Shown in pieces: positions 1 to 64,000 of a DNA stretch of 64,000 nucleotides (its first letter is position 1; every line of letters starts with the position of its first letter). Under the pieces are notes generated by a model. It was given only the letters and a program-made list of their open reading frames with translations. It had not been told where the DNA came from and did not search any database. Location: the UHGV virus genome UHGV-0084588; one strand, given 5' to 3'. The position numbers were made by a program, and so were the translations under genes. Source of the stretch: a virus.

Positions 1-106
1 GTCATGCGTGGCCTGATTACTGTCCCTGGACCACAACCCAGTCGTGGGACTGTGAAGCGTAAAGCTTCGTACAGTAACCTGCCGAGATGGTGGTCGTAGG
101 TATAAT

Positions 107-135
107 AAAAAGGGGTGCACCACCACCCCTTTTCA
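107..135. terminator. hairpin with flanking A-run and T-run (bidirectional terminator candidate)
   Basis: aaaaaGGGGTGcaccaCCACCCCtttt. Confidence 0.4.
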
Positions 136-433
136 TAGCTTTAACTTTTCCAAAGAGAAGTTAAAGCAGCAGAGACTGGCGGAACAGTCTCTGCTGTACG
201 GTGTCAACACATAAAGTTGTTGACGTTTTTACAACATTACGAAAGGTAATGAAAAATGAACGAATATCAAATACAGATGTTCAATACCGCGATGCGAAAT
301 CGTGAAAAACAAATTCAGTTTAACCAACGCATGGACGAATATGTTCGTCTCGGCCTCGTTGCGGCACCGAAAACGGTTAACAACCACAATGTTCAGCAAC
401 CATCTCTAAGGAGATAAGTTACTAACTAATAAA

Positions 434-454
434 GGGGGTGGTGACAACACCCCC
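434..454 (-). terminator. hairpin followed by a T-run on the minus strand, downstream of 559-2121
   Basis: GGGGGTGgtgacaaCACCCCC with aataaa upstream on plus (T-run on minus). Confidence 0.4.
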
Positions 455-558
455 TACTTAGTTCGGTAGTTGTTTTCCGTTCATAATTAATAGCCTTCTG
501 TTTTTTTTGCTTTTCGAGACGCATAAGGGGTTATAGGGGGAGCCGAAGCTCCCCAGAC

Positions 559-2121
559 TCAAAAGAGTTCGTCACCCATGCCGCCGGTAAATACGTTAAT
601 CGACGAGGCTGTTACAGTTTCTTCTTTATCACAATCCCATGGCAAAATGCCAACATCACGGAAAGGTATTACAGTATAATGATAAGCTTCTTTGGTATCA
701 ATAATGGTACGGTGTTTACCGCGTTGTACTTCTAAATAGCTGTGACCGTTGACGACACGTTTGTTAAAATACATCTCACCGTCAGCTTCGTTGTCTAAGC
801 TAGAGCAGTTGTCGTAAAGACCACGACCAGGTAAGTTCTTACAGAAACTCGCTGGGTCGAGTGCTTTTAATTTTTTGCCTTCTGGTGAGATTTGGTGTGG
901 TGCTAACAGGAAACCACGATTACGTACCACTTGGATGTTTCGTGCGATACGATAAATTTCTTTAATGTCGCTACCCGCAATGCCGTTACCGTGCCCTGCT
1001 TTGCTGATAGTACCGAAATAGTCTCCGCGTATTCCAGCTACATGATAACCTCGACGTTTTAAATCTAAAATCAAATCATTTAAATAGTGAATTTTAAAAT
1101 CGGAGTTTGTGTGTTTTTGGAAAATATACTCCCAACCGTTCGCCCGCATTTTACTACAGAGGTAGTCTGACATTTGTGCATTATGTGACGCTTTTTCTTC
1201 GTCAGTTGCGGTTTCTGGCGCAACCATTACCGGGGCTGTACCTTCAAAGTGTCCGTAAAGTGCCTGATACGCGTAAGCCAAGTTAACATCCAATTCGTTT
1301 TCTAAACTTAAATCTAGAATAACCGGTTGTAGATCACCTTTAACATTCGCCATCACCTTTTCTGGGGTGTTGAAAACAGGAATGCTAATAGAGAGCAATA
1401 AACTGAATAATGACTTACAGTTAAAGGGGAGAGCAGGCATCAGCCAGAGTTCTTCGGTGATCCCTTTGTTACAACCGAGCATCTGGTTAATTGCTTTCCA
1501 ACCTGTACGCAACCCGTTCCCTGCCGCTTTCTTACTGATAGAGTCGAAAACGTGTACGAAAGGTGCTTTATTGTCAGTAATCAATTCCCCTACCAGAGAA
1601 GGAATCTTATTATGAGAGCGTTCACTGAACGTGGATAAGGTATCCTTAAGGTCGTTGAGCGCCGTTTGTAAATCAACGCGCGTTTCGGTACCGTTCAGTG
1701 CGCCTAACGTACGACCCAATTTTTGTTTCAGTTGTACGCCTTGAATAGCTTGACGTAACTGAAAGTAGTATTGTGCTACTTGGCGATTAAGATGCTCGAT
1801 GCGTGCTTCTGGTTCTTCTGGAATATCATCTTCCAGGAATTTGGTAATCGTATCGTATAGAGGACGTATTTGCGTAGTGGCCAGTTTCAAACGTTTCATG
1901 ACGTTTGTGTGGTCGTAAGGCATACCGCCGTCTATGATGGATGTGATGATATCCTTGATTTCGACGAGGGCGGCACGTTCGTCACCTTCCTCTGCGTAAT
2001 CAGGAAGCTTAGCCTCTAACAGCACTTTTCTTATGATGTCGTGGTCCTTTTCAGGATCGGTCAGAAGACTTTCAGCGTATAATGTGGCTAAGGCGGTTAT
2101 CAACATCATTTTGTTATTCAT
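559..2121 (-). CDS. hypothetical protein (520 aa)
   Basis: Long uninterrupted ORF; minus-strand hairpin with T-run lies just downstream (434-454). No motif I can assign. Confidence 0.6.
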   Translation of the reverse strand: MNNKMMLITALATLYAESLLTDPEKDHDIIRKVLLEAKLPDYAEEGDERAALVEIKDIITSIIDGGMPYDHTNVMKRLKLATTQIRPLYDTITKFLEDDIPEEPEARIEHLNRQVAQYYFQLRQAIQGVQLKQKLGRTLGALNGTETRVDLQTALNDLKDTLSTFSERSHNKIPSLVGELITDNKAPFVHVFDSISKKAAGNGLRTGWKAINQMLGCNKGITEELWLMPALPFNCKSLFSLLLSISIPVFNTPEKVMANVKGDLQPVILDLSLENELDVNLAYAYQALYGHFEGTAPVMVAPETATDEEKASHNAQMSDYLCSKMRANGWEYIFQKHTNSDFKIHYLNDLILDLKRRGYHVAGIRGDYFGTISKAGHGNGIAGSDIKEIYRIARNIQVVRNRGFLLAPHQISPEGKKLKALDPASFCKNLPGRGLYDNCSSLDNEADGEMYFNKRVVNGHSYLEVQRGKHRTIIDTKEAYHYTVIPFRDVGILPWDCDKEETVTASSINVFTGGMGDELF

Positions 2122-2134
2122 GGAGCATCCTTAA

Positions 2135-2659
2135 ATGCAAATTCGTTTTAGTCCACCGTGGGAAGTTCAACCTAACATAGATAAAGGCGCTGCCGTTAAA
2201 AGTATAGAATTGCTCCAGGCAGGGTTCTTTAACTGGTTATATGACTGTCCGAATGGTTTCAGTTCTATCATCTTACCTGAAGTAAGTCGTTCTGCTATTT
2301 ATAAAGCACTGATGGCTCCGCCTGTGCTTCCAGGTAAATATTATGATCAGGTGTTACGTCTGGTCGAATCAGGCGAAAAGGTTTCCCTTGACGATTTATA
2401 TGGGGAAACAATTCCTTGTCGCGTACGTTGGGTGTTTACTCAACGTGGTGATACGATTGTGGCGTCATTTGCAGAAGCAAAGTCCGGTTCGGGTTTTTCT
2501 TCGGGTGAAGACCACGCTGCGAAAAAGATGTTCTGCGCAGAACTTTTTAAATATATGCGTACCAAGACTCGCGTCGTGGATGACTGCTTCAGTACCTCAA
2601 CGCAGTTTGCCGCTAACGAAGTGCTGACGCAATTATACGCATGTCATTTATCTCATTAA
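2135..2659 (+). CDS. hypothetical protein (174 aa)
   Basis: ORF whose ATG is 13 nt from the divergent start of 559-2121; sits immediately upstream of the capsid gene. Confidence 0.55.
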   Translation: MQIRFSPPWEVQPNIDKGAAVKSIELLQAGFFNWLYDCPNGFSSIILPEVSRSAIYKALMAPPVLPGKYYDQVLRLVESGEKVSLDDLYGETIPCRVRWVFTQRGDTIVASFAEAKSGSGFSSGEDHAAKKMFCAELFKYMRTKTRVVDDCFSTSTQFAANEVLTQLYACHLSH

Positions 2660-2671
2660 GGTATTAAACAA

Positions 2672-4966
2672 ATGAAAGATACCCGAATCTCTAATCTGGA
2701 GAAACTCGTACAAGCTGGTAACTCGCTGGTACAAAGCGTCATTAGTAACAACAGTGCTGGCGAAATGTGGAACACCATCGTTGCTGGTGAATCTGTACGT
2801 AGCAACACGAAAGTTTTTGGTACCCTGCGTGACGACGCTGCACAGCACTACGCAAACGCGTTTGCTGGCGGTAAGAAAATGTCCCACGCTGCGGAAGTTG
2901 CTTCTGCAATGATTCTGGGTGCTGCTGGTCACGGTATGGACCTGCAAGAAAAAGTAGCGCAAGAATACGCTAAACCAGAATTCCATAGCCGTTTTAACCT
3001 GGACGTTGCGATTCCTGGTTCCCAAGCTGGTAACGGCGACTGGGGCAAAGAGCGTATGGTTGTCGCTCAGGAATACTACACCAACAAAGACTACGACAAA
3101 AACCTGGGTCTGACCTGGACGCTGAACGTACGTGCTCTGGAAACTCAGTCTCGTTTCGCTGAGACTCTGTTCCCGACCATTACCGTTGACACCAACGATG
3201 TTGGTATTACCGTACGTACCAAAGTGACCACCGTTTCTCGCGGTGTAATGAACGCACTGCTGAGCAAAGACGTTGTTGAAGATCATCGTCGTCCGCTGCA
3301 CAACGCACTGACCGACCACACCGTTCTCCAGGACGAAGCGATCAACATCGTTCCTTACGTAATGGAAACCGGTGAAAACGCTGAATACTTCGTAAGCGAA
3401 GATCTGGTGCCGAACGAATCTGTTCGCCTGGGCCGTGTACCTCCGTACCCGACTAACTACCTGAGCTTTGCTAAAGACACTCTGAACCTGTTCCAGCTGT
3501 CTGCGCATCCGGGTATCGTTCAGGAAGGTTACGACGAAACTGATGAAATCGCACCGGGTTGTGCTCTGGGCAGCCTGCTGATTTCTGTACGTAAACCGAC
3601 CGAAGAAGCGAAAGCAGGTAAGTTCATCAAACTGCACGTTCGTGACATGCAGTTCGCAACCTTCCAGCGTCCTGCTGAAGGTGATGGCCGTGAGCTGGTA
3701 CTGCAATTCCGTCGTACTGCGTTCTCTCTGAACGCGAAAACTACCGACTGGACTGGTGCGGCTATTCCGGCACTGCAAGCGCTGGGTCAGAACTCTTACA
3801 CCCTGCGTTATGTGATCACCATCAACATGTCTCTGTTCACTACCGGTCAGTTCGGTGGTAAAGTTGACATCGCTGGTCACAAACTGGAAATCGAAGGTCT
3901 GTACGACGCTACCGGTAACAAAGTTGATACCAAATCTGGTACCGGCAAAGTTATCCTGGACGGTCTGAAACTTGAACTGATGGGCTGGCGCTTCGATGGT
4001 ACTCGTACCAACGAAAACCGTCGTACCCAGGGTCTGCTGCTTGACCCAATCTGGGAACAAGAAAACTACAAACTGCAATACGGTTCTCCGATTCTGACCA
4101 AGTCTCCGGTTGGCGTTGAATACGACGACACCGAACGTCTGGACGACCTGATTTCCGCAGTTAACATCCGTAACGAACAGCTGGCTATCACTCAGACGCT
4201 GTCTTACACCGAAGCGGTACGTAACGCTGCTGCAAGCATGATCACTCCGTGGGACAAACCGGCCATTCGTGGTCTGGGCCGTCACTGGGTTGCTCCGTGG
4301 TTCAAAGAGTCTGACTACAACGTTGATGAAGTTGTACAGTCCCTGGATACCAAAGATGCACTGATCAACGCTCGTCAGGGCCTGGTACAGCGTATCGGTA
4401 ATCAGGTAACTCAGGCTATCCAGGAATCTCGCTTCATTCCTGCGCTGCGTCTGTACACCGCCGATCCGGACATTCTGCCGAAAGTTGTTATTGCAACTGA
4501 CGAACCGACTGCATCTATGCTGCTGCTGGTACAGGGCGACCAACGTCTGCTGGGCGATCGCTACGAATACGAAGTGATCACCACCAACGATGACCGCTGG
4601 CGTATCTACAACGCAGCTGACGGTTCCTGGACTCGTCGTCTGCAATGGTTCCTGAAAGTTCCGACTGCGGACGATGGTTCCTACAACGTGCTGAACTGGG
4701 GTAACCACTTCTGGTCTCCGATCATGGTTACTAACATCAACATTCAGCGTAACGGCTCTACCTCTAAAGAGCTGGCCGTACAGCCGCGCAACGCACACAT
4801 CTGCCACTGCCCGATCACTGGTCTGATCTGGGTTAAAGGCATCACCAAACTGGTTGAAGAAAAACTGGCTTACAATGTTTCTGTTGAACAGAACGGTCAG
4901 AAGCAAACCGACGGTGGTGTAGCAGGTAACGTTGCTGGCGATGGCAAAGCTGCTGCTGGTAAGTAA
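2672..4966 (+). CDS. putative major capsid protein (764 aa, jumbo-phage size class)
   Basis: Strongest codon bias in the window (ctg, cgt, ggt, gaa, aaa dominate), SD taagg upstream, strong terminator directly downstream. Size matches phiKZ-type capsid proteins; homology was not verified. Confidence 0.5.
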   Translation: MKDTRISNLEKLVQAGNSLVQSVISNNSAGEMWNTIVAGESVRSNTKVFGTLRDDAAQHYANAFAGGKKMSHAAEVASAMILGAAGHGMDLQEKVAQEYAKPEFHSRFNLDVAIPGSQAGNGDWGKERMVVAQEYYTNKDYDKNLGLTWTLNVRALETQSRFAETLFPTITVDTNDVGITVRTKVTTVSRGVMNALLSKDVVEDHRRPLHNALTDHTVLQDEAINIVPYVMETGENAEYFVSEDLVPNESVRLGRVPPYPTNYLSFAKDTLNLFQLSAHPGIVQEGYDETDEIAPGCALGSLLISVRKPTEEAKAGKFIKLHVRDMQFATFQRPAEGDGRELVLQFRRTAFSLNAKTTDWTGAAIPALQALGQNSYTLRYVITINMSLFTTGQFGGKVDIAGHKLEIEGLYDATGNKVDTKSGTGKVILDGLKLELMGWRFDGTRTNENRRTQGLLLDPIWEQENYKLQYGSPILTKSPVGVEYDDTERLDDLISAVNIRNEQLAITQTLSYTEAVRNAAASMITPWDKPAIRGLGRHWVAPWFKESDYNVDEVVQSLDTKDALINARQGLVQRIGNQVTQAIQESRFIPALRLYTADPDILPKVVIATDEPTASMLLLVQGDQRLLGDRYEYEVITTNDDRWRIYNAADGSWTRRLQWFLKVPTADDGSYNVLNWGNHFWSPIMVTNINIQRNGSTSKELAVQPRNAHICHCPITGLIWVKGITKLVEEKLAYNVSVEQNGQKQTDGGVAGNVAGDGKAAAGK

Positions 4967-4981
4967 TCTTGCTTAAAAAGA

Positions 4982-5022
4982 GTCTAAGCCCTTCGGGGCT
5001 TAGACCTTTTATTTTTTTTTCT
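4982..5022 (+). terminator. rho-independent terminator after the capsid gene
   Basis: GTCTAAGCCC-ttcg-GGGCTTAGAC followed by ccttttattttttttt. Confidence 0.8.
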
Positions 5023-5149
5023 TTCTATTATTTTTTGGATAGATATTATTAAAGGGAGACAGTCAGTTGGTTTTAAAGGAGTATGTATGGAAAAAATACA
5101 GTTTAAACTAAAGATATGTATCATCATTAAAATTTAGCTTGGGTCACCC

Positions 5150-6160
5150 ATGAAACGTCTTGATATTGATGTGGTGCCCAGTATCTCTGAACGCTCGTTG
5201 TATCAAACGTCAGGATTGAGGAAACTTGTTACGTTTGAAAATAACACTGGCGTACCTATTCACGTCACTGAAACCAGTGGCGGTAGCTTTATTTTAAATG
5301 CTTCGAAAAACCCCGCTGATGAGCATGGGGTTATCGTTTACGTAACGTATCAATCGTACGGAAGATGCGCGAATCTCAATGGGTTTGCTGAGCTGATGCC
5401 GGGAAAACATTTTTCTCGCTTTTGCGACCAATTGAAAGAAAAAGGGGAGGTAACGTTAGAGTATGCAGTAAACGATGTTGGCGCGTTGCTGCGAGGAGAT
5501 TTGGTTGTACTAAAGCAATTAGGGTTTGCTTTCTCAACAACACCTATACGCTTAGATAGTAAACCCCCAACTATGCGCCCTGGAGGTGAGCGCACTGAAT
5601 TTACATTGGGTGTTGTTGTTGTGCAGCGCTACGATGAGCCCGACAATTATCGGTGGCTACGTTTCTACGGTACGAAAATGAAAATCGAACCAATAACGTC
5701 ACGCTATTATGATCCGGGTGTTTACATGATAATAGGAGGTGGTACGAGGGTGGAAGGGAGTCGTATGATTCATTTTGAATTCGACGACATTACTTCACCG
5801 TTTAGATTATTTAAGGATGAGGCATCGGCGGACGCGTTTCGATGGCAAGAAGCAGTTCCCGGTCTTTATGAGATTAAGCAGCGTTTAGAGGAGCAGTACA
5901 AAGAAAAATTAGAAAGCTTGGATTCGGCAAAAGACAAGCTAGAATTGGAACACAAGAAACAACTACAGAGTATGGCTTTAGAAAAGGAGCGATTGACTTT
6001 AGCATTCAAACAACAGGAATTGGAAGCGAAGTCGCGGGCTGAGGCGCGTAAAGAATTCTACGAGACGCGTTCTTACATTCGTAAGGACGGCTCAGACCTA
6101 TTTAAATCTGTCCCTGCGTATTTGGCGGCGGGTGTCGCATTTATAGGGATGCTAACGTAA
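5150..6160 (+). CDS. hypothetical protein with C-terminal coiled-coil (336 aa)
   Basis: ORF after the capsid terminator; C-terminal third is E/K/L-rich heptad-like; ends in a hydrophobic segment. Confidence 0.55.
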   Translation: MKRLDIDVVPSISERSLYQTSGLRKLVTFENNTGVPIHVTETSGGSFILNASKNPADEHGVIVYVTYQSYGRCANLNGFAELMPGKHFSRFCDQLKEKGEVTLEYAVNDVGALLRGDLVVLKQLGFAFSTTPIRLDSKPPTMRPGGERTEFTLGVVVVQRYDEPDNYRWLRFYGTKMKIEPITSRYYDPGVYMIIGGGTRVEGSRMIHFEFDDITSPFRLFKDEASADAFRWQEAVPGLYEIKQRLEEQYKEKLESLDSAKDKLELEHKKQLQSMALEKERLTLAFKQQELEAKSRAEARKEFYETRSYIRKDGSDLFKSVPAYLAAGVAFIGMLT

Positions 6161-6170
6161 GGAGCATGGC

Positions 6171-7946
6171 GTGTTTAAAGATGCAATCAAAAAGCTTAAA
6201 GAGAGTGGTAAAATAGTACCCTTTAACCGTGCGATTGCGGAAGGAGTCGGTTATACGCAAGCCAAAGATGGTATTCATGATCGCGTTCATCGAATCTTGA
6301 AACGTGAGCTAGATTACCATCCTGTAGAGAACCCTCGTGTTCCTGAAGGCTTGGCCGTGTTGGGTGTTCGTTTAATGTCGCCGTTCGAAACTTTTATCTA
6401 TAAGTTGTCTCGCTCAGAGAGCAGCAGAATGGATAAGCGTCGCGGGGTGATGTCTATCGCGAATACCGATGCGTATATGGTCATGTCGTCGTTCCGTATT
6501 CCTGGAGACTCAAGACCAATCTCAAGACCGATTAACTTGCCATTCATTCGTCGTGGTGGGTTGATGAACTATTACGGGACAACGTACCACGTTGCACCTG
6601 TTATTCATCAGCCGGGTATCTGTCGTGAGCATGGCGGGGTGTTTGTTAATTTTGACTTTAAACGTAAAGCGTCATTAAAATTCTGTAAGCATCCAGTACG
6701 TATTTTAGTGAATGGGAAGAAAGAAGAGTTGTTCTTGCCCGGAACAAACAATTTGTTTAAAGCCAAAAACGCCACACATCCTGACACGGACGAAAAACCG
6801 TTAATGTACTGGTTATTCGGACGTTATGGATTTAAGGAAGCCATCAAACGTTATACTGGCGTGGATGTGGAGATATATCCTGCATTCAAAGTACCTGAAA
6901 TCGATCTCGATAAAAAAGTAGTAATCGGTTCAGGTGAGCCTAAACATAATCGGTCGATTATGTACGTAGTGACGGTTCCTGCAGAGGCTTTACCGAATCT
7001 CGATAAAGCAGGATGGGATCAAAACGAGCACTTATTACTCGTGGCGATTTCTGCATTCTTTAAAGCAGCGCACTATTATTGCGGAAAGCAAGCGATTAAA
7101 AACGGCAACGTTGTTCCTTTACCGCCGTTGTTTACCGCTATTAACGAACTTGCAATGGAGGACGATGTTCTAAACCTGAATTCCTCCGCAATTTGGCGGG
7201 AGATTTTGGGGAGAAGTATTGTTGGACTTAAACCGTCTGATATTGAACTGGCACACAGCATGACGAAACACTATACGGAGTGTGAACGCTACGTTAACTC
7301 AACATTCCGTGGCGAGTTAATGATGTCAGATCCCGATATCCCAGACGATATGGATATGTTTGATTTCTTCTGGTACGCGACGAAGTTGATGGTGAGAACG
7401 CGCCTCACGAAACAAGGCGATATTCCGTCAATGTATGGAAAACGTCTGACCGTAACAGATTACCTGTTATTAGGTGAGCGTGGCTTTACACCTACCATTG
7501 CTGCGATTCGTTTTCACTTGGGACAAACGGAGAATAGAACACCGGAGTCTTGTGCGAACATGATACGCAGTGCGTTGAATAAAGACATTGTAACCAGCCT
7601 GGTATTGCGCAACATTACCGGTAACGGCGGTGTAAGTTATTTCAACGCTTCTACAGAGTCTATGGTGCTGGGGGTTTCAACCCATGCTATCAGCCAGACA
7701 GAAACAGAATCAAAACGTAGCAGCAAGGGCGGTAAGACGGTTAACCTTAACGACCGGACAAAACATGCCTCTGCATCTCATCTGGAATGTGGTAACGTGT
7801 ATTACATTCCGAAATCATCACCGTTCAAATCGGGCATTCTCAATCCGTATATGAAGACGAATACCCAACTGGTGATGGTGCGTAATCCAAAACTCAACGA
7901 CTTGATCCAAGCAACTGAAGAAGACATTGCGAAGATTGGCCGTTAA
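6171..7946 (+). CDS. hypothetical protein (591 aa)
   Basis: Long ORF, 10 nt after the previous stop, same strand. Confidence 0.65.
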   Translation: MFKDAIKKLKESGKIVPFNRAIAEGVGYTQAKDGIHDRVHRILKRELDYHPVENPRVPEGLAVLGVRLMSPFETFIYKLSRSESSRMDKRRGVMSIANTDAYMVMSSFRIPGDSRPISRPINLPFIRRGGLMNYYGTTYHVAPVIHQPGICREHGGVFVNFDFKRKASLKFCKHPVRILVNGKKEELFLPGTNNLFKAKNATHPDTDEKPLMYWLFGRYGFKEAIKRYTGVDVEIYPAFKVPEIDLDKKVVIGSGEPKHNRSIMYVVTVPAEALPNLDKAGWDQNEHLLLVAISAFFKAAHYYCGKQAIKNGNVVPLPPLFTAINELAMEDDVLNLNSSAIWREILGRSIVGLKPSDIELAHSMTKHYTECERYVNSTFRGELMMSDPDIPDDMDMFDFFWYATKLMVRTRLTKQGDIPSMYGKRLTVTDYLLLGERGFTPTIAAIRFHLGQTENRTPESCANMIRSALNKDIVTSLVLRNITGNGGVSYFNASTESMVLGVSTHAISQTETESKRSSKGGKTVNLNDRTKHASASHLECGNVYYIPKSSPFKSGILNPYMKTNTQLVMVRNPKLNDLIQATEEDIAKIGR

Positions 7947-7985
7947 CGAATTAAATTATAGAAAAGACGTAACAGGAGTATAATA

Positions 7986-9638
7986 ATGGCAACTGTCAAT
8001 AAAGACGTAATTCGTAATCACATCTATAGCACAATCTCTAGTGGCCGCGACGAACTTTTATCATACCTTTGTAATCAAGCACGTGCTGCCGGATTGAATG
8101 ACGACAAATACATGGATAATGCCGTTACCGTCGCCACGTGGTTTGTATACAACCGTCGTCCAGATAACGAAACTGCATCGGCGATTCTGGCAACATTTAA
8201 ATCGACGCTGTATAGTGACTTACTGGGGCGTGGTATGCAGCCATTGGACCCGCGTATTCACAGCCAGCTGGAACAGGAATTCCGTACGGCGAATCAGTAT
8301 GCGGTACAAGCTAAACAGCTTATGGCGCAATCAAACACATTCGGTGGTCCAGCAATGGGCGGGTCGCCGAGCTTAGCGATGCCCGCGTCTGGCTTTCCAG
8401 GCAACGGCTATGGTAGCCCGCAACCAACGCCTGCGGTACAAGGGGGTTCTATCCCAATGTCAACTTACGATCCGCGCACAGCGGCACAGAAGCAAACAGC
8501 GCAACCGCAAGGTAACTTCGGTCAGCCTGCACAACAGCCTGCACAACAACCCGTGCAACAGGCACAGCCACAACCGACTGTTTCGCAGTCTATGGTGGAA
8601 GCTAACAAGCCGCGTGAGCTCGACGAGAAAACCATCGAAGAACTTGTCGAACGTTACAATAAACCTATCATCGACCATTTCCGGGTAGAAATTGTGGAAG
8701 ACTATTTAGATCACGAACTCAGAGAACAGATTAAGAAAAATATTCTTACGCCAAAAGAACTCAACGAACGCATCAAAAATTCACCGTATTCAAGCCACCA
8801 CAATTGGTCTGAAAAGGTTGACGAAATCATCGATAATGAAGACGTCGATTATTGCGTCTATGATGAAGCGGACGTGATGGTGAAAACCGAAAGTGAGTAT
8901 AAATTGTTCCCGATGGTAAGTACGGACTCGAGCAAAACTTACCTTCAAGAATTTTATACTGCCACCCGCCAGGCAATTGATGGTATTGAAGACATTCGCG
9001 ATATTGACGATCCAGAAGAGATGCTGAAGCGTACGATCGATGAGGTGTTCCGCATCCGTAAAATGTCTGAACGCCTACTGCAATATTTCAATACTCAGGC
9101 AGAAGAGCCGGATACACTGAAACAAAGTTGTGTGGAGTTCTGTCAACAGTTTAACGCAACACTCACTGTTTTGGTTCACAACGCGATTGCTGTTGCGACA
9201 AACTACGGTAAAGGTATTCCAGGTACGAAATTTGTGCAATTCGATTGCAACTTAAGCGATCTCGAATATTTCCGTGACACTCTGTTCCCGCGCACTATCG
9301 GTGAAAATGGCGTAACCACGGCTGCGGATTTCTTCCGCGAACTGTGCTTGCTGGTTGCACGTTCTGTTCGTAAGCTGCATTTCCGTCTGAAATCTAACGA
9401 TCGTGCTATTGAAATTTGCCGCGTAACATACACCATTCAACTGCCTGCGGATTATCCGTCTGCGAAAGGACGCAATATCGTAGAGATTTCCTCATTCGGT
9501 AATGCGTTTGAACCTATCGTCGGTATCTATGAAGCAATTAACCAACGCGCACCTGAAGCTATTGTGAAGCTGGCTACGCCGTCGGCATCGTACACGCTGC
9601 TTAGCAATGGTGAAATTACCGCGCCGGTGCGTTACTAA
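7986..9638 (+). CDS. hypothetical protein with Gln/Pro-rich low-complexity linker (550 aa)
   Basis: Long ORF with SD aggag upstream; internal QPQ/AQQP low-complexity stretch. Confidence 0.65.
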   Translation: MATVNKDVIRNHIYSTISSGRDELLSYLCNQARAAGLNDDKYMDNAVTVATWFVYNRRPDNETASAILATFKSTLYSDLLGRGMQPLDPRIHSQLEQEFRTANQYAVQAKQLMAQSNTFGGPAMGGSPSLAMPASGFPGNGYGSPQPTPAVQGGSIPMSTYDPRTAAQKQTAQPQGNFGQPAQQPAQQPVQQAQPQPTVSQSMVEANKPRELDEKTIEELVERYNKPIIDHFRVEIVEDYLDHELREQIKKNILTPKELNERIKNSPYSSHHNWSEKVDEIIDNEDVDYCVYDEADVMVKTESEYKLFPMVSTDSSKTYLQEFYTATRQAIDGIEDIRDIDDPEEMLKRTIDEVFRIRKMSERLLQYFNTQAEEPDTLKQSCVEFCQQFNATLTVLVHNAIAVATNYGKGIPGTKFVQFDCNLSDLEYFRDTLFPRTIGENGVTTAADFFRELCLLVARSVRKLHFRLKSNDRAIEICRVTYTIQLPADYPSAKGRNIVEISSFGNAFEPIVGIYEAINQRAPEAIVKLATPSASYTLLSNGEITAPVRY

Positions 9639-9653
9639 GGGGCTTCGTGCCCC
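9639..9653 (+). terminator. short GC hairpin after 7986-9638 (weak terminator or RNA-stabilising stem)
   Basis: GGGGC-ttcgt-GCCCC, with only a weak T tract after it. Confidence 0.3.
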
Positions 9654-9682
9654 CTAATCTATAGACACCACAGGACAGTATC

Positions 9683-9931
9683 ATGGCAGCCTATGTTGAT
9701 TATAGTAAAACAAAAATTGAGTTAAAGGAGATTGATACCGCCGCTCGTTTAAAACAACAACTTAATCTGGAGTTATACCAACTCCAAGTTCGGATGCACG
9801 AACGCGAACAGCTCATTGAAAAACGCCCAATTTTCATTGACGAGCGCCAAGTGAAACTGATCACTGCGGAACTGGAGGTAATGGCCGCAGAGAAATTGTT
9901 GTTAGAAGAACGCATTGCCGCTATTGTTTAA
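9683..9931 (+). CDS. small coiled-coil protein (82 aa)
   Basis: ORF flanked by hairpins at 9639-9653 and 9943-9975; heptad-like L/E/K-rich sequence. Confidence 0.45.
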   Translation: MAAYVDYSKTKIELKEIDTAARLKQQLNLELYQLQVRMHEREQLIEKRPIFIDERQVKLITAELEVMAAEKLLLEERIAAIV

Positions 9932-9942
9932 TCGCCCCCACA

Positions 9943-9975
9943 GGAGAGCTTCGGCTCTCCTCCTTTATTTTTATT
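9943..9975 (+). terminator. rho-independent terminator
   Basis: GGAGAGC-ttcg-GCTCTCC followed by tcctttatttttatt. Confidence 0.65.
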
Positions 9976-10019
9976 CCCCAATTTATTATAGCCGCCCACT
10001 ATAGTGAGGGAATGAGGAA

Positions 10020-10319
10020 ATGATTAAATATGTTGTTATTAATGTAAACTACGAACGTAGCCCACGTTTTCGCTTCGAATTACCTGAAACCGAAGCAACC
10101 ATGGAGTTTAATCGCTATTTATTAGAACATTCAAACACCAAAATTAATCACGGTAGATACTGGCTTATCTACTATAATGCCCGTAATGAATTACTGAAAG
10201 CCGTCAAGAAATCAGGTCAGTCGGAGCTGTTAGCGAAACTGATGGCGTACGATAACGATCCCTTAGCAATAGGAGTTATGTTAGACCTTGTTATTAAGAA
10301 AGATGAAATAGCGTGGTGA
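10020..10319 (+). CDS. hypothetical protein (99 aa)
   Basis: ORF with SD gaggaa upstream; ends at a bidirectional terminator. Confidence 0.5.
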   Translation: MIKYVVINVNYERSPRFRFELPETEATMEFNRYLLEHSNTKINHGRYWLIYYNARNELLKAVKKSGQSELLAKLMAYDNDPLAIGVMLDLVIKKDEIAW

Positions 10320-10332
10320 AAAAAGAAAAGCT

Positions 10333-10357
10333 ACTCCGACCCCAGAAGGGTCGGAGT
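10333..10357. terminator. bidirectional terminator between convergent genes
   Basis: ACTCCGACCC-caga-aGGGTCGGAGT flanked by an A-run upstream and ttatttttttttt downstream; lies between 10020-10319 (+) and 10384-13101 (-). Confidence 0.65.
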
Positions 10358-10383
10358 AAGCTCGAATTATTTTTTTTTGCTAT

Positions 10384-13101
10384 TTAGAGGGTTTCATCGG
10401 CGTTGTCGTCTGTACCGGTATCCGTCTCGTCTGTGCCTTCAGCAGAAACGTCTTCTTCCGTTGTCGTATCGGTTTCCGTCGTTTCATCATCAGACATGTC
10501 CAAGTCTTCATCACCGCCCATATCGTCACCTCCTAAGTCCTCATCGCCCCCTAAGCCGCCGTCGTCTTCAGACCCGCCACTGTAGTCACTACCGCCACCG
10601 AAGTTATTGGCGTCCTCAGGATTCAAATCAGCCGCTTTTGCCAAGGTTTCAACTTTACCTGTTGCACGCTTTGCTAACTGAATCAACGTTTTAGATGCTG
10701 ATGCGATTTCATCAGAAATCATCTTGACGTTTTCGCCACGTTTATCTTCGTCGTAGATCAAATCAAACAGATCGGTTTCGATGCCCTGATTGCGTAGCCA
10801 GTTACGCGTATAGAACGATTTAATCATCGTCTTGAGATCATCAGGCTGCATTTCGATACCTTCATTCTGAAGCATATTTGAAATGTCGTCGGTAACAACC
10901 AGATCCGCCAGTTTCTCAATGAACTCATAGCGTTTATCGAACAGATCCGCTTGTGAAGAAGAAGCTGATGTGTCTGGTGGTGGTAAGGTGACTTTCATGC
11001 CATTGATGAACTTCGCCAGATACTCTGACGTTTGCTTGGTCAAGTCTTCACTTGTTACGTTAGGATTTTGATTGCGAATATACTCAACGATAATACGAAT
11101 CAATTCTGCTTGTAACTTAGGAGAGGCTTGCAAACTGTTTGTCACGTAGCGTGTTAACGGCGTAGACAGGATTTCTTGTTTCTTCACGATTTGCTGAGTA
11201 ACCAGCAGTGACTTGGAATAAATCTGCGAAGCAAATTCCAGGTTTTCTGGGGTCAAAACAAGATCCGGGTCTACACACGCGATGTGGCAAGTACGGCGGA
11301 GTAAGTTTTCATCGATTTGCTGATCGGGCACTTTATACTCAGGCGTTGTGTCCGAAACGGACACTTTATGACTGGCGTAGTATTCGTTACCCGTCACGTT
11401 AAATGCAATCCCGGCATTAGCCCCCATTGACCAGGCATCGTTGATATCGCCCCACATCGGTAAACGACGATTATAGGAGTTGAGGATATCCGATTTAACT
11501 TGGTCAACTGTTTTCTGACCGTTCATATCGTCCGGCGATAACTCAATGTCATATTGCATGTGACGCGCTGAGTTCAACACTGAAGAGTTCATTGTTGCGA
11601 ACAACAGCGCCATCCTGACCGTAGAGATGATAAAGGAACGTTCGGTGATAGACACCCCGATACCATCTTCGTTAAAGTCCGTTGCAAAGTAGCATAAGTT
11701 ATTAACCGGGATATAGACAACCTGTGTGTGACGTTTTGCGAGATGACGTGCCAGTAGAATACGACCGAAGGTTTCGGTAATTTTCATGCTGATTTCGGCA
11801 CCACCCAACGCCTGACTTAAAGCGCGGGTAAATTCGTTCTCAGCAATCTCGCTGCAACGTGCGCTTAAACGGTTGGCGATTTCAGGCGTTATACGAGAGG
11901 TATTACCCAAGCCTAAATTAGAGCGGTTGATAATACTGTCTGTCATGCCATCGTTATTAAGGTAGTTCATAAAGTTCGCGTCCCCGTAGAGTGAGGAACG
12001 TGAGTTGATGAAGTTACCCATATCGTCAATAATGGTCAGAAACCCAATAGGGTTACGAACGTCGTCACCAATAACCAACGGGGCGGTAGACTCAGCAGGG
12101 AGTAAGCATTCGAAATAGTCGATCTGGTTGTTTTCATCCATCGAAATAATCGGGATGTTACCATAAAGCTGAGTTTTTGGTGTACTTTTGTACGCTTCGT
12201 TCAGATCACCTAAGTTAATGAAACCTTTTTCAGCCGCATCACGCTGACGATCGTTAAACTGTTGATTAACTTCGTACGGCGCAGCACCTGTCGGTGTGGC
12301 TGGCTTTTCATATGCGGCTTGCTCTAATTGGCCGTAGAGACCAGTACGTGCGTTCTCATGCGCGATTCGACGATAAGCATGGGGCAGTAACGTGATACGT
12401 GGGTTGTCGGTAATCGAGATGTCCATTTCGAACTTATCTGAGAACATCTTATCATGGTTACTGAAATTGATTTTCAGTGATTGTGGTCCTTTAACAGGTC
12501 CACGGACACGGCTCAGAATAGATTCCACACCCACCCGTTGTCCGTCTTCTTGCGCGTTAATTGGGCCGAGAATACCGAGTTGTTCTTCGAAATAGGCGGC
12601 TTGAGAACGACGCATGGATTCGGTAGCGACTTTGGTGTCTAAACCGAATAGCTGGTCAAATCCATTGTCCGAGATTATCATCACTGGACTTGCGCCTTTT
12701 GTTTTTAACGCGTCGTAAATCCACTGATATAATTTCTTAGGTAATTGACGTACGTTATCATGGTAATCGCGCGTTGGCGTCAGTAAGTCATTACGTAAGT
12801 CAATTGGAATGTCTGCGATGTTGTCGTAAATCAACGTGGTGTTGATTAAGTCTTTTGTCGACAGCAAGCTCGAAGTTGCAATGGTAACAATCGTTTCGAG
12901 TTCAGGTAACGCATCAAAGATACGTTCCGCGCTTTTGATAGTACGAATACGCGAACTTACAATTCCTGCAAGTTCTTGACGTGTTGGCGTAGAACCACCC
13001 TCGCTACGCGTACCGCGTTGTTGCTGGGGTGCTGGGCCCGTAGTTTTACGAAGAATTGCAGCTACGGCGGGGTCGCCCGTTAATTTACTAATATCGTCCA
13101 T
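10384..13101 (-). CDS. large hypothetical protein with acidic Gly/Asp/Glu/Thr-rich C-terminal tail (905 aa), possibly virion-associated
   Basis: Long minus-strand ORF; last 90 aa are poly-acidic low complexity. A portal-like role is a guess from size only. Confidence 0.6.
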   Translation of the reverse strand: MDDISKLTGDPAVAAILRKTTGPAPQQQRGTRSEGGSTPTRQELAGIVSSRIRTIKSAERIFDALPELETIVTIATSSLLSTKDLINTTLIYDNIADIPIDLRNDLLTPTRDYHDNVRQLPKKLYQWIYDALKTKGASPVMIISDNGFDQLFGLDTKVATESMRRSQAAYFEEQLGILGPINAQEDGQRVGVESILSRVRGPVKGPQSLKINFSNHDKMFSDKFEMDISITDNPRITLLPHAYRRIAHENARTGLYGQLEQAAYEKPATPTGAAPYEVNQQFNDRQRDAAEKGFINLGDLNEAYKSTPKTQLYGNIPIISMDENNQIDYFECLLPAESTAPLVIGDDVRNPIGFLTIIDDMGNFINSRSSLYGDANFMNYLNNDGMTDSIINRSNLGLGNTSRITPEIANRLSARCSEIAENEFTRALSQALGGAEISMKITETFGRILLARHLAKRHTQVVYIPVNNLCYFATDFNEDGIGVSITERSFIISTVRMALLFATMNSSVLNSARHMQYDIELSPDDMNGQKTVDQVKSDILNSYNRRLPMWGDINDAWSMGANAGIAFNVTGNEYYASHKVSVSDTTPEYKVPDQQIDENLLRRTCHIACVDPDLVLTPENLEFASQIYSKSLLVTQQIVKKQEILSTPLTRYVTNSLQASPKLQAELIRIIVEYIRNQNPNVTSEDLTKQTSEYLAKFINGMKVTLPPPDTSASSSQADLFDKRYEFIEKLADLVVTDDISNMLQNEGIEMQPDDLKTMIKSFYTRNWLRNQGIETDLFDLIYDEDKRGENVKMISDEIASASKTLIQLAKRATGKVETLAKAADLNPEDANNFGGGSDYSGGSEDDGGLGGDEDLGGDDMGGDEDLDMSDDETTETDTTTEEDVSAEGTDETDTGTDDNADETL

Positions 13102-13112
13102 TGGGGTCTCCG

Positions 13113-15296
13113 ATGCAGAGATTTAACATATTTCGTGATCAGAACATCGCGTTGGCGAAATCACTGATTATTAAATCAGAATCAATCGCGCAACAGATGA
13201 ATCTGGCAATAACCGAGAACGGCGGTTTCGTTTCCGATAACCGTAGTACGTGGCGATACTACCTGCATTTAGCAGGACAACGTCACGAAATGGATAAACC
13301 CATTTACATAACGTCGCTCGACACGCAAGAGCAGATAGAATTAACGACAGCCAACCTGTCCCGTCATAAAAAGACCTCTAACGTTTTTCGTTCGAATGCT
13401 GAGTATATTGAGGCATTGATCGCAACTTATCCTGAATACGCGATTTATATTCGCGGCGTCTTTACGCCAATCGATTTAAACTACGCGTTACGTGTAGACG
13501 ACTGTTCTATTTTGTACTACGACAGTTCGTTGGTAGAATCACAAGAGACGTCCTTGATTAGCCGTCTGGAGGCGAGAATTCGTGCAGCCCACGTCCGTTA
13601 CATGGCTGAGGGTTGGAAGGTCCACAACGACGCGTTTGTGTTAGCTTTCTATTGCATGTTGTTTCCGCAGCTACCAGGCATAATTGGCTATATTCGTTCT
13701 TCTTTACAGCATACGACAGAAACACACTCTTTCTTCGTTACCGAATTTTTAGCTTCGCATCAGGAACTGCACGAGTTTATGCCGTACCTGACTCAGAAAC
13801 AAAAATTCATTCTTTATCGAAATATTCGATACTGGGAACGTAACTCAGGGAAAGAAGAGATCTTCGATTGGCAAATCGATGCGCTACTGACAGGTTGGGG
13901 AATGCCTGCGGTCGGGTATAATGTTGCGCAGCAGATTCACGAACCGAAAGATAACGATGATAATTCCTTAACACCGTTGCCTATCGGTTATCAGCAATCT
14001 TTAAACTACACAGAGAAAGACTCTGGACGCGATTTGGATATTGTTACTACTACGGACATAATCCAAAAAGAGGTGGGGTTAGCGTATAATAACCCGGCGT
14101 ACGAACCGGAGTATCAAGAAGACCTAGACACACGGCTGAGTCTGACACAGTATCCCAACTTAACGACGAAGCTCGTAGAAGTAACCGCCGTTGACCCAGA
14201 AGCTATTGAGCGTTTTGAATACACACATAACCTCTTTAATGAATGGGTACATTTGGTAGCGAAGGGAAAATACAGCATCTACCACGAGATTCTTAACCCG
14301 ACAAACGGCGACACGTTAAAACTGAGTTCGAAAGAGCTGTTGGCGCTGTTTTTGTACGCGACGTATAAAGGTTACTCCGATGTTGCACTTGAAGAAATCC
14401 CCGTATTTAACGTTTTTGATGTCTTGATTAAACGTTGGGTTTCGTTCGATGAAATGGAACAACATCTTATCCCGAGTTGGGAACACCGTTTCGACGCACT
14501 GATTAACTATTACACCGACACCCACACCGAAGTGGTCGGAACGATTCTCAGTGCCGATGAACTTTACGACACGGTTAATGAAATTATCTTACAGAAACGC
14601 CGTCGTTGGCGTTATAGTCAAAACCGTCGTAAGATTCCCGACCGTGCTGCGGGTTTAATGTTGTTCGATTACCACTATCGCGATTACCGATGCGATTTAA
14701 AGTTAAAGTATCGTAACTACGACGAGTTCTTTAAGACCTTCGGTTTAGACTACACACTGGTCTCCGCAGAAACGTGGCAAGATATCGCAGTCGATGCATT
14801 GAACACCGCAACAAACCTTGAAACGCGTGCAACTATTTCGCAATCTGAAATACAGCGTGCGATGGTCCGATTAATGACCAAGCTTTCGTCGTATACCGTA
14901 CATTTTGCTGCGCGGATGGGGTCAGATTCTTACGACGTTATGGACCCGCTTTGTCCGATCTTAGGGGATATCCCTATGAGTGGGGAGGGTACAGTTACCA
15001 TCATTGAACCTCTCTTAGGCGTACAGTCAGTTACGCGACACCAATACATGACGACGGACAAAGTGCTCCCCGCAGCGCCGGTGATTAAAGAGCTGTCCAT
15101 GCCGCAACACATCAAACTACGGATGAACATTTACATGGGTATCCGTGTGAGAGTGAATCAGCAAGTCGTGGTGGATATTAATGAACCGACCACCGGGGTT
15201 GTTAAGGTCAAGTCTTCACTTGACGACTGGGCGTTAAACGAACAGGTGAAAATTAACGATCTCGAAGGGTTTACGTTAGACCAGCTACCTAAGTGA
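13113..15296 (+). CDS. hypothetical protein (about 727 aa)
   Basis: Long ORF; I prefer the ATG at 13113 over the TTG at 13101 given by the track. No Walker A motif seen, so I do not call it a terminase. Confidence 0.6.
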   Translation: MQRFNIFRDQNIALAKSLIIKSESIAQQMNLAITENGGFVSDNRSTWRYYLHLAGQRHEMDKPIYITSLDTQEQIELTTANLSRHKKTSNVFRSNAEYIEALIATYPEYAIYIRGVFTPIDLNYALRVDDCSILYYDSSLVESQETSLISRLEARIRAAHVRYMAEGWKVHNDAFVLAFYCMLFPQLPGIIGYIRSSLQHTTETHSFFVTEFLASHQELHEFMPYLTQKQKFILYRNIRYWERNSGKEEIFDWQIDALLTGWGMPAVGYNVAQQIHEPKDNDDNSLTPLPIGYQQSLNYTEKDSGRDLDIVTTTDIIQKEVGLAYNNPAYEPEYQEDLDTRLSLTQYPNLTTKLVEVTAVDPEAIERFEYTHNLFNEWVHLVAKGKYSIYHEILNPTNGDTLKLSSKELLALFLYATYKGYSDVALEEIPVFNVFDVLIKRWVSFDEMEQHLIPSWEHRFDALINYYTDTHTEVVGTILSADELYDTVNEIILQKRRRWRYSQNRRKIPDRAAGLMLFDYHYRDYRCDLKLKYRNYDEFFKTFGLDYTLVSAETWQDIAVDALNTATNLETRATISQSEIQRAMVRLMTKLSSYTVHFAARMGSDSYDVMDPLCPILGDIPMSGEGTVTIIEPLLGVQSVTRHQYMTTDKVLPAAPVIKELSMPQHIKLRMNIYMGIRVRVNQQVVVDINEPTTGVVKVKSSLDDWALNEQVKINDLEGFTLDQLPK

Positions 15297-15303
15297 GAAA
15301 ACC

Positions 15304-15831
15304 ATGGCATATCGTGTCGATTTAACGAAAGCACCTAAACAAATTTTAGTAGACCGGATTAACTACGTATTTAGTCTATCCTATACTGCTGATAACATCG
15401 AGTTTAACGCAAACGGCGTTCAACCACTAACTTTAGCAGAACGTCAACGTTACGGGCTAGAATCAAAGGTTGCTGCCGTCTTCCGTAACGGCGTTGTCGG
15501 AAACCAGGAATTCATTTTAACTCGCGTTGATTTGGCAACGTTCCTGGCCGATGAACCGGTGAGTGTACCGAAAGGCGCAGTAACGTCCAGCGAAGAGTTG
15601 GCCGATTATATCGTTGCGCAAACAGGGATTGACCTGCGTGCCGACGACATTATGATTGAGCCGATTTCAGAGGAGCTGGATTCTTATGATGTTCGTCTCG
15701 TCCCGAATCATTTGTCTTTTAAAGGAACGATTCCGGTCGTATTTACTGATTCCACTCCACGCAAATTGGCGTCTCTTGTGACGAAATTGGCGTTGGATGG
15801 GTTCCGCCCAGGAGAATTAATCAATGTCTAA
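15304..15831 (+). CDS. hypothetical protein (175 aa)
   Basis: ORF 8 nt after the previous stop, same strand. Confidence 0.55.
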   Translation: MAYRVDLTKAPKQILVDRINYVFSLSYTADNIEFNANGVQPLTLAERQRYGLESKVAAVFRNGVVGNQEFILTRVDLATFLADEPVSVPKGAVTSSEELADYIVAQTGIDLRADDIMIEPISEELDSYDVRLVPNHLSFKGTIPVVFTDSTPRKLASLVTKLALDGFRPGELINV

Positions 15832-16711
15832 TGTCAAAGTTTACGACGGTAAACTCTCGACGGTAACGCTTAATGCGATGCGTTTGGCTACCGCATTAAT
15901 TACCGGTGCTGACGTGCAATACCCACAAAAATCCACACTGAATGAGTTCTATAAACTCATGCAAACACCAGTGCCGGACGGTAAAGCGCGTCCTCATTTG
16001 CAGTACATGGCAATTGGTAACCGTGGCCATATGGTCGACACCTCTGATGTGGTGGCTGACGTTGTGCCTGTAGGTAAAGAGCCCATTGCTTCCGGGATGT
16101 TTTCCCGCGTTCCGTTTGTCCTGCGTACAAAAGACAATGATCTGTCTGACGAACAACGTCGAAACTATGCTTTTCGTACTTTGGAAACGTTTAACAAACG
16201 CGAATACTGGGCGTATTACTTAAAACGCATCGATATGCGCGCTGTAAAAACCACCGATTACGATATCAAGCGTGAGAACGGTGTTGAGACTGTCGAAGAC
16301 TTTGTATACACCGACACGGAGTTAAACCCCGTGCCGAAAGTATTGCCTGATTACGATTACGACGACGATGGCACCGTTGCAATTCCAGACGGACGTTATG
16401 TCGAATCGGGTGCTGACCTGGTTATTCCGTGGACAGACTTCGATGTTCAGGAATATATGAACGTAACGAGCATTATGCGTGGCAGCCCGCGTAGTTCAAT
16501 CATCTCTGAACTGGCACTCTGCTCAGGGTTAGACCAGGTAGCGTCCGGGGACTCTGCAACTGGGTCTAAATTCAGTTATAACGAGGCGATTGGGGTCCAG
16601 GCGCTGTACTATATTTCGATGTTTACCAACCTGGCACAGACGAATGACAAACTGTCTTTGACCATTCGCATCGGACAACCTGCGCCGTTCTTCCTGGGGA
16701 CTGCTAACTGA
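15824..16711 (+). CDS. hypothetical protein (295 aa)
   Basis: ORF overlapping the upstream stop by 8 nt (operon-like coupling). Confidence 0.55.
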   Translation: MSNVKVYDGKLSTVTLNAMRLATALITGADVQYPQKSTLNEFYKLMQTPVPDGKARPHLQYMAIGNRGHMVDTSDVVADVVPVGKEPIASGMFSRVPFVLRTKDNDLSDEQRRNYAFRTLETFNKREYWAYYLKRIDMRAVKTTDYDIKRENGVETVEDFVYTDTELNPVPKVLPDYDYDDDGTVAIPDGRYVESGADLVIPWTDFDVQEYMNVTSIMRGSPRSSIISELALCSGLDQVASGDSATGSKFSYNEAIGVQALYYISMFTNLAQTNDKLSLTIRIGQPAPFFLGTAN

Positions 16712-17355
16712 TGTTGATACCCGAGCCGAGACTTCCAGATAAGATGGTAAGAATCGCGGCAATAGACCCCGGTACGAGCCATCTTGGTATGGCAGTATTG
16801 GATTGGGAATACGGCAGCGATCAAGCCGAAGTGGTTTGGGCTGATACCATGCATGTATTAGACCCAACGCATCCAAATGCGTTCGCAGAGTGTGTCGGTA
16901 AACGTGACGATCGTTTAGTTAAGCTCGAAGCTTGTTACCGTGAATTTCTTCGGATTGCCTGCCCAACTTTCGTTGCAACTGAGACACCGTTCATGCGGAG
17001 AGCAAAACTCTCCGCTTATGAATCTGGCGTCGAACTACAATTAATGTTGCGACGTACTTTGTGGGATATTTACCCGGAGAAAATTTTACACGGCTTCAAT
17101 CCTATCATTGTAAAATCATTCGTTGGGGTGGAGGCGAAGGGGACGGATAAAACCGATATGTTTCGGGCCGTGACCAAACTCTACCGTGAACATGCTTTGT
17201 TTGATATTACAACGTTAGATGAGCACAGCATTGATGCTGTGGCGGTGGGAAATATTTTCGTCAGGGTAAATCTGTTAAACTTAAACAGCTTGCTACCGCC
17301 TAAACAAAAGTCGACCAAGACCTCCAGGCGGAGAAGGCGTCGGAGAAAACGTTAA
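16711..17355 (+). CDS. RuvC-like Holliday junction resolvase with poly-Arg C-terminal tail
   Basis: N-terminal IAAIDPGTSHLGMAV resembles the RuvC catalytic Asp motif; later ETPF and HSIDAVAVG acidic motifs fit the RuvC fold; C-terminus KSTKTSRRRRRRRKR. Confidence 0.65.
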   Translation: MLIPEPRLPDKMVRIAAIDPGTSHLGMAVLDWEYGSDQAEVVWADTMHVLDPTHPNAFAECVGKRDDRLVKLEACYREFLRIACPTFVATETPFMRRAKLSAYESGVELQLMLRRTLWDIYPEKILHGFNPIIVKSFVGVEAKGTDKTDMFRAVTKLYREHALFDITTLDEHSIDAVAVGNIFVRVNLLNLNSLLPPKQKSTKTSRRRRRRRKR

Positions 17356-17933
17356 TGGAACCAAGCACACAAGCAATACCCACCGAAATACTTGACTTAC
17401 TGATTCAAGCTGGAAACAGAAAGTTAAGTAAAGAACAGTCTGAACAGTTAACGAAACTCTTGAAAGCGGCGTATGGGGATGAAGTCGATGTTGACGTCAC
17501 CCGTTCGGGAACAAAGATTCTTTCCGATCTACGACCGACGCTAATCGATAATTTAGGCAAAATATCAGAACAATTCCATCAGCAGGCAACCGATGCTGTG
17601 GAATCTCTCGGGGATGAGATTAGCAAAGAAACCATGCTAACCTTGTGGCCGAAATTAGCCGCTCCTCAGAAGTTCATTATTGCCCTCTTGACATTGGCGA
17701 CGGTTATTGTAACCGGATTCTTGGGTTACGACACGCACCAACATTTTCCAGAAGACAGTCTAGACGTTCTGATTGTGACGTTGGTACCGTTCTTTGCATT
17801 GGTTGTTTTTGCGACTTGGCCGATTAAAACGTTGGCTTATAAGTCTCTTGAGATAGCCACAAAAGTTGTTGAGAAGAAGCTTGAGAAATCAGGCCAGCTT
17901 AAGTCGAAGACAGAAAGCCCAGCAACGAAATAA
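17355..17933 (+). CDS. membrane protein (two predicted TM helices)
   Basis: Two hydrophobic segments (FIIALLTLATVIVTGFLGY and VLIVTLVPFFALVVFATWPI); terminator downstream. Confidence 0.55.
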   Translation: MEPSTQAIPTEILDLLIQAGNRKLSKEQSEQLTKLLKAAYGDEVDVDVTRSGTKILSDLRPTLIDNLGKISEQFHQQATDAVESLGDEISKETMLTLWPKLAAPQKFIIALLTLATVIVTGFLGYDTHQHFPEDSLDVLIVTLVPFFALVVFATWPIKTLAYKSLEIATKVVEKKLEKSGQLKSKTESPATK

Positions 17934-17937
17934 TATT

Positions 17938-17977
17938 AACCTCTACCTTCGGGTAGAGGTTACTTCTTTTTATTTTT
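17938..17977 (+). terminator. rho-independent terminator
   Basis: AACCTCTACC-ttcg-GGTAGAGGTT followed by acttctttttattttt. Confidence 0.7.
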
Positions 17978-18023
17978 ACAATTTTTAAACATAGTGTGAG
18001 ACTTAAAAGAAGGAGTGTTAATT

Positions 18024-18677
18024 GTGGAACCGTTACGCTTAATGACCAGAACGTTGCTGATACCTATTCAAGAGCTGAAGGTTGGGCCGTTGGTCGCCTC
18101 TAATGGGGAAATTGTTGATTTCGTTAAAGAAGAAAAAATTGTTACGACCGCTTTCCAAGAGACGGTTCATCGCTATTATCATGCAGTACCCTTATCGGGC
18201 AGTTTAGATTGCCCTGGTGTGGAGGGGAGTACATCTGCGTTAATAGTGGAGCACTTAGAAAAGAAAGGGTTTGGAGTTGGGAAGGGGCAGGTTTTTGTAG
18301 ACATCTCTAAACTGAACGAGTATCAGAAAGACCTAACGTTTCAGATAAGAAGATTACTTACCCGCTACGGTCTTTTCTCGATTAATTGTAAGTTCGACGA
18401 CGTTCGGATGTTAGACCACGGTTTTACTACCGCCCTTAAAATCTATCGCGGTAAAAGATACATTCAGTTTGCTTGGTGGGTGCCGACCCTGCGAGGTGAG
18501 AGAAAAACGGTGGAAGGGTTGTACGGTTGGGCTTTATGGAGCGAAGTTCCAGTAACGAAACTCGATGCAATTATTCCACAACATCGAAACGTTCCACTTA
18601 GCAGTTTATTTACTTCTGGTGGGAACACCACGTGGGATGAATTTGTTAAAAATGTTTTATCGATAGGGGAACAATAA
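18024..18677 (+). CDS. hypothetical protein
   Basis: ORF in track from 18015; GTG at 18024 has better spacing to SD aaggag (18009-18014). Confidence 0.5.
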   Translation: MEPLRLMTRTLLIPIQELKVGPLVASNGEIVDFVKEEKIVTTAFQETVHRYYHAVPLSGSLDCPGVEGSTSALIVEHLEKKGFGVGKGQVFVDISKLNEYQKDLTFQIRRLLTRYGLFSINCKFDDVRMLDHGFTTALKIYRGKRYIQFAWWVPTLRGERKTVEGLYGWALWSEVPVTKLDAIIPQHRNVPLSSLFTSGGNTTWDEFVKNVLSIGEQ

Positions 18678-19153
18678 TGCAACAGCTAGATATCACCGAA
18701 GACAAAATCTCCGCTAAATTTCCTGAATTACGTGAATATGTGAAAGATTTAAATTCGATTCGAGAAACGCCGGTTAGAATCACTTTGGCCGTTGAAGACG
18801 ATATTACACATGGGGTTGCAATCTGGGAACCGGGGAACCTTATTTATCTGGTGGTGGCCGAGGGTTCTCGTCGCAGCGGTGTAGGTTCCTTTTTACTGAA
18901 ATACGTTCAACTCAATTCAGATCGTCAAATGGTGATGTGTCGTGTTCATCCTTCAAACATCGACGGGCTGTGTTTCTTTTCCAAAAAAGGCTTCCAAATA
19001 GACCGATGGTTTATTGCCAGTGACTCCCGTCGGTATTTTCGTATGACGAACAGTAACGTTGATTCGTCATACGCCCCGCCGGAAGAAGGATATTTGGTGG
19101 ATTTTATTGAAAACACCCCCATCTTTCTCTCTGTTGCGGATAAGATTTATTAG
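18677..19153 (+). CDS. GNAT-family N-acetyltransferase (158 aa)
   Basis: Acetyl-CoA binding-like motif RRSGVGSFLLKYV with the expected preceding beta-strand pattern. Confidence 0.5.
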   Translation: MQQLDITEDKISAKFPELREYVKDLNSIRETPVRITLAVEDDITHGVAIWEPGNLIYLVVAEGSRRSGVGSFLLKYVQLNSDRQMVMCRVHPSNIDGLCFFSKKGFQIDRWFIASDSRRYFRMTNSNVDSSYAPPEEGYLVDFIENTPIFLSVADKIY

Positions 19154-19172
19154 AAACAGTTGAGAGCCCAAA

Positions 19173-19649
19173 ATGATTCGTGTCGAATATGAGACGCGGT
19201 GCTTGGAAGGCAATAAAGCAAAAGTGTTACGTTGCGTTGAAGTTATCCCCGCACACGAGGTTGATTTATGTACAGGTCGTGTTCGGGGTGTTCCTGTAAC
19301 GATAATACAGCATAATCCTTGTTCGCAATTTAAAGAGAAGGCAACTCCAGCAGTACGTTCTCGTCGACGAGAGGACTTTTCTGATCTCCGCAAATCTTTT
19401 ACACGGCACTACCGACGCAGTAAATGGAAAGTGCTGGTATTAATTTTAGTGGATGATTTTATTAAAGACCTGGTTTGGGAGGAGGTGCTAAAAGAGCGCG
19501 GTTTTACACCCAAACCTTTCTCGTATCACTGGGAACGTTTCAAAAAGAAATATCGTGAAGCGTTATGGTTTTCGCCTAACACACGGAACATGATTCCGCG
19601 TTTAGAGTCGATGCCATGGCTACGCGATCATCTTGATGAGGTAGACTGA
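19173..19649 (+). CDS. hypothetical basic protein (158 aa)
   Basis: ORF, same strand, Arg/Lys-rich. Confidence 0.5.
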   Translation: MIRVEYETRCLEGNKAKVLRCVEVIPAHEVDLCTGRVRGVPVTIIQHNPCSQFKEKATPAVRSRRREDFSDLRKSFTRHYRRSKWKVLVLILVDDFIKDLVWEEVLKERGFTPKPFSYHWERFKKKYREALWFSPNTRNMIPRLESMPWLRDHLDEVD

Positions 19650-20041
19650 TGAAACGAACTGTCATTACCCTATTTCTAACGTTACTTTCATTTTCCGCGT
19701 TAGCGGAATTTAAACCGCACGATATTAGTCGTTTTGAACCTACGGTGCCAGGCGATAAACCTGTTGTATTTAAACCCACAGACGATCCAGTCGTTGCAGT
19801 TCAAAACGACGAGTTTGCCACGGTAAATTATGGCAAAACCGAACTGTGCCCAGCGGGTGGCTTCTATTTGGTAAATATCAAGCGTCGTACATATCAGTTT
19901 GTTGATCCTGGAAGCTGTTCTGCCAGTGTAAAGGTAACGTTAGAAACTGTACCCTATGCAAATAAAAGTATTAATATTCAACGTTTAACTTTTTATGTTG
20001 GTGATGAGATCACCGCACGCTACCCGTTATACGGGTATTAG
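19649..20041 (+). CDS. secreted protein (signal peptide)
   Basis: N-terminus MKRTVITLFLTLLSFSALA is a typical Sec signal peptide. Confidence 0.55.
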   Translation: MKRTVITLFLTLLSFSALAEFKPHDISRFEPTVPGDKPVVFKPTDDPVVAVQNDEFATVNYGKTELCPAGGFYLVNIKRRTYQFVDPGSCSASVKVTLETVPYANKSINIQRLTFYVGDEITARYPLYGY

Positions 20042-20064
20042 CGATTAACCCCCGCGGAGTTTGT

Positions 20065-20703
20065 ATGTCTTTTGTAATTGATTTTGAAGTTGGCCATAGA
20101 CAGAACTTACTCAACCTCGTCAGTTACTGTAATAGCGGCAGTGTACGTAAAAAGCTTTCGGCTGAGAAAGTGGATGTTTCTTTAATAGGCGCACCCACAC
20201 CGGAAGGTCGGTATCGGGTAAAGTTAACTAACCGCAACGATATTAACGACGCGGTGATGGTATCTTACACGAAGCTTCAATTGAACGACTTTCTTGATAT
20301 TCCCGGTAAGTATCTGGATTGGTTCGATTTCGAAAACGGCCAACCGAAAAATTACGATAAATGGGCAGAGTCCGCGAAAGCGTCAGTAGAGAAGACGTGT
20401 CAGGATCGTGGTATGGTTTTGTCACGTGCATGGGATACTGGCTCGCAGTGCCATGTTGAGTATGATGAAGATCTCGAGCGCTATGCGGTAATTTACGAAT
20501 GTGATTCGTTTATTTATAGCGCACGAAATCGATTTATTCTACCGCTTCATATTGGGCAAATTATTACGAATAAAACCCTTGACGGACTTAACTACAACAA
20601 CGAACTGAATAAACGTCCTTTAGGGAGTGTAGATGGTGAGTTGGATGTCTGGATGGGCAAAGCGTTACTCGAAACTGTTGTTTTAAGTGGTTTAGAAGAG
20701 TGA
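20065..20703 (+). CDS. hypothetical protein (212 aa)
   Basis: ORF followed by a strong terminator. Confidence 0.55.
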   Translation: MSFVIDFEVGHRQNLLNLVSYCNSGSVRKKLSAEKVDVSLIGAPTPEGRYRVKLTNRNDINDAVMVSYTKLQLNDFLDIPGKYLDWFDFENGQPKNYDKWAESAKASVEKTCQDRGMVLSRAWDTGSQCHVEYDEDLERYAVIYECDSFIYSARNRFILPLHIGQIITNKTLDGLNYNNELNKRPLGSVDGELDVWMGKALLETVVLSGLEE

Positions 20704-20716
20704 TGACGTTGGCGAT

Positions 20717-20762
20717 AGGAGAGAACCTTTTCGGGGTTCTCTCCTGCTTTCTTTTTTTTTCG
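20717..20762 (+). terminator. rho-independent terminator
   Basis: AGGAGAGAACC-loop-GGTTCTCTCCT followed by gctttcttttttttt. Confidence 0.65.
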
Positions 20763-20790
20763 CTTCACAACTTCAGTATGGAGGTGACAA

Positions 20791-21339
20791 ATGTATAAAA
20801 TTGCTATTATTGGTTCTCGAGAAACGCCCGAAGACACGATGCAAGAAATGTTGGACGTGTTGCAACGTGGATTCAAAATTCTTCGTAATAAACAGCACAA
20901 TATCGAAACCCGATCGGGGGGTTGTTATAAAGGACCAGACCAATTACAGTTTATGTTAGCACGCACTGAACCAGGTCCACACATTTGCTATTTACCTGAC
21001 GATCGTAAGTTGTGGTTACGTAAGTTACATCCGAACGTGGATTTTCGCGTTATCCCTCAAGACATTCGTTATCGTGGGATTGTGGCATCGCTTCACCCTA
21101 ATCCTGATAAGCTATCGGACATAGCTTGGGCACTGCATGGACGAAACTTAAATATTGTGTCAGGTGATTCTTTGGACGACCATGTAGACGCCGTTTATTA
21201 TTACGCCGAACACGATAAAAAGGGAAATCCAAAGGGTGGGACAGCGATGGGTGTCCGTTATGCGCAGTCGCTGAACATCCCTTGCTACTATCATGTTACC
21301 GACGCATCTAAGTGGTTAGAAGACCTACGCTTATTATGA
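20791..21339 (+). CDS. SLOG-superfamily Rossmann-like protein (DprA/DUF2493-like)
   Basis: IAIIGSRETP followed by a SGG..G.D-like motif and a C-terminal GGTA.G motif resemble the DprA/SLOG nucleotide-binding fold; weak by-eye call. Confidence 0.35.
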   Translation: MYKIAIIGSRETPEDTMQEMLDVLQRGFKILRNKQHNIETRSGGCYKGPDQLQFMLARTEPGPHICYLPDDRKLWLRKLHPNVDFRVIPQDIRYRGIVASLHPNPDKLSDIAWALHGRNLNIVSGDSLDDHVDAVYYYAEHDKKGNPKGGTAMGVRYAQSLNIPCYYHVTDASKWLEDLRLL

Positions 21340-21389
21340 AGTTAGTCAGGGCGGGCTTCTCCCCGCTTTAGCTTAAAATGGGGTAAAGG

Positions 21390-22523
21390 ATGTCAACATT
21401 AGATTCCGATTTAGAAGTCCTTTGCGATGACTACGATCGATTGGTCGCGTTAGAATCGCTTAATGTTAAAGACAATTATCCGACGGTTGTCGCTATCCGA
21501 AAACGGTGGGCTTTAGATGATGTCCACGTTGCGCTGGAGTCTGCAGCGATGATGGAACGCGCGCAATTTGTTGCGGACACCGAGCCTTACGCAGGGGTAG
21601 GTAAAGCGGTCGCACGCGCGACAGGCAGAGCGGTTAAAGGAGTTGGACGCGTTGCTGGAAAAGCAGCGGTGGCAGGAGCCAAAGCGTCTGGAAAAGTCGC
21701 AGGTAAACATTCTAAGCAGCTGGCGTTACGTTTTATCGACTTCGCGGAAGCCGCCGGTAAAGAAGTTATTAATGAACTGAAAGAAGCGACGTCCAAAGCA
21801 TCGTCGTTAGAGCGCAAGCTACAGAAGTTAGAAGCACGTTTAAGTTTACTCGGTATCAAGGACACTTTAAAACCGGTTGACTGTGACACGGGAAGTTGGA
21901 CAACCAAAGTTTGTTTAGAAGACAAACCTAACGTAAAAGCATGTATTGAGTTCAGTAAGAACCTGAGCGCAATGGATGCGATGGTCAACGAGTATACCGT
22001 TAAAACACGTACGTTAATCGGTAAGAGCAAGAAAGTTACCGAAAGCGGTTTGGAGAAAGTGGGTCGGTCAACGAACTGGGCGATTAAACGAAGCGCAGGG
22101 CTGTTCGGTATTATCGATCCGTTTAAAACGGTGAAAGCATATCCGTGGCCAGGTAACGTGGTGGTCGTTGAACACGACAGCGGTAAGATTGAGTGGGCGA
22201 TTGCCCGTGACGGTGATTTTGGTCACACGATCAAATCTCTGAACTTGCACGAAATCGGTTCAGCTCTTGATGCTGTTAGAAACATTATCCGGGCGTTACG
22301 TCAGCGTGGTACGAAACGACGTAGCGTTGGGTATACAGGAATTTATGATGAAATTCAACGTATGCGTAAGGAACTTAAGTCGCTTGAAGGGCGGGAGTTA
22401 CGCGACGCTACCGTACGTTATAAAAACGCACTGCGTTTAGAAGATGCGTTTACTACCTCGTTAGTGCGCGTTGCGGAAGGATTACTGGAATGGTGCAGGT
22501 TGTCGCTGATTGAGGTTAAATAA
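21390..22523 (+). CDS. hypothetical protein with Ala/Gly/Lys-rich repeat region (377 aa)
   Basis: ORF with internal low-complexity segment (GVGKAVARATGRAVKGVGRVAGKAAVAGAKASGKVAGK). Confidence 0.55.
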   Translation: MSTLDSDLEVLCDDYDRLVALESLNVKDNYPTVVAIRKRWALDDVHVALESAAMMERAQFVADTEPYAGVGKAVARATGRAVKGVGRVAGKAAVAGAKASGKVAGKHSKQLALRFIDFAEAAGKEVINELKEATSKASSLERKLQKLEARLSLLGIKDTLKPVDCDTGSWTTKVCLEDKPNVKACIEFSKNLSAMDAMVNEYTVKTRTLIGKSKKVTESGLEKVGRSTNWAIKRSAGLFGIIDPFKTVKAYPWPGNVVVVEHDSGKIEWAIARDGDFGHTIKSLNLHEIGSALDAVRNIIRALRQRGTKRRSVGYTGIYDEIQRMRKELKSLEGRELRDATVRYKNALRLEDAFTTSLVRVAEGLLEWCRLSLIEVK

Positions 22524-22990
22524 TGCGTATCACTATTATTCTCAAACCCGACAGTAAATACGGAAAGTTATATGGCGACCAGGTACTCAAACTGCACAAC
22601 ATGTTGTTCGCAGAAGAGAAGGTTCGTATTAGTCAGTTAACCGGTCGCGACACGTTCAACCCAATTGAGCACCTAGAAGAGATTTGGCCTCAAGATTATC
22701 TCTGTGCGTGTGCGGTGGACGACAACGAACAACTTTTGGGTTTCATGACGTTTTCAATGGGTTCTTGCTCAAAGGACACATTTGTTTATATTGGGAACTA
22801 CTACGTGATTCCCGAAGCGCGTTCTCAAGGAGTAGGACGTGCGCTTATGGACAAAGTCCGTGAATACGGAAAGTCCAAAGGTTGTGGTTGGATGAGTTTG
22901 GATGTGTTAGACAACAACGTTAAAGCTATCTCCTTGTATGAGAAAATGGGATTCCGTACCGAATGCAGGGAAATGATAAAGGAAATCTAA
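22523..22990 (+). CDS. GNAT-family N-acetyltransferase (155 aa)
   Basis: Motif ARSQGVGRALMDKV..G matches the GNAT acetyl-CoA binding loop; start overlaps the upstream stop (TAATG). Confidence 0.65.
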   Translation: MRITIILKPDSKYGKLYGDQVLKLHNMLFAEEKVRISQLTGRDTFNPIEHLEEIWPQDYLCACAVDDNEQLLGFMTFSMGSCSKDTFVYIGNYYVIPEARSQGVGRALMDKVREYGKSKGCGWMSLDVLDNNVKAISLYEKMGFRTECREMIKEI

Positions 22991-22991
22991 A

Positions 22992-23624
22992 ATGGCTGCA
23001 AGATTCGTACCGTTTCACGACGGGTCTAGATATACTTTTGGTGTAGAGCGTTACGCTGTGGGTTTTCGTCCTGGTTGGCGAGTGGTACGAATCGATAAGG
23101 CGTGTTGGTGTTTACCGACGGGCATTTTTGATTACTTTACACCTGAAGCTTTAACGCGGTTTGTTTCTCTGGGTTCGCCCACCCAACGTGCTGCGTGGGA
23201 AAAGAATATTCGTTGTCGTTATTTAGGTAAAACACGAAACGCCACAGCACGGGCTGTTTATCACGTTGGGAGTCGTTGGTTGCATGTCGAACCGACACAC
23301 CCACGATGTGCAGTGACGCCCTTTAATGGGGAGTATAAAGGTCAGGTATACACAGGGTTGCATTTTGCTTTTCCAGACAACCCCGAACTGAATTACTTTT
23401 TAGCCACCCCGAAGGACGTTACGTTAGCTACGTTCTATAAATACCTTTTGTTCTATCCTGCGTATGTCGTTGCAGAATTTGAACACAAAGCATTTCCTCT
23501 GCCATACGGTAGAGACAGGAGATTAGCAGGATGTTCTATCGAGAACTTCAGCAATACACCGACGCTCTCCGAAAAGCGACCATCGATGCAGACAACAACC
23601 TCAGAGATGTCGTTAGCGCTATAG
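22992..23624 (+). CDS. hypothetical protein (210 aa)
   Basis: ORF 2 nt after the previous stop. Confidence 0.5.
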   Translation: MAARFVPFHDGSRYTFGVERYAVGFRPGWRVVRIDKACWCLPTGIFDYFTPEALTRFVSLGSPTQRAAWEKNIRCRYLGKTRNATARAVYHVGSRWLHVEPTHPRCAVTPFNGEYKGQVYTGLHFAFPDNPELNYFLATPKDVTLATFYKYLLFYPAYVVAEFEHKAFPLPYGRDRRLAGCSIENFSNTPTLSEKRPSMQTTTSEMSLAL

Positions 23625-23902
23625 AACAGTGTTCGGATGTATTGTATGCGGAAACGATTGAATCGCCAACTCACGATGGTGTGAAATCGCTCCAGCTACA
23701 CGTTTGTAGTAAGCACGGTAGTCTGTCGTTAAACTTCCGTGTAGGTTTAGATTATTACATGGTTCGTAAGAGCTATTTAAGTTGTGACGGCGACCTCTAT
23801 CCGGTTGTCTGGAACAACGATTATTCTAAGTTTGTTTATCCGCTTGAAGAACACCGACGCACGGTTTACGAATTTGTGAAAGCTGTTCTTGAGGGGTTCT
23901 AA
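23531..23902 (+). CDS. hypothetical protein (123 aa)
   Basis: ORF with SD aggaga before the ATG; overlaps the upstream gene by 94 nt in another frame. Confidence 0.4.
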   Translation: MFYRELQQYTDALRKATIDADNNLRDVVSAIEQCSDVLYAETIESPTHDGVKSLQLHVCSKHGSLSLNFRVGLDYYMVRKSYLSCDGDLYPVVWNNDYSKFVYPLEEHRRTVYEFVKAVLEGF

Positions 23903-23916
23903 GAGAGGGCCTTGTA

Positions 23917-24522
23917 ATGTCAGAGATGATTCTCGATTCATTACTATTGATTACAGTATCGTACATCAACAAAACGGGCAAGTTGCCTAAACGTGGCGTT
24001 ACTATCGAACGTGACGGGTTTAAACACCGCTACCCCTTAACGAAAATTTTGGATTTAGCTGCACGTTTAGCCAAGATGCGTCGACCAAATAGCGAAGCGG
24101 CACCGAAATACGTTTTGCTGGTTTTACAACGTGCGATTTCTGAGGTGCGTCGTAAACGCCGCCGCGCCGCGTTTCGATTTTATCCAAACTCGACGCAACA
24201 AGTGGTGGGGGAATATAACGATATGGTTGTTGATCTTCGTGCAGGTCGGAGTAATGTAACCGGGCTGGCGTATAACCGCCTTAAACGCATTCTGGACGAC
24301 AGTGATGCTTTAACCACACCACAGGAGGGGCAAGCGGCTCTAACGCTTCTACGTGGCGCTGAGCTCGTTATTGTAGACACCGCCGTGCAGGCAGCAAGAA
24401 TGCAACATTATCTTGCTAAACAAGGGCTAGTCTTGCTCTGCGTAACATCCGCACAGGCTGCTAACCTTACCACGCCGGAAACGTCGGAAGTGTGGAGTGA
24501 TCCGATTGTTGATCATCAATAA
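23917..24522 (+). CDS. hypothetical protein (201 aa)
   Basis: ORF followed by a terminator at 24530-24565. Confidence 0.5.
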   Translation: MSEMILDSLLLITVSYINKTGKLPKRGVTIERDGFKHRYPLTKILDLAARLAKMRRPNSEAAPKYVLLVLQRAISEVRRKRRRAAFRFYPNSTQQVVGEYNDMVVDLRAGRSNVTGLAYNRLKRILDDSDALTTPQEGQAALTLLRGAELVIVDTAVQAARMQHYLAKQGLVLLCVTSAQAANLTTPETSEVWSDPIVDHQ

Positions 24523-24529
24523 AACCTTA

Positions 24530-24565
24530 CCCCTACTTAACGGTAGGGGCGGGTTTCTTTTTTAT
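24530..24565 (+). terminator. rho-independent terminator
   Basis: CCCCTAC-ttaacg-GTAGGGG followed by cgggtttcttttttatt. Confidence 0.6.
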
Positions 24566-24614
24566 TGTAAATTATTACAACTGTTACTCTCATTGTGAGA
24601 GGTTTCACTTAACG
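24566..24614 (+). promoter_or_regulatory. promoter-like AT-rich motif plus palindrome (variant copy)
   Basis: aaATTATTACaactgttaCTCTCAttgTGAGAGgtttCACTTAACg upstream of the kinase-like gene at 24637. Confidence 0.35.
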
Positions 24615-24636
24615 TGCGTAAAAAGGTAAAACTATA

Positions 24637-25260
24637 ATGCTTAAGACAGTATCTATTGATGGTCCTGATTTTTCTGGGAAATCAACGTTGTGTAAAATGG
24701 TAAAAGCGATGTTGGAGTCCGCAGGATTAAAAGTGTGTATTCGGAACCATCCGACGTCTGAAACCGAGGCGGGCATTCGTGCACGTAGCTTGGTTGTACA
24801 GTCTGCTTCGAAAACAAAAATTGCTGAAGCAATGTGTGATGATTTCCTTCACACGTTGGACCATGTTGTTGACGAGTACGATGTCGTTATTTTCGATCGC
24901 TTCTGTCCTTCAACGATCGTTTATCAGGGGACAGATGGTAAGGATGTGGTTTTCCAACGTAAACTAACTCGTCATTTCCACACTCCTGACCTTTATGTTT
25001 GGACAGATGTTGATTACCCAACAGCGTTAGCGCGATTTAAGAAACGCGTAGAAGAACAAGGTAAGAATTGGGATGATGAGGTACTTACTGTTAAGTATCT
25101 AAAGGACAACCAATGTTGGGATGGCTTACGCGACCATTATCGTTTCGCACATCACATCTTAACAGAAGGCGGTTGTCTTCACACGTTATTACCGGTAACG
25201 CAGAATGACGATTACCGTTTGAAAGCTGCAGAGATTGTTACGCATATTTTAGCAAACTAA
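24637..25260 (+). CDS. P-loop nucleotide kinase, thymidylate/dNMP kinase-like
   Basis: N-terminal P-loop IDGPDFSGKST and a DRF..ST.VYQG motif reminiscent of the thymidylate kinase DR(Y/F) motif. Confidence 0.5.
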   Translation: MLKTVSIDGPDFSGKSTLCKMVKAMLESAGLKVCIRNHPTSETEAGIRARSLVVQSASKTKIAEAMCDDFLHTLDHVVDEYDVVIFDRFCPSTIVYQGTDGKDVVFQRKLTRHFHTPDLYVWTDVDYPTALARFKKRVEEQGKNWDDEVLTVKYLKDNQCWDGLRDHYRFAHHILTEGGCLHTLLPVTQNDDYRLKAAEIVTHILAN

Positions 25261-25268
25261 CCGCTTAG

Positions 25269-25304
25269 GTACCACCCAACGGTGGTGCCTATATTTTATT
25301 TTTT
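25269..25304 (+). terminator. rho-independent terminator, immediately upstream of a promoter-like element
   Basis: GGTACCACC-caac-GGTGGTGCC followed by tatattttatttttt. Confidence 0.55.
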
Positions 25305-25350
25305 CTCAGATATATATTACTTAAGTGAGAGTTACAATTAACTCTTTACA
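25305..25350 (+). promoter_or_regulatory. conserved promoter-like element with downstream inverted repeat
   Basis: CTCAGATATATATTACttaaGTGAGAGTT...AACTCT, 45-75 nt upstream of the HTH gene. Confidence 0.45.
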
Positions 25351-25379
25351 CTGAGTTGTTAACCTAAAGGAGTATTACC

Positions 25380-25739
25380 ATGGCTTACAATCACAATTCC
25401 ATCGTTCTGACAAAACGTAAATTCGGTCTTCACTTGTCTTACGTAATTCGTCATTTGACCACGAAAGATATTACTCAGCGTGAGCTTGCCCAGCTTGCGA
25501 AAGTTTCACAACCCGTTATCTCATCTATTAAGAACGATCACTCAGAACGTTTAAGCTTACCGATTATGATGAAAGTTGCTGATGCGATTCGTTTGAAGTA
25601 TCAGATTAGTTTTAATTCCGTTAAGGGTCGTTGCTCAGTAACTGTCCACGTAGAGTCCGCATTGGACTACGTTGCAAACACCTCCATTAAACGCACCACG
25701 AAGAATGTGCGTTTTATCACTAACACCGCAGCACACTAA
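25380..25739 (+). CDS. XRE-family helix-turn-helix DNA-binding protein
   Basis: ITQRELAQLAKVSQPVISSIKN matches the Cro/C1-type HTH pattern; a promoter-like element lies directly upstream. Confidence 0.5.
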   Translation: MAYNHNSIVLTKRKFGLHLSYVIRHLTTKDITQRELAQLAKVSQPVISSIKNDHSERLSLPIMMKVADAIRLKYQISFNSVKGRCSVTVHVESALDYVANTSIKRTTKNVRFITNTAAH

Positions 25740-25760
25740 TCAACCTGAAGGAGTATTATC

Positions 25761-26432
25761 ATGCCACCGAAAATTGGTAAAACCGTAATTGAAGAAACTG
25801 TAAAGAACGAGACTAAAGCCAACGAAGTTCAACATGCTGCGAAGGTTGAACTTTTACCCTGCGTTAATGAAATACTCGGGGTGAAATTCTTAACTTTTAG
25901 CCCGTATACTGACCTGGTTTTCGATTTTTATCAAGACCAGCCTTTCAACCTATTCACACTTGTCTGCACTTATAATGGCGATGTTCTGGCAGTTGCTCCT
26001 GGTCTTAATAGAGACAAGTTACTTACAGGTACGGTTATTACTGAAATTCTTCTGCGGTTAATGCATAAGTTTGAAGGACCTGAACTTGACAAAATTGCTG
26101 TTAAGTTAGCTGACTTACTAATCAATGCTGTCACCTGGTTGAGTTTTAACCCTTCTATCTATTTCCATTTCAATACAAATATTCTTCACGCCGTAACAGA
26201 CGATGGTAAAAAGTATCGCATCTTAATTAAGGGTGGGGTGCAACAACCTTTGTTCTCTAGACAAAACTGCCATATTAAGTTTTCGCCTGACTTGGTAGAA
26301 GTTTACGGCCAGCGAGTAGCGGCTGGCCACTACGATACCCATCTCAGATTTTTCAATTACCTGTATGAAAAATTAGGGAAAGCTGGCTTGACACCCAATC
26401 TTGCTTTCACAAGTTCTGCCCCTTTTGCGTGA
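25761..26432 (+). CDS. hypothetical protein (223 aa)
   Basis: ORF with SD gaaggag; terminator downstream. Confidence 0.55.
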   Translation: MPPKIGKTVIEETVKNETKANEVQHAAKVELLPCVNEILGVKFLTFSPYTDLVFDFYQDQPFNLFTLVCTYNGDVLAVAPGLNRDKLLTGTVITEILLRLMHKFEGPELDKIAVKLADLLINAVTWLSFNPSIYFHFNTNILHAVTDDGKKYRILIKGGVQQPLFSRQNCHIKFSPDLVEVYGQRVAAGHYDTHLRFFNYLYEKLGKAGLTPNLAFTSSAPFA

Positions 26433-26444
26433 TGTTTAATAATT

Positions 26445-26478
26445 GGGGAACTTCGGTTCCCCTTTCTTTTTTGTTTTT
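26445..26478 (+). terminator. rho-independent terminator
   Basis: GGGGAAC-ttcg-GTTCCCC followed by tttcttttttgttttt. Confidence 0.65.
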
Positions 26479-26526
26479 ACAGCTTTAGCGTATTGTTTTG
26501 AGACGACCTTTTAAGGAGTAATTAAC

Positions 26527-27525
26527 ATGGCTTTTAGGAAGACTATAGAACGTACCGCCACGGATTTAACAGTAGGTCGGTTGGCACGTAGAGATATTCG
26601 CAACCCTCAACTTCAGGCTTGTTTATCGGGTCCTAACGGTGCGGTGATTCGTGAGGCGTTGTGCAATAGTGAACTGAATACGTTCTCTTTACAAAAAGGA
26701 AAAACAATTCAAGGGTTTATCATCACAAAACACATTTACGGCGACCCAACGTTACACTGCTTGTATATGCATGAGATTGTACCGGGTTGTTTGAACAAAC
26801 TGAACCTACTACTGGTACTCGACTATACCGGTTTTACGTACCTTAACCGAATTGCCAGTGGTGTAGAAGAAATCGCTGAGCTTAATGACCTGGGATTTAG
26901 ACACGCCCACTCTACGTACCGTTTAGGCACACGTAAGTTACTGGATGTCGCACTACCAACGAACGTGAAGAACATCTCTGGCGATTTTTATAAAGAGTTA
27001 ACTGCCACACAACGCGAACAGCTTATGTTGCTTTTGGGTACGAGCGTCGTTGAAAACATCAACGCTGACCCTGTGGGCCGCACACGACAAATCATGCCAC
27101 AAGTCGAAACGTTGGTGGAATTAGTACGTCACGTCAACCACCACACCTACGTTTGGATGGACGGCAACGATGTTGTGGGCGTGGTGCAAGTTAAATTGCG
27201 TAATCTTAACGAGTGTGAATTAAAAGCCATTGCGGTGAGTGAAACACACCGGGGGCGTGGTATCGGACGGACTTTGTTATACCGTGCTCTGCAGATTGCA
27301 TCGACAACAGCGGCACCATTGGAGATAGGGTGTTTCAATAACAACCCTGCATTTAGACACCTGGTCGTCGAATTATTTAAATTTCGGCCCTACGATTACG
27401 AATTTGTTTTAGTGCGCGACGATGACGTCGTCAGTTGGGAGCGTCGGAAAAATCGTGTCGAGTTGGTGTTAGGCGACGAAGTGTCATCGTTACAAGGCGG
27501 ATATAATGCGGAAACCAATTATTAA
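26527..27525 (+). CDS. protein with C-terminal GNAT acetyltransferase domain (332 aa)
   Basis: C-terminal AIAVSETHRGRGIGRTLLYRALQIA matches the GNAT acetyl-CoA binding motif; N-terminal half unassigned. Confidence 0.55.
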   Translation: MAFRKTIERTATDLTVGRLARRDIRNPQLQACLSGPNGAVIREALCNSELNTFSLQKGKTIQGFIITKHIYGDPTLHCLYMHEIVPGCLNKLNLLLVLDYTGFTYLNRIASGVEEIAELNDLGFRHAHSTYRLGTRKLLDVALPTNVKNISGDFYKELTATQREQLMLLLGTSVVENINADPVGRTRQIMPQVETLVELVRHVNHHTYVWMDGNDVVGVVQVKLRNLNECELKAIAVSETHRGRGIGRTLLYRALQIASTTAAPLEIGCFNNNPAFRHLVVELFKFRPYDYEFVLVRDDDVVSWERRKNRVELVLGDEVSSLQGGYNAETNY

Positions 27526-28321
27526 GTGGATGGGTGGGAAAACACGTGTTTTAGGGGAATTACAAAAGGTCTTACCTAAACGTACAACCTTTGTAGAACC
27601 GTTTGTGGGTGCAGGGTCTGTTTTCCTAAATACGAACTACAGCCGGTATATTTTATCGGATTCTAACCCTGATTTGATACGCTTACTTTGCGTTGCGCGT
27701 GAACAGCCTGAAGAACTGATCGCTGCGTCGCAGCCGTTGTTCTTAGACGGTAATACCACTGTAAAGTATATGGAGCGTCGTGAGCTGTTTAATAGCGGTA
27801 AAACAATGTCAGAAGTTGAACGGGCAGCGATGTTTTTATACTTAATGCGTCACGGTTATAACGGGATGTGTCGTTATAACGGTAGCGGTGGGTTCAATGT
27901 TCCGTTTGGACGTTACCCGAATGGGGTTTATTATCCGTTAGAAGAAATTCGGGATTGGGCTAAACGTTGCGCAGAAGTCGACTATCTGGAGATTGTTTGT
28001 GAGGACTTTCGTTCCGTATTAGCACGGACGCCTGAGGATGCTGTGATTTATGCTGATCCTCCGTATATTCCGTTATCGGATACCGCGAAACATGCGCAAT
28101 ACCACCGTAAAGAATTCTCACAAACGGATCATCGAGAATTAGCCAAGTTACTACAGCAGCAGGTGGAACGTGGCAACAGTGTCGTGTTGTCAAATGCAGA
28201 CACCCTGCTCACCCGAGAAATTTATTACGGTTTTGAGTGGCGCAGTATTGAGGTCGGTCGCTATATGGGTGCGTCTGGCGCTGCTCGGAAAACGGTGACT
28301 GAATTACTGGGAGTGCTCTAA
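27506..28321 (+). CDS. dam: DNA adenine methyltransferase (Dam-type, GATC N6-adenine MTase)
   Basis: Near collinear with E. coli Dam as I recall it: KWMGGK, VEPFVGAGSVFLNT..SRYIL, FLYLMRHGYNGMCRYN, catalytic DPPY, TREIY. Confidence 0.95.
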   Translation: MRKPIIKWMGGKTRVLGELQKVLPKRTTFVEPFVGAGSVFLNTNYSRYILSDSNPDLIRLLCVAREQPEELIAASQPLFLDGNTTVKYMERRELFNSGKTMSEVERAAMFLYLMRHGYNGMCRYNGSGGFNVPFGRYPNGVYYPLEEIRDWAKRCAEVDYLEIVCEDFRSVLARTPEDAVIYADPPYIPLSDTAKHAQYHRKEFSQTDHRELAKLLQQQVERGNSVVLSNADTLLTREIYYGFEWRSIEVGRYMGASGAARKTVTELLGVL

Positions 28322-29094
28322 TGCGCATAGTGGATATTCACGATTATCGTAATGACCATTTAGCAATTGGTGTCGACGGGAAAATGGTTTCACTAACCCG
28401 TGTACGGAAAGGGTTACTGGAAAAGGACGTCATTCGCGAGTCTGAAGATCCGACCTTTATCATTCTTTCGAACACGAATCAGCTACAAGGAATCTTCTCC
28501 GGTCGTGTCGATGGTAAGTTTTTCTACATGTCGGCAATCGTTGTGTTTGCGAAGAAGAAAATTAATTTCGCACAACTCAAACGTTTGTTAAAAGTGGAGA
28601 TGTTTGATGTCACATACCCTGCCAACGACCTAAAACGTCGTGACCAGTTAATGGTGTATTTGGGTATGCAGCCGACGTCTATCGACTATGACCTGACGTT
28701 TACTGAAGAACCTGAAGTTCGCACCGATTTACCTGATGTAGATGATATTGAATCTCTAACGTTAGAAGAAACGTTTACGATCCCTAAGGTGGTTAATGTC
28801 AGTTTAGATACATACTGTCTGGGATTGTTAGCTATTGGGGCTGCTGAAGGGCTGTGCTGTCGTAAAGACGGTAAAGTTGAAGGTATCTTAGTCTATTCGA
28901 AAATCAACGAAAAGACGTTTGCAACCGAAGGTTTCTTTTATAACGACTGTACTTACGGGATTGCGCTCTTGACCACATACTACCGTATTGCGTATTTAAA
29001 GGGTGCAACCGTGCGTCTTACTTTTCCATACTCAGCACCTCCAGCAATGTCTGGTGTTGAGGTAGAAGCATTAACTGGCCATTTTATCTTTTAA
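28321..29094 (+). CDS. hypothetical protein (257 aa)
   Basis: ORF start overlaps the Dam stop (TAATG). Confidence 0.55.
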   Translation: MRIVDIHDYRNDHLAIGVDGKMVSLTRVRKGLLEKDVIRESEDPTFIILSNTNQLQGIFSGRVDGKFFYMSAIVVFAKKKINFAQLKRLLKVEMFDVTYPANDLKRRDQLMVYLGMQPTSIDYDLTFTEEPEVRTDLPDVDDIESLTLEETFTIPKVVNVSLDTYCLGLLAIGAAEGLCCRKDGKVEGILVYSKINEKTFATEGFFYNDCTYGIALLTTYYRIAYLKGATVRLTFPYSAPPAMSGVEVEALTGHFIF

Positions 29095-29103
29095 GGACAT
29101 TGA

Positions 29104-29331
29104 ATGGAAATCAAGCGTATTGTAACCAAAGACAAAAAGATTACTTATGTCGCAGGTGATAACGAATTCTCGGCGGTTATTAATGACGAGAACGTGCTGA
29201 TTATCGGTTATCCGGGTAAAGTTATTACCCGCAGTCATCAGCGCGTGATTGACAAGCTTATCGCCAAAGCAAAAGCGCGCGACGGTGTTGGTTCAGTACA
29301 AACCCATACCGGGTTAACGTTGGCTCTCTAG
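29104..29331 (+). CDS. hypothetical small protein (75 aa)
   Basis: Short ORF in operon context. Confidence 0.4.
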   Translation: MEIKRIVTKDKKITYVAGDNEFSAVINDENVLIIGYPGKVITRSHQRVIDKLIAKAKARDGVGSVQTHTGLTLAL

Positions 29332-29369
29332 CCAGCAGGTAATATGACCTCTTAACTGGAGACTTAGAG

Positions 29370-29876
29370 ATGAAAGAGACTCTGGATTTTAATCAGCTGG
29401 AGCAGCACGATTTTGATCTCGGTGTTCGCGACTTAGAAACTGACTACGAAACACGTTGTAAAGAATTCTTTAATCGCTACGGGCAATTGATTACCGGGGC
29501 ATCTGAAGACACCGAATTCTCGTTAGACGATTTCGAAAAGATTCTGTCTTGCTTTATCACCGACAGCTTAGCGAAACAGGCATTGCTGGTAGAACAGAAC
29601 CTGCAAATGGTGGAGCCTACAGATGCTCACGCTGTGCTAAAAGAATCCATTATTCCGAACGACGAAATTATGGATGCGGTAGCAGGTATTCGTGGTACGT
29701 TCGACACAGCCGTAGAAGACTATGCCGAACAGCTTCGTGAGTCTGGGCTAACGTTGTGTGCGCCTGCGGGCGAACAGCTACCTTCTGAAGAAGAAACGGA
29801 AGAAGCACGTAATCGCTTAGCGCGTTATGTGATTACTTCTGTGTTAGTAGACGATCGCGAAGAAAACGTACTGTAA
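29370..29876 (+). CDS. highly acidic protein (168 aa)
   Basis: Asp/Glu-rich throughout; terminator downstream. Confidence 0.5.
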   Translation: MKETLDFNQLEQHDFDLGVRDLETDYETRCKEFFNRYGQLITGASEDTEFSLDDFEKILSCFITDSLAKQALLVEQNLQMVEPTDAHAVLKESIIPNDEIMDAVAGIRGTFDTAVEDYAEQLRESGLTLCAPAGEQLPSEEETEEARNRLARYVITSVLVDDREENVL

Positions 29877-29881
29877 ACCTT

Positions 29882-29918
29882 CCCTCTCTCCGTTTGGAGA
29901 GAGGGAGTATTTATTTTT
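29882..29918 (+). terminator. rho-independent terminator (hairpin copy 1)
   Basis: CCCTCTCTCC-gttt-GGAGAGAGGG followed by agtatttattttt; same hairpin as 30929-30952. Confidence 0.65.
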
Positions 29919-29974
29919 ACGCTTTCGCGTCTAATTATGCACACGTAAACAAAATTAATTGAGGAACAGCTTAA

Positions 29975-30292
29975 ATGTGGTTAAGTGCGATTCACCGTGA
30001 TTTACCAAAACAAGAAATGGTATTTACCGTTGGGGAACCAGCAACTGTAGTAGGTGTTGCTAAGTTCGAAAGGGTGGAAGAAGGTCAATTCGTCGTAGTA
30101 GACGACAACGAGAACGAATTCATGTTGTTCCACCCTGAGGTCGATACCTCTGAAATCTGTGAGGGTTCTCTTCTGTTGTCCTGGCAAAACCCTGAAACCG
30201 GTGCATGGATGTGGTGTGTTGCTAAACCGACAAATGAAGCCGGAACCGCATACGTGTTTGGGGAAACTTATGTCGAGCCAAAACCACACTAA
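29975..30292 (+). CDS. hypothetical protein (105 aa)
   Basis: ORF after a terminator. Confidence 0.45.
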   Translation: MWLSAIHRDLPKQEMVFTVGEPATVVGVAKFERVEEGQFVVVDDNENEFMLFHPEVDTSEICEGSLLLSWQNPETGAWMWCVAKPTNEAGTAYVFGETYVEPKPH

Positions 30293-30578
30293 TACCGACG
30301 AAACGAATTTACAGCGCTTGCAACGGGCACTAACTGCACCGCTAGGTGGCGAGATTCACGAACGTTGGGTAATTGCGAGGGTGGTAGAAATTGACTATTC
30401 TCAGGATCAGTTGCTGTTAAATAACTGCTCGTCGAACGTGCCTTTCACGTTACCGCGTGCTGTATTCCGCCTTACCCCCAACGTTGATGAAATACTGACT
30501 ATTGACAGGAAACTTCTATCGATAGAACTTCAGCATTTCCCGCTACCTGGTAAGTCGGTTAATATTGCGCTGTGTTAA
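30270..30578 (+). CDS. hypothetical protein (about 102 aa)
   Basis: Track ORF 30159-30578 trimmed to the in-frame ATG at 30270, which overlaps the upstream stop by 23 nt. Confidence 0.4.
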   Translation: MSSQNHTNTDETNLQRLQRALTAPLGGEIHERWVIARVVEIDYSQDQLLLNNCSSNVPFTLPRAVFRLTPNVDEILTIDRKLLSIELQHFPLPGKSVNIALC

Positions 30579-30597
30579 TGACAGTCTAAAAAACTTA

Positions 30598-30632
30598 AGA
30601 TATATTTCATCTATGTGAGAATTCTCACTTAA
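30598..30632 (+). promoter_or_regulatory. promoter-like AT-rich motif plus palindrome (variant copy)
   Basis: GATATATTTCATctatGTGAGAattCTCACTTAAC upstream of 30652. Confidence 0.35.
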
Positions 30633-30651
30633 CTAAATGGAGTAATCTAAA

Positions 30652-30921
30652 ATGGCTAAGATTTACATTGTTGAGAAACGTGCGGGTAATGTTCTTTCTT
30701 ATTACGAAGAAGGTAAGCCTGAGAAAATCAAAACACTCAAACTCGACGGGTACGATGTGAAGAGTTTACGTAAGGGTGTGAAGATTACCTTTAAAGGTCT
30801 GGTTCGCGCAGGTAACCTACACATTGTTAAGACTGACGGTACGATGGCTGCGTTAGCACCTGTCAGTGCTGCGAAAACGACAGCAGGTCGTGGCTGCTAC
30901 GGTAGCAGTCGTAAGATTTAA
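30652..30921 (+). CDS. hypothetical basic small protein (89 aa)
   Basis: ORF preceded by a promoter-like element and SD aatggag; terminator downstream. Confidence 0.45.
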   Translation: MAKIYIVEKRAGNVLSYYEEGKPEKIKTLKLDGYDVKSLRKGVKITFKGLVRAGNLHIVKTDGTMAALAPVSAAKTTAGRGCYGSSRKI

Positions 30922-30928
30922 GCAGTGC

Positions 30929-30968
30929 CCCTCTCTCCGTTTGGAGAGAGGGTACTTTTATTTTTCTT
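30929..30968 (+). terminator. rho-independent terminator (hairpin copy 2)
   Basis: CCCTCTCTCC-gttt-GGAGAGAGGG followed by tacttttatttttcttc. Confidence 0.65.
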
Positions 30969-30979
30969 CGAGGTGTGTG

Positions 30980-31468
30980 ATGACAACGGTATTAGTAACA
31001 AAGGATTACATTTTAGCTGACCGACTTGTGGATTATGGTGGCACGGTTAAAGAATTGCCCAAACTGCACAAACACAAAAACAAGTTTGTTTTCTACACGG
31101 GAGAACGTGTACTGGACACCGAATTTTGGAAAATATCGATTACCGCTGCTATAGAAGAATATTTAGACGAGGATAAACGTCAGAAAGTTGAGCCCTTGCT
31201 TGCAGATCTTTTCGAAAAAGAGCGAATATTCGATCAAATCGTCATTTTTACGGCTAGAGAAACACATTGGTTGACATTAGTGGCAGATAAGTTTAAAACG
31301 TTTGTAATAAATAAAAATGCGGTTTGGGCAACGGGTTCTGGTGGAGGATTTGCGCGGGCTGCTTGGGCAACTGGAATATCAGAAAAGAAAATTATGCCAT
31401 TGGTAGGTTCTATTGATCCGTCTAGCTCGACCACTTACGACTTGTTTTACAGGAAGGGTTTACGATGA
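30980..31468 (+). CDS. hypothetical protein (about 162 aa)
   Basis: Track ORF 30866-31468 trimmed to the ATG at 30980, downstream of the 30929-30968 terminator. Confidence 0.5.
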   Translation: MTTVLVTKDYILADRLVDYGGTVKELPKLHKHKNKFVFYTGERVLDTEFWKISITAAIEEYLDEDKRQKVEPLLADLFEKERIFDQIVIFTARETHWLTLVADKFKTFVINKNAVWATGSGGGFARAAWATGISEKKIMPLVGSIDPSSSTTYDLFYRKGLR

Positions 31469-31986
31469 AGATAAATGCGGTTTTAATCGGCGATGAAATA
31501 TTCGTGAATACAAAAACACAATATTTGTATTACGAAGGTATTACTGTAATAGACGATTATTACGGTAAATACGGTTGGTGGATTCCGTCCCCTAACTCTT
31601 TACGATTAGAAGATGCATTAACCGCCGAAAAGAACAAATTGGATACCGATTGGACTTATATCAGTTCCGTAATTGACGCCAGTGGCCGAATTAAAGATGT
31701 CTACTGGACTAAGGAGTCAGGTTGGCGCGTTACGCTTCATCAACCCGCACCGGTAAGAGTGCTGTACGATCACTCGGACAGTTCAGAATTAGCGTTTACC
31801 ATTGAGACGCTCTCGCTACGTAAAGATTTAGATAACGTAGGTAAAGGGAAGTGGTCGATTGAGCGTGTAGAGGAGATTCTCAGTCACTTTAAAGCCAACA
31901 ACAAATTTAAACGTTGGTGTACATTACCTGAGCTAGTAGAGGAGTTGAAAAAGCGGGGTTGCAAGCCGCTACCTTTTAATCCGTAG
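31465..31986 (+). CDS. hypothetical protein (173 aa)
   Basis: ORF start overlaps the upstream stop (ATGA). Confidence 0.5.
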   Translation: MKINAVLIGDEIFVNTKTQYLYYEGITVIDDYYGKYGWWIPSPNSLRLEDALTAEKNKLDTDWTYISSVIDASGRIKDVYWTKESGWRVTLHQPAPVRVLYDHSDSSELAFTIETLSLRKDLDNVGKGKWSIERVEEILSHFKANNKFKRWCTLPELVEELKKRGCKPLPFNP

Positions 31987-32032
31987 TCTTTTTTACAACT
32001 GCGGCTATTCTAATGATTAGGAGAATATAGAG

Positions 32033-32428
32033 ATGACCGCAATATTAGGTATAATGTCAAGAAAAGCTGATGCCATTACGACATTTATTGACCAATATAA
32101 CAACTCACCGTATACACGTCTTAGATTGCGTAAACCCCAGAATAGTACAGAATGGGTTCGCTGGTTTAATATTTGGGATAAAACAATAAGTAAAATCAAT
32201 CCGTTATTCAGAATTAGGGTTGAGCCTGCTTATTGGATTGTAATGGAAATATCGCTATTACGTATTATCGAAAAACGTCCTATAGACGTAAAGACGATGT
32301 TTGGGGTAGATACGTATAAAATGTTGAACAATGGTTTTGTGGGTAATGGGGAACACACGTTGTATCAAGCGATGCTGGAAATGTGTTTGTTCGATTTAGT
32401 TACTTACGAATTGGGGATTTCAAAATGA
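32033..32428 (+). CDS. hypothetical protein (131 aa)
   Basis: ORF with SD aggaga upstream. Confidence 0.45.
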   Translation: MTAILGIMSRKADAITTFIDQYNNSPYTRLRLRKPQNSTEWVRWFNIWDKTISKINPLFRIRVEPAYWIVMEISLLRIIEKRPIDVKTMFGVDTYKMLNNGFVGNGEHTLYQAMLEMCLFDLVTYELGISK

Positions 32429-32889
32429 ATTGCTTCGAATCTAAAGAAATTGTTGAGTTGTTTAAGCAGCGTGAGAAAACCGCTTTCCGTGACCTGTACG
32501 ATTCTGATTATCGTCCACTGTTTGCGGTATTAATGCGACTGGATAAAGAACCCGAAGTCGCGTTAGCAGAGGTACAGCACCACCACGTCAGTTTCGTATT
32601 AACCGAAAACATGAGCCGGTGGGTAGATGCTATGCTGATCCGTATTGGGCTCTTGGAAACACCACACCGTTGGGAAGTGGTTATTCAGAAATCATTATTC
32701 CCACGGGAAGACATTTTCAACAACTATCGTCCGAAACAGTATTACAACCACGACGGGTCGCCGAAACGTGCTTTTCTGGCACCGCAACACTTCGTAACCT
32801 ACGTAACGTTGCGTTACAAAGACACCGTGGTGCCGTTTGACACCTACCTGGAAATGCGTGAGATAATTTTAGGGAAGAATCCGTCATGA
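32425..32889 (+). CDS. hypothetical protein (about 154 aa)
   Basis: Track ORF 32383-32889 trimmed to the ATG at 32425, which overlaps the upstream stop. Confidence 0.45.
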   Translation: MNCFESKEIVELFKQREKTAFRDLYDSDYRPLFAVLMRLDKEPEVALAEVQHHHVSFVLTENMSRWVDAMLIRIGLLETPHRWEVVIQKSLFPREDIFNNYRPKQYYNHDGSPKRAFLAPQHFVTYVTLRYKDTVVPFDTYLEMREIILGKNPS

Positions 32890-33368
32890 TTCAATTTTCC
32901 GTTGATGCAGAAAGATTGGCGTCATTTAAAGAGCGTGCTCAGCTTGCAATCAAAAACGGCTATATTGAAAAAGGAGTTCGTGACACCTGTAAGCTAATCA
33001 ACGACCATCCACATTTGGCGACAATGTGGAGTTGTGAAGGCCACGGTATGTATTCTAAGTCACCTGGAAATCTGCATATCGTTTTTGCAACAGACGCTAT
33101 TGGAAGTCAGATTCCAATGCAGATTATGTCTATACTTGCAAAATCGGATTTACCGAATTTCTGGAATCTTAGTTTGTGTCGTCTTTATATACCAGATGCG
33201 TACACGGATTTGGTATATCTTGAACCTGACTACGGATTAAATACCGACGACACTTCTTACTGGTCTTGGAAAATCGGATACATGTGCTTGATTAATCGCC
33301 CTGCGTTAGTTGAGACACGTCAAGCTCTTTATAAAGCATTTCACACAGTATTAGTTGAGAATAAATAA
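32886..33368 (+). CDS. hypothetical protein (160 aa)
   Basis: ORF start overlaps the upstream stop (ATGA). Confidence 0.5.
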   Translation: MIQFSVDAERLASFKERAQLAIKNGYIEKGVRDTCKLINDHPHLATMWSCEGHGMYSKSPGNLHIVFATDAIGSQIPMQIMSILAKSDLPNFWNLSLCRLYIPDAYTDLVYLEPDYGLNTDDTSYWSWKIGYMCLINRPALVETRQALYKAFHTVLVENK

Positions 33369-34060
33369 TGGCTACCAAACAAAAGAAACCTCGTAACAAA
33401 AAGTATAACCCGAAAGCAGCTGCTAACCGTACCGCGCACACCATCGCTGAAAATGCGTTAAACCGCATTACTTTCGTCGGTAGCTCTATTCGTCCTATCG
33501 GTCCGTACGCAGGTCGTGGTTTCCAGTTTACAACGTCACCGCGTATGCGCATGGCAGCGACTGATATGTTAATCGGTGGTCTGTTTGACGAACCGCGTAA
33601 CTGGAAACTTTGGGTTGCGCATCTCTACGAAACAGATAATGGTGTACAGGCAGAAACCATCGTTGCAACGCTTGACGACTACACGTTAAGTGATTTCTGT
33701 CAGCACGGTGACAAAATCATTAAATCGCTACGTGAGACAGAAGAAAACTACTTCGGTTACGCTTTCGTTGCTGCACCTAACGAACGTTATGATTTTGACC
33801 AGGGAGAAGAACGCTTACTGGAAAACTTCATGCATTCTGGACTGTTAGACAAATCCCTACACTTACCTGAAGAAGAACTGATGGTTACGCGTAAGGATAT
33901 GGTAACGTTGCTGTTAGCCGATCGTGGTCGTTTTGATGTTACCGAATCCCATGTACGTAAAGTACAGAAGCTCGTGGATAAGGTCGACGAAACTGACCTG
34001 GACACTAGTGAAGTCGCAACGCGTATCCAATCGGTAGTCAATCAGGAAGAGGATTACTAA
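33368..34060 (+). CDS. hypothetical protein with basic N-terminus (230 aa)
   Basis: ORF; N-terminus KQKKPRNKKYNPK is Lys/Arg-rich. Confidence 0.5.
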   Translation: MATKQKKPRNKKYNPKAAANRTAHTIAENALNRITFVGSSIRPIGPYAGRGFQFTTSPRMRMAATDMLIGGLFDEPRNWKLWVAHLYETDNGVQAETIVATLDDYTLSDFCQHGDKIIKSLRETEENYFGYAFVAAPNERYDFDQGEERLLENFMHSGLLDKSLHLPEEELMVTRKDMVTLLLADRGRFDVTESHVRKVQKLVDKVDETDLDTSEVATRIQSVVNQEEDY

Positions 34061-34062
34061 AC

Positions 34063-34593
34063 GTGATAGCGCGACTTGCGAGTCGGTTTAAGCAACGTCG
34101 GGCAAAGGCGGTCGAATGGCCGCCTATTACGCATGACGAGAAAGTAGTTTCTTTTTTGGAATATAACAAAGACCTGAAAAGATTAGGTGAGTTAATGCAC
34201 TTAACGGAACGTCAGGTTTTTGCTAAGATTTCAAGTAGTGTTTTACGTAAACAGGTAATTCCACACCTATCCTTTTCAGGGCAGGTTTTTGCAATAGCGA
34301 CAGAGGAATTTTTATCGATAGCGGGGAATGAAACCCCACGTATACGGTACTCAGTTACAGGTTCATCAGATGCGGTTGGTACAGTTGATTTCGGACGGTT
34401 GTATCAGAGCATTAAAAGTACGGGCCATATACATGTTAAACGGGTATCAGAAACTTCTGTAGTGATTTATCACCGTACTGAGAATGATTTGTTCGGGCGT
34501 GTTATAAGGCTAACAAACTTACGCAGTTTTTACGTTGATTTGCTTACAGAGTTTTATCCAGAACCATGGTGCTTTATAGATGAAAATAAATGA
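34063..34593 (+). CDS. hypothetical protein (176 aa, GTG start)
   Basis: GTG start with SD aggaagagg upstream. Confidence 0.5.
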   Translation: MIARLASRFKQRRAKAVEWPPITHDEKVVSFLEYNKDLKRLGELMHLTERQVFAKISSSVLRKQVIPHLSFSGQVFAIATEEFLSIAGNETPRIRYSVTGSSDAVGTVDFGRLYQSIKSTGHIHVKRVSETSVVIYHRTENDLFGRVIRLTNLRSFYVDLLTEFYPEPWCFIDENK

Positions 34594-34792
34594 CGGATAT
34601 ATCATCACGGCAATTGTTTCAACTGCGCTGATTGTAACAATGTTGATGTTCTACGTTAAGACTTCCGACGAATCACGTAAAGAATCTCTTTATCGTGAAT
34701 GTATGGCAGGTACTACGGTAGATAATCCACGCTACGCTGAATTGGTAATGGCGTGTACGGATTACGCTAAACGAATGGGAGGTGGAGGATGA
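34580..34792 (+). CDS. small membrane protein (70 aa, one TM, two Cys)
   Basis: N-terminal hydrophobic helix YIITAIVSTALIVTMLMFYV; paralog of the next ORF. Confidence 0.4.
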   Translation: MKINDGYIITAIVSTALIVTMLMFYVKTSDESRKESLYRECMAGTTVDNPRYAELVMACTDYAKRMGGGG

Positions 34793-34986
34793 AAATTTGG
34801 TTACCGATTCTAGTTTTTATCCTTATCGCAGGAGCACTAGCAAGTGCTGAGTACGATAATCGTGTTCTAGAAACAAAGCGCGAACTGTATCAGGACTGTA
34901 TAAAGGATTACACACCGGGTACAGAGCTTCATGCACAGGCTGTAAAAAGTTGTGCACTGATGGCCGAATCGCAGACTCGTTCCTAA
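34789..34986 (+). CDS. small membrane or secreted protein (65 aa), paralog of 34580-34792
   Basis: N-terminal hydrophobic segment WLPILVFILIAGALASA; shares the LY..C...T......A....C pattern with the upstream ORF. Confidence 0.4.
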   Translation: MKIWLPILVFILIAGALASAEYDNRVLETKRELYQDCIKDYTPGTELHAQAVKSCALMAESQTRS

Positions 34987-35360
34987 TGCGAATCTGGACG
35001 CTACAACTCGCTAAGTGGCGATTAGCTAAGCAGAAAGGATTTCGCGCAGTGGATATCACTGTGAAGTCAGGGCGAAAGGAACTCGCCCCAGACTGGGATT
35101 TCCTAATGGCGTATAAAAACTCTGCCCAAGACGCCGCCGCTGAGCGTGAATACACGATAAAGTATTTGTACAAACTCGAACGACTGTTAGATACCGATGC
35201 CGAAACGTTGGTCTCGTTGCTTAGACACGAAGATTTGGTTTTGATGTGCTATTGTCCCGCAGGTAAGTTTTGTCATCGTCACCTACTGGCGAACAAACTT
35301 CAAGAAGTGGGAATGACGTTCGGTATCGATGTTGAGTTATGTGGAGAACTAACGGTCTGA
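34986..35360 (+). CDS. hypothetical protein (about 124 aa)
   Basis: Track ORF 34950-35360 trimmed to the ATG at 34986 (TAATG overlap with upstream stop); terminator downstream. Confidence 0.45.
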   Translation: MRIWTLQLAKWRLAKQKGFRAVDITVKSGRKELAPDWDFLMAYKNSAQDAAAEREYTIKYLYKLERLLDTDAETLVSLLRHEDLVLMCYCPAGKFCHRHLLANKLQEVGMTFGIDVELCGELTV

Positions 35361-35386
35361 TTTGATATTTAGCTGCAAAATGACCG

Positions 35387-35431
35387 CCTACCGCCCGATT
35401 CTATGGGCGGTAGGTGTTTTTATTTTTTTTT
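35387..35431 (+). terminator. rho-independent terminator before the fibre module
   Basis: CCTACCGCCC-gattctat-GGGCGGTAGG followed by tgtttttattttttttt. Confidence 0.65.
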
Positions 35432-35447
35432 GATCTGGGAGGTTTTA

Positions 35448-36008
35448 GTGACTGCTTACGTACCTGATTTAAGTTTGTCCTCAGCCGAACTAGTGGTCGC
35501 TTTAATCAACCACGATAACGGTTCACGGTTGTCTCTAAGCGAAATCCGTATTAGCAACACTACGGCAAACCCATCCCCGACCACTTCGCGTCGTAACACA
35601 CTGACAGAGATTACAAAAATCAGGAAACCTGATGGTGCTTCTGTAGTTGTTTATTACGACCGTTTGGATGCGGACGAAGTGTTAGCGTCTGAACCTATTT
35701 TGATTTCGTTAGATGGTACTGAAGACAACCTTCGTGACATTTTAGGTGTTGTAAATGAATTCTGCGGAACGAACTTACAACCCGAGGATTTACGTGCTTC
35801 AGATATCACCTTAGGTAAAGAACCCATTGCTGTCAACGTTGCTGACGATTCCCCTGCGTGGATGAATGCGTTTATGGTGACGTTATTTGATACAACCGAA
35901 CGGGCATTGGCAAACGAAGAAGATGCAATCTTCTGTATTGATGATGAGGCCGTTCTTACCTTTGAGGTTCCAGATGACGGTACGGCTGAAGAAAATCCGG
36001 CTATATGA
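35448..36008 (+). CDS. fibre-module accessory protein, member of a six-copy paralogous family
   Basis: GTG at 35448 preceded by gggagg; the track start at 35403 falls inside the terminator hairpin. Paralog of 42163-42678. Confidence 0.5.
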   Translation: MTAYVPDLSLSSAELVVALINHDNGSRLSLSEIRISNTTANPSPTTSRRNTLTEITKIRKPDGASVVVYYDRLDADEVLASEPILISLDGTEDNLRDILGVVNEFCGTNLQPEDLRASDITLGKEPIAVNVADDSPAWMNAFMVTLFDTTERALANEEDAIFCIDDEAVLTFEVPDDGTAEENPAI

Positions 36009-36212
36009 GCTTGACGCTTTTACTGGTAATGGAGGCCAAAGTAAACTTTTATCAAGACTTAGTAAACCCAGATCATGAGAACGCGGAATTGGACATCACT
36101 TTCACGTTAGAAGTTGATGGATTAAAACCAGTATAATAATCCGCTTATAAAAATGTTGGGGAGGTGCTTTACCTCCCCAGATCTTTTAGCTCCAGATAGA
36201 GAATTAAATATC

Positions 36213-39200
36213 ATGGCTAAAGCGGTAAAGAAAATACGTTTACACGATTTGCGTCCATACACCGGGGATATCGGTGAAGGCGTTTTACTTTTTTCGAAAG
36301 ACGAAAAAGATTATAAGTTACCCGTCCGCGAAATCGTTGCGGATATTGACACCGTCAGAAACGCGGTTGCTGATGCACAAACAGCTGCAGCCAAATCGCA
36401 GCAGTCTGCAACAGAAGCTACGCAAGCAAAAAATTTAGCGGAAACCGCGAAGCAACAAACTGACACGTTAGCTTCCACAGTCAGTGAGCAAGCGGGAACC
36501 GTTGCCACTAAAACTGCTGAAGTTAACAAAAAACACGCTGAAGTTTTAGCAGCGAAAACTGCCGTAGATACTGTTTCACAATCAGTAAATGAGAAGGCTC
36601 AAGCTGTCGCCACATCCGAACAATCTGTGACGGCTACGGCGGCTGATGTAACTAAGAAAGCAGAAACGGTTACGCAACAGGCCGGACAAGTTCAACAGAC
36701 GGCTACCAGCGTTGAAAATACCGCAGCTTCAGTCGAGGCCAGTAAAGGTGCAGTGGAGAAAATCGCTGCACAGGTCGCGAAAGATAAAGAAAGCTCAGAA
36801 GGGGCAGCTACGCGTTCGGAGTCAGCTGCCCTACGTGCGGAGAAAATCGCTGCCCAAGGATTAGTTGACGCTACTACAACCGGTAAAGGTATTGTTAAAC
36901 TTAACGATACCCTGACAAGCGATTCCGTGACTGAGGCTGCTACACCGTCCACGGTTAAACAGCTGAACGACGATTTACAGTTAAAAGCCAATAAACATTC
37001 GCCGAATTTTACGGGTAACCCGACATCCCCAAAACCGCCGAAGGACTCGAATGACACGAGTATCTCCACAACGTCCTGGGTGCGTGACGCGATTGCGGAA
37101 TTGGTTGGTTCTTCACCCGAGACGCTAAATACCTTAGCGGAATTAGCTGAGGCGTTAGGTAATGACCCTAACTTCGCAACAACGATCACTGAGGAACTTG
37201 CGCAGAAACAACCTCTCAGCCCGTTACTCACCGCTATTGCCGCAGTCACCACAGCGGCAAACAAACTCATGTATTTCACCGGCAGTAATAAAGTCGGATT
37301 AACAGATTTTACAGAAACGGCCAGATCCTTGTTAGCGAAAGGGTCAACTGCGGATATCATTAACTTCCTGGGTTTGAAACCCACCGTTGATAAAGCAAAC
37401 GGCGCATTACAGAAAAACTCTAACGGTGCTGATATCCCAAATAAAGAAACTTTTGCTCGCAACATCGGCCTATCTCCTGATACCTATCTGCGTTTCCGTG
37501 GCGAAATGCCTGTAGATGCTGATATTAACACATTTGCTCCAGATGCTAATTACACAGGAACATGGTCCAAGTCGACATCAACCAATGCGTCGATGGCAAA
37601 ACACTTCCCAGAAGACGGTGCAGTCGGTTATCTGGAAGTGTATAAAGCGGGCAACTACAGTGGAGCGCAACGTTTTACCTGCCGTAATGGTAACGTGTAC
37701 AACCGTATGTTGTCAGGTGCGTGGAACGGAACTAATGGCCCGTGGTCACCGTGGAGAATGGTAACTACCGGTGTACGTCCGTTATCTACATCGATCGATC
37801 TGAACTCCTTAGGCGGCGCTGAGCACATGGGTAACTGGCGTAACTCGTCCAGTTCGTTAGCGGTGTTCGACAGACATTATCCTGAAGAGGGCGGTAATGC
37901 GCAAGGCGTATTAGAAGTCATGGAAGGCGGTCTTTATGGACGGTTGCAACGATACACCACACGACATGGTACGATGTATGTCCGTGGTTTGACTGCGACT
38001 TGGGATTCTTCTAATCCGCAGTGGGAAGATTGGATTCAGGTTGGGTATCAGGTAGACGGTGCCTACTATAAGGGTAGCTTTAACGACTTAACTAAACCGG
38101 GCCGCTTTAGTGTTACCGGTGAGGCTACAGACAGTCCGTTAACAGACTCTGCTGGCGCAACCTTGCTAGGTGTTTGCGAAGTTACCTTACGCTTAGACGG
38201 TTCAGGCGTTGAACAAAATTATACCACATACGGTACAGGCGCAACTTCGAAAGGTCGCAAGTTCCAACGAATTCGTACAGGAAACGCCTGGAGCGAATGG
38301 CGAGAGATTTTCACATCCTATTCACTCCCGTTGACTTTAGGGATCGGTGGGGTTGCTGCTAAGGTCGATCCGTTAGACTGGCAAACATTCGACTTCGTTC
38401 CTGGCCAGATGATAAGTACACCGTTGAATACCATGAAAAATATTCCTGCGGGAATGGATTGGGGTGTTATCGACGGTAACTTGGTCACTATTCTTGTAGG
38501 GGCGTCGGAGGACACCGGTACTGGCCGGAGTATGTTGGTCTGGCGTGGTACAGTGTCTACTGCTAACTATCGCTTCTTTGCTGTTCGCGTCGCTGGTGAA
38601 AAGGGTAAACGTACTATTACTAGCCGCCAGATGCCCGTATTGAATGCAGCGCATACGTGGGCAGAAAAACAGACCTTTGCAAAAGGGTTATCGGGCGAAT
38701 TGACAGGTAATGCGTCAACGGCAACAAAACTGAAAACAGCCCGTTTAATCGGCGGTGTAAGTTTCGACGGTAGCGGCGACATTAGCCTCCCTGGTGTGAA
38801 CCAACAGGGTAATCAAAACACCTCTGGGAACGCGGGAACCGCAACCAAATTACAAACGGCTCGAAACATCAACGGTGTGAAATTTGATGGGTCTAGAGAC
38901 ATCAATATCAACACGTTGGTAGGACGTGGACGTGTTACTGCACTGTCTGGTTCAAACAAAGGTACACCCGGTATTCAGATGTACGAAGTTTACAATAACG
39001 GTTATCCAACCGCTTATGGTAACTTACTGCATTTGGGTGGCGCTACTGCGCTAGGTGAAGGCGAGCTGTTAATCGGATGGCCGGGGACGAGCGGTGCGCA
39101 CGCGCCTGTTTATATTCGTAGTCGACGTGATACGGCTGATGCACCGTGGTCAGATTGGGCACAAGTTTACACTGCCCGTGACAGCATTCCTGGCGTAAAT

Positions 39201-40655
39201 GCCACCGGTAATCAAGATACTACCGGCAACGCCGCTACCGCGACGAAACTGAAAACCGCTCGCAGGATCGGAGGCGTTACCTTTGACGGTACAGGTGATA
39301 TCAATTTACCGGGCGTTAACCAGCAAGGCAACCAGAATACGACAGGTAATGCAGCGACCGCTACTAAGTTACAAACCGCACGTAAGATCGGCGGTGTGCT
39401 TTTCGATGGGACAAAAGACGTTAATCTTCCTGGCGTAAACCAAACCGGTAACCAATCGACTACGGGGAATGCGGCGACAGCGACTAAGCTCCAGACTGCG
39501 CGAAATATAGGTGGTGTAGCTTTTGATGGTACTAAAGACATCAGTTTACCTGGAGTAAACCAAACAGGTAATCAGGCGACTACCGGAAACGCAGCCACGG
39601 CAACAAAGTTGCAAACCGCAAGAACCATTAACGGTATCGCATTTGACGGCACTAGAAATATATCGTTAGGACCTGCCGATATAGGTTGTCCGGCATCGCC
39701 TAGTGGTTGGTTAGAAACTGGCAAAGATGGCGGCGCAATAACTACAGCACAGCTAGTGACGTTATTGAAAAATAACGGCGCATTTACCACAAGATCGTGG
39801 GTTGCTCGCTGTGCATGGGCTTATGCCGCTAGTGCGTCCATACCACACAGCGAGACGGGTTGTGGTGTTATTCCGTTAGCTGGGGCCGTTATAGAAGTGA
39901 TTAGTAACGGTAATAGCACAAACAACTACACGATCCGTATAACGACTGCCACAACGGCGAGCGTCGGTGGCGCACTCACTAATGCGGAGTTTATCTACGT
40001 ATTTAACGGCGATACATACTCACCAGGCTGGCGTCGTGCTTACAATACGAGAAACAAGCCAACTGCTGCAGAAGTGGGTGCACTACCTTCGGGGGGCGGT
40101 ACTATAGGCGGCGATTTAACCGTTAACGGTAAATTGGCCACTAAATACCCTGATTTTCGAATCGCTTACGGTACCTACGGTTTTATTTTACGTAACGACG
40201 GTGCCAATACCTATTTCTTAGTAACCGACGCCGGACAAGCCGCAACGGGTTCCTGGAACGGATTACGCCCGTTGTCTTTTAATAATTCTAACGGCCAAGT
40301 AAACTTTGGACATAACGTTACTGGCAACGGTAACGGTTCGTTTAACGACGTACAGATTCGTTCTGACCGTCGTAACAAACGTAATCTGGTGAAGCTGGAT
40401 AAAGCTTTGGATCGGTTAGAGTTACTAACCGGTTATTTGTACGAAATTCAGCATCCGGATGACGGCTGGCAGACTTCTGTAGGTCTAATTGCTCAGGACG
40501 CATTAGAAGCGTTACCTGAACTTGTGTCTGAGGATGATGATGCCATTTCAGGCGAAAAACGTTTACGTCTAAACTACAATGGCGTTATTGCGCTGTTAGT
40601 AGAGGGTATGAAAGCGTTGCGTCAAGAGGTTAACGAAATTAAAGGAAGATCCTAA
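36213..40655 (+). CDS. tail fibre protein with Ala-rich coiled coil, 40-aa tandem repeats and C-terminal intramolecular chaperone (S74-like) domain
   Basis: 1480-aa ORF; repeats GNAATATKLQTAR.IGGV.FDGT.DI.LPGVNQ.GNQ.TT; C-terminal SDRRNKRN...GLIAQD...YNGVIALLVEGMKALRQE resembles the self-cleaving chaperone domain of tail fibres and tailspikes. Start moved from 36153 to 36213 by paralogy with 42678. Confidence 0.85.
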   Translation: MAKAVKKIRLHDLRPYTGDIGEGVLLFSKDEKDYKLPVREIVADIDTVRNAVADAQTAAAKSQQSATEATQAKNLAETAKQQTDTLASTVSEQAGTVATKTAEVNKKHAEVLAAKTAVDTVSQSVNEKAQAVATSEQSVTATAADVTKKAETVTQQAGQVQQTATSVENTAASVEASKGAVEKIAAQVAKDKESSEGAATRSESAALRAEKIAAQGLVDATTTGKGIVKLNDTLTSDSVTEAATPSTVKQLNDDLQLKANKHSPNFTGNPTSPKPPKDSNDTSISTTSWVRDAIAELVGSSPETLNTLAELAEALGNDPNFATTITEELAQKQPLSPLLTAIAAVTTAANKLMYFTGSNKVGLTDFTETARSLLAKGSTADIINFLGLKPTVDKANGALQKNSNGADIPNKETFARNIGLSPDTYLRFRGEMPVDADINTFAPDANYTGTWSKSTSTNASMAKHFPEDGAVGYLEVYKAGNYSGAQRFTCRNGNVYNRMLSGAWNGTNGPWSPWRMVTTGVRPLSTSIDLNSLGGAEHMGNWRNSSSSLAVFDRHYPEEGGNAQGVLEVMEGGLYGRLQRYTTRHGTMYVRGLTATWDSSNPQWEDWIQVGYQVDGAYYKGSFNDLTKPGRFSVTGEATDSPLTDSAGATLLGVCEVTLRLDGSGVEQNYTTYGTGATSKGRKFQRIRTGNAWSEWREIFTSYSLPLTLGIGGVAAKVDPLDWQTFDFVPGQMISTPLNTMKNIPAGMDWGVIDGNLVTILVGASEDTGTGRSMLVWRGTVSTANYRFFAVRVAGEKGKRTITSRQMPVLNAAHTWAEKQTFAKGLSGELTGNASTATKLKTARLIGGVSFDGSGDISLPGVNQQGNQNTSGNAGTATKLQTARNINGVKFDGSRDININTLVGRGRVTALSGSNKGTPGIQMYEVYNNGYPTAYGNLLHLGGATALGEGELLIGWPGTSGAHAPVYIRSRRDTADAPWSDWAQVYTARDSIPGVNATGNQDTTGNAATATKLKTARRIGGVTFDGTGDINLPGVNQQGNQNTTGNAATATKLQTARKIGGVLFDGTKDVNLPGVNQTGNQSTTGNAATATKLQTARNIGGVAFDGTKDISLPGVNQTGNQATTGNAATATKLQTARTINGIAFDGTRNISLGPADIGCPASPSGWLETGKDGGAITTAQLVTLLKNNGAFTTRSWVARCAWAYAASASIPHSETGCGVIPLAGAVIEVISNGNSTNNYTIRITTATTASVGGALTNAEFIYVFNGDTYSPGWRRAYNTRNKPTAAEVGALPSGGGTIGGDLTVNGKLATKYPDFRIAYGTYGFILRNDGANTYFLVTDAGQAATGSWNGLRPLSFNNSNGQVNFGHNVTGNGNGSFNDVQIRSDRRNKRNLVKLDKALDRLELLTGYLYEIQHPDDGWQTSVGLIAQDALEALPELVSEDDDAISGEKRLRLNYNGVIALLVEGMKALRQEVNEIKGRS
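38706..38912 (+). repeat. two tandem copies of a 120-bp (40-aa) fibre repeat inside the tail fibre gene
   Basis: Encodes GNASTATKLKTARLIGGVSFDGSGDISLPGVNQQGNQNTS followed by a diverged copy. Confidence 0.7.
39225..39680 (+). repeat. four tandem copies of the 120-bp (40-aa) fibre repeat inside the tail fibre gene
   Basis: Copies begin at 39225, 39345, 39465 and 39585; each encodes GNAATATKLQTAR.IGGV.FDGT.DI.LPGVNQ.GNQ.TT with synonymous codon drift. Confidence 0.8.
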
Positions 40656-41437
40656 TGGCAGTTGTCGGCGTAGGTGGTTGGATTGGTTCTTCAGCAAAAG
40701 CTGAAGCTGGTAACGAATGGATGTCTGGCGCGATGCGCACACTTGGTGTGCCGGTTCCAGGCTGGATGTCGCAATTGGCGGGAAAATCAAAAGAGGTCCA
40801 TTATTCTATTGGTGCTAACCATAGCTATAATAAGGATACTCTTATTAACTATTTACGTTCTTTAGGCTCTACTGCTGTCGTTGTGACTATTACGGGGGAT
40901 TTAGTGTCCCATAGTAGCACGGTTCCTTGTTTAGAATTCCCTAGCAATCTTCCAAATTCGTATATTACCCTCATCATCAATCCTGGGGTTACAGTATACG
41001 GCAGAGGAGGCAACGGCGGTTCTAACTCACCAGGCGGTGCAGGTGGAACCGCAATACAGAACGGAATAGGAAACAGACTGCGTATAACCAACCGTGGCGC
41101 TATTGCCGGAGGCGGTGGCGGCGGTGGCGGCGGTAACAGGGGTAGACTAACATTTGGTGGTGGCGGTGGTCGCCCATTCGGTGCTGGTGGGTCTTCCTCT
41201 CATATGAGTTCCGGTGCGGCTGCTGGTACTATTTCCGCTCCTGGTAGAGGATCTGTTGGTGAGGGGTCTCTTAGTGCATATACAGGCGGTTCGGGTGGTA
41301 ATGTCGGTGCTGCTGGAGGAAGATGTAATACTCATGGTAACGGTACAGAATATAACGGCGGAGCAGCTGGTAAAGCTGTTACTGGTAATGCGCCAAGATG
41401 GGACGCAGTAGGTGCAATATATGGTTCACGTGTTTAA
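40655..41437 (+). CDS. glycine-rich protein (260 aa), likely fibre-associated
   Basis: Start overlaps the fibre gene stop (TAATG); contains GGGGGGGGGNRGRLTFGGGGGRPFGAGGSS. Confidence 0.6.
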   Translation: MAVVGVGGWIGSSAKAEAGNEWMSGAMRTLGVPVPGWMSQLAGKSKEVHYSIGANHSYNKDTLINYLRSLGSTAVVVTITGDLVSHSSTVPCLEFPSNLPNSYITLIINPGVTVYGRGGNGGSNSPGGAGGTAIQNGIGNRLRITNRGAIAGGGGGGGGGNRGRLTFGGGGGRPFGAGGSSSHMSSGAAAGTISAPGRGSVGEGSLSAYTGGSGGNVGAAGGRCNTHGNGTEYNGGAAGKAVTGNAPRWDAVGAIYGSRV

Positions 41438-41497
41438 TTTGAAAAAGTATGGGGGTACTCACTCCCCTCCTCGCATCTTTCAAAAGGTGGGGGTAAA

Positions 41498-42010
41498 ATG
41501 GCGGTAGCATCAGGATGGGTCGGATCTTCAGCTAAGAATGAAACTGGCGAACAATGGATGAGCGCTGCGGGTAGTAAATTAGGATTGGGTAGACCATTTA
41601 TGATGAGTCAAATGGTGGGCCGATCTACGGGTTGTAAAATTGCGACCGCTTACTACAAAGGGAATCCTCCTGATAAAGTTGAAAACTGGGGGGCCGTAGG
41701 TTCAGATTGGCCATTGGCTGAAAAGAACAAAGGCACAATTACTGGTGCTTCGAGCTGTGGTTTAGGTCGTTTAGTGGGGATCGTACTTACGCAAGCTCAC
41801 TACATTTCTGGTGTTCCACCCACTGCGGCTTTATACATCGCAGGAGGAAGGGCAAGTAATATTACAGTAACAGTTGGTGGGGTCTCACAAGTTTTCACCT
41901 ATAATAGTGTTATTAACGGTTTTCACTATTACTGGCAAGGAACACCTAGTTCGGCCTTTATAGCAGCAATGAAGAGAACGGGTGTTACACAAGATTTGAA
42001 AATTAGTTAA
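41498..42010 (+). CDS. paralog of the glycine-rich protein (N-terminal domain only, 170 aa)
   Basis: N-terminus MAVASGWVGSSAKNETGEQWMSAA aligns with MAVVGVGGWIGSSAKAEAGNEWMSGA of 40655-41437. Confidence 0.55.
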   Translation: MAVASGWVGSSAKNETGEQWMSAAGSKLGLGRPFMMSQMVGRSTGCKIATAYYKGNPPDKVENWGAVGSDWPLAEKNKGTITGASSCGLGRLVGIVLTQAHYISGVPPTAALYIAGGRASNITVTVGGVSQVFTYNSVINGFHYYWQGTPSSAFIAAMKRTGVTQDLKIS

Positions 42011-42162
42011 CTAATTGGGGTAAAACGACAACTAATGCTAGTAAAATAAGAGTTAGTGAATTCGTAATTCAATAATTTTTTATAGAAAGGCTGATTTATT
42101 AGAATCGGAGGGGGTAAGATGTTGCTAGAAACATTTCACCCCCTACCATAGGGAGTAAGCTT

Positions 42163-42678
42163 ATGGGGCAATTCGTGCCGGATTTGTCGTTAACTTCACT
42201 TAACATGGTTATTTCACTGGTTAACCATGACCTCCAGCTCGACTTGCAAGAGAACGAGGTTGAAGTCAGCGACGTAAAGACCAGTAACGAAATGGATCGT
42301 GACACCACTGCTGTTGTAAAGATAAAACGTCCGGACAACAGAACGTTGCAGATATATTACAACCGTTTAACCGCAGAGCGGTGGTTAAACCAGCAACCTA
42401 TCCTAGTAAAGGTTTCCGGTAATGGCTTTACCGCACACGATCTAATCGACGGAATTAACGCGGCTTGTGGTTGTAATTTACAACCCGACGATCTTACCGA
42501 CGAATCATTTACCGTAGGGAAAGACGCTGTAACGTTACAGGTTTCACCCAACTCGTTAGGTTATAAAGGCCAATTCTCCGTTCTGGTTTTCGGTAACGAT
42601 GAAGAAGCTGCTGTAGTAAAAGACAACGATTTAATCGTTACCGCAGATAACCGTGTCTTAACATTCGGAGGCCGCTAA
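42163..42678 (+). CDS. fibre-module accessory protein, paralog of 35448-36008
   Basis: Shares PDLSL..., IYYNRLTA and CGCNLQPDDL motifs with 35448-36008; SD gggag upstream. Confidence 0.55.
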   Translation: MGQFVPDLSLTSLNMVISLVNHDLQLDLQENEVEVSDVKTSNEMDRDTTAVVKIKRPDNRTLQIYYNRLTAERWLNQQPILVKVSGNGFTAHDLIDGINAACGCNLQPDDLTDESFTVGKDAVTLQVSPNSLGYKGQFSVLVFGNDEEAAVVKDNDLIVTADNRVLTFGGR

Positions 42679-43298
42679 TGGCTGAACTGGTAGGAAAGGT
42701 GCGCATTCATGAACTGGAGACACTTTCAGAAGACATCACGGGTGTAGTAGTCTTAGCGTCTAAGGAACAAACTGAATACCAACTCCCGATTGAGAAATTA
42801 GGGGGTACCGAGGTTACAGTGAGTCCGTCAGCGAATAACATCCTTAAGTCTAACAACGATGGGTTGTTTGTTGACGGCACTCATCCGATTATACCAAAAA
42901 TGGATGCAAAAACCTTATCGGGAAATATGGTGGTAGAAAAAACGTTGACAGGTGGTGCGGTAATCTGCAAAACAACAGTTGACGTTAATAATAGACTGGG
43001 GGTTTCGCAATTATCTGGAGTGTCAATTTATAGCCAGTGTCTGTTGGAAAATAAATTGGTTTATCTGGGAGAAGACGGCAGTATTATTGATGCGTACTTC
43101 TACATTAGTAATACAAAGACCACAGCCAGTACAATAACCCACACCATTCGTGTTGTTTTAGCGAAGATACCCTCTAAAGTTATCGATATCACCGATTTGT
43201 CTGAAACCGAAGTACAATACGAGAATAGTAATTTACCTGTTAAGATCGTTATTAAACATCTTGCAGGGACAACACTTTCCCAGAACGGAATGAAATAA
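42678..43298 (+). CDS. putative second receptor-binding or fibre protein sharing the N-terminal domain of the 1480-aa fibre (206 aa)
   Basis: N-terminus MAELVGKVRIHELETLSEDITGVVVLASKEQTEYQLPIEKL aligns with MAKAVKKIRLHDLRPYTGDIGEGVLLFSKDEKDYKLPVREI of 36213; terminator downstream. Confidence 0.5.
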   Translation: MAELVGKVRIHELETLSEDITGVVVLASKEQTEYQLPIEKLGGTEVTVSPSANNILKSNNDGLFVDGTHPIIPKMDAKTLSGNMVVEKTLTGGAVICKTTVDVNNRLGVSQLSGVSIYSQCLLENKLVYLGEDGSIIDAYFYISNTKTTASTITHTIRVVLAKIPSKVIDITDLSETEVQYENSNLPVKIVIKHLAGTTLSQNGMK

Positions 43299-43304
43299 AT
43301 TTTA

Positions 43305-43352
43305 GGTAGTAGGGGCTTAAGCCCCTACTACCTTTTCTTTTTTTTATTTTTT
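43305..43352 (+). terminator. rho-independent terminator after the fibre module
   Basis: GGTAGTAGGGGC-ttaa-GCCCCTACTACC followed by ttttcttttttttatttttt. Confidence 0.7.
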
Positions 43353-43398
43353 CTCAGATATATATTACCTAGGGGAGAGTGAAATTTACATTCACTCC
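43353..43398 (+). promoter_or_regulatory. conserved promoter-like element with downstream inverted repeat
   Basis: CTCAGATATATATTACCTAGGgGAGAGTGAAatttacaTTCACTCC upstream of 43426. Confidence 0.45.
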
Positions 43399-43425
43399 AT
43401 TAGTTATAGCCGAAAGGAGGATTAG

Positions 43426-44277
43426 ATGTATCACCCGTATTATCTCCCGCGTATTCTAGCAAATAGGGACCCTGGTTATTACTACGAACAAACAAAGGGG
43501 TCTTTTAATCGACTTTACATTCGTGAATTTAATACCGACGAAATGACCGATGACCAGTATCTGGAGTATCTAAAAGACCTTTACAGTTTTTCAAAATCGA
43601 ATAAAGATGGCTTTGGACGTTCCGCAGTCATTAGAGATGGTGAATATCGCCATTTGGCTAAGCCTGTTACGTACCCTATTGTTACGCGAGCTTATACGTC
43701 GGATAGGCAATATATTGCTGAACTAAAATTTCCTTTACGGATAGACGGGCCTCAAATTAGCGCTATAGAAGTAGAAATTCAACCAATTGCTGAAAACTAT
43801 ATTGAGGACTACTTCAAGAAAGCTAAAGACGTACTCGACGAGGGTTTAAGTTACTCTGAAGAAGGCACGATTTGTCTTCTCTCGTTACTCACGAAGACTT
43901 ACGTCACGGCAAATTTCCGTGTCTCTGATTCCAGTAACTACAATACACTTACTCCCTCTAAGACAAAATCGGTTTATTGGGACGATCGGTTAGTCGACAG
44001 ACAACGCTGGCTTACTATCTTAGATAGAGTAAAATTCGAACCCCCTAAACACACCGAAGACAATTTTATTTTATTGCACAACTTCGAACCAATTTATATT
44101 CCAACGCATTTTGATCAAGCCTTACGTCATCGGTTGAAGTATGTGTTGGAATTACGGTACGGAAAGATAAACGGACTAACCTGTTCCGGTGAATTGGGTG
44201 AAGAAGAACGCGAGAAGATAAAAATCGTGTTTGATAAGTTGGTTGAAGATTACATTAAGAAGGAAGGGCAATTATGA
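43426..44277 (+). CDS. hypothetical protein (283 aa)
   Basis: ORF preceded by a promoter-like element and SD aaggagg. Confidence 0.5.
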   Translation: MYHPYYLPRILANRDPGYYYEQTKGSFNRLYIREFNTDEMTDDQYLEYLKDLYSFSKSNKDGFGRSAVIRDGEYRHLAKPVTYPIVTRAYTSDRQYIAELKFPLRIDGPQISAIEVEIQPIAENYIEDYFKKAKDVLDEGLSYSEEGTICLLSLLTKTYVTANFRVSDSSNYNTLTPSKTKSVYWDDRLVDRQRWLTILDRVKFEPPKHTEDNFILLHNFEPIYIPTHFDQALRHRLKYVLELRYGKINGLTCSGELGEEEREKIKIVFDKLVEDYIKKEGQL

Positions 44278-44717
44278 AACCAAATACTACTAACGGCATT
44301 ATGCTACTTTGTGATTCTGAAACGTTAGCAAATCGCATTCGTGGTTTGATGCAAGTACGTTGGCGGCAGAAAGTTCTCGTGGATTACGATGCACCGTTTG
44401 TTCACATTACCTGGCTGCCAGAAGCTAGTGATTTCAAAGAACGTATAACCACGAGAAGAATTAAAGAATGGTTATCGGCAATCATTAATAAACAGATTAC
44501 CGTTATCAATTTCCAACTTTTCGGTACCGCTGAAGAACATGAAATCTTGAAGCAGTGTTTAAGAGACTTGGGTCTTTCCTCTTCTGTTCGTGGTAGCTGC
44601 TACACGGCTTACTTTATCGGTTCACTTGAACTGTTTAAGAATACACTAATGCTTCAACTAAAAGACGACTACAAACTTTTAGATAAAATCGATTTCGAAT
44701 TCCCAGGCATGATTTAA
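44274..44717 (+). CDS. hypothetical protein (147 aa)
   Basis: ORF start overlaps the upstream stop (ATGA). Confidence 0.5.
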   Translation: MKPNTTNGIMLLCDSETLANRIRGLMQVRWRQKVLVDYDAPFVHITWLPEASDFKERITTRRIKEWLSAIINKQITVINFQLFGTAEEHEILKQCLRDLGLSSSVRGSCYTAYFIGSLELFKNTLMLQLKDDYKLLDKIDFEFPGMI

Positions 44718-44763
44718 GGAATCATAGCTTAATCACCCCACCATTTACCTAAAGGAGCATTAA

Positions 44764-45279
44764 ATGTCAGTAAATATTAACATGAATCTTTATACTAAAC
44801 GTGAACGTCAGATTCTGGCGAATCAACCTGGTGTTACGACTATCGACGGTAAACCTATTGACCGTTTAAAAGTTATCGTTGCGCGAAATTGTCATGAACA
44901 CGATTGGGACATTACCTACTTCCGTTGTTGTTCGGTCGCAAATGCGCTTACTCAACTCTCTAACTACCACTCAGGACCGCTATTAAAAGACTGGGTTTGG
45001 TTAGTGCCAAGAACACCCACAGCAATTGAGTATCCCGCTGGACTAGTTTATATTCGACCTGTCGCTTATCCAGAGCGTCTGAAAGAATATCTTGAAGTTA
45101 TCTGGAACCGTCCTCGTAAAGAGCTGGTGACGATTATTAATTTACTGCAGCAGATCGAAATCCCCGGCGTTTCGAATTTGAAACTCACGTCTCGCGATAT
45201 TAACCAGGCTTACTGGGAACTGGAGTGGACAGAACCGAAATTCGAAAACACTAACCGTATTTTCTTGCACCGGGGGTAA
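44764..45279 (+). CDS. hypothetical protein (171 aa)
   Basis: ORF with conserved leader acctaaaggagcatta upstream. Confidence 0.5.
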   Translation: MSVNINMNLYTKRERQILANQPGVTTIDGKPIDRLKVIVARNCHEHDWDITYFRCCSVANALTQLSNYHSGPLLKDWVWLVPRTPTAIEYPAGLVYIRPVAYPERLKEYLEVIWNRPRKELVTIINLLQQIEIPGVSNLKLTSRDINQAYWELEWTEPKFENTNRIFLHRG

Positions 45280-45281
45280 AA

Positions 45282-45563
45282 ATGTTAGATTGGTTGTTGG
45301 GTTTAATTAACACACGTCAACAGGAGCTTTATAAAGAAAACACGCGATTACGGCAGGAGCTTAGTAACAATCGTCAGACCAAACGACAATTAATTCGGAT
45401 GGTAAAACAACAGGCGCGTTGTATACGTGATATCGATTATCAGTATCACCGTCTGAATACCTTAGACCCAACAACAAAAGCCCTCGGTGGGACAATCGGA
45501 CACGCACGTAAAGTCAGTCACGATGCGTTAGTTCGATTAGATACAATAGAAGAGAAACTGTGA
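45282..45563 (+). CDS. small coiled-coil protein (93 aa)
   Basis: ORF with basic heptad-like sequence; hairpin 45578-45604 downstream. Confidence 0.45.
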   Translation: MLDWLLGLINTRQQELYKENTRLRQELSNNRQTKRQLIRMVKQQARCIRDIDYQYHRLNTLDPTTKALGGTIGHARKVSHDALVRLDTIEEKL

Positions 45564-45605
45564 TATAACCCCTCTCAGGAAATCCTGAGAGGGGGGAGTA
45601 ACGAT

Positions 45606-45980
45606 ATGTCATTACTGTTATACAAATTCAGATGTTGGCTAGACACTTCGTTTAAAACCTGGGCTTGCGGCAAGAATGTCACAACGGTAGTTAAATCGGG
45701 TGACTGGTATACGGAAATTATTACATTAGCAAATGGAGGATTGCAAAACGTACAAGTTCGTAACGTAGTTGTTAGAATAGGACGTGAAGGAGGTGCAATC
45801 TTCAACTCTGAATACTATCAAGTTTCTGCCCTGGAGTTAAAAAACGGTCCGATTTTATTTATCGGTACAGCACAACACCTTTACGATACAGTTGTTAAGT
45901 TTGCTGAAAGGGTAAAACGTTTAAATGATTCGCTTAGTAAGTTTATTAAAGAAACTGAACGAACTACGGTGGAGATTTAA
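45606..45980 (+). CDS. hypothetical protein, tandem paralog A (124 aa)
   Basis: Shares W.CGK.V..VVK.GDWYTE..T..NG.L.NV..R.V.V..GR.GG..F.SE with the next ORF. Confidence 0.5.
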   Translation: MSLLLYKFRCWLDTSFKTWACGKNVTTVVKSGDWYTEIITLANGGLQNVQVRNVVVRIGREGGAIFNSEYYQVSALELKNGPILFIGTAQHLYDTVVKFAERVKRLNDSLSKFIKETERTTVEI

Positions 45981-45983
45981 AAG

Positions 45984-46370
45984 ATGCGTTTATTTTACTT
46001 AAAAAGGCGTTTGTCATTAAAAGCCCAACTGTTTGTTAACGAGAAAGTTAAAAACTGGCTGTGCGGTAAAAGGGTACAATATGTCGTTAAAGAAGGAGAC
46101 TGGTATACGGAGGTTGTGACTTCCCCTAACGGTGAACTTATAAACGTTACTATTCGTGACGTTATGGTTAAGGTTGGTAGGGGTGGCGGTCGGTTGTTTG
46201 AATCGGAAACTATAAGAGTCGCTGCTAAACAATTGAAAGATGGTCGAGTTTTATTCAATGTTACCGCCCAGAAATACTACGACAATTTATTCGAGTGTCA
46301 ACGAGCAATGGACAGAATGACCCGTGAGATGCGAAGAATGCACATTACGGAGATCACAATAGGAGTTTAA
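45984..46370 (+). CDS. hypothetical protein, tandem paralog B (128 aa)
   Basis: See 45606-45980. Confidence 0.5.
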   Translation: MRLFYLKRRLSLKAQLFVNEKVKNWLCGKRVQYVVKEGDWYTEVVTSPNGELINVTIRDVMVKVGRGGGRLFESETIRVAAKQLKDGRVLFNVTAQKYYDNLFECQRAMDRMTREMRRMHITEITIGV

Positions 46371-46681
46371 TGATGGAAAATAAAATCGCGAACACATCGG
46401 CACCTGAGAACATTGTCAATTATATTCTCAGAGGCGGGTTATTAGAAGACAACAAAGAAACGTGCGATAAACTCGTTTCTCAACTACTGCCTATTCGTTC
46501 AGAATACTGCGAAATCGTTATCTTAGGTTCCGAGTATTGTGTACGCTCTTACTGCCGACGTTTCGAAGCCCTACGTGTACCTCGTACGTTAGGTGGTGTG
46601 ATCTTACTGATCTCATCTTTTCAAGACGCCCATGTGCGTGTGGCGACCTGGATTGCCAGAGGAGGTAACAGTGGTTTTTAA
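46370..46681 (+). CDS. hypothetical protein (103 aa)
   Basis: ORF start overlaps the upstream stop. Confidence 0.45.
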   Translation: MMENKIANTSAPENIVNYILRGGLLEDNKETCDKLVSQLLPIRSEYCEIVILGSEYCVRSYCRRFEALRVPRTLGGVILLISSFQDAHVRVATWIARGGNSGF

Positions 46682-46979
46682 ATTGCTAGGTTTCGGAAAA
46701 TGCAAAGAGTGCGCAAAGCACGAAGAATTTATCAAGCTATTAGAAGAAACAGTTGAAACACAACAAGAACTCATTTCTGAATACCGTGCGAAAACTGGTT
46801 CAGTAGAATATCTGACCATCCTTGTTTGTGCTATTGCTGAGTTGGGTTGTGAGGGGGAATTGCCTAAAGAGGAGATATTAAAACTATTAAAAGAAAAAAC
46901 GTCGTTTTACCGTAAAGATATTGAAGCGTGTAAACGTGAGGTTAAAAGAGCTAACTGGGAGGTTATCAATGAAGCGTGA
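46671..46979 (+). CDS. hypothetical protein (about 102 aa, GTG start)
   Basis: Track ORF 46632-46979 trimmed to the GTG at 46671, which has SD ggaggt 5 nt upstream. Confidence 0.4.
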   Translation: MVFKLLGFGKCKECAKHEEFIKLLEETVETQQELISEYRAKTGSVEYLTILVCAIAELGCEGELPKEEILKLLKEKTSFYRKDIEACKREVKRANWEVINEA

Positions 46980-47250
46980 AACTATTGTATTTTGTCAAAA
47001 CGGTGATGTAAAACAATACCGGGGCAAGAAGTTAATTCGTACGTTAGATTATCGCGAAGCAAAACGTTTCGTTGAAGAGTGTGCGTGGTTAATGCATTAC
47101 GAAGGGAACTATCGCGCCATCTTAGAAGCACCGCGTTTAGAACGTGCAGTTGCGCAGATGGCAATAGGTAATCCTAAGAACTGTTACCTGGCCCGTAAGC
47201 CCAAATACCTACAGCGTGTCTCGCTAGGCAGTTTTATTGCGGGTTTTTAA
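46969..47250 (+). CDS. hypothetical protein (about 93 aa)
   Basis: Track ORF 46921-47250 trimmed to the ATG at 46969 with SD gggagg upstream. Confidence 0.4.
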   Translation: MKRETIVFCQNGDVKQYRGKKLIRTLDYREAKRFVEECAWLMHYEGNYRAILEAPRLERAVAQMAIGNPKNCYLARKPKYLQRVSLGSFIAGF

Positions 47251-47260
47251 TAAAAATATT

Positions 47261-47307
47261 TTCAGATATATATTACCTAGGTGAGAGTTCAGTTACTCTC
47301 ACTTAAC
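47261..47307 (+). promoter_or_regulatory. conserved promoter-like element with perfect palindrome
   Basis: TTCAGATATATATTACCTAGGTGAGAGTtcagttACTCTCACTTAACG upstream of 47332. Confidence 0.45.
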
Positions 47308-47331
47308 GAAACCATTTTAGGAGAATATACC

Positions 47332-47826
47332 ATGAACTTCACTAGACTTGATTACACTAACGAATTAGTCGACAAAGAAAAATACAAATTCACGATTGAC
47401 TTGGGTTACGGGCTGTGGGACGTAGAAAAAGATATTCTACACAAAGAATTCCGTGAGCAATTCGGTGCATTATTCTGCGCAGGATTCCGTAGAAATTCTA
47501 TTGATATCGGTTATGGTGCAACACCGTATAGCGACGAAGAAATGTTTACGCTGATAACACAGATTATCGGAACTCGTGTGGCTAAACGTTTTAATTATTC
47601 TAACGAACTTGTTTCGAAAGAACATTACAAGTTCACTGTTAGACTACCTGTTCCTCTCTTTAAAGAAGATAAGAATAGACTCTATAAAGCCCTACAAACC
47701 GAATTCGGTAAAACGCTCAAAATAGGGTTCCGCAGTCGTAGTATCGATATCGGAATTAGCGTAGACGTGTGCAGTGACGATGACCTTTACGAATTAGTTT
47801 CGGAAGTTATCGGAAAACACCTCTAA
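47332..47826 (+). CDS. protein built from two tandem copies of an 80-aa domain (about 164 aa)
   Basis: Halves align (Y.NELV.KE.YKFT..L...L......L.K.....FG.....GFR..SIDIG); track start 47281 lies inside the promoter-like palindrome, so the ATG at 47332 with SD aggag is preferred. Confidence 0.5.
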   Translation: MNFTRLDYTNELVDKEKYKFTIDLGYGLWDVEKDILHKEFREQFGALFCAGFRRNSIDIGYGATPYSDEEMFTLITQIIGTRVAKRFNYSNELVSKEHYKFTVRLPVPLFKEDKNRLYKALQTEFGKTLKIGFRSRSIDIGISVDVCSDDDLYELVSEVIGKHL

Positions 47827-47870
47827 GCGTAAATTAACGCTTCAGCTTGTAAAACCAAAAGGAAAATAAA

Positions 47871-48647
47871 ATGAAAACTATCGAGTTTAAGAATAGTAGT
47901 CTTTGGGCATACACGCACATCATTACGAGTTTCCTGAGAAACGTTACTCCACATCTTGCTTATCAGATTTATGGGAATGAGCTCACTATCGGTGGTTTTA
48001 ACGAGGATGAATTAAAACGAGCAAAAGAGTTCATTGACGATGTTCTTCGTGGTGAAGCAACGTGTTTAGTTGCAAGTTACGTTGCTAAAGACAAAGGAAG
48101 ATTAAACGTCATGGCAATTTTCAGATCGTTCTCCGAAAAAGTATACGAAGTTGAGAAGATTAGTCATACCGTTTATATTGTTTACTTTAAACGTTCGGCG
48201 GAGAAAAACGCTGATAAAATTCTGGAGTATTTCGACTGTAACCCGGGGGAAGGTATGGATGTCTATACGCTCGGTTACGATGGGGTACCTCACCGGAATA
48301 ACCTTATTCGCATTGACGAACCTTTTTCAGTCAATGACGATTCCTCGCCTATAGAGATGGTTCTGGTACACAAAGATCGTTTCGCGCATTACGACTCTGA
48401 TACTATTCAACGTGTCCTGAACAACGTTAATATACAGTTTTCACAAACCGAGCACTTAGTACGTGCATGTCTTAGGTCTAATGGCACAACATCATTTTTC
48501 TTCGAACGTCAAACCGTTTGGCAAACTTATCTGGCTCTGATGGAAGAACTTGATAGGATCGAGCCAGTTCAGGTTGGTGCAAATTGCTTATATTGGATAA
48601 AAACAAAAGGGTTCATGAATGAAAACGCTCAATTCAGATTTGCGTGA
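47871..48647 (+). CDS. hypothetical protein (258 aa)
   Basis: ORF with SD aaggaaa upstream. Confidence 0.5.
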   Translation: MKTIEFKNSSLWAYTHIITSFLRNVTPHLAYQIYGNELTIGGFNEDELKRAKEFIDDVLRGEATCLVASYVAKDKGRLNVMAIFRSFSEKVYEVEKISHTVYIVYFKRSAEKNADKILEYFDCNPGEGMDVYTLGYDGVPHRNNLIRIDEPFSVNDDSSPIEMVLVHKDRFAHYDSDTIQRVLNNVNIQFSQTEHLVRACLRSNGTTSFFFERQTVWQTYLALMEELDRIEPVQVGANCLYWIKTKGFMNENAQFRFA

Positions 48648-49047
48648 TTACATCCGTCAGTACCCAGCCAGTATTCCTGTACTGGCTTCACTTACGCTTT
48701 CAGGTACTGACGTTAACATCTTAACGGTGGAACAGTTCCACGAGATAATAAAAACCGCCTATAACTCCATTACCGCAACGTCAGTACGTAAACGTTGCGA
48801 TTATCCCGACGGGGATTTCGGCACCGAGATGTTTACCGATTACGCAGTTGCGTTTCTGTTAGGACGACACTGCCTCGATAAACTTAACACTGCAGTAGAA
48901 GGGGAAACAGTGACGGAAATAGTCAACGCTTGGCAGCAACGTATTCTGAGCGACCCTTACTGCCGCCAGGCGTTAAAACGAATGTCCACAACGGCGATTA
49001 CAAACGACCAGCGTGCTTTAGAGTTCTTTAAGCACAACTACAGCTAA
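48619..49047 (+). CDS. hypothetical protein, paralog of 49908-50339 (142 aa)
   Basis: N-terminal L.D.IR.YIR..P....VLA.....TD....L...E...EI..T.Y..I shared with 49908-50339. Confidence 0.5.
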   Translation: MKTLNSDLRDYIRQYPASIPVLASLTLSGTDVNILTVEQFHEIIKTAYNSITATSVRKRCDYPDGDFGTEMFTDYAVAFLLGRHCLDKLNTAVEGETVTEIVNAWQQRILSDPYCRQALKRMSTTAITNDQRALEFFKHNYS

Positions 49048-49069
49048 TTTACCAAAAGGAAAAAATGAC

Positions 49070-49831
49070 ATGTTTAATATCGAAATTACCCCGCTCGTTA
49101 AAACTGAAATCCGTCCGGTTCCTGAAGCACAGTTACTCGATCAACTTTATCGCATATTCCTGGATAAAGGTGTACATTTCCGTGTAGAGCAGGTCAACGA
49201 TGAAAGCATCGTATTCTACTGGACTCACTGCAACGATTATCTTTGCGACACTATTGCGAAAGAAATCGGTGAGTTACTCAACTCAGCAGAAGGTACCACG
49301 AACACTCGGGTGGAAACGACCGAGACTGAACAACCGAAAGTAGAAGAACAGCAGAAAGACGAACCACACGTCCTCTGGTACGAAGGTAAGAAGATTAAGG
49401 AAATTAAAGAAGCGTTAGAGACCCTCTATCCCGACGATTTAGGTATTTATTCGGATAACGATAAGATCGTCGTTCGATTGAAGAAAGACGATCGTAATCT
49501 CATGGAAGAAATTAGTTCCATCGCTGAGCTGATCGATAACGATGCCGTTCGACTTATTTCGATTCATGGTATCGGAAAAGATACCGCTGATGAACTCATG
49601 CGTGTGGCTGTGCACGAACACAAGGAGAAAATTCATCAATCCGTTTACAAAGGTGAAACACTCACCGTTTTGATCGACAACGATGTTGAGGTTTTCAAAT
49701 CATTAACGAACTTTTTGCGAATTGTTTCAACGGATTCTTATATCGAAAAAGCACGTGCCTTGGTTCTCGAAAAGCTTTTTAATATTTACAACAAAGATTG
49801 CGATTGTCCTAATTGTCAAAAACGTCGTTAA
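49070..49831 (+). CDS. hypothetical protein with C-terminal CDCPNC motif (253 aa)
   Basis: ORF with acidic mid-region and C-terminal Cys cluster. Confidence 0.5.
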   Translation: MFNIEITPLVKTEIRPVPEAQLLDQLYRIFLDKGVHFRVEQVNDESIVFYWTHCNDYLCDTIAKEIGELLNSAEGTTNTRVETTETEQPKVEEQQKDEPHVLWYEGKKIKEIKEALETLYPDDLGIYSDNDKIVVRLKKDDRNLMEEISSIAELIDNDAVRLISIHGIGKDTADELMRVAVHEHKEKIHQSVYKGETLTVLIDNDVEVFKSLTNFLRIVSTDSYIEKARALVLEKLFNIYNKDCDCPNCQKRR

Positions 49832-49907
49832 TTAACGACATTCTAAATTCAACCAAGGGGTGGTTTACCGCCCCTCTATTATTGTATTTACCTAAAGGAG
49901 TATTAAA

Positions 49908-50339
49908 ATGTTTTTCGTATTAAATGATGAAATCCGTAACTACATTCGTAACAATCCGATTGCTCTGGGCGTTTTAGCAGGTTTCTGTCGCCCAAATACT
50001 GACTTCGATTTAGTTAAGTTAGAAGAATATCAGGAAATTGTGAATACTAACTACATGCACATCTGTAGCTGGGGTAAACGTCCTCGTGAAGAGTACCCTG
50101 TAGGTGAGTTAGGTGACACTATGCATCGTGACCAGAATCTGATGCACGAATTCGTTGAATACACACTGGAAAATCTTAACTATCCGCTTCTGGTCGACAC
50201 TGTACCAGAAATGGTTGACGAATGGTTAAGTCGTGTTTACAATGACCCTACTACCAACAAGTTACTGAGTCAGATGTCGCAAACTTCTCGTGATATCGAC
50301 ACTCGCACCCTAATGTACTTAGCACACAACGTTCGCTAA
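49908..50339 (+). CDS. hypothetical protein, paralog of 48619-49047 (143 aa)
   Basis: See 48619-49047; conserved leader acctaaaggagtatta upstream; terminator downstream. Confidence 0.5.
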   Translation: MFFVLNDEIRNYIRNNPIALGVLAGFCRPNTDFDLVKLEEYQEIVNTNYMHICSWGKRPREEYPVGELGDTMHRDQNLMHEFVEYTLENLNYPLLVDTVPEMVDEWLSRVYNDPTTNKLLSQMSQTSRDIDTRTLMYLAHNVR

Positions 50340-50346
50340 CCTCACT

Positions 50347-50400
50347 CCGCTATAGACCGAAGTCTATAGCGGAATTAATTTTCTTTCCCTTTTCTTTTTT
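50347..50400 (+). terminator. rho-independent terminator
   Basis: CCGCTATAGAC-cgaa-GTCTATAGCGG followed by a T-rich tract. Confidence 0.6.
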
Positions 50401-50505
50401 GTTATTTTGACGCTACGTTACTTACCTTCTACTCGGCTATTCCTATGCTGGCTGAGGGATGTAAAACGACCTCTTAAACCTTTTTACTTATTGTGAGTTA
50501 ACGCG

Positions 50506-51354
50506 ATGTCTCTTACGTCAAAACAGAAACTGCTAAAACTCATCAACACTGAAAACAATATTGTTCCGCCATTGACCTTCAGTGATGTTGATATCGGCGA
50601 ACCTACTGGTACTGGGGTTGATACCCAGGTGGTTCTGACTTCTAAACTCAAAGGCGATGAGTCTACTACTTTAACGGTGACTTACCATCGTCGTAATTTG
50701 CCAGAATACCTAACAGGCGAGTTGGTATTCGGTAACGACGGTGTTGTAACTGCTGCAGATTTGCTTAATGCAATCAACGCAAAATACGATTTAAATATTC
50801 TGCCGTCAGATATCGTTGATGCGAAAGTTGAAGGTAAAACCCACCAACTTGCCGCTAACGAGAAATCCTACGAGTGGTGTGGCGAAGTGACACTTACGCT
50901 ACGCGATCCTATTGATCTGGCTAAACTGCTACCTGTTACTCAATTAGAAAACCTGGTAGAGTATCCGTCCACCAAGAAAGGTAACGCTGCGGTTTATTCT
51001 TATCCGATTGACTTCACCGCAGAAAAAGATTACCTTGATCCGATTACCATTAACGACACCGTAGACTTAGTAGAGTTAGCTACTAAACTGACTAACGTTG
51101 TTGACGAGAAATGGGTAAGCGTACCTAAGAACGCTGCTAATAACTTGTTCGGTGCTAAGGTTATCTACGATGGCCCTACCGCAGGTTTCGAAGGCGCAAA
51201 TGCGAAGTACACGCGTGTGCTGGTACTCGCCCTAAGCGGTATGTGTTCTAACCTGACCGGTAAACTGTTAATTCACTTTAACGGAACCGATCGTCCGAAG
51301 TCGAAGATTGAATTAGCCAAGACTAATTCGGTCTTACCGGGATTCTTAGATTAA
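50506..51354 (+). CDS. member of a six-copy paralogous protein family, possibly structural (282 aa)
   Basis: N-terminal pattern L..LIN..N......T..DV..GEP.....G..T.V.LT.........(Y/H).R shared with 51368, 54511, 55107, 35448 and 42163. Confidence 0.55.
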   Translation: MSLTSKQKLLKLINTENNIVPPLTFSDVDIGEPTGTGVDTQVVLTSKLKGDESTTLTVTYHRRNLPEYLTGELVFGNDGVVTAADLLNAINAKYDLNILPSDIVDAKVEGKTHQLAANEKSYEWCGEVTLTLRDPIDLAKLLPVTQLENLVEYPSTKKGNAAVYSYPIDFTAEKDYLDPITINDTVDLVELATKLTNVVDEKWVSVPKNAANNLFGAKVIYDGPTAGFEGANAKYTRVLVLALSGMCSNLTGKLLIHFNGTDRPKSKIELAKTNSVLPGFLD

Positions 51355-51367
51355 GAGGATTACAGTA

Positions 51368-51844
51368 ATGACCAGTCAAGAAACTATCTTCGACCTTATT
51401 AAAAAGGCTAACCCAGACGCCGAGCTCGACACCGCCAAAGTCACATTGGGTGAGCCCGTCGTAAGTACCGGTACGTACAACACCGAAATTACGGTTGCGC
51501 CGGTGAAGAATCTCGGTTATGTTAATAAGCAAACGTTCCAGTATAACCGCATTGATGCAGGTTTGTATTTCCTCAACGTATTGCCGAAACTGTTAGTTGA
51601 AACAGCCACCACGACTGCGGACTTGCTGCCTGTAATTAACGAGCAGTATGGCTTAACCCTTACCGAAGACGATGTGTGGGTAGAGCAGGTTGGTGCGTTA
51701 CCGCTAGACGGCAGTGCAATCGAGCACGGTATTTTCTTCCGCCCAGAGTGTCTAACCTGGGTCGGTGGTTTTACAGTGCGTGTTGCGCGTAAACCGTCTG
51801 TCGAGACACCGCCAGCTAAGCCATCGCGCGCTAAGAAGAAATAA
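51368..51844 (+). CDS. member of the same paralogous family (158 aa)
   Basis: Family pattern as above; terminator downstream. Confidence 0.55.
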   Translation: MTSQETIFDLIKKANPDAELDTAKVTLGEPVVSTGTYNTEITVAPVKNLGYVNKQTFQYNRIDAGLYFLNVLPKLLVETATTTADLLPVINEQYGLTLTEDDVWVEQVGALPLDGSAIEHGIFFRPECLTWVGGFTVRVARKPSVETPPAKPSRAKKK

Positions 51845-51848
51845 CTAC

Positions 51849-51884
51849 AGGGTGGGGTAATCCCACCCTCTTTTCTTTTTTTGT
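51849..51884 (+). terminator. rho-independent terminator before the lysis cassette
   Basis: GGGTGGGG-taat-CCCACCC followed by tcttttctttttttg. Confidence 0.5.
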
Positions 51885-51906
51885 GTAAAAAGAGGAGTTA
51901 AACAAA

Positions 51907-52497
51907 ATGGCCGAACGTTGGACTAAAGAAGGTATTATTGAATCAAAAACAGATTTAGAGGGTGGGTACGTGAACGACCCTGACGATAAAGGTGGGGAAA
52001 CCTGTCACGGGGTAACACTGACAACTGCACGCGAATACGGGTACAAAGGAAGAATGAAAGATCTGACCCGTGCGCAAGCGTTTGATATTTACGATCGTGG
52101 TTGGTGGAAGAAACTTAAACTCGATGAGATTTTCGCTATCTCGCCGATACTCGCAGACCGGATGTTTGATTTTGGTATTAACTCTGGCCGTGTTAACTGT
52201 GTGAAATCATTACAACGTATTCTCAACGTTTTAAATAACGAAGGGAAACTTTACGCAGATATTGACACCGACGGTGGCATGGGCCCTAAAACGCTAGGTG
52301 CCCTGAATGCTTATCTGAATTACCGTAAAGGCGAGGGATTAGGCATCTTAATCTTTGCGTTAATCTCACACCAGGTAACCTACTACACGGAAATCTCCGA
52401 AAAGCGTAAGAAGAATGAAAAATTCGCTTACGGCTGGTACGGACGCGTGTACAGGGAAATGCCGGATTATGTAGTGAAGGCGGGGTTAGTAAAATGA
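51907..52497 (+). CDS. endolysin, glycoside hydrolase family 108 muramidase with peptidoglycan-binding C-terminal domain
   Basis: N-terminal EGGYVNDPDDKGGETCHGVT is the hallmark GH108 motif; the C-terminal half resembles the associated PG-binding domain. Confidence 0.8.
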   Translation: MAERWTKEGIIESKTDLEGGYVNDPDDKGGETCHGVTLTTAREYGYKGRMKDLTRAQAFDIYDRGWWKKLKLDEIFAISPILADRMFDFGINSGRVNCVKSLQRILNVLNNEGKLYADIDTDGGMGPKTLGALNAYLNYRKGEGLGILIFALISHQVTYYTEISEKRKKNEKFAYGWYGRVYREMPDYVVKAGLVK

Positions 52498-52613
52498 ATT
52501 GGTTTGCTAAACTCTTAGCACTATTGTGGAAAGCGTTAACGTCTGGACGGAAACGTAAAGACGAAAAGCGTGGGTACGAATTTTTCTGGTTTCTATAAGG
52601 GAAGGTGTGGGTA

Positions 52614-53279
52614 ATGGAGAAGCTTCAATATAAACGTTTAGACAATAAGTGGTTTGTATTAACGGAGGATTACCATTATCCGTTTACGTTACGCGAGATT
52701 TATCACGACCACGTACACTTAGACCGTGCGGTTTATTTAACGGGTGTATTGCCTGACACGCAACTGTGGTTAACAGCACCGAAAGGGTTCGTTACCGATT
52801 TAGCGTCAATTCCTGATCACCTCCAGGGAATTTTCCATCCTGACGGACCGTGGGCACCTGCGGCCTGTATTCACGACTTACTCTATCAAAAATGCAACAC
52901 AGAGCGTAGCTATCCCATGACACCGGGTGGTAACGTTTCGCGTTTTATCGATAAAGAGTTCTCTGACTTAACTTTCCTGCGTATTATGCAGTCGTTGGAA
53001 ATCTCGCCTTATATCTGCCAAACATTTTATAAGGCTGTTGTTGAATTCGGCTGGGATGCCTACGTAGATCCTAATGCAAAGCCATCCTACAACACTAACG
53101 CGTTTCGTACGTTAGATTACAATCGAAACTATTTATTCGTTCGCGAGTTTAAGGAACCTGCAATCCCTGACCACGAACGTATTGATATCACCACAGATTG
53201 TCCCGTTAATGTCAAATACCTGAACATCAAACGGGCATTTCTGTCTGGGAGGGAAGATGTTTCATCCAAATCCGAGTAA
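52614..53279 (+). CDS. DUF1353-like phage protein
   Basis: GFVTDLASIP...HD.LY resembles the DUF1353 signature as I recall it; ATG at 52614 preferred over the track start 52605. Confidence 0.4.
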   Translation: MEKLQYKRLDNKWFVLTEDYHYPFTLREIYHDHVHLDRAVYLTGVLPDTQLWLTAPKGFVTDLASIPDHLQGIFHPDGPWAPAACIHDLLYQKCNTERSYPMTPGGNVSRFIDKEFSDLTFLRIMQSLEISPYICQTFYKAVVEFGWDAYVDPNAKPSYNTNAFRTLDYNRNYLFVREFKEPAIPDHERIDITTDCPVNVKYLNIKRAFLSGREDVSSKSE

Positions 53280-53772
53280 CTTTAAACTCAGAGAGTTAGT
53301 ACCACAGTCCTATATTGCCAAATACGGTGATTCCGCAATTCGGTTTATGAATCCGTTGTTAATGATTTCCCTACAACAGATTCGTAACCGTTTCGGTAGA
53401 ATGGTGATTAACTCAACTGCCGCACAACAGCGCGGACTAAGAACCTTAGATTTCTTTATTAATCAAGAAAAGCCTAAGGGTGGTAGTTATAAACAACGTG
53501 CGTTGCAGCTTTACGCCGATTCAGGAAGTCAACACAAATTCGGTAACGCTATTGATGCAACGTTGTTGGATAGCACCGTAAAACAGGTTCACGACTATAT
53601 CGCTGCTAACCCTGACGAGTTTCCGTTCATTCACTTTATTGAATGTGATATCAGTTGGTTACACATCGACGTTCGTAACCAACCTAACATTACTTTCTGG
53701 TCACCAAACCGTGGCACTGTGAAGGTTGTTAAGCAAAAGCCAATCGATTGGAGCGCCTTAGTCGAGATTTAA
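53257..53772 (+). CDS. peptidase M15-like cell-wall hydrolase
   Basis: SQHKFGNAIDA fits the S.H..G.A.D zinc-binding motif and WLHID fits the second His motif of M15/VanY-type peptidases. Confidence 0.55.
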   Translation: MFHPNPSNFKLRELVPQSYIAKYGDSAIRFMNPLLMISLQQIRNRFGRMVINSTAAQQRGLRTLDFFINQEKPKGGSYKQRALQLYADSGSQHKFGNAIDATLLDSTVKQVHDYIAANPDEFPFIHFIECDISWLHIDVRNQPNITFWSPNRGTVKVVKQKPIDWSALVEI

Positions 53773-53855
53773 CTATTTCTAAGGTGTTTATACCTTATTT
53801 TGTATAAAGACGCTTAGAATGCGTTTTACGCACGATTTGGCGGTTAAAATGAATA

Positions 53856-53892
53856 TACCCTACTCCCGTTAAGGAGTAGGGTACTTTTTATT
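53856..53892. terminator. bidirectional terminator between convergent genes
   Basis: TACCCTACTCC-cgttaa-GGAGTAGGGTA with a flanking A-run and ctttttattg; lies between 53257-53772 (+) and 53888-54379 (-). Confidence 0.65.
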
Positions 53893-54379
53893 GTTCCGCA
53901 GGATGGAGCATTGTTCCAGTGTCAGGCGCTACACCTTCTATACAGCGGAAGAAAGTAATGCCTTTACCATCGCCCGTTTTATATTCTAAAGTAGAATACG
54001 CAAATGTTGGTGTTTTTGAAAGCAAACCATTTACACGGTAGTAACGTTGTCCCGTGATAGGATCAATATTCCCATTAACTTTACCTAATAAATCTTTATA
54101 AAGTTGGGGCGACTCAATCTTACCATTTGGCCAAGTGGCTACCCAATTAGCACCAGTATCGACTACGGTTACTGAGCCTAACATTAGATTAGTCGAGCTG
54201 ACGACAGGTTTGTAATTTGCAAAATCTTGCTCTACACCCATGCAGGTGTAAATAACCATGTCGTGTGGCTCCACCGGCACAGTCGAGAATTGGCCGTTAC
54301 CATTTGGTTGTAAGGCACATCCTGCTAATGAAAAAACACCAAGCATAACGATAAGAAAACGCTTTATCATACTTTTCAC
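53888..54379 (-). CDS. lipoprotein (163 aa)
   Basis: Signal peptide with lipobox LAGC (MKSMIKRFLIVMLGVFSLAGCALQ); lone minus-strand gene between plus-strand genes; bidirectional terminator downstream. Confidence 0.65.
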   Translation of the reverse strand: MKSMIKRFLIVMLGVFSLAGCALQPNGNGQFSTVPVEPHDMVIYTCMGVEQDFANYKPVVSSTNLMLGSVTVVDTGANWVATWPNGKIESPQLYKDLLGKVNGNIDPITGQRYYRVNGLLSKTPTFAYSTLEYKTGDGKGITFFRCIEGVAPDTGTMLHPAEQ

Positions 54380-54434
54380 CTTTTTTATAAAAAGTTAAAA
54401 AAAATATTTTTACAGACAACCCTTACTGCCGACT

Positions 54435-54463
54435 GTCATAACAATTAACACCACTTCTATAAT
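54435..54463 (+). promoter_or_regulatory. sigma70-like promoter candidate
   Basis: Perfect -10 TATAAT (54458-54463) with a weak -35 gtcata at 17-bp spacing, about 45 nt upstream of 54511. Confidence 0.3.
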
Positions 54464-54510
54464 CCGAACAATACTATGCAATCCACCCTGCCAACCACGA
54501 GGTAAATACG

Positions 54511-55041
54511 ATGGCTAAAACCTTCCAACAGCAACTTATTGACGCTGTTAATACCAAAAACAGTACCCTGGACCCCGCACTCACCGTAGCTGATGTTGAC
54601 TTTGGTGCTGTTGCTGAGTTCACCGGAGAAGCTGGCCGCAACACTAAAATTACCCTGACCGCCAAGGAAGAAAGCCAGCACTTCAAGGGCGAGAAAGAAT
54701 TCCACTATACTCGTCTTTCATGCGACATCGTTGGTGAAGTTGAAGTAACTGCACCTGCTACCGATTTCGATTCAGCAGCGAAAATCCTGGCGAAAGTTAA
54801 CGCAGCCATGGCTGAGAAAGGGTACACCGATGACGAGTTCGGTGAAAACGACCTGCAAAGTATTTCTCGTGAAGAAGAAGGCAAAACCATTTACGTAGTA
54901 ACTGTTGTGGCCGGACACCTGAAGTTCCTGCCAGGCACTGTTGCAACGTATAAAGTTACTCCTCCGGCTCCTGAGAAAGTAGCACTGGACGGTCTGGAAG
55001 GTGAACTGGATAGCTTCACTGCACCGCTTCCTAAAGAGTAA
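54511..55041 (+). CDS. member of the six-copy paralogous family, codon-biased (176 aa)
   Basis: Family pattern; host-like codon bias suggests high expression; a sigma70-like -10 element lies upstream. Confidence 0.6.
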   Translation: MAKTFQQQLIDAVNTKNSTLDPALTVADVDFGAVAEFTGEAGRNTKITLTAKEESQHFKGEKEFHYTRLSCDIVGEVEVTAPATDFDSAAKILAKVNAAMAEKGYTDDEFGENDLQSISREEEGKTIYVVTVVAGHLKFLPGTVATYKVTPPAPEKVALDGLEGELDSFTAPLPKE

Positions 55042-55106
55042 TTGAACCGGGGGGGGGGTAACCTCCCCCGATATTTCTTTAACCCGCATTTTAAGGATTT
55101 AAGATA

Positions 55107-55637
55107 ATGGCCGCTACTAACCAGATGATGTTGGTCGCGCTTTATAATGCTGCTAACACTGAGCTACCACATCAGATTACTGATAAAGAAGTGTCCTTTG
55201 GTCTCCCTACTGCGCTGGAAGGCAAAAGTAAGAATACCAAAGTTACCATGACTGCACTACCGGGTTCTGAGAATTTCAAAGGCGCAATCGAGCTGCATTA
55301 CGATCGTCTGGAGCCGGGTGTTGTAGGACGTATTGAACTAACTGACGATTTGTCTCGTTGGGAAGATCAAAACGAATTGCGCGCATGGTTACAATATTAC
55401 ATCAACAAAGTAAAACCTGACGACGCTATCGCACCTGGTGACGTTGTGTACAGCACCGAAGACCAGAAAGACGAACATGATAACGTCACACTGCGTACGG
55501 TAACGTGCACCGTTACTGAAAAGAACCTCCGTTATAAACCGGGTGTAATGGCAACTTTCGTAATTACGCCGAAAGTTGTTGACAATCGTATTGACCTGGC
55601 CACTACCAACGGCGAGCTGGACGGCTTTACGTCCTAA
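55107..55637 (+). CDS. member of the six-copy paralogous family (176 aa)
   Basis: Family pattern; bidirectional terminator downstream. Confidence 0.6.
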   Translation: MAATNQMMLVALYNAANTELPHQITDKEVSFGLPTALEGKSKNTKVTMTALPGSENFKGAIELHYDRLEPGVVGRIELTDDLSRWEDQNELRAWLQYYINKVKPDDAIAPGDVVYSTEDQKDEHDNVTLRTVTCTVTEKNLRYKPGVMATFVITPKVVDNRIDLATTNGELDGFTS

Positions 55638-55638
55638 G

Positions 55639-55691
55639 AAAAATAAAAAAATACCTACCTCCCGTAATAGGAGGTAGGTATATCTTTTTTT
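55639..55691. terminator. bidirectional terminator between convergent blocks
   Basis: aaaaataaaaaaa-TACCTACCTCC-cgtaata-GGAGGTAGGTA-tatcttttttt; lies between 55107-55637 (+) and 55701-56372 (-). Confidence 0.65.
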
Positions 55692-55700
55692 CACTGTCGA

Positions 55701-56372
55701 TTACAGCCCTTGCTCTAACGCAAACGCTTTTATCGAATCGTAATCACGCGCCTCAGCCCAAGCCCTGACTTCTTTTTTCTGCTCAGACATTGCGTGGTGT
55801 AGTCTTTGATCACGCGCAACGATTGCTGCCATCAGCGCTTTGCACTGCTCTAACGAAAAAGGTTCGATGCGGGTGTTAGCCGTGTCCAACCAATAACTCG
55901 GTGCTGTTTCAGACTGGATATACTGGCCCAACATTTGACGAGACGTTTCGTCCGCTTGGAAGTAGCGACCATCGACTTCAATATATCCGTGGCGCTGATC
56001 TTCATAACGGTGTTCCATCTCCAACATGATTTTCTGGATATCGAGATAGATGTAACGCGCCGTCGAACGCATATTCGTTCGAATCTCTTCCAGGTTAATC
56101 TCCAGAACGTCAGTAATGAATTCTTTTGCTTTGTTCAGTGTAAACTTCGACTCGATAGGAGACATTTCGTAAGTTTTCATCTGGGCTAAAGCTTCTTCAT
56201 CACTCATCCCTTCAATCAACTTGTAGTGCAGTAATGCACAGAACCCCGTACGTCCACGGTCTTCGTTACCTACACGTTCCATGTAGTTACCATGGCGGTC
56301 AATTGGTAGATCGTGCGCGAAATAACGTGCGCGAATCTCTTCTTTCGTTAAGCTTTTGTTAGAAGCAGACAT
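55701..56372 (-). CDS. hypothetical protein, last gene of the radical SAM operon (223 aa)
   Basis: ORF overlapping the upstream gene; HD..H-like motif near the N-terminus is too weak to call. Confidence 0.5.
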   Translation of the reverse strand: MSASNKSLTKEEIRARYFAHDLPIDRHGNYMERVGNEDRGRTGFCALLHYKLIEGMSDEEALAQMKTYEMSPIESKFTLNKAKEFITDVLEINLEEIRTNMRSTARYIYLDIQKIMLEMEHRYEDQRHGYIEVDGRYFQADETSRQMLGQYIQSETAPSYWLDTANTRIEPFSLEQCKALMAAIVARDQRLHHAMSEQKKEVRAWAEARDYDSIKAFALEQGL

Positions 56373-56938
56373 TCTTCTTCTCCAACCATACCTAATTCTT
56401 GCAGCAAGCCAAAATCAATCAACTGGAAGGTTTCAGAGAGATCGTTTGACCACACCACGTTTGCAATGTCGCGTTCTTCATCGGATAATTGCGGTAACAC
56501 ATTTTCGTTGAACGTCTGATGCTCTACGTAATAAGCATCGTAGATAGACGTAGAACGCAAGCAACGGATTGGCAGTCTTGGGAAAGACACCGCTAATGCA
56601 GCAATAGATGCGCTGCTCGGATTCTCCGCAGAATAGCGAAGCAATTCGATTTTGTGGCGCGGATAGTCCAGTACGCGTTGCTCGAAACCCGGATTACGTT
56701 TTTCGATTTCAACAACGGACTCATGACCTGTTTCTGTACAGTAAACGGGAATCATCACGTTTAGCCCGTACTTAATTAACAGAGGTTTAATCTCATCTGT
56801 AAAGTCTTCGCCAGGGATAATGGCGTGAACGTTATAGAGTTTATGTTTGCGCAGAAAACGCTCAACCAGATGGAGTTTACGCTTCGTAAAATTGTGGATC
56901 AGAATTGATTTCATTATTTGCCTCAGTAGGTTGTGCAT
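56348..56938 (-). CDS. hypothetical protein in the radical SAM operon (188-196 aa)
   Basis: ORF overlapping the rSAM gene stop; an alternative ATG at 56914 has SD gagg. Confidence 0.5.
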   Translation of the reverse strand: MHNLLRQIMKSILIHNFTKRKLHLVERFLRKHKLYNVHAIIPGEDFTDEIKPLLIKYGLNVMIPVYCTETGHESVVEIEKRNPGFEQRVLDYPRHKIELLRYSAENPSSASIAALAVSFPRLPIRCLRSTSIYDAYYVEHQTFNENVLPQLSDEERDIANVVWSNDLSETFQLIDFGLLQELGMVGEEECLLLTKA

Positions 56939-58211
56939 TTAAAGCACGTTTAGCTTGCTCACGCTCACGCGTACATTTCGGACAGTAACAAACAGACGAA
57001 TCGTGCAGTGACGATGCGTGGACGGTACCCGTACGTTGACGCCAGTATTCTGCTGCCATCAGTTTTGCGGTCGTCCAGCCACATTGACGACGTTCAGCGT
57101 GGTACGCCTTACGGTCTTCCAGTGTCCCTTCACCGTTTTCGTAGGAAGCAGCTGCACAGCTGCCACAACCGTGTTTCATCGGACAGCCTAAGCACGTTTC
57201 AGGGTAGTTAGTATATTGCGTCTGAATCTCTTCCAGCAGCTTCCCGTCATCTAAACTAACGAACTCGCGACCAACTAATTCAAACACCGCAGAACGTGAC
57301 GTTACCGTTGACATAAAACGGTTACAACCGTATACCTTGCGGTCAAAACCTAAACAGGTCATGAACGTTAACGTACCACAGAACGGACGTAGGCGATCTG
57401 GGTTATAACGATGCGTGTCGTCATACAGCAGCTTATCGCGCCAATCTGGGTCCCAAATCTGACGGAAATCCAGACCTTCGGGAATGATATGTGACAACAC
57501 GTTACGTGGATTGGTGTGCAACCCTTTCTCAATCCAATAATCCATCACGTCGATCATCTGCAACGCAATATCCGTTGCCATGCTCCGTGGAAGAATATCT
57601 TCGTACGTAACGTTACCTGAAATCGTACCGCCACCGGCAACATCGATTAGCGATTTCATACTCGCTGCATAATGCGGTAACGTTTCGGTCGTAAAGGTTG
57701 CCTTGATACCCAGTTCAGCAATACCGACTTCTTTTAAGTAGTTATAGCCACGAACAGCGGCTTCGTAAGAACCTTGACGCGTCGTGGTAAAGATACGATA
57801 GCGGTCATGGACTTCTGGTAAACCGTCGATAGAAACACCGATGGAGAGTTTGTCTTTCCAACGCTCAACAATCTCACGGTTTAACGGGCGATCTAACAAC
57901 GTACCGTTAGTTGAGATACTGAACATATACGGGCGATTGTGCTCCTTACACAACTGTTCTGCGGTTTCGAACGCCGCTAACAGCAGTTTCGGTTGCATAA
58001 AAGGCTCACCGCCGATGATATCAATAATGACGTCGATGTTCGGAATATCTTTATCGCGCTCAAAACACGCGTGTAAGAAATCCACGATATCCGCCGCTTT
58101 GTTATTACGCGGATACTTACGTTCGTAACAATACTCACAGTCTAAGTTACAAGACAGATTCGTTACCACCTGGTAAGTACGTTGAGAACGTGGTGCTTCA
58201 TTATTGCTCAT
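56877..58211 (-). CDS. radical SAM enzyme with C-terminal SPASM-like Cys-rich domain (444 aa), candidate peptide maturase
   Basis: Canonical CNLDCEYC (CxxxCxxC) near the N-terminus; C-terminal clusters FCGTLTFMTCLG...GCNRF and CLGCPMKHGCGSCAAA fit the auxiliary Fe-S pattern of SPASM/twitch domains. Confidence 0.75.
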   Translation of the reverse strand: MSNNEAPRSQRTYQVVTNLSCNLDCEYCYERKYPRNNKAADIVDFLHACFERDKDIPNIDVIIDIIGGEPFMQPKLLLAAFETAEQLCKEHNRPYMFSISTNGTLLDRPLNREIVERWKDKLSIGVSIDGLPEVHDRYRIFTTTRQGSYEAAVRGYNYLKEVGIAELGIKATFTTETLPHYAASMKSLIDVAGGGTISGNVTYEDILPRSMATDIALQMIDVMDYWIEKGLHTNPRNVLSHIIPEGLDFRQIWDPDWRDKLLYDDTHRYNPDRLRPFCGTLTFMTCLGFDRKVYGCNRFMSTVTSRSAVFELVGREFVSLDDGKLLEEIQTQYTNYPETCLGCPMKHGCGSCAAASYENGEGTLEDRKAYHAERRQCGWTTAKLMAAEYWRQRTGTVHASSLHDSSVCYCPKCTREREQAKRALNAQPTEANNEINSDPQFYEA

Positions 58212-59118
58212 CTTTGCTTATCCTTTTACGCTCTGCATAAATCACGCGTTTAATGTACTCGTAAGCACCTACTCCAATAGAGCAAGCGAGCTGATTGCAG
58301 CCACCGTTTAAGATAGCTGGGGCATTCTGAAGCTGATGTTCTGTTCCATCTGCGTTCAAATACAACTCTTCGCTACAAACATTACACTCGTTTTCGAAAA
58401 TCTTGCTGACAGACACGCCGCACGATTCTCCAGTTTGGACGTTCAACCGTTCCATATTCTCCTGAATTTTTAAATAGCCATAAACGAAGTTCATGACGTG
58501 ATCAGGAGACAATGGTTTTGGCATCTGCGCATCAAACATTAGAGAAAACGCACGGGGACGATAGTGGTACATCGCACGATGCAAATCCACAATATCTTCA
58601 TACCAGCGCTTATCCGCTAACTGGTCACGCGTAATCACAGCCCAGGTTTGGAAATTATCGAGTTCGTATAACGCTTCCAATGCTTCGTGGCTATCCTCTT
58701 CAATAAAGCGCATAAAAGGGCGCTCAGAACGCTTGTAGCCATCAATTGATACAAACACATGCTCAAAGTCTTTTAGCAGCGTAAGATGCGATTTACGCAG
58801 TTTTAAGCCGTTGGTATACAAGTGATGCTCAAGGTGCGGATGAGACACTTTCAATTCGTTAACGAAATCCTCAATCTTACGTTGGACGAGTAGCGGCTCG
58901 CCACCGGTCCAATGTATTTCCTTAATAGCCGGATTCTCTTGTAGTAATTCCAGGATACGTTCGCGTTGAAAAGCACGAGACGAATCTTCACGATTCATGT
59001 AGTAGGCTCCACCGCAGAAACTACAATCTAGGTTACACTTAGACGTCGTAACTACGGACAATATAGTGGGTTTATCGTACAACTTCGTCGAGATCCTGGA
59101 TTCCACATTGTCTATCAT
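58201..59118 (-). CDS. radical SAM enzyme (305 aa)
   Basis: CNLDCSFCGG (CxxxCxxC) motif; GGEPLL glycine-rich SAM motif; C-terminal CNVCSE...GGCNQLACS Cys cluster; overlaps the downstream rSAM gene by 11 nt. Confidence 0.7.
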   Translation of the reverse strand: MIDNVESRISTKLYDKPTILSVVTTSKCNLDCSFCGGAYYMNREDSSRAFQRERILELLQENPAIKEIHWTGGEPLLVQRKIEDFVNELKVSHPHLEHHLYTNGLKLRKSHLTLLKDFEHVFVSIDGYKRSERPFMRFIEEDSHEALEALYELDNFQTWAVITRDQLADKRWYEDIVDLHRAMYHYRPRAFSLMFDAQMPKPLSPDHVMNFVYGYLKIQENMERLNVQTGESCGVSVSKIFENECNVCSEELYLNADGTEHQLQNAPAILNGGCNQLACSIGVGAYEYIKRVIYAERKRISKDEQ

Positions 59119-59138
59119 TGCAGGTTGCTCCAGTATTT

Positions 59139-60026
59139 TTAAATATAATCGATGGCGAATAAAGGATCTTCGTCGAAGTTAACACCTGGTTTTAAAATCA
59201 GTGGTGAATTATACGCTTCCAGTAAACGGTTAAGTTCGTTGTAGCGGCTATTCATCCGTTTGAGGTCTTCTAAGGTTACAACACGGTCCAGCATCGGTTT
59301 AACCGCTGCGGCTTCCTCGTCAGTCAATTTAACTTTCGACAACAGGAAACTGACGAGTTTAGAAATGTCCGCTTCGGTGGCTGGACTCTGACCGAAACGT
59401 ACCTGAACCATGTGCTGCATCCACGGTTTACGAATGCGTTTCGTAATCACGTGTTCGTCAGTAATGGCTTTCCAAACCGAACGCTCACGAATCCATTCAA
59501 ACTTATAGCTGTACGCCATTAAGTCAGCCAGATGCGTAATTCCGAGTTCTTGATAACCTTCAATATCGATATACGGTTCCGTATCAAAATACTCTTTGGT
59601 ATCCTTTTCAACCAAAGCGTAGTAGTTAGGGAACGCACCCAGGTAGTCTGGGCTCCACCAACGACGGGCCATCGGTTTAGCATCGAGTTCTTCAAACGGC
59701 GTGAACATAAGTTCTAAGTCAACTGTATTATTTAACACACCGTCGCTAAAGAAATATTTGCCGTCGATAAGTTTACCGCGTTGTGAGTTATCACCGGTAA
59801 AGACAACAATGCTTTCGCCAACCATATCACGAATTTTAAACGTGTTCTCAACCGTAAAGTTGTCACGATTAGCGATATGACGGCCGCGCACTTTCGGCCA
59901 TTCCCCAGGAATCATGGCAATTAAACGTACGTCGTCGGCAAGATGGTGACGTACCGAATCAGGGGAAGAGATGTGAAGTGGATGATTGAACGTTGTCGTA
60001 TATGCAAGATGTAGATCGTTCTTCAT
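59139..60026 (-). CDS. hypothetical protein between the peptide genes and the rSAM genes (295 aa)
   Basis: ORF in operon; function unassigned (could be a leader-recognition or processing protein). Confidence 0.55.
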   Translation of the reverse strand: MKNDLHLAYTTTFNHPLHISSPDSVRHHLADDVRLIAMIPGEWPKVRGRHIANRDNFTVENTFKIRDMVGESIVVFTGDNSQRGKLIDGKYFFSDGVLNNTVDLELMFTPFEELDAKPMARRWWSPDYLGAFPNYYALVEKDTKEYFDTEPYIDIEGYQELGITHLADLMAYSYKFEWIRERSVWKAITDEHVITKRIRKPWMQHMVQVRFGQSPATEADISKLVSFLLSKVKLTDEEAAAVKPMLDRVVTLEDLKRMNSRYNELNRLLEAYNSPLILKPGVNFDEDPLFAIDYI

Positions 60027-60094
60027 TGATTACTCCAATTATTTCACGGTCAAACGGTCATTCAGGCTATAGAGTCTACCACTGGAGGGTTTAC

Positions 60095-60301
60095 TTACCT
60101 TCCCCCCGCACCTTTACTACAGCTACCACTGCACGCCCAGCTACAACTGCCGTTACAGTTATAGTGGGTTAATGGTAATCCTGCCAAGTTATTCGTCGTG
60201 GACACCGTACCTTGGTTAGCGATGTAGTTATTCGCGTCTGAGGTTTTGATGTAGCCTTCAACCTGACCGATTCTGTCTCGAATATTTTTGAGGGAAATCA
60301 C
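60095..60301 (-). CDS. Cys-rich peptide, short paralog (68 aa), candidate RiPP-type precursor
   Basis: GTG start with SD ggaggt; hydrophilic leader then core CNGSCSWACSGSCSKGAGGR. Confidence 0.55.
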   Translation of the reverse strand: MISLKNIRDRIGQVEGYIKTSDANNYIANQGTVSTTNNLAGLPLTHYNCNGSCSWACSGSCSKGAGGR

Positions 60302-60311
60302 TTCTCACCTC

Positions 60312-60707
60312 CTATCGTCCTGTACACGCTGAGCAACCGCCAGTACAGCTACTGGAACACGATGCTGTGCACCCGCCAGAACAAGTGCCTGAGCACAGGT
60401 TAGCACACCCACCTGAACAACTCCCCGAGCACCCTGAACACGAAGTGGAACACCCTGACGTACAGTTTGCAGAACATGAGGAACCACAACCGCCGGACGC
60501 GTTCCCAGTACACCCACCAGAACAACTCGAACAGGTAAACGAACACGTACCCGCACAGTCGTAATGCGCACGATTCTGACCGCCGAACAGGTCTGCGTTA
60601 TTCGTACCTTTATTGCGGATATAGTTCTGTACACCCGTGGTATTTTTCAGTGCGATACTATCGACGTTATTAAGACGTCTTACTAATTCAGATAAACCGA
60701 CTGCCAT
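60312..60707 (-). CDS. Cys-rich CXXX-repeat peptide (131 aa), candidate RiPP-type precursor
   Basis: ATG with SD gggggaag; about 50-aa leader then an 80-aa core with roughly 22 Cys at mostly 4-residue spacing in a Gly/Ser/Thr matrix. Confidence 0.6.
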   Translation of the reverse strand: MAVGLSELVRRLNNVDSIALKNTTGVQNYIRNKGTNNADLFGGQNRAHYDCAGTCSFTCSSCSGGCTGNASGGCGSSCSANCTSGCSTSCSGCSGSCSGGCANLCSGTCSGGCTASCSSSCTGGCSACTGR

Positions 60708-60716
60708 TTCTTCCCC

Positions 60717-61109
60717 CTATCGTCCAGAGCATCCGCCGGAGCAAGCACCCGAACAGTTATGCGAACAACGTCCAGTACAACTTCCGGTACAGGTACTTGT
60801 ACAACTGCTAGAACAACCGCCAGAACAGCCAGAGCATCCTGAACAGTTACCCCCACAGGACGAAGAACAGCTACCCACACAAGCGGCTGAACAGTTACCT
60901 GAACAGCTAGAGCAACCGTGACTACATCCGTTAGAACATGTCCACGAACACGTTCCTCCGCAGTCTAAACGTGAAGGTGTCCAACCAGAAAACGAATCTG
61001 CCGCGTTATGCGCTTTCGATGCGACCTGCGCATCGACACGAGGGCCGGTAGCGACTGTATTTTCTACTACGGTTAACCGATCGCGCATTTGTTTAACACT
61101 AATCGCCAT
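60717..61109 (-). CDS. Cys-rich CXXX-repeat peptide (130 aa), candidate RiPP-type precursor
   Basis: ATG with SD aggaag; leader then core CGGTCSWTCSNGCSHGCSSCSGNCSAAC... with roughly 21 Cys, ending GR. Confidence 0.6.
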   Translation of the reverse strand: MAISVKQMRDRLTVVENTVATGPRVDAQVASKAHNAADSFSGWTPSRLDCGGTCSWTCSNGCSHGCSSCSGNCSAACVGSCSSSCGGNCSGCSGCSGGCSSSCTSTCTGSCTGRCSHNCSGACSGGCSGR

Positions 61110-61174
61110 TACGCTTCCTTAAAATTAAAATAGAGGAGGAACCAGCCATAAGCATAGTTCCTCCTGTAATAAAA

Positions 61175-62374
61175 TTATCTCGTACCTGCTTCTGCCTGAA
61201 CGTCATCACGGGACGTCAAGTTAGCGTTAACGTGCACTGAAGCCTGAACCACACCGCCGTATTTCTTGTGCAGGTAACCTGTGTGTGGGTTATCCGCCGC
61301 AATATGGTTTTGTAGGTTCTGATTCGCCTGACTGATTGCGTTCGTGTTATTCGCAACCTGTTGTTTAAGCGCATCCAAGTTTTGTTGCAGATTATCAATT
61401 TTCTGATCGGTCTCATTACCCCGCTGTTCTAACGCAGCAATGCGCTGAATCGCTTGGTTGAGCTTGGTGTTCAGATCGTTGATATTTTTCTGTAACTGTA
61501 ACACTAACGAGTTTAGGTTCGCCAGTGCCAGTGCCATTTTCTGGTAGTTTTGTGCAACGACGTTAAGTTGGTCGTTCCACGCTTCCAGAGATTTGACAAC
61601 AGCATCAATACGTTTTCCTAACGCTTCGTCCGCTTTCTTCAATGCGTTGATTTCAGTAATCGTTGCATCAATGGCAGACTGCACGTCGCGGATAAGCGCA
61701 CGGATTTCCGTTTCCGTTAACCCGTTAACCTGATGAATATCCAGATGGTGGACATTACCAGTGGAGTTAATGTGCGCGTTCAGCGCGTCCAGGAAATCGT
61801 TTTTCAGGCTATCGAGAATCGCTTTGATGTTCTCAAGCTGTACAGCATCGCCCGCAGTTATCGCATCTTTAATACCGGCGAGCACTGTAATGATGTATTC
61901 GAAGCCGTAGATATCGCCGACGTCTTTATACGTTGGTGCCGAAGGAAACGTGTCCGGCACATTTCGCAAGTCTTTAAAGCCAACAGTTCGATTATCGAGA
62001 TTCAACTCGGCAATCGCTTGCTCAATCGCGGTCACAACTGCAGACTGTGGACCACCAACTACTTGCGCCGATACCGTGATATCGGTCGGAATCGCGGTGT
62101 TCGTTACAACAACCGCCATTACTACTTCCCGGTTCTTCGTCAATTTCTCGTAAGCCGGGTGTGCAAAAATCAGCTCATAGTCCGTTCCACGCTCATACGT
62201 CGCTCCAGGTCGATTGGCAACCCGCAAGCGGAACGTATCGGCATAAAACGGGCCATCAGGGAAAGCAAACGCACGGTTAACTTTACCTGTACCTAACGTA
62301 ATCTGACGCTCCACGGCGTTAGAGGTTAGGGTTCCCGTTAAATCTAAAGGGTATTGGTATACAATGGAGGCCAT
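61175..62374 (-). CDS. fibre-like protein with long coiled-coil segment (about 400 aa)
   Basis: Track ORF 61175-62482 trimmed to the ATG at 62374 (SD aaggagag); central Q/N/L/A-rich heptad region typical of fibrous phage proteins. Confidence 0.55.
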   Translation of the reverse strand: MASIVYQYPLDLTGTLTSNAVERQITLGTGKVNRAFAFPDGPFYADTFRLRVANRPGATYERGTDYELIFAHPAYEKLTKNREVVMAVVVTNTAIPTDITVSAQVVGGPQSAVVTAIEQAIAELNLDNRTVGFKDLRNVPDTFPSAPTYKDVGDIYGFEYIITVLAGIKDAITAGDAVQLENIKAILDSLKNDFLDALNAHINSTGNVHHLDIHQVNGLTETEIRALIRDVQSAIDATITEINALKKADEALGKRIDAVVKSLEAWNDQLNVVAQNYQKMALALANLNSLVLQLQKNINDLNTKLNQAIQRIAALEQRGNETDQKIDNLQQNLDALKQQVANNTNAISQANQNLQNHIAADNPHTGYLHKKYGGVVQASVHVNANLTSRDDVQAEAGTR

Positions 62375-62414
62375 GGCCACTCTCCTTAATCCGAGACGTC
62401 CTTGTCTCGTGGCG

Positions 62415-64000
62415 TTAAGATGTAAACATAAGATTGAACTGGAGCTTATCGATATCGCGAGTTTGTGCTGGGTTAACCGCATCGTACGTGGTTGCCACGT
62501 AGACCGTTAACGTGCCGTCAGAAAACGCGGTTTTCACCGGTGGTGTAGTCCCTGTCTGTCCATCAGTTACAATGACGACAGGTTGAGCCGGGAGTTGACG
62601 AAACTGACTCTTAACCGCTTTATACACCAAACCAGATTGTGCCGCTTGCTCTGTGGCGGTGTACACGATAAACGGTGTGTCGATATCTGTCTGTTTAATG
62701 ACAGTGTTCGTCTCAACGTCAATCAGCTGAACAGCACCAAATTTGGTCCGGTAACTATCGTATTCATTTTTTGGAATGACAAACGTAGCATGAAGGCGGA
62801 CTTCGGCGGCTGGCTTAAATCCCGCGTGTTCTTTTTCCAGGTAACTGTTAGCAGTTAGCGTTACTGTCTGTTCAGTCATCGTACCGCCAGACTGATTTAG
62901 CCCGTAACGAACTTGAGTTATACCTGTCGGGGCCGCAAGCCTGATTTTCAGTCGACGATTAGTAGTACCAGGATCGCCAGGTACTTTAACACGCAGACTC
63001 AATGCCAGATATGCATACTCGCCGGTAGTCGGTTTCGTATACGCACCCAACCACTTCATGTTCGCGGTTGCTGCTTGTTTGTTCTCAGAAGCAGTAGCCG
63101 CTGCAACGTTCGCAGCAACCGCTTTCTGCCAGAACTGGTCAGCGCAGTTCTCATACGCCACCCTGCTGATACTTTTATAACCTGAATAGGTTTCCTGTAC
63201 CGGCAACCTGGGCCGCGTTGCAATCCCGGACAACGTATTCCATTTCTGGCCATCGACATACCCAGCACCCTTGCTCGCAGATGCTGTAATGGCTTTAACG
63301 GGTTTATTAACCACTGTTAATAGTGGACCAGTTTTCCTGTCGAACGCCTGCGCCACATCGTGCTGATCAACAACCGAGGCATGATTTTCCAGCTCTTTTA
63401 CACGACCTAACCGTTTTACTTTATCGATACTGATATCCGTAATACGGTTCGAATCAGTGGTTACTGTCCCAACAAACAGTCTCGACGAGGTATCAGCTAA
63501 CTGCTCTAAACCGATGCGGTATTGGGCAGTAGAACCGACCACTTCAGCATAAACGTAGAATGTCTGGTTAGCGTGATTAGTCGGGAATTCATCGCTTAAA
63601 TCAACGGACCATCTTGGAACGGTATATCTTTTATTTCCAAAACTTAACTCGGTTTCCTCCGTCAGATAGAAATTCCAACCGCTCTGTGTTTGTACGCCGC
63701 CAATAATAATCTTATCGATAACAGTATATTTTTTGTTAAACAAATCAGAGATTCTATACTGTTCGCCACCGAGATACAACTCGTTTAAATCTTCCGAGTT
63801 ACAAGTCAATAGCGCGATGCCCGAGAGATCGGGTATATAGACTTCAGATGTATTATTCAGCGTATACGTATAGCCCCACGCCCGATGAATTTCGCCGGTA
63901 AACCATTCTCCTTTTTTAGTCAAGTTTATCCCAAAAGCAAAAGAAATCTCTGATCCTACAAGATTCCCGCCAACCAGGTTATGTATTGAGAATCTGAACT
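62415..64000 (-). CDS. large structural-type protein, 5' end outside the window (partial)
   Basis: Reading frame stays open from 62415 to the window edge; the TTG at 63923 given by the track is probably not the true start. Confidence 0.5.
   Translation of the reverse strand, partial: FRFSIHNLVGGNLVGSEISFAFGINLTKKGEWFTGEIHRAWGYTYTLNNTSEVYIPDLSGIALLTCNSEDLNELYLGGEQYRISDLFNKKYTVIDKIIIGGVQTQSGWNFYLTEETELSFGNKRYTVPRWSVDLSDEFPTNHANQTFYVYAEVVGSTAQYRIGLEQLADTSSRLFVGTVTTDSNRITDISIDKVKRLGRVKELENHASVVDQHDVAQAFDRKTGPLLTVVNKPVKAITASASKGAGYVDGQKWNTLSGIATRPRLPVQETYSGYKSISRVAYENCADQFWQKAVAANVAAATASENKQAATANMKWLGAYTKPTTGEYAYLALSLRVKVPGDPGTTNRRLKIRLAAPTGITQVRYGLNQSGGTMTEQTVTLTANSYLEKEHAGFKPAAEVRLHATFVIPKNEYDSYRTKFGAVQLIDVETNTVIKQTDIDTPFIVYTATEQAAQSGLVYKAVKSQFRQLPAQPVVIVTDGQTGTTPPVKTAFSDGTLTVYVATTYDAVNPAQTRDIDKLQFNLMFTS

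Follow-up and report, generated by a model that had tools for sequence, protein, structure and literature searches.

Small ORFans of T4-like phages are flanked by a composite motif termed PeSL (promoter-early stem-loop) that includes a terminator stem-loop (PMC2839356, PMC4122927). Early promoters in phages akin to phiKZ are extended, conserved and AT-rich (PMC5312081). In Salmonella phage SPN3US gp70 is an essential non-virion protein (PMC5105663, PMC5694885); there is no mention in these two SPN3US papers of gp71 and gp72, the small genes that follow it.

We have analyzed a 64,000-nt stretch of viral DNA (UHGV-0084588, hereafter the window). Its source is a jumbo phage that is kin to SPN3US and to Erwinia phage phiEaH2, with ~78% nucleotide identity across conserved genes. 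A small gene near its left end occupies the position that matches gp71 and gp72. The genes of the region are:

1-99, plus strand: 3′ end (last 32 codons and stop) of a paralog of the small gene, designated type F below; the window starts inside this gene, which is 61 aa at full length in relatives
256-417, plus strand: the small gene, 53 aa, examined by orthologues, codon-position and pN/pS tests, a family HMM and an AlphaFold model
559-2121, minus strand: divDNAB/DnaB-like helicase, 520 aa, adjoining the small gene and convergent with it
2135-2659: gene of 174 aa, next to the helicase
2672-4966: PhiKZ-type major capsid gene

The locus resembles the PeSL regions in having small genes in a plastic region with a conserved composite regulatory motif. 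The terminator stem-loop of that motif is represented here by the hairpin H1 (below) and the hairpin at 433-455, with compensatory changes, and inter-motif recombination generating indels, swaps and hybrids among close relatives is found here too. There are also clear differences. The cassette motif has no sigma-70-like early promoter, it is confined to one array rather than scattered through the genome, and the genes of the array are paralogs of a single family, not unrelated ORFans. Moreover, unlike the T4-like hosts of PeSL, the studied members of this phage group use their own RNA polymerases (PMC5312081).

General searches added little to this. Neither the region 1-560 (blastn, distant mode) nor the 53-aa peptide (tblastn) gave a useful match in 50,697 phage records; the query is short and Q/N-rich, and the nearest relatives are absent from that collection. 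No tRNA or tmRNA was found. At permissive E-values nothing in Rfam came near its gathering score; the best match, ylbH, scored 19.6 bits where 50 are required. Large apparent intergenic gaps elsewhere in the window were considered as further arrays and rejected, as they are artefacts of crude gene calling.

Evidence that 256-417 encodes a protein

The frame begins with ATG at 256 and ends with the TAA at 415-417, giving 53 codons and a translation (MNEYQIQMFNTAMR...) identical to that in the preliminary description. The first 3 kb alone contain 44 ORFs of 20 aa or more, so a length of 53 codons is ordinary by chance. Since chance ORFs of such length are common, the significance of 256-417 has to be judged from comparative data only.

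A search of 5.8 billion proteins returned 10 orthologues that are 79-96% identical. Their sources are phage contigs of ~220 kb (up to ~227 kb) in Shigella assemblies, E. coli assemblies and metagenomes. The DNA of the relatives was retrieved, and every orthologue lies between a 271-aa gene and the convergent divDNAB helicase. One metagenomic contig (L013) has a run of N at 2873-2882, immediately after the terminator hairpin, that does not affect the analysis. The start codon and the Shine-Dalgarno sequence (SD) are conserved among the relatives.

Substitutions were examined in codons 1-43 of eight haplotypes, i.e. 129 nucleotide columns. Of these 27 are variable, and 17 of the 27 fall at codon position 3 (binomial P = 0.0015). 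Summed over pairs, pN/pS is 0.13 in the frame of 256-417, compared with 1.9-2.8 in the other two forward frames. The reverse frames give 1.6, 0.27 and 2.5; the 0.27 belongs to a minus-strand frame without a listed ORF of that length, and is taken as an echo of the plus-strand codon phase. Comparison of the window with three more distant orthologues (L006, L009 and L017) gives Sd of 14-15 and Nd of 6. In a nucleotide alignment of the relatives there are no indels in codons 1-43. The first occurs at codon ~44, and the sequence beyond it is hypervariable, where frameshifting deletions of 16 and 23 nt lead to products of 45-64 aa. Judged by this pattern of change, the first ~43 residues are constrained while the last ~10 codons can change freely.

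The SD and the ATG are separated by a run of 4-6 A (251-255 in the window, with equivalents in L006, L013 and L014). A change in the length of this run shifts the upstream frame, and the ATG equivalent to 256 is the sole consistent start. N-terminally extended calls of 79-83 aa (P0004, P0007 and P0008) are artefacts of a 1-nt change in the run. Two overlapping frames were rejected as genes: the minus-strand ORF 229-399, the frame of which has the pN/pS of 1.6 and which contains stops in most relatives, and the plus-strand ORF 302-409, in view of the values of 1.9-2.8 for the other forward frames.

Taken together, the comparison of relatives shows 256-417 to be a genuine protein-coding gene under purifying selection. 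The preliminary description had proposed conservation of the frame in related phages as a test, and the frame is indeed conserved. Of its two suggestions, a small regulatory protein or a non-coding sequence, the second is now discarded; coding is borne out, and a regulatory role finds no support here.

A tandem array of paralogous mini-genes

SPN3US has two annotated 48-aa genes at the matching position, SPN3US_0071 and SPN3US_0072 (gp71 and gp72), lying after gp70 and convergent with the helicase gp73. They share with the window peptide the motif K-Q-x-Q-F-N-Q-R-[VM]. In the relatives, the interval from the 271-aa gene, which corresponds to gp70, to the helicase contains a tandem series of diverged small ORFs, one to three in number and 45-61 aa in length, that align colinearly. 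We sorted the mini-ORFs into eight types: A (the 256-417 gene), B, C, D, E, F and, from SPN3US, S1 and S2.

That the types are related was examined with profiles. An HMM built without A-type members scored the window peptide at 22.5 bits, where the best of 5000 composition-matched shuffles reached 14.8, and an HMM from the SPN3US-type members alone gave 15.1 bits. Alignment of A against S by hhalign had a probability of 85% over 16 columns. When the non-A HMM was run against all stop-to-stop segments in the six frames of the 64 kb, 256-417 and the segment +1_96 matched, each with E = 6e-6; the next had E = 0.24. Pairwise profile comparisons connect the types in a chain (A-D 27 bits, D-B 40, A-S2 15-17, E-S1 20 and S1-S2 51).

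The 61-aa ORF at 2659-2844 of L014 ends in a sequence that matches the translation of 1-99 (MRGLITVPGPQPSRGTVKRKASYSNLPRWWS), as do P0029 and P0040. The order in the window is thus F-A, as in L014. With an F-type 3′ end at 1-99, the window begins inside the array, and it shows only the helicase side of the slot between the gp70-like gene and the convergent helicase that is seen in the relatives.

An exhaustive search with a profile among 1.84 billion cluster representatives yielded 13 members in all, and we conclude that the family is confined to the SPN3US-like phage lineage. One of these, the new member P0064, combines an A-type core (NEYARLGLVASP) with a B/D-type tail, TQFITEKR. The tail feature of the family is a C-terminal hydrophobic triplet followed by [DEN]-[KR]-[KR]-S; it is complete in P0064, and the window copy keeps only the terminal RR. 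Searches of Pfam, NCBIfam and PDB sequences with the 53-aa peptide gave no meaningful match to a characterised family. PHROG 18219 (annotated 'unknown function') corresponds to S1 and S2 only. It is matched by gp71 and gp72 at 1e-27 and weakly by the C and E paralogs (0.086 and 0.0048), and no PHROG, that model included, matches the window copy at E<=1.

Gp71 and gp72 resemble the window copy in slot, in size class (48 aa) and in the N-terminal motif in its wider form, K-Q-x-x-F-[NQ]-Q-R-[VLM]. Each is bracketed by GC hairpins, and in the leader of gp71 a GC hairpin comes after an AT-rich one, analogous to the leader in the window. By contrast, the identity is only ~19-25%, the PHROG model misses the window copy, and the tail IKGLGG-hydrophobic-NK(S/K) of the SPN3US proteins is replaced by a degenerate ...QQPSLRR.

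From these sequence relationships 256-417 is shown to be the helicase-proximal member of a tandem array of one to three paralogous mini-genes in SPN3US-like jumbo phages, and gp71 and gp72 of SPN3US (PHROG 18219) to be distant members of the family in the same genomic position. In phiEaH2 the array is wholly absent, with no copy at the locus, so the mini-genes are dispensable in at least one lineage.

Recombination between cassettes

The composition of the array differs among close relatives, where we find A, C-A, F-A, B-A, D-A, C*-D-A and E-B-A. Products of exchange are also seen. The protein P0017 is a hybrid of E type with an F tail, and in L005 the A gene stands behind a D-type leader. There are remnants, namely an F tail in L003 and L013 and, at L003 2355-2450, a 3′ end that is all that is left of a D-type gene. 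In L006 (2895-2935) the part of an E ORF that lay between the SD AGGAGAA and the last codons, AGGAGAAGTAAC (AGG AGA AGT AAC), has apparently been deleted. Such comparisons show that cassettes have been gained, lost and recombined among close relatives, giving hybrids, swapped leaders and remnants.

The encoded protein

AlphaFold2, using the family alignment, predicts a single helix for residues 3-31 with pLDDT ~90; the remainder is of low confidence, with pLDDT <50 from residue 43. The 53-aa peptide is polar and basic and has no hydrophobic stretch. Its net charge is +4 (the family median is +5.5) and 26% of its residues are Q or N. The helix is likewise Q/N-rich and not arginine-rich, with 4 R in 29 residues. 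Conservation across the family is concentrated in one stripe along the helix, comprising K18, Q19, F22 (nearly invariant), R25, M26 and Y29. In the predicted model this stripe fits a short helical ligand for a partner.

Lambda CIII, a 54-aa inhibitor of FtsH, is a small single-helix phage effector. The 53-aa protein is similar to CIII in length and in its predicted build, i.e. one amphipathic helix followed by an unstructured tail, and the accessory early function proposed below for the 256-417 gene would be a further likeness to effectors of this type. There is no sequence similarity between the two, and the likeness is a broad one.

Structure of the cassette leader

Structure is exceptionally strong in the 150 nt preceding the ATG (z = -8.95 for 100-270). 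The elements of the leader are:

108-133, plus strand: H1, a GC-rich hairpin followed by a T-rich sequence; from its fold a terminator-like end of the upstream cassette
138-167, plus strand: H2, an AT-rich 13-bp hairpin (GCTTTAACTTTTC-CAAA-GAGAAGTTAAAGC), the hallmark of internal cassettes
168-195, plus strand: H3, a GC-rich 11-bp hairpin abutting H2, variable in sequence and conserved in structure
203-224, plus strand: H4, a 7-bp hairpin with covarying pairs, found by RNAalifold
235-251, plus strand: H5, a small hairpin (CATTAC-GAAAG-GTAATG) that by its fold presents the SD

The preliminary description had the frame bracketed by two hairpins, at 107-135 and 434-454. Both are real, with stems at 108-117/124-133 and 433-440/448-455, but the picture was incomplete since there are four more hairpins in the leader and the whole is a repeated cassette architecture.

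Covariation was examined in 13 leaders from five cassette types, and RNAalifold independently recovers H1 to H4. Changes on both sides of the stem are found in four of the 10 pairs of H1, in eight of the 11 pairs of H3 and in five of the seven pairs of H4; the cells of H3 are 100% paired, and 90% of those of H4. H1 was not flagged in a simple terminator scan, and H3 is also flagged as terminator-like on the minus strand. H5 is present in eight of nine A-type leaders, where an A-to-G change gives a G.U pair. The SD AAAGG occupies 242-246, ending 9 nt before the ATG, and every paralog type has its own SD 5-10 nt before its ATG.

H2 behaves differently from its neighbours. Its sequence is nearly invariant: 5/33 columns vary, where the hairpins next to it have 19/28 and 21/30. 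In the 13 leaders its pairing is complete (100%), with one A:U-to-U:A swap and one fixed U.G pair. Where a pair is not Watson-Crick it is G.U as read on the plus strand (15 cells, including a fixed pair); the L020 copy has further U.G pairs together with one contrary C-A mismatch, which would be G.U on the other strand. The loop varies between CAAA, CGAA, GAAAA, GAATA and GAAA. H2 is lacking from the first cassette of each array, i.e. that directly after the terminator of the 271-aa gene. The 64-kb window has a single copy of H2. Of two ~225-kb IMG/VR contigs, one likewise has one copy and the other has two, 400 nt apart. We therefore rejected H2 as a genome-wide promoter or mobile motif, or as a dispersed repeat.

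These data show that an internal copy is a self-contained cassette comprising a terminator hairpin, H2, the covarying H3 and H4, an SD, the ORF and a terminator. The hairpins are probably terminators and structures that stabilise or process the mRNA at its 5′ or 3′ end, while H2 may be either a cassette-specific promoter or operator, or an RNA element.

Promoters in and around the array

No recognisable promoter was found in the leader of 256-417. The sole sigma-70-like match is TTTACA-18-AAAAAT (228-257), which scores 9/12, overlaps the ATG and is at the level of chance. A sigma-70 promoter made up of TTGACG (220-225) with GGTAAT as -10 was rejected, as its spacer is 19 nt and its -35 lies inside a covarying stem.

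The AT-rich motif TCAGATATATATTAC has three exact copies on the plus strand, at 25306-25320, 43354-43368 and 47262-47276, all intergenic. A terminator T-tract precedes each copy, and downstream of the copy come a variable hairpin and a gene, in that order. The three sites are candidate early (virion RNA polymerase) promoters. A motif of this early-promoter-like kind is absent from the 256-417 leader. In the relatives it is found (GATATATATTAC) ~70 nt upstream of a 47-aa gene that heads the block 47-aa gene / 271-aa gene / array. It is present in 15 of 20 fetched loci, these being the 15 that cover that region, SPN3US included. Given the AT-rich early promoters of phiKZ type, the position of the array downstream of this motif leads us to infer that it belongs to an early block.

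We note that uniform intrinsic terminators occur at many intergenic sites of the window (e.g. 5008, 9964, 17969, 20748, 25295, 29910, 30957 and 43334). In each, TTT[AC]TTTTT comes after a hairpin rich in GC, the loop of which is often UUCG or GNRA-like.

Possible functions of H2 and the status of the reading frame

The strongest competing explanation is that H2 is a cassette-specific DNA promoter or operator and H3 the 5′-terminal hairpin of the mRNA, so that the mini-genes would be independent transcription units of the PeSL kind. With a terminator ahead of every cassette, the mini-genes require promoters of their own. The putative early promoters at 25306, 43354 and 47262 likewise have a conserved AT-rich element with a variable hairpin directly after it, and the PeSL cassettes of T4-like phages also pair a promoter with a stem-loop (PMC2839356). 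Yet H2 resembles neither the early-promoter-like motif nor the sigma-70 consensus, it is limited to one copy, or two copies 400 nt apart, in the two ~225-kb contigs, and the G.U pattern favours an RNA structure. We regard this explanation as possible, though it is clearly the less probable one.

If H2 acts as RNA, the basic helical proteins might bind the hairpin ahead of their own genes and thereby govern termination or translation throughout the array, in the manner of N/boxB or by autoregulation. No other non-coding element has its sequence kept in all of the internal cassettes, and where H2 departs from Watson-Crick pairing it mostly has G.U on the plus strand, as would fit a plus-strand RNA; some of its loops are GAAAA or GAAA, and the proteins are basic (family median +5.5) with a conserved helix face. 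Against this, the loop is variable, H2 is missing from the cassette that opens each array, the helix is rich in Q and N and not in arginine, and the C-A mismatch of the L020 copy would pair as G.U on the other strand. Unlike lambda N/boxB, there is no arginine-rich N-terminal motif, nor a conserved GNRA-like loop. In its broadest form the array would be an RNA-protein regulatory system in which the helix face recognises H2, as RNA or extruded DNA, switching termination, translation or initiation by a phage RNA polymerase. We consider binding of H2 by the proteins improbable, in the narrower as in the broader form. If true, it would be a device like boxB/N, or like a hairpin promoter, in a phage group without a known example.

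The structure of the region might also suggest that there is no gene here at all, and that a chance ORF lies in a structured non-coding spacer of terminators and UTRs between convergent genes. The extreme structure of 100-270, the frequency of frames this long by chance and the lack of a blastn or tblastn match in the annotated phage collection are all in line with this. However, a chance frame would account neither for the third-position excess and a pN/pS of ~0.1 in this very frame, nor for the retention of the start codon and SD, nor for homology to paralogs annotated as genes in SPN3US. Note also that the coding core (27/129 columns variable) is less variable than the surrounding hairpins (19/28 and 21/30). 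Comparison of the sequences practically refutes this explanation.

The downstream hairpin and the helicase side

The region between the two convergent genes contains one further feature:

433-455, minus strand: terminator hairpin common to the convergent genes, which the terminator scan flags for the minus strand alone, with T-tract TTATTAGTT

Since the T-tract is on the minus strand, the hairpin is mainly the terminator of the helicase gene. In the plus-strand mRNA of the small gene the same sequence would form the 3′ hairpin. The stem shows compensatory changes among relatives, e.g. AGTAGGGG/CCCCTACT versus AGCAGGGG/CCCCTGCT.

On the minus strand, the ~100 nt (456-558) that lead from the helicase stop (559-561) to the terminator at 455-433 are strongly conserved. 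They contain a hairpin GGGGAGC-UUCG-GCUCCCC (554-537), the motif TTATGCGTC (527-519) and a run of eight A. The hairpin and the motif are kept in SPN3US and phiEaH2, where the sequence is otherwise divergent. This element could be a structured 3′ UTR, or a late promoter of the TATG type driving an RNA of ~90 nt.

The convergence of the small ORF with this conserved element and its TATG-like motif, TATG being the late promoter of phiKZ (PMC5312081), might suggest a type I toxin-antitoxin-like system in which a toxic peptide is controlled by antisense RNA from TTATGCGTC, but this is the least probable explanation of all: the peptide is polar and basic with no hydrophobic membrane-spanning segment, the terminator at 455-433 precedes the ORF so that RNA started at TTATGCGTC would not overlap 256-417, and phiEaH2 has the motif and no small ORF.

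DISCUSSION

The reading that best unites these observations is that 256-417 is a real gene within an array of recombining cassettes, and that its product would be an accessory, probably early, binder acting through its helix; we put the probability of this joint reading at about 0.8. Several points weigh against it. Every cassette is separated from the next by a terminator while no promoter can be recognised in the leader, phiEaH2 does without the array, and the protein matches no characterised family.

The part of this reading that concerns the role of the 53-aa protein, as an accessory, probably early, helix-mediated binder, is held with modest confidence. The array would be an accessory gene set, probably expressed early in view of the early-promoter-like motif upstream of it. 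The proteins would probably bind a partner from the host or the phage through the helix face formed by K18, Q19, F22, R25, M26 and Y29, and the paralogs would diversify as in other plasticity regions of phages.

A small hypothetical gene family in a plastic region of a phage genome is a kind already known. 256-417 is an ordinary but tidy overlooked small phage gene, and nothing in it overturns current understanding. It does add a real gene that length cut-offs miss. It also places the 'hypothetical' gp71 and gp72 in a wider, fast-recombining family of single-helix mini-proteins that is specific to the SPN3US-like jumbo phages. The cassette leader, with its invariant and covarying hairpins, is a compact candidate for control of transcription or of RNA in a lineage in which we found no described promoters, and the invariant hairpin H2 is the most interesting loose end. 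Since diversifying arrays of small early genes are the usual home of factors for host takeover and counter-defence, the family is a reasonable target for functional screens.

Follow-up and report, generated by a model that had tools for sequence, protein, structure and literature searches.

Candidate late promoters within neighbouring coding sequences at two back-to-back gene starts of an SPN3US-like jumbo phage

Two pairs of divergent genes in the virus genome UHGV-0084588 start back to back, with almost no DNA between their start codons, which raises the question of where their promoters are. The preliminary description of this DNA, a stretch of 64,000 nucleotides referred to here as the window, offered two answers, namely that the promoters lie inside the neighbouring coding sequence, or that the genes are read through from distant promoters. 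The first is supported here, by a set of conserved TATG sequences and by the precedent of promoter P070 in phage phiKZ. The second fits poorly with the terminators present and with the layout of gene strands over about 40 kb.

The gaps themselves are as small as originally described, at 11 and 13 nt according to the sequence and the table of open reading frames. At junction B, a 905-aa gene on the minus strand starts with the CAT at 13099-13101, and a 727-aa gene on the plus strand starts with the ATG at 13113-13115. At junction A, the CAT at 2119-2121 starts a 520-aa helicase gene on the minus strand and the ATG at 2135-2137 starts a 174-aa gene on the plus strand. Both readings agree with the table of open reading frames, and an independently made gene prediction for the metagenome scaffold of origin likewise leaves 11 nt between these 905-aa and 727-aa genes. 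There are three divergent junctions in the window, of which two measure 11-13 nt and the third (54380-54510) measures 131 nt.

The gene content identifies the window as a metagenomic SPN3US-like jumbo phage within the phiKZ-like group, encoding its own multisubunit RNA polymerases. The phiKZ-like marks are a homologue of the non-virion RNA polymerase (nvRNAP) beta subunit, a PhiKZ_MCP capsid domain, and homologues of the portal protein and gp128. SPN3US, phiEaH2, Asesino, Caitlin, Phobos and related Erwinia and Salmonella jumbo phages have approximately 74-78% nucleotide identity to the window genome. The 905-aa gene (10384..13101, minus strand) encodes the portal protein, a homologue of phiKZ gp129 (BLASTP E 7e-36) and SPN3US gp81, and is covered by the phrog_3004 profile over residues 2-902. 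SPN3US gp81 is a 100-kDa portal protein, from which an N-terminal propeptide is cleaved off (PMC5694885). The 727-aa gene (13113..15296, plus strand), which opens a long plus-strand block, encodes a gp128-like virion protein and matches phrog_3222 over residues 1-725; its homologue phiKZ gp128 is in the same PHROG. A tblastn search with this protein gave 290 phage records, 276 of them with at least 80% protein coverage, and its identity to the counterparts in SPN3US-type relatives is at most 82%. The portal (gp129) and gp128 homologues are adjacent and divergent in the window, as are the homologous pairs in all 19 relatives inspected, where the annotated gaps range from 11 to 254 nt.

At junction A, the 520-aa gene (559..2121, minus strand) encodes a DnaB-like replicative helicase (phrog_3213 over residues 1-520; Pfam PF20307, E 1e-125), the counterpart of the phiKZ helicase at 115975-117450, which belongs to the same PHROG. 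The 174-aa gene (2135..2659, plus strand; phrog_8266) is directly upstream of the major capsid gene (2672-4966). Despite its equivalent gene position, a BLASTP comparison of its product with phiKZ gp119, a member of phrog_14501, found nothing. The gene at 6171..7946 (plus strand) encodes the nvRNAP beta-like subunit, a homologue of phiKZ gp123 (BLASTP E 1e-19 over 536 aa; phrog_2943, 'polymerase', over residues 1-590), and the genome thus encodes an enzyme of the class that in phiKZ reads TATG promoters. An Rfam search of the whole window found no known RNA family.

What is left between the start codons is read as ribosome-binding sequence. The junction B spacer, TGGGGTCTCCG (13102..13112, 11 nt), appears to consist of two opposed ribosome-binding sites, with the minus-strand GGAGA 6 nt ahead of the portal start codon and the plus-strand GGGG(T) ahead of the ATG at 13113. 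The junction A spacer, GGAGCATCCTTAA (2122..2134, 13 nt), contains GGAG for the 174-aa gene and AAGGA (the complement of TCCTT) for the helicase. These sequences are conserved. The window shares TGGGGTCTCCG unchanged with SPN3US, phiEaH2, Asesino, Stratton and SNUABM_29, and in Machinavirus this sequence makes up the first 11 nt of a 15-nt spacer; at junction A, the block TTCATGGAGCA (2117-2127) is unchanged in 8 genomes. The annotated spacers at junctions B and A are 11 and 14 nt in SPN3US, 15 and 13 nt in Machinavirus, and 15 and 11 nt in Derbicusvirus, while in phiEaH2, Asesino, Stratton and SNUABM_29 the junction B spacer has 11 nt and the junction A spacer, where covered, 14 nt. Both junctions are back to back, at 11-15 nt, in SPN3US, phiEaH2, Asesino, Caitlin, Phobos and their relatives, with the junction B spacer identical in most. 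Both gene pairs of this clade have lost essentially all of their intergenic DNA, the remaining 11-13 nt being opposed Shine-Dalgarno sequences. That conserved Shine-Dalgarno-like sequences occupy both spacers argues against leaderless mRNA.

It is hardly credible that the start codons are mis-assigned, such that the true starts lie further in and leave normal intergenic regions with ordinary promoters. The starts were taken initially from mechanical ORF calls, and codons 5 and 6 of the helicase are further in-frame ATGs, but a start at either would add only 12-15 nt. Reassignment of this kind, which the preliminary description named as the finding that would overturn it, is rejected by the profiles, the extents of the tblastn matches and the conservation by codon position. 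The PHROG profiles align essentially end to end with all four junction proteins, and for the 727-aa protein the tblastn alignments with distant homologues start within residues 1-6. The proteins are conserved from residue 1 onward in 8-10 genomes, the sole indel being in frame. Across five phage genera, the sequence has the conservation of protein-coding DNA as early as codon 2. Over the first 40 codons of all four genes, third positions are far less invariant than first and second positions, as they are deeper inside; the invariant fractions by codon position are 0.47/0.71/0.05 for the portal gene and 0.51/0.69/0.08 for the gp128-like gene. In addition, the Shine-Dalgarno sequences are at the proper distance, and proteomics of SPN3US found peptides from the N-terminal stretch that is cleaved off the portal protein (PMC5694885). 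It is concluded from the full-length profile matches and this conservation that all four start codons are real. The suggestion that the 727-aa gene might start earlier than 13113 is unsupported: the TTG at 13101 is not conserved, and as a start it would be out of frame in relatives with the 15-nt spacer.

The late promoter of phiKZ is TATG, in which the G is position +1 and every one of the four bases is needed (PMC4666361; PMC7598289). Because TATG is necessary but not sufficient in phiKZ (PMC4666361), a conserved TATG is no proof of a promoter. The phiKZ late promoters have little information beyond TATG. An element of this kind, located at the start site, would be small enough for coding sequence, and intergenic space would not be required. 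This is the arrangement at the phiKZ portal gene. ONT-cappable-seq mapped P070, a 'late promoter' with its start at 130258, whose transcription unit is the portal gene PHIKZ129 alone (bioRxiv 10.1101/2023.10.13.562163, supplement). By the phiKZ gene coordinates, P070 is 70 nt inside the coding sequence of the divergent PHIKZ128, which supports the embedded-promoter alternative. The same data place P062, at 117303, inside the helicase coding sequence and directed at PHIKZ119, and give no transcription unit for PHIKZ128 (bioRxiv 10.1101/2023.10.13.562163), so phiKZ offers no precedent for a gp128 promoter.

TATG is selected against in the coding DNA of the window phage, on both strands. Dinucleotide shuffling gives 449 ± 18 copies on the two strands together, whereas the observed number is 248. 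When codons are instead shuffled synonymously, no other of the 256 tetramers is as depleted as sense TATG (z -7.9); antisense TATG ranks fifth (z -5.9), and no comparable depletion was found for AATG, CATG, GATG, CATT or CATC. The depletion is repeated in four relatives and is weaker in phiKZ. It amounts to a genome-wide signal for TATG, which is supporting rather than defining.

Conserved TATGs were searched for in the window and nine relatives, in the neighbouring genes of both junctions (16-29 kb per relative). There are 62 TATGs antisense inside genes, of which five are invariant across genera. By an independent property, a T-rich flank in which four or more of the positions -6 to -1 are T, the same five alone stand out, and all five aim at the two junctions. 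They lie upstream of the junction genes on the correct strand, at 2032-2035 (plus), 2176-2179 (minus), 12311-12314 (plus) and 13365-13368 (minus), with a more distant one at 1611-1614 (plus). In SPN3US (NC_027402.1), the predicted starts at the four core sites are 69467 (plus), 69609 (minus), 79913 (plus) and 80979 (minus), and a further, SPN3US-specific start may lie at 80671 (plus).

The candidate late promoter for the 174-aa and capsid genes is TTTCTTATGA (2027..2036, plus strand), with a predicted transcription start at G2035 and a leader of 100 nt. It is antisense in helicase codons 29-32 (xtC ATA AGA AAr). Its 10 nt do not vary among 8 genomes from five genera, not even at synonymous sites, where the rare ATA and AGA are used (10% of Ile and 9% of Arg codons, respectively). 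No TATG in the window other than this one and that at 13365-13368 has 5 T in positions -6 to -1. A distal candidate, GGAATCTTATTATGA (1601..1615, plus strand), is also inside the helicase gene, with a predicted start at G1614 and a leader of 521 nt. Its 15 nt are unchanged in 8 genomes and make up the second-longest invariant run of region A; they fall where synonymous constraint has a local maximum, at helicase codons 161-180. The candidate promoter for the helicase is the minus-strand TATG at 2176..2179, in the context TTATCTATGTTAG, with a predicted start at 2176 and a leader of 55 nt. It is antisense in codons 14-15 of the 174-aa gene (aaC/gaC ATA), again using the rare ATA codon. It is invariant in 8 of 8 genomes, only one other minus-strand TATG in 15.8 kb is likewise invariant, and the sequence upstream of the site is T-rich.

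At junction B, the candidate promoter for the gp128 block is TTCATATGC (12307..12315, plus strand), with a predicted start at G12314; the leader, antisense to the 5' region of the portal gene, would be 799 nt long. Its CATATG palindrome also puts a TATG on the portal sense strand. All 10 genomes have the TATG at 12311-12314, and gCA/tCA TAT is retained although the flanking amino acids change. In the window, as in Phobos, SNUABM_38, Asesino and Caitlin, no other plus-strand TATG occurs within 1 kb upstream of the gp128-like gene. The site belongs to a set of 12 invariant runs that reach 7 nt or more within 4.9 kb, and its flank is T-rich. The candidate portal promoter is GGTCTTTTTATGAC (13365..13368, minus strand), with a predicted start at 13365 and a leader of 264 nt. 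It is antisense in codons 85-86 of the gp128-like gene (CAT AAr), is invariant in 10 of 10 genomes, has T at five of the six positions from -6 to -1, and resembles the mapped phiKZ portal promoter P070, ...AAATTTTATGA. Another minus-strand TATG, at 13127..13130 (GAAATATGTTAAA), which would give a portal leader of 26 nt, was favoured at first. It was demoted to a weak, lineage-specific candidate because it is restricted to the window and Erskinevirus, being absent from SPN3US, Machinavirus and Derbicusvirus, and because its upstream flank is A-rich.

The two junctions differ in the weight of this evidence. Synonymous sites elsewhere are saturated, a single codon being kept in just 7-16% of the amino-acid-invariant columns, and the junction A candidates at 2035 and 1614 are in invariant runs of 10 and 15 nt with rare codons. 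The junction B sites are weaker than those of junction A, with only 5-9 nt invariant, and by TATG conservation alone (2 of 22 sites) they are not significant over a background of 3-4%. There is no general synonymous constraint at the 5' ends of the junction B genes (third-position invariance 0.05 and 0.08), and at the junction A 5' ends it is modestly raised (0.18 vs 0.07; 0.38 vs 0.22). With so little general constraint, an embedded element must be short. Part of the T-richness of the candidate sites could reflect conserved Lys and Glu codons on the sense strand. Outside the SPN3US-like clade, in phiKZ, PhiPA3, Moabite, RSL2 and five others, the TATG positions are not conserved at homologous sites.

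On the basis of site conservation and the analogy with phiKZ, we consider it probable that each gene of both pairs is transcribed from a T-rich TATG embedded antisense in the coding sequence of its neighbour. The five candidate sites would fire in the window phage, with predicted starts at 2035 (plus), 2176 (minus) and, distally, 1614 (plus) for junction A, and at 12314 (plus) and 13365 (minus) for junction B. This would give the divergent transcripts a head-to-head overlap of 142 nt at junction A and of as much as approximately 1 kb at junction B. Two further points count against this arrangement. An early or middle class would be expected for the helicase gene, yet TATG is the late-class motif of phiKZ; and the junction B leaders, of 264 and 799 nt, are long.

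Under the alternative of distant promoters, there would be none close to the junction genes, which would form part of long transcripts crossing the adjacent gene in antisense. Transcription units in phiKZ are indeed long and interconnected (PMC10914365), and the candidate at 12314 already implies an 800-nt antisense leader. The path of such transcripts is, however, obstructed. A 13-bp GC-rich hairpin (10331..10359), identified by a hairpin scan and by reading the sequence, is located between the gene at 10020-10319 and the portal stop codon, with an A-run before it and a T-run after it. It serves as a strong minus-strand terminator for portal transcripts, and is probably also a barrier against plus-strand read-through toward 13113, although the plus-strand T-run starts 10 nt past the stem, and termination may therefore be leaky. 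Plus-strand transcripts from upstream would meet a terminator at 9942-9961 and then this hairpin before reaching 13113. A portal transcript continuing to the helicase would meet the hairpin and T-run (10359-10331), followed by 8 kb of antisense. For the portal gene itself, the DNA to the right of its start carries plus-strand genes only for approximately 40 kb, so that there are no minus-strand genes upstream over this distance, and the phiKZ portal gene has its own mapped promoter 107 nt ahead of the start codon. Given the terminators, the 40 kb lacking minus-strand genes and the 8-kb antisense path, read-through is quite unlikely.

Promoters of other types might also be embedded at the junctions. 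The early-promoter motif AGATATATATTAC, of the AT-rich kind located about 10 nt ahead of a start site, has three exact copies in the window, at 25308, 43356 and 47264, and nearly matches the phiKZ early promoters, ...GAGATCTATATTAC..., so the promoter vocabulary is shared. No copy of this early (virion RNAP) motif with up to three mismatches was found near 2000-2200 or 12900-13400. A middle-class or unclassified element is another option, for example the conserved AT-rich GTTAATTTACTAATAT in the first codons of the portal gene, and we regard this as unlikely. If GTTAATTTACTAATAT were a promoter, the leader of the gp128-like mRNA would be very short or absent, and the conserved Shine-Dalgarno-like sequence favours a leader. 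Of the 149 phiKZ transcription start sites, 32 have no recognizable motif (PMC10914365), and phiKZ middle promoters have AAATACT about 17-18 nt ahead of the start (bioRxiv 10.1101/2023.10.13.562163). AATTTACT is 17-18 nt ahead of position 13106/13107, and the window has no plus-strand TATG less than 799 nt upstream of 13113. Against this, the TACT is lost in Derbicusvirus (TATT/TCTT), for which reason the middle-like reading of AATTTACT is kept only as a low-confidence rival. The block encodes a conserved S/N-K-L-T by common codons, TTA being the commonest Leu codon outside the capsid gene, and neither junction B gene has excess synonymous constraint in its first 40 codons (0.05 and 0.08).

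Host sigma-70 promoters with -35 and -10 hexamers in the neighbouring genes are a very improbable explanation. A consensus scan did give matches upstream of both plus-strand junction genes, for example TATAAT at 2079-2084 and TTAACG-17-TATAAT at 12705-12733, but the matches are at chance level (24 found vs 24.8 ± 6.1 expected) and none of the hexamers is conserved in relatives; the scan thus yielded no conserved, above-chance hexamers. Development of phiKZ is independent of host RNAP and resistant to rifampicin (PMC4666361), which is an observation on phiKZ and not on this clade.

We therefore return to the embedded TATGs and to what they would mean. The spacing is already present in the deposited annotations of relatives, and promoters within coding sequence are already known in phiKZ, so the finding is largely explained by known biology. 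What is added here is a testable map of five predicted start sites in the window genome, and of four core sites plus one SPN3US-specific site in SPN3US, which is cultivable. Two of the observations, namely the counter-selection of TATG and the T-rich flank of the conserved antisense copies, bear on the open question of late-promoter specificity, and both could guide promoter mutagenesis or engineering in SPN3US-like phages. If the arrangement is correct, the mRNAs of the helicase and the capsid operon would share 142 complementary nt, and those of the portal gene and the gp128 block up to approximately 1 kb, spanning the portal propeptide region. It is a rather doubtful further step that this overlap, which would be obligatory in the SPN3US-like clade, may act as a timing or dosage switch via transcriptional interference or antisense RNA pairing. 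Such a switch would operate on replication genes relative to capsid genes, and on the 12-copy portal relative to its neighbours. On the same doubtful reading, T-rich TATGs held in place by rare codons would be the first sequence definition of an nvRNAP promoter beyond TATG.

Comparison with phiKZ is closest at the portal gene. P070, mapped by Putzeys et al. using ONT-cappable-seq, belongs to a homologous divergent portal/gp128 pair and, like the window candidate, is antisense in the neighbouring gene; P070 AAATTTTATGA and the window site GTCTTTTTATGAC both have a TATG core and a T-rich flank. The codons concerned are not homologous, and P070 was mapped experimentally whereas the window site is predicted. 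The phiKZ junction has a 35-nt spacer and a 107-nt leader, compared to the 11-nt spacer and, for the conserved candidate, the 264-nt leader in the window. At junction A the parallel is P119L (P063, start at 117616), the model late promoter of nvRNAP biochemistry and cryo-EM, which is likewise between a divergent helicase gene and a small gene preceding the capsid gene, with a TATG that feeds the capsid operon. P062 within the phiKZ helicase gene is a second start site, parallel to the pair of window candidates at 2035 and 1614. P119L, however, is in an intergenic region of 211 nt, whereas the window has 13 nt and its candidate is within helicase codons 29-32; and the gene downstream of P119L, gp119, has no detectable homology to the 174-aa gene. 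Compact divergent or overlapping units in other phages and in bacteria likewise have intragenic promoters and mRNAs with complementary 5' ends. The window differs from these in that its promoter would be read by a phage multisubunit polymerase with no requirement for sigma-70-type -35 and -10 elements, and for this reason an element of 4-10 nt could be encoded by codon choice alone.

The window belongs to an SPN3US/phiKZ-type jumbo phage, which shares its gene order and ~74-78% nucleotide identity with SPN3US and with Erwinia phages including Asesino and Stratton. The 905-aa protein is the portal protein (phrog_3004 match; alignment to phiKZ gp129 with E 7e-36; counterpart of SPN3US gp81), the 727-aa protein is a gp128 homologue (phrog_3222, a family shared with phiKZ gp128), and the 520-aa protein is a DnaB-like helicase. 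The 174-aa gene directly precedes the major capsid gene, which is the position of gp119 in phiKZ; no similarity to phiKZ gp119 is detectable in its protein. A homologue of phiKZ gp123, a non-virion RNA polymerase subunit, is also encoded within the window. Elsewhere, a 1500-aa protein (36153-40655, +) has repeated segments and many partial matches to tail-fibre PHROG families, and probably serves this uncultured phage as its host-recognition fibre. A 752-aa ORF (2648-4906, -), antisense to the capsid gene and codon-aligned with it, was rejected as a gene. It is a by-product of the extreme codon bias of the capsid gene, in which TTA, CTA and TCA are absent and Leu is CTG in 64 of 68 cases.

The sequence confirms the preliminary description of divergent starts with almost no DNA between them. 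At junction B, the portal ORF (10384-13101, -, start CAT at 13099-13101) is separated by 11 nt (TGGGGTCTCCG, between 13101 and 13113) from the gp128-like ORF (start ATG 13113, +). At junction A, the helicase ORF (-, start CAT at 2119-2121) is separated by 13 nt (GGAGCATCCTTAA, between 2121 and 2135) from the 174-aa ORF (start ATG 2135, +). Independent gene calls on the source, a 220,786-bp metagenome scaffold, likewise place the 905-aa and 727-aa genes 11 nt apart. Judged from their sequence, both spacers appear to be essentially two opposed Shine-Dalgarno sequences apiece. At junction B the portal would have GGAGA and the gp128-like gene GGGG(T); at junction A the helicase would have AAGGA and the 174-aa gene GGAG. 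The helicase start lies within a CATG palindrome, so that the plus-strand leader contains a 4-codon mini-ORF, ATG GAG CAT CCT TAA, whose stop runs straight into the start codon of the 174-aa gene (TAAATG). At this position (2120-2137, +), the block TTCATGGAGCA is invariant in 8 genomes. The mini-ORF could serve termination-reinitiation, or could be a chance product of two overlapping ribosome-binding sites.

The annotated starts of all four genes are right, on four grounds. All four proteins have end-to-end matches to family profiles; in tblastn, alignments start at residues 1-6 even with homologues as remote as those of phiKZ; N-terminal residues are kept from residue 1 in 8-10 genomes of five genera, with a single indel, in frame; and the pattern in codons 2-40, where invariance is far rarer at third than at first and second positions, is exactly that seen deeper in the genes. 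Start-codon reassignment, which would have created normal intergenic regions, therefore fails as an explanation. Nor is a start of the 727-aa gene before 13113 supported: the alternative TTG at 13101 is not conserved.

The portal/gp128 pair is divergent in all relatives inspected. As annotated, an identical 11-nt spacer separates the two genes in SPN3US, phiEaH2, Asesino, Stratton and SNUABM_29. Elsewhere the annotated gap runs from 11 nt in RSL2 through 15 nt (Machinavirus and Derbicusvirus), 26 nt (PS2), 32 nt (Special G), 35 nt (phiKZ) and 46-74 nt (LucasX, Moabite, LPKP23 and pTD1) to 254 nt in PhiPA3. The gap between the helicase and the next gene is 11-14 nt across the whole SPN3US-like clade, whereas in phiKZ it is 211 nt and houses the well-studied late promoter P119L.

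Transcription of the junction genes by read-through from distant promoters, one of the two possibilities originally raised, is unlikely, because the portal start is followed on its right by ~40 kb that codes on the plus strand only, and upstream plus-strand transcripts would face predicted terminators at 9942-9961 and at the strong hairpin 10359-10331, which is also the predicted end of portal transcripts. Sigma-70-like promoters were rejected, as matches occur at chance rate and lack conservation. The sequence AGATATATATTAC has three exact copies (25308-25320, 43356-43368 and 47264-47276, all +), the first two intergenic and just past a terminator-like hairpin and T-run. It is a near-match to the phiKZ early (virion RNA polymerase) consensus, and the copies are therefore probably the early promoters of this phage; the motif is absent near both junctions. 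TTTTTAC also recurs in intergenic DNA after a terminator-like hairpin or T-rich stretch (17973, 26474, 29914, 31990, 50481 and 54407, +), with 6 of its 17 copies in the window being intergenic, where intergenic DNA makes up roughly 6%. It may belong to a middle-class promoter, given that AAATACT is present in phiKZ middle promoters, or be merely the tail of terminator T-runs.

The late promoter of phiKZ is TATG, with G as the start site; none of the four bases can be dispensed with, yet together they are not sufficient (PMC4666361, PMC7598289). TATG is avoided here, with 248 copies on both strands of the window against 449 +/- 18 in dinucleotide shuffles. In within-gene synonymous-codon shuffles, sense TATG is the most depleted of the 256 tetramers (159 vs 239 +/- 10, z -7.9) and antisense TATG the fifth most depleted (61 vs 106, z -5.9). 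The depletion is present in all three codon phases, and is not matched by AATG, CATG, GATG, CATT or CATC. The signature is repeated in SPN3US, Phobos, Caitlin and Asesino (observed/expected 0.51-0.65), and is weaker in phiKZ (0.80). GATC and CTAG are also strongly depleted in the coding sequence of the window (observed/expected ~0.5), suggesting that Dam or restriction sites are avoided.

Alignments of 8-10 genomes were used to measure conservation. Synonymous sites are otherwise saturated, with one codon kept in only 7-16% of amino-acid-invariant columns of the helicase, portal and gp128 genes. Five TATGs antisense inside genes are invariant, at 1611 (+), 2032 (+), 2176 (-), 12311 (+) and 13365 (-). 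At least four T at -6 to -1 are found in exactly 5 of the 62 antisense-in-gene TATGs window-wide, and these are the same five; the T-rich flank is thus an independent property that agrees with invariance. At junction A the invariant runs around the sites are 15 nt (GGAATCTTATTATGA) and 10 nt (TTTCTTATGA) long, among the longest of the region, and rest on rare codons (ATA, 10% of Ile; AGA, 9% of Arg). A third, ordinary divergent junction (54380-54510) has one intergenic, correctly oriented TATG on each strand. Conservation of site positions was not found outside the SPN3US-like clade.

Support is weaker for the junction B sites than for those at junction A, because their conserved cores are short and their leaders long; conservation by itself does not make them significant. 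In 5 of 10 genomes the 1 kb upstream of the gp128-like gene holds no TATG other than the plus-strand site, and this site falls within one of just 12 invariant runs of 7 nt or longer across 4.9 kb. A non-TATG promoter element near 13113 is a less likely possibility. The ONT-cappable-seq data for phiKZ contain no transcription unit for gp128. The conserved element at 12309-12314 is the palindrome CATATG, so TATG also occurs on the portal sense strand, at about codon 263, close to the predicted point of N-terminal propeptide loss in SPN3US gp81 (AQE-254). This may be an internal promoter, and phiKZ too has a sense-strand late start inside its portal gene (P071).

A separate 30-nt block, AAAAGATGTTCTGCGCAGAACTTTTTAAAT (2523-2552, +), lies in the 174-aa gene ~120 nt upstream of the capsid start codon (2672). 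It is unchanged in 8 genomes from 5 genera, and is by far the longest invariant run of the region. Its shape (A-run, short GC hairpin and T-run, within coding sequence) resembles a weak bidirectional terminator/attenuator or a protein-binding palindrome; its RNA fold is only -9 kcal/mol (z -0.9).

The predicted starts would give leaders of 100 nt from 2035 (+), 55 nt from 2176 (-), 521 nt from the distal 1614 (+), 799 nt from 12314 (+) and 264 nt from 13365 (-). Divergent transcripts would then overlap head to head, over 142 nt at junction A and as much as ~1 kb at junction B. This geometry is conserved across the SPN3US-like clade, and yields specific testable predictions.

The other original proposal, promoters located within the neighbouring coding sequence, is supported by the TATG avoidance, by the five invariant T-rich TATGs as candidate sites, and by precedent in phiKZ. 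There the late promoter P070 (TSS 130258, sequence ending AAATTTTATGA) has the portal gene alone as its transcription unit (bioRxiv 10.1101/2023.10.13.562163), and comparison of the TSS table with the annotation places it inside the PHIKZ128 CDS (128154-130328). Similarly, P062 (117303) is within the helicase CDS, heading toward PHIKZ119, while P063 is the counterpart of P119L. About half of phiKZ late TSSs are intragenic (52 kb compared with the annotation). Embedded promoters are a known property of phiKZ-like phages, which would be seen here in an extreme and conserved form.

Follow-up and report, generated by a model that had tools for sequence, protein, structure and literature searches.

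RuvC-like Holliday junction resolvases are already annotated in nucleus-forming jumbo phages and have been noted in comparative surveys, so the presence of such an enzyme in a phage of this kind is expected. The chimallivirus proteins of PHROG 159 (those of phiKZ, gp140; PhiPA3, gp159; 201phi2-1, gp225; Goslar, Goslar_00010; and PhiEaH1), several of which are annotated as Holliday junction resolvases, end 12-25 residues past the catalytic H..D pair and have no polybasic tail. Unlike bacterial RuvC, the RuvC of jumbo phages has no accompanying RuvB-like ATPase (PMC7824862). Our literature search found nothing on the resolvase, its localization or its tail, orthologues such as those of phiKZ (gp140) and SPN3US included, and the resolvase goes unmentioned in the main text of the core-genome paper on the Chimalliviridae.

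The phage enzyme T7 endonuclease I has a restriction-endonuclease-like fold, forms a domain-swapped dimer and is unrelated in fold to RuvC. This junction-resolving enzyme carries a disordered, mainly basic 16-residue N-terminal peptide, which is needed for long residence and one-dimensional diffusion on duplex DNA in finding junctions (PMC9547003).

Here we describe a resolvase gene in a 64,000-nucleotide stretch of the virus genome UHGV-0084588, hereafter the window. The source is a jumbo phage resembling SPN3US and Asesino, one of the nucleus-forming chimalliviruses that lack PhuZ. A sequence-only reading of the window had proposed that the protein combines a RuvC-like catalytic core with a basic C-terminal tail foreign to bacterial RuvC, and that this tail might add non-specific DNA affinity or act as a targeting signal.

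The resolvase gene and its neighbours

The resolvase gene lies at positions 16711-17355 on the plus strand, stop codon included. It starts with ATG and encodes 214 residues; the C-terminal end is KSTKTSRRRRRRRKR, and the translation closes with ...LLPPKQKSTKTSRRRRRRRKR. The open reading frame, PHROG 159, the RuvC fold and synteny together identify the product as a putative RuvC-like junction-resolving nuclease. Its orthologues include phiKZ gp140, PhiPA3 gp159, 201phi2-1 gp225 and SPN3US ACQ60_gp181, and on the evidence of sequence and gene order it is the phiKZ gp140 orthologue in conserved synteny.

Both neighbouring genes are translationally overlapped with the resolvase gene. The upstream gene (15824-16711, plus strand) encodes a virion structural protein (PHROG 3315; Pfam DUF7208), whose stop overlaps the resolvase start in the sequence TGATG. 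Downstream, the resolvase stop overlaps the start of the next gene (17355-17933, plus strand) in TAATG. This gene encodes a 192-aa protein of PHROG 8722, the translation of which has two hydrophobic stretches of membrane-spanning length. A Shine-Dalgarno-like GGAG for the downstream ATG at 17355 is found at 17342-17345 on the plus strand, within resolvase codons R211-R212. No tRNA genes were found in the window, and thus none for rare arginine codons.

In PhiPA3, 201phi2-1, pVp-JHP1101, SPN3US and pVa-21, the gene directly 5' of the resolvase gene is likewise annotated as encoding a virion structural protein; for these five phages the conservation of the neighbour refers to the annotation, the Pfam family being known only in the window and in the P0102 contig, where the DUF7208 gene adjoins the resolvase gene on its upstream side. 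This arrangement holds for most of the chimalliviruses examined but is not universal, since in Goslar, KpLz-2_45, Kodama and FishSpeaker the gene directly upstream is annotated just as 'hypothetical'.

The nuclease core

The resolvase matched the PHROG 159 profile, 'RuvC-like Holliday junction resolvase', over residues 1-211 (E=4.4e-37), and tblastn matched it to 157 jumbo-phage records, including those of PhiPA3 gp159 and 201phi2-1 gp225. It is about 80% identical to the proteins of the SPN3US group and 25-37% identical to the chimallivirus orthologues that end without a tail, with which it shares the same motifs. An AlphaFold2 model of the monomer (pLDDT 87.3, pTM 0.84) has the element order beta-beta-beta-alpha-beta-alpha-beta-alpha-alpha-alpha, that is, a predicted RNase H-like fold with RuvC topology. 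The 11 best PDB matches of the model in Foldseek were bacterial RuvC (E 2.5e-9 to 8.7e-8; target-normalised TM 0.68-0.77; structures compared: 4LD0, 4EP4, 6S16, 7W8D, 6LW3 and 1HJR). Fowlpox resolvase, chloroplast MOC1, lactococcal phage bIL67 RuvC and yeast Ydc2 ranked after them. These enzymes, together with canarypox resolvase, share the fold and also work without RuvAB, but they are more distant than bacterial RuvC (E 5e-5 to 1e-3; chains of 130-240 residues). The best named viral structural matches to the model were jumbo-phage resolvases. A family profile built without the tail matched Thermus RuvC at E=5e-5.

Seven residues, D19, E91, F94, K135, K147, H172 and D175, were invariant among 39 aligned homologues and aligned with the D, E, F, K, K and H..D of RuvC. 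D19 (codon 16765-16767, plus strand), in the motif IDPG, is the predicted first catalytic carboxylate and aligns with D7 of Thermus RuvC. The second, E91, belongs to the E-x-x-F motif of RuvC together with the conserved aromatic residue (E91-T-P-F94, 16981-16992, plus strand), all four positions of which are invariant; the family's 'tetPf' aligns with 'VEEQF' of Thermus RuvC, E91 corresponding to E70. The third and fourth catalytic residues, H172 and D175 (H172-S-I-D175, 17224-17235, plus strand), stand at the start of the last helix in the motif DEHSID, which was present in every distant phage orthologue examined, and the two correspond to the H..D of Deinococcus RuvC. K135 corresponds to the lysine of QVKQ in Thermus RuvC, and K147 to that of ADKE in Deinococcus RuvC. 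In E. coli RuvC the conserved aromatic residue and the two lysines are F69, K107 and K118, which have established roles. Because D19, E91, H172 and D175 are invariant and fall on the RuvC catalytic positions, the objection that the catalytic acids might have been lost on proper alignment fails, and with PHROG 159, the RuvC fold and the aligned catalytic residues in agreement, the RuvC-like core of the sequence-only reading is borne out.

The protein nevertheless differs from its bacterial counterparts. Identity to bacterial RuvC is only about 17-22%, and the core, at about 190 aa with small insertions, is longer than the 153-179 residues of the solved bacterial chains. For the resolvase alone, Pfam PF02075 gave no match at E<=1, and the NCBIfam RuvC equivalog scored 14.1 bits, short of its cut-off of 163; PF02075 was matched by 15 of the 39 close homologues, with a best E of 1.8e-7. 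As the resolvase lies below the curated Pfam and NCBIfam thresholds, its identity is established through PHROGs, the family profile and the structure. Thus, the alignments indicate a divergent RuvC relative that is not an equivalog of the bacterial type, and alignment and model together indicate that the core is a genuine RuvC-family nuclease with predicted cleavage activity. As an enzyme it departs only modestly from a known one and offers nothing new.

The polybasic tail and its linker

The tail, K198-R214 (KQKSTKTSRRRRRRRKR; 17302-17352, plus strand), contains 12 Lys or Arg residues and no acidic residue. It is joined to the last helix by a Leu-rich linker ending in Pro-Pro, N187-P197 (NLLNLNSLLPP; 17269-17301, plus strand). 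This appendage, made up of the last 25 or so residues, begins about 13 residues past D175, where the helix holding that residue ends. Model confidence falls at the linker from a pLDDT of 92 to about 70; across residues about 190-214 it is 55 and then 49, with no secondary structure, and the tail is accordingly predicted to be disordered. In the homologue alignment L194 of the linker was invariant and L189 was conserved in at least 90% of sequences, while the tail-less orthologues had no counterpart to the linker.

Eleven of the final 15 residues are Lys or Arg. With the K+R content of the window's long ORFs (11.0%) as background, the binomial chance of this is 2.7e-8 per ORF, or about 3e-6 over the 113 window ORFs of at least 80 aa, none of the others having more than 5 Lys or Arg among their final 15 residues. 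The tail shifts the net charge of the resolvase from -5 to +7. Six of its eight Arg codons are AGG, AGA or CGG, whereas these three account for 25% in the long ORFs of the window (p=0.004). Since an in-frame tail is found in every relative that reaches the C-terminus, it is neither a chance run nor a sequencing artefact, which confirms the basic tail noted earlier. As to the tail being foreign to bacterial RuvC, the solved bacterial chains comprise 153-179 residues, whereas the tail begins here after about residue 190.

Distribution of the tail

Of the close homologues, 52 (40-99% identity) extend to the C-terminus, and every one of these has a Lys/Arg-rich C-terminal extension of 19-57 residues. 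The last 20 residues hold 11-15 Lys or Arg in 52 of 59 close homologues, the sequence itself being variable; the remaining seven represent gene calls that are cut short or frameshifted. When the tree was computed from the core alone, the tailed proteins formed one clade in 27 of 30 bootstraps. Its members come from Seoulvirus, Erskinevirus, Machinavirus, Wellingtonvirus, Derbicusvirus and Vibrio pVa-21, and the clade appears to match the PhuZ-less 'phuzzywuzzyvirus' clade. Most chimallivirus orthologues, including those of the phiKZ group, Goslar and PhiEaH1, lack the tail, which therefore sets the SPN3US/Asesino/CR5/pVa-21 clade apart among chimallivirus resolvases. The tail is thus not peculiar to this protein but is a conserved feature of the whole phage clade, and, to judge from the aligned sequences, it is maintained by selection there.

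Three further proteins, P0093, P0102 and P0195, are also tailed, yet this trio grouped with the main tailed clade in 0 of 30 bootstraps. One of them shares the resolvase gene neighbourhood (the P0102 contig). This second small lineage seems to have acquired its tail independently, which would give at least two origins within the enzyme family.

Compensation for an acidic core was also considered as a reason for the tail. Mean core net charge was -4.0 in tailed proteins and -2.7 in tail-less ones (p=0.03), a weak and unconvincing difference, and we rejected the explanation: tailed cores are just marginally more acidic, so the tail does not clearly make up for a lost basic surface.

Similar tails in other proteins

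For SPN3US, we scanned 817 ORFs of at least 60 aa for at least 10 Lys or Arg residues among the last 20. Only two annotated proteins had such an end, the resolvase and one DNA helicase, and no comparable polybasic tract was found anywhere in the other long ORFs or real proteins of SPN3US. The poly-Arg C-terminus of the helicase is conserved in the clade and absent from the homologues of phiKZ, PhiPA3, Goslar and KpLz-2_45; it has no Leu-rich linker resembling that of the resolvase. In Vibrio pVa-21, the resolvase is tailed and the helicase is not, and strict co-distribution of the two tails was rejected on this ground.

Possible roles of the tail

We consider it probable that the protein is a RuvC-family junction-resolving endonuclease whose disordered tail serves as an electrostatic DNA tether, and this is the best explanation of the data. 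By analogy with RuvC, the resolvase would act as a homodimer, in which D19, E91, H172 and D175 would bind Mg2+ and two strands of four-way or branched DNA would be nicked. Its gene lies in a putative late block of structural genes and is translationally coupled to its neighbours. The enzyme would rid the phage DNA, roughly 220 kb in length, of branches left by recombination and replication, either ahead of packaging or while it proceeds. The two disordered tails of a dimer may hold the enzyme on duplex DNA and so allow it to slide to junctions. Such a tethered search would be useful to an enzyme working without RuvAB, and the full SPN3US record contains no RuvA or RuvB annotation.

Several findings favour the tether. 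The tail is predicted to be disordered and shifts the net charge from -5 to +7. In the model, it begins where the helix bearing H172 and D175 ends, and the other tailed protein annotated in SPN3US is a helicase, likewise a DNA-tracking enzyme. Given the precedent of T7 endonuclease I, we lean towards DNA affinity as the function of the tail. The analogy is a functional one: model and sequence place a disordered basic terminal peptide near the DNA-binding face of the resolvase, as in the T7 enzyme, but the T7 peptide is N-terminal, shorter and less charged. The basic C-terminus of FEN1, both a nuclear localization signal and a DNA-binding element, is an attractive analogy, but the present reading does not rest on it. 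Because most chimallivirus orthologues function without a tail, a tether would be dispensable for basic function, and the invariant linker leucine suggests a specific contact that a tether of pure charge does not explain.

The same leucine, together with the nearly invariant L189, resembles a short binding motif more than a spacer, and linker and tail might instead form a docking module for a specific acidic partner. Candidate partners are the portal or packaging machinery located at the nuclear shell and a recombination or single-strand-binding protein with an acidic tail, and docking would recruit resolvase and helicase to a shared complex. T4 endonuclease VII is known to associate with the portal protein gp20, and in most of the chimalliviruses examined the resolvase gene adjoins head and virion genes by a putative portal block. 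However, the helicase tail lacks a similar linker, and the resolvase tail varies greatly in order and in length. So variable a tail is more in keeping with non-specific electrostatics than with a defined interface, and docking appears improbable. Proximity to virion genes could also be read to mean that the resolvase is itself a virion component, its tail targeting it to the capsid or binding packaged DNA, and basic tails are common on capsid-internal proteins of other viruses. This is the least probable of the readings considered. Mass spectrometry of 201phi2-1 virions detected the flanking gp224, gp226, gp227 and gp228 but not the resolvase gp225, a tail-less orthologue, and in the SPN3US RefSeq record the neighbours are virion structural proteins while the resolvase is a 'hypothetical protein'. 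It is also very improbable that the tail contributes little to the protein and is mainly a by-product of constraint at the nucleotide level, namely of a purine-rich 3' end that serves ribosome binding and coupling of the downstream gene and that slippage may have enlarged. The TAATG overlap, the GGAG 9 nt upstream of the downstream start and inside tail codons 211-212, the bias of the Arg codons described above, and the GGAGG of SPN3US and comparable purine-rich stretch of pVp-JHP1101 at the same 3' end of the tail-coding region all agree with such a constraint. Yet a ribosome-binding site accounts for the last 2-3 codons and not for 17-40 basic residues, which led us to reject it as the whole explanation, and the downstream genes of tail-less orthologues are equally close. 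Moreover, the Vibrio and P0102 tails are written mostly in AAA/AAG and CGN codons, so that what relatives conserve is the basic amino-acid content and not the codon usage.

A role in localization or retention was the other possibility raised by the sequence-only reading. The tail would then be a linear signal specific to the PhuZ-less clade, by which the resolvase, and in the enterobacterial branch the helicase, is imported through the chimallin shell or held in the DNA-filled nucleus. The confinement of the tail to the apparent PhuZ-less clade and its conservation across it, the conserved poly-Arg C-terminus of a second DNA enzyme of the clade, and the description of the shell as negatively charged (PMC13282480) are consistent with such a signal. 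So is the course of Asesino infection, in which host DNA persists in the cytoplasm and a DNA enzyme must therefore be steered to the right DNA. In contrast, nuclear import in phiKZ-type phages has been reported to depend on surface patches read by Imp1/PicA and not on terminal signals. UvsX and a subunit of the non-virion RNA polymerase are among the proteins that enter the nucleus of Asesino, and their SPN3US counterparts were not among the proteins with polybasic termini, and the SPN3US ORF scan revealed no class of terminal signal shared by proteins entering the phage nucleus. With the helicase as the sole second case in the window and SPN3US scans, we rejected a general or shared targeting signal; that only two SPN3US proteins are tailed, and that pVa-21 has the resolvase tail without the helicase tail, leans the evidence the same way. 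A localization or retention signal is thus doubtful. More doubtful still is the narrower proposal that a C-terminal poly-Arg/Lys tail in the PhuZ-less branch sorts or retains a few DNA-tracking enzymes (the resolvase and, in the enterobacterial sub-branch, the helicase) in or on the phage nucleus, maybe keeping them off the undegraded host chromosome.

Discussion

One large lineage of nucleus-forming phages, apparently the PhuZ-less clade, has a conserved and newly noted marker in the poly-Lys/Arg tail. What seems new at this locus is this clade-marking tail, its at least two apparent origins and its occurrence, within the lineage, on a second DNA enzyme. If the tail acts as an electrostatic tether, the resolvase would join T7 endonuclease I as the second natural example of junction search along very long DNA that needs no motor of the RuvAB type. 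Should it affect localization instead, it would bear on how proteins sort into the phage nucleus, and, were the sorting-signal reading true, the tail would be the first terminal 'nuclear localization signal' known from a phage and would differ from the surface-patch licensing described for phiKZ.

The phage and the resolvase gene

The nearest DNA in the phage collection is that of Erwinia phage Asesino (72.8% identity over the region), and the August 2025 GenBank phage collection holds no match to this phage above ~73% DNA identity. The resolvase protein shares ~80% identity with its counterparts in Salmonella jumbo phages of the SPN3US group; for Erwinia phages and Cronobacter phage CR5 the figure is 65-79%. 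Asesino was shown experimentally to form a nucleus, with no noticeable degradation of host DNA during infection, and all members of its chimallivirus clade (Seoulvirus, Erskinevirus, Machinavirus, Wellingtonvirus, Derbicusvirus and one Vibrio phage) lack the tubulin PhuZ (PMC11724907). The similarity to Asesino and the SPN3US group, taken with the placement of Asesino, shows that the window is DNA of a phage belonging to this clade without PhuZ. The public assembly collection contains the identical resolvase sequence (window 16711-17355; loci L020-L023) in 481 blocks. These lie on contigs as long as ~220-225 kb, whose sources are a number of metagenome projects and an NCBI assembly (GCA_042601545.1); the phage is therefore widespread.

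The resolvase ORF (16711-17355, +) lies exactly where the sequence-only reading had placed it. It opens with ATG and comprises 214 codons and a TAA stop, and its product ends in ...NLNSLLPPKQKSTKTSRRRRRRRKR. The start shares one base with the upstream stop (TGATG) and the stop shares one base with the downstream start (TAATG); the three genes thus form a translationally coupled chain. The upstream neighbour is a DUF7208 gene, as it is on the contig of the homologous protein P0102. In PhiPA3, 201phi2-1, pVp-JHP1101, SPN3US and pVa-21, an annotated virion structural protein gene lies directly 5' of the resolvase; no such neighbour was seen in Goslar, KpLz-2_45, Kodama or FishSpeaker. For the Salmonella phages SPFM1, 7, 8, 9 and 20 (proteins P0054-P0056, P0058 and P0059), the deposited gene calls attach the ~25 first resolvase residues to the upstream virion protein's C-terminus and go no further, which looks like frameshift errors of the assemblies and not real variants. 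The downstream gene (17355-17933, +), which overlaps the resolvase stop, encodes a 192-aa protein of PHROG 8722 with two hydrophobic stretches of membrane-spanning length and no Pfam or NCBIfam match. By place alone, its counterparts are PhiPA3 gp160, annotated as an Rz-like spanin, and the 201phi2-1 virion protein gp226.

The catalytic core belongs to the RuvC family

PHROG 159 ("RuvC-like Holliday junction resolvase") matched residues 1-211 with E=4.4e-37. A Pfam search with the window protein alone gave no match, and the NCBIfam RuvC equivalog scored 14 bits, under its cut-off of 163; Pfam RuvC was matched by 15 of 39 close homologues (best E 1.8e-7), and a profile of tail-free cores found Thermus RuvC at E=5e-5. 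A confident AlphaFold2 model built from a 39-sequence alignment (pLDDT 87.3, pTM 0.84) had bacterial RuvC proteins from Deinococcus, Pseudomonas, Thermus and E. coli as all of its 11 top PDB matches (E 2.5e-9 to 8.7e-8, target-normalised TM 0.68-0.77), followed by fowlpox resolvase, chloroplast MOC1, lactococcal phage bIL67 RuvC and yeast Ydc2, and the top named matches in a viral structure library were jumbo-phage Holliday junction resolvases.

In the alignment, D19, E91, H172 and D175 are invariant, with D19/E91 aligned to D7/E70 of Thermus RuvC and H172/D175 to the H..D motif of Deinococcus RuvC. Also invariant and aligned with RuvC counterparts are F94 (an aromatic residue at Glu+3), K135 and K147, which correspond to F69, K107 and K118 of E. 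coli RuvC. Thus, the family profile, the tail-free core profile, the predicted fold and the invariant catalytic residues bear out the RuvC-like core claimed from sequence alone, and the acidic residues on whose conservation that claim depended are retained. Because these residues are invariant and aligned with those of RuvC, the protein is almost certainly a RuvC-family nuclease. The kind of enzyme is already known: several phage records label its orthologues, which include phiKZ gp140, PhiPA3 gp159 and 201phi2-1 gp225, as RuvC-like resolvases, and the literature notes them too. In a comparative survey, these jumbo phages were found to have a RuvC-like resolvase but no RuvB-like protein to go with it (PMC7824862).

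A polybasic tail conserved in one clade

The last helix of the model (171-188) begins at the catalytic H172/D175. No secondary structure follows this helix, and pLDDT drops to 70, 55 and 49, so residues ~190-214 are predicted to be a disordered appendage. This consists of a Leu-rich linker (N187-P197) ending in Pro-Pro, in which L194 is invariant and L189 nearly so, and a polybasic tract (K198-R214) with 12 K/R and zero acidic residues, and it shifts the monomer net charge from -5 to +7. K/R make up 11 of the 15 final residues, with a binomial probability of 2.7e-8 per ORF (background K+R 11.0% in the window's long ORFs), and no other ORF of at least 80 aa in the 64 kb scanned exceeds 5/15 at its C-terminus. 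The tail first reported from the sequence is therefore real and is moreover not private to this phage, since 52 of 59 close homologues carry 11-15 K/R in their final 20 residues, in variable order and length; in the remaining 7, the gene call is truncated or frameshifted and stops short of the C-terminus.

More distantly, the tail is present in Vibrio phages pVp-JHP1101 and pVa-21 (~35% identity). The PhiPA3 and 201phi2-1 orthologues stop directly after the last helix, and a basic tail is lacking in those of KpLz-2_45, PhiEaH1, FishSpeaker, Kodama and pEa_SNUABM_54 and only weak in that of Goslar. When 1.84 billion representatives were searched with a profile from which the tail had been removed, and which was hence not biased toward tailed proteins, 1145 relatives came up. 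The best 150 of these matches were combined with selected close homologues and named phage orthologues (n=169); 30 of the set carry the tail, whereas 139 stop 12-25 residues past the H..D motif. Mean net charge of the cores in this set was -2.7 for tail-less and -4.0 for tailed proteins; a slightly acidic core is unusual in a DNA-binding nuclease.

When only the cores were used for a neighbour-joining tree, 27 tailed sequences, including that of the window, formed a clade in 27/30 bootstraps. The other three, P0093, P0102 and P0195, were placed elsewhere and joined the main tailed clade in 0/30 bootstraps; one of them, from a different phage lineage, has its gene in the same neighbourhood. The simplest reading of the tree is at least two gains of the tail, with probable convergence in the separate lineages; one gain followed by many losses is also compatible with it. 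The main tailed clade matches the published PhuZ-less clade in membership and host range, and from the overlapping membership we infer that the two are the same.

Other polybasic C-termini

We reassembled the SPN3US genome in full and counted K/R in the last 20 residues of each of its 817 ORFs of at least 60 aa. The resolvase (ACQ60_gp181) came first, with 12, and the sole other annotated gene with at least 10 encodes the DNA helicase ACQ60_gp230 (locus L010, 33403-35109, outside the window), which ends in ...SKGVSRRRRRR; no comparable tract was found anywhere in the other real proteins among these ORFs. Third among annotated genes in C-terminal basicity is ACQ60_gp154 (SPN3US 100864-101169), a hypothetical 101-aa protein with a Lys-rich end (SKKAAKATKKVVDKRKRAVA) that may be a small DNA-binding protein.

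The helicase end (...SKGVSRRRRRR, ...RRRKRR or ...RRGRRR) is kept in homologues down to ~41% identity. Helicases of phiKZ (gp075), PhiPA3 (gp068), Goslar, KpLz-2_45 and Vibrio pVa-21 have no tail, and in pVa-21 the resolvase is tailed and the helicase tail-less. Thus, poly-Arg C-termini appear on two DNA-tracking enzymes in the enterobacterial part of the PhuZ-less clade. Many copies of the SPN3US-type helicase (P0248, P0265-P0269, P0272, P0292-P0304 and others) are ~340 residues longer (~907-921 aa) and carry the Pfam homing-endonuclease/intein-type domains PF14528, PF05203 and PF05204; in part of the clade, the gene seems to have taken up an intein or homing endonuclease.

Role of the tail

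The protein would act as a dimeric junction-resolving nuclease of the RuvC type that clears branches from replicating, recombining phage DNA, and would probably be made late, with the surrounding structural genes, in the manner of the T4 (gene 49) and T7 (gene 3) debranching enzymes. Adjoining the active-site helix, the tails would provide each dimer with two flexible, strongly positive arms that keep the enzyme on duplex DNA and allow it to reach junctions by sliding. Experimentally, the nearest precedent is T7 endonuclease I, which has a disordered, mainly basic 16-residue peptide, N-terminal whereas the resolvase tail is C-terminal. The T7 enzyme's long residence on duplex DNA and its facilitated 1D diffusion there both depend on this peptide, and enzyme lacking it finds junctions by random collision only (PMC9547003). 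We give an even chance to the tail being mainly a DNA tether, and a RuvC-family nuclease combined with a tether tail is the best available account, one that we somewhat favour. Of this account, the analysis shows the fold and catalytic residues of the protein, and the predicted disorder and charge of the tail together with its conservation throughout the clade, its probable convergence and its rarity in the proteome; dimer formation, substrate, timing and the tether role are inferred.

The suggestion of the sequence-only reading that the tail might be a targeting signal is disfavoured for general import: among annotated SPN3US genes only the resolvase and the helicase are tailed, many other proteins that must enter the nucleus, including RNA polymerase subunits and UvsX (nuclear in Asesino; PMC11724907), have no such tail, and published work concludes that import into the phage nucleus relies on surface patches read by Imp1/PicA, not on terminal signals (PMC13282480). 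A localisation or retention signal specific to the PhuZ-less clade is unlikely, and somewhat less likely still is a docking module of tail and linker for an acidic partner, which would explain the invariant leucines of the linker.

It is very improbable that the tail is a by-product of the ribosome-binding site. A GGAG serving the downstream gene does lie inside tail codons 211-212, 9 nt 5' of the downstream ATG, with a purine-rich element at the equivalent place in SPN3US and pVp-JHP1101, but this constraint accounts for the last few codons at most, and downstream junctions are equally tight in tail-less orthologues. Moreover, basic amino-acid content is conserved across relatives whereas codon usage is not, because the Vibrio and P0102 tails are built from AAA/AAG and CGN codons. 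In the window, 6 of the 8 tail Arg codons are AGG, AGA or CGG, versus 25% in its long ORFs (p=0.004; 17311-17352), and there are no tRNA genes; rare Arg codons before the coupled start might slow ribosomes there. Least probable of all is an encapsidation signal, as the four neighbours of the tail-less 201phi2-1 orthologue were found in virions but the orthologue itself was not.

The searchable literature makes no mention of a polybasic tail as a conserved feature of the PhuZ-less chimallivirus lineage, of its probable repeated origin or of a helicase also carrying one. The tail is thus probably new as described here: conserved in this lineage, common to a helicase and probably of more than one origin. 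As a structural variant it is modest, and its proposed function is plausible and unsurprising; were it a sorting signal, for which the chance is small, it would be considerably more interesting.
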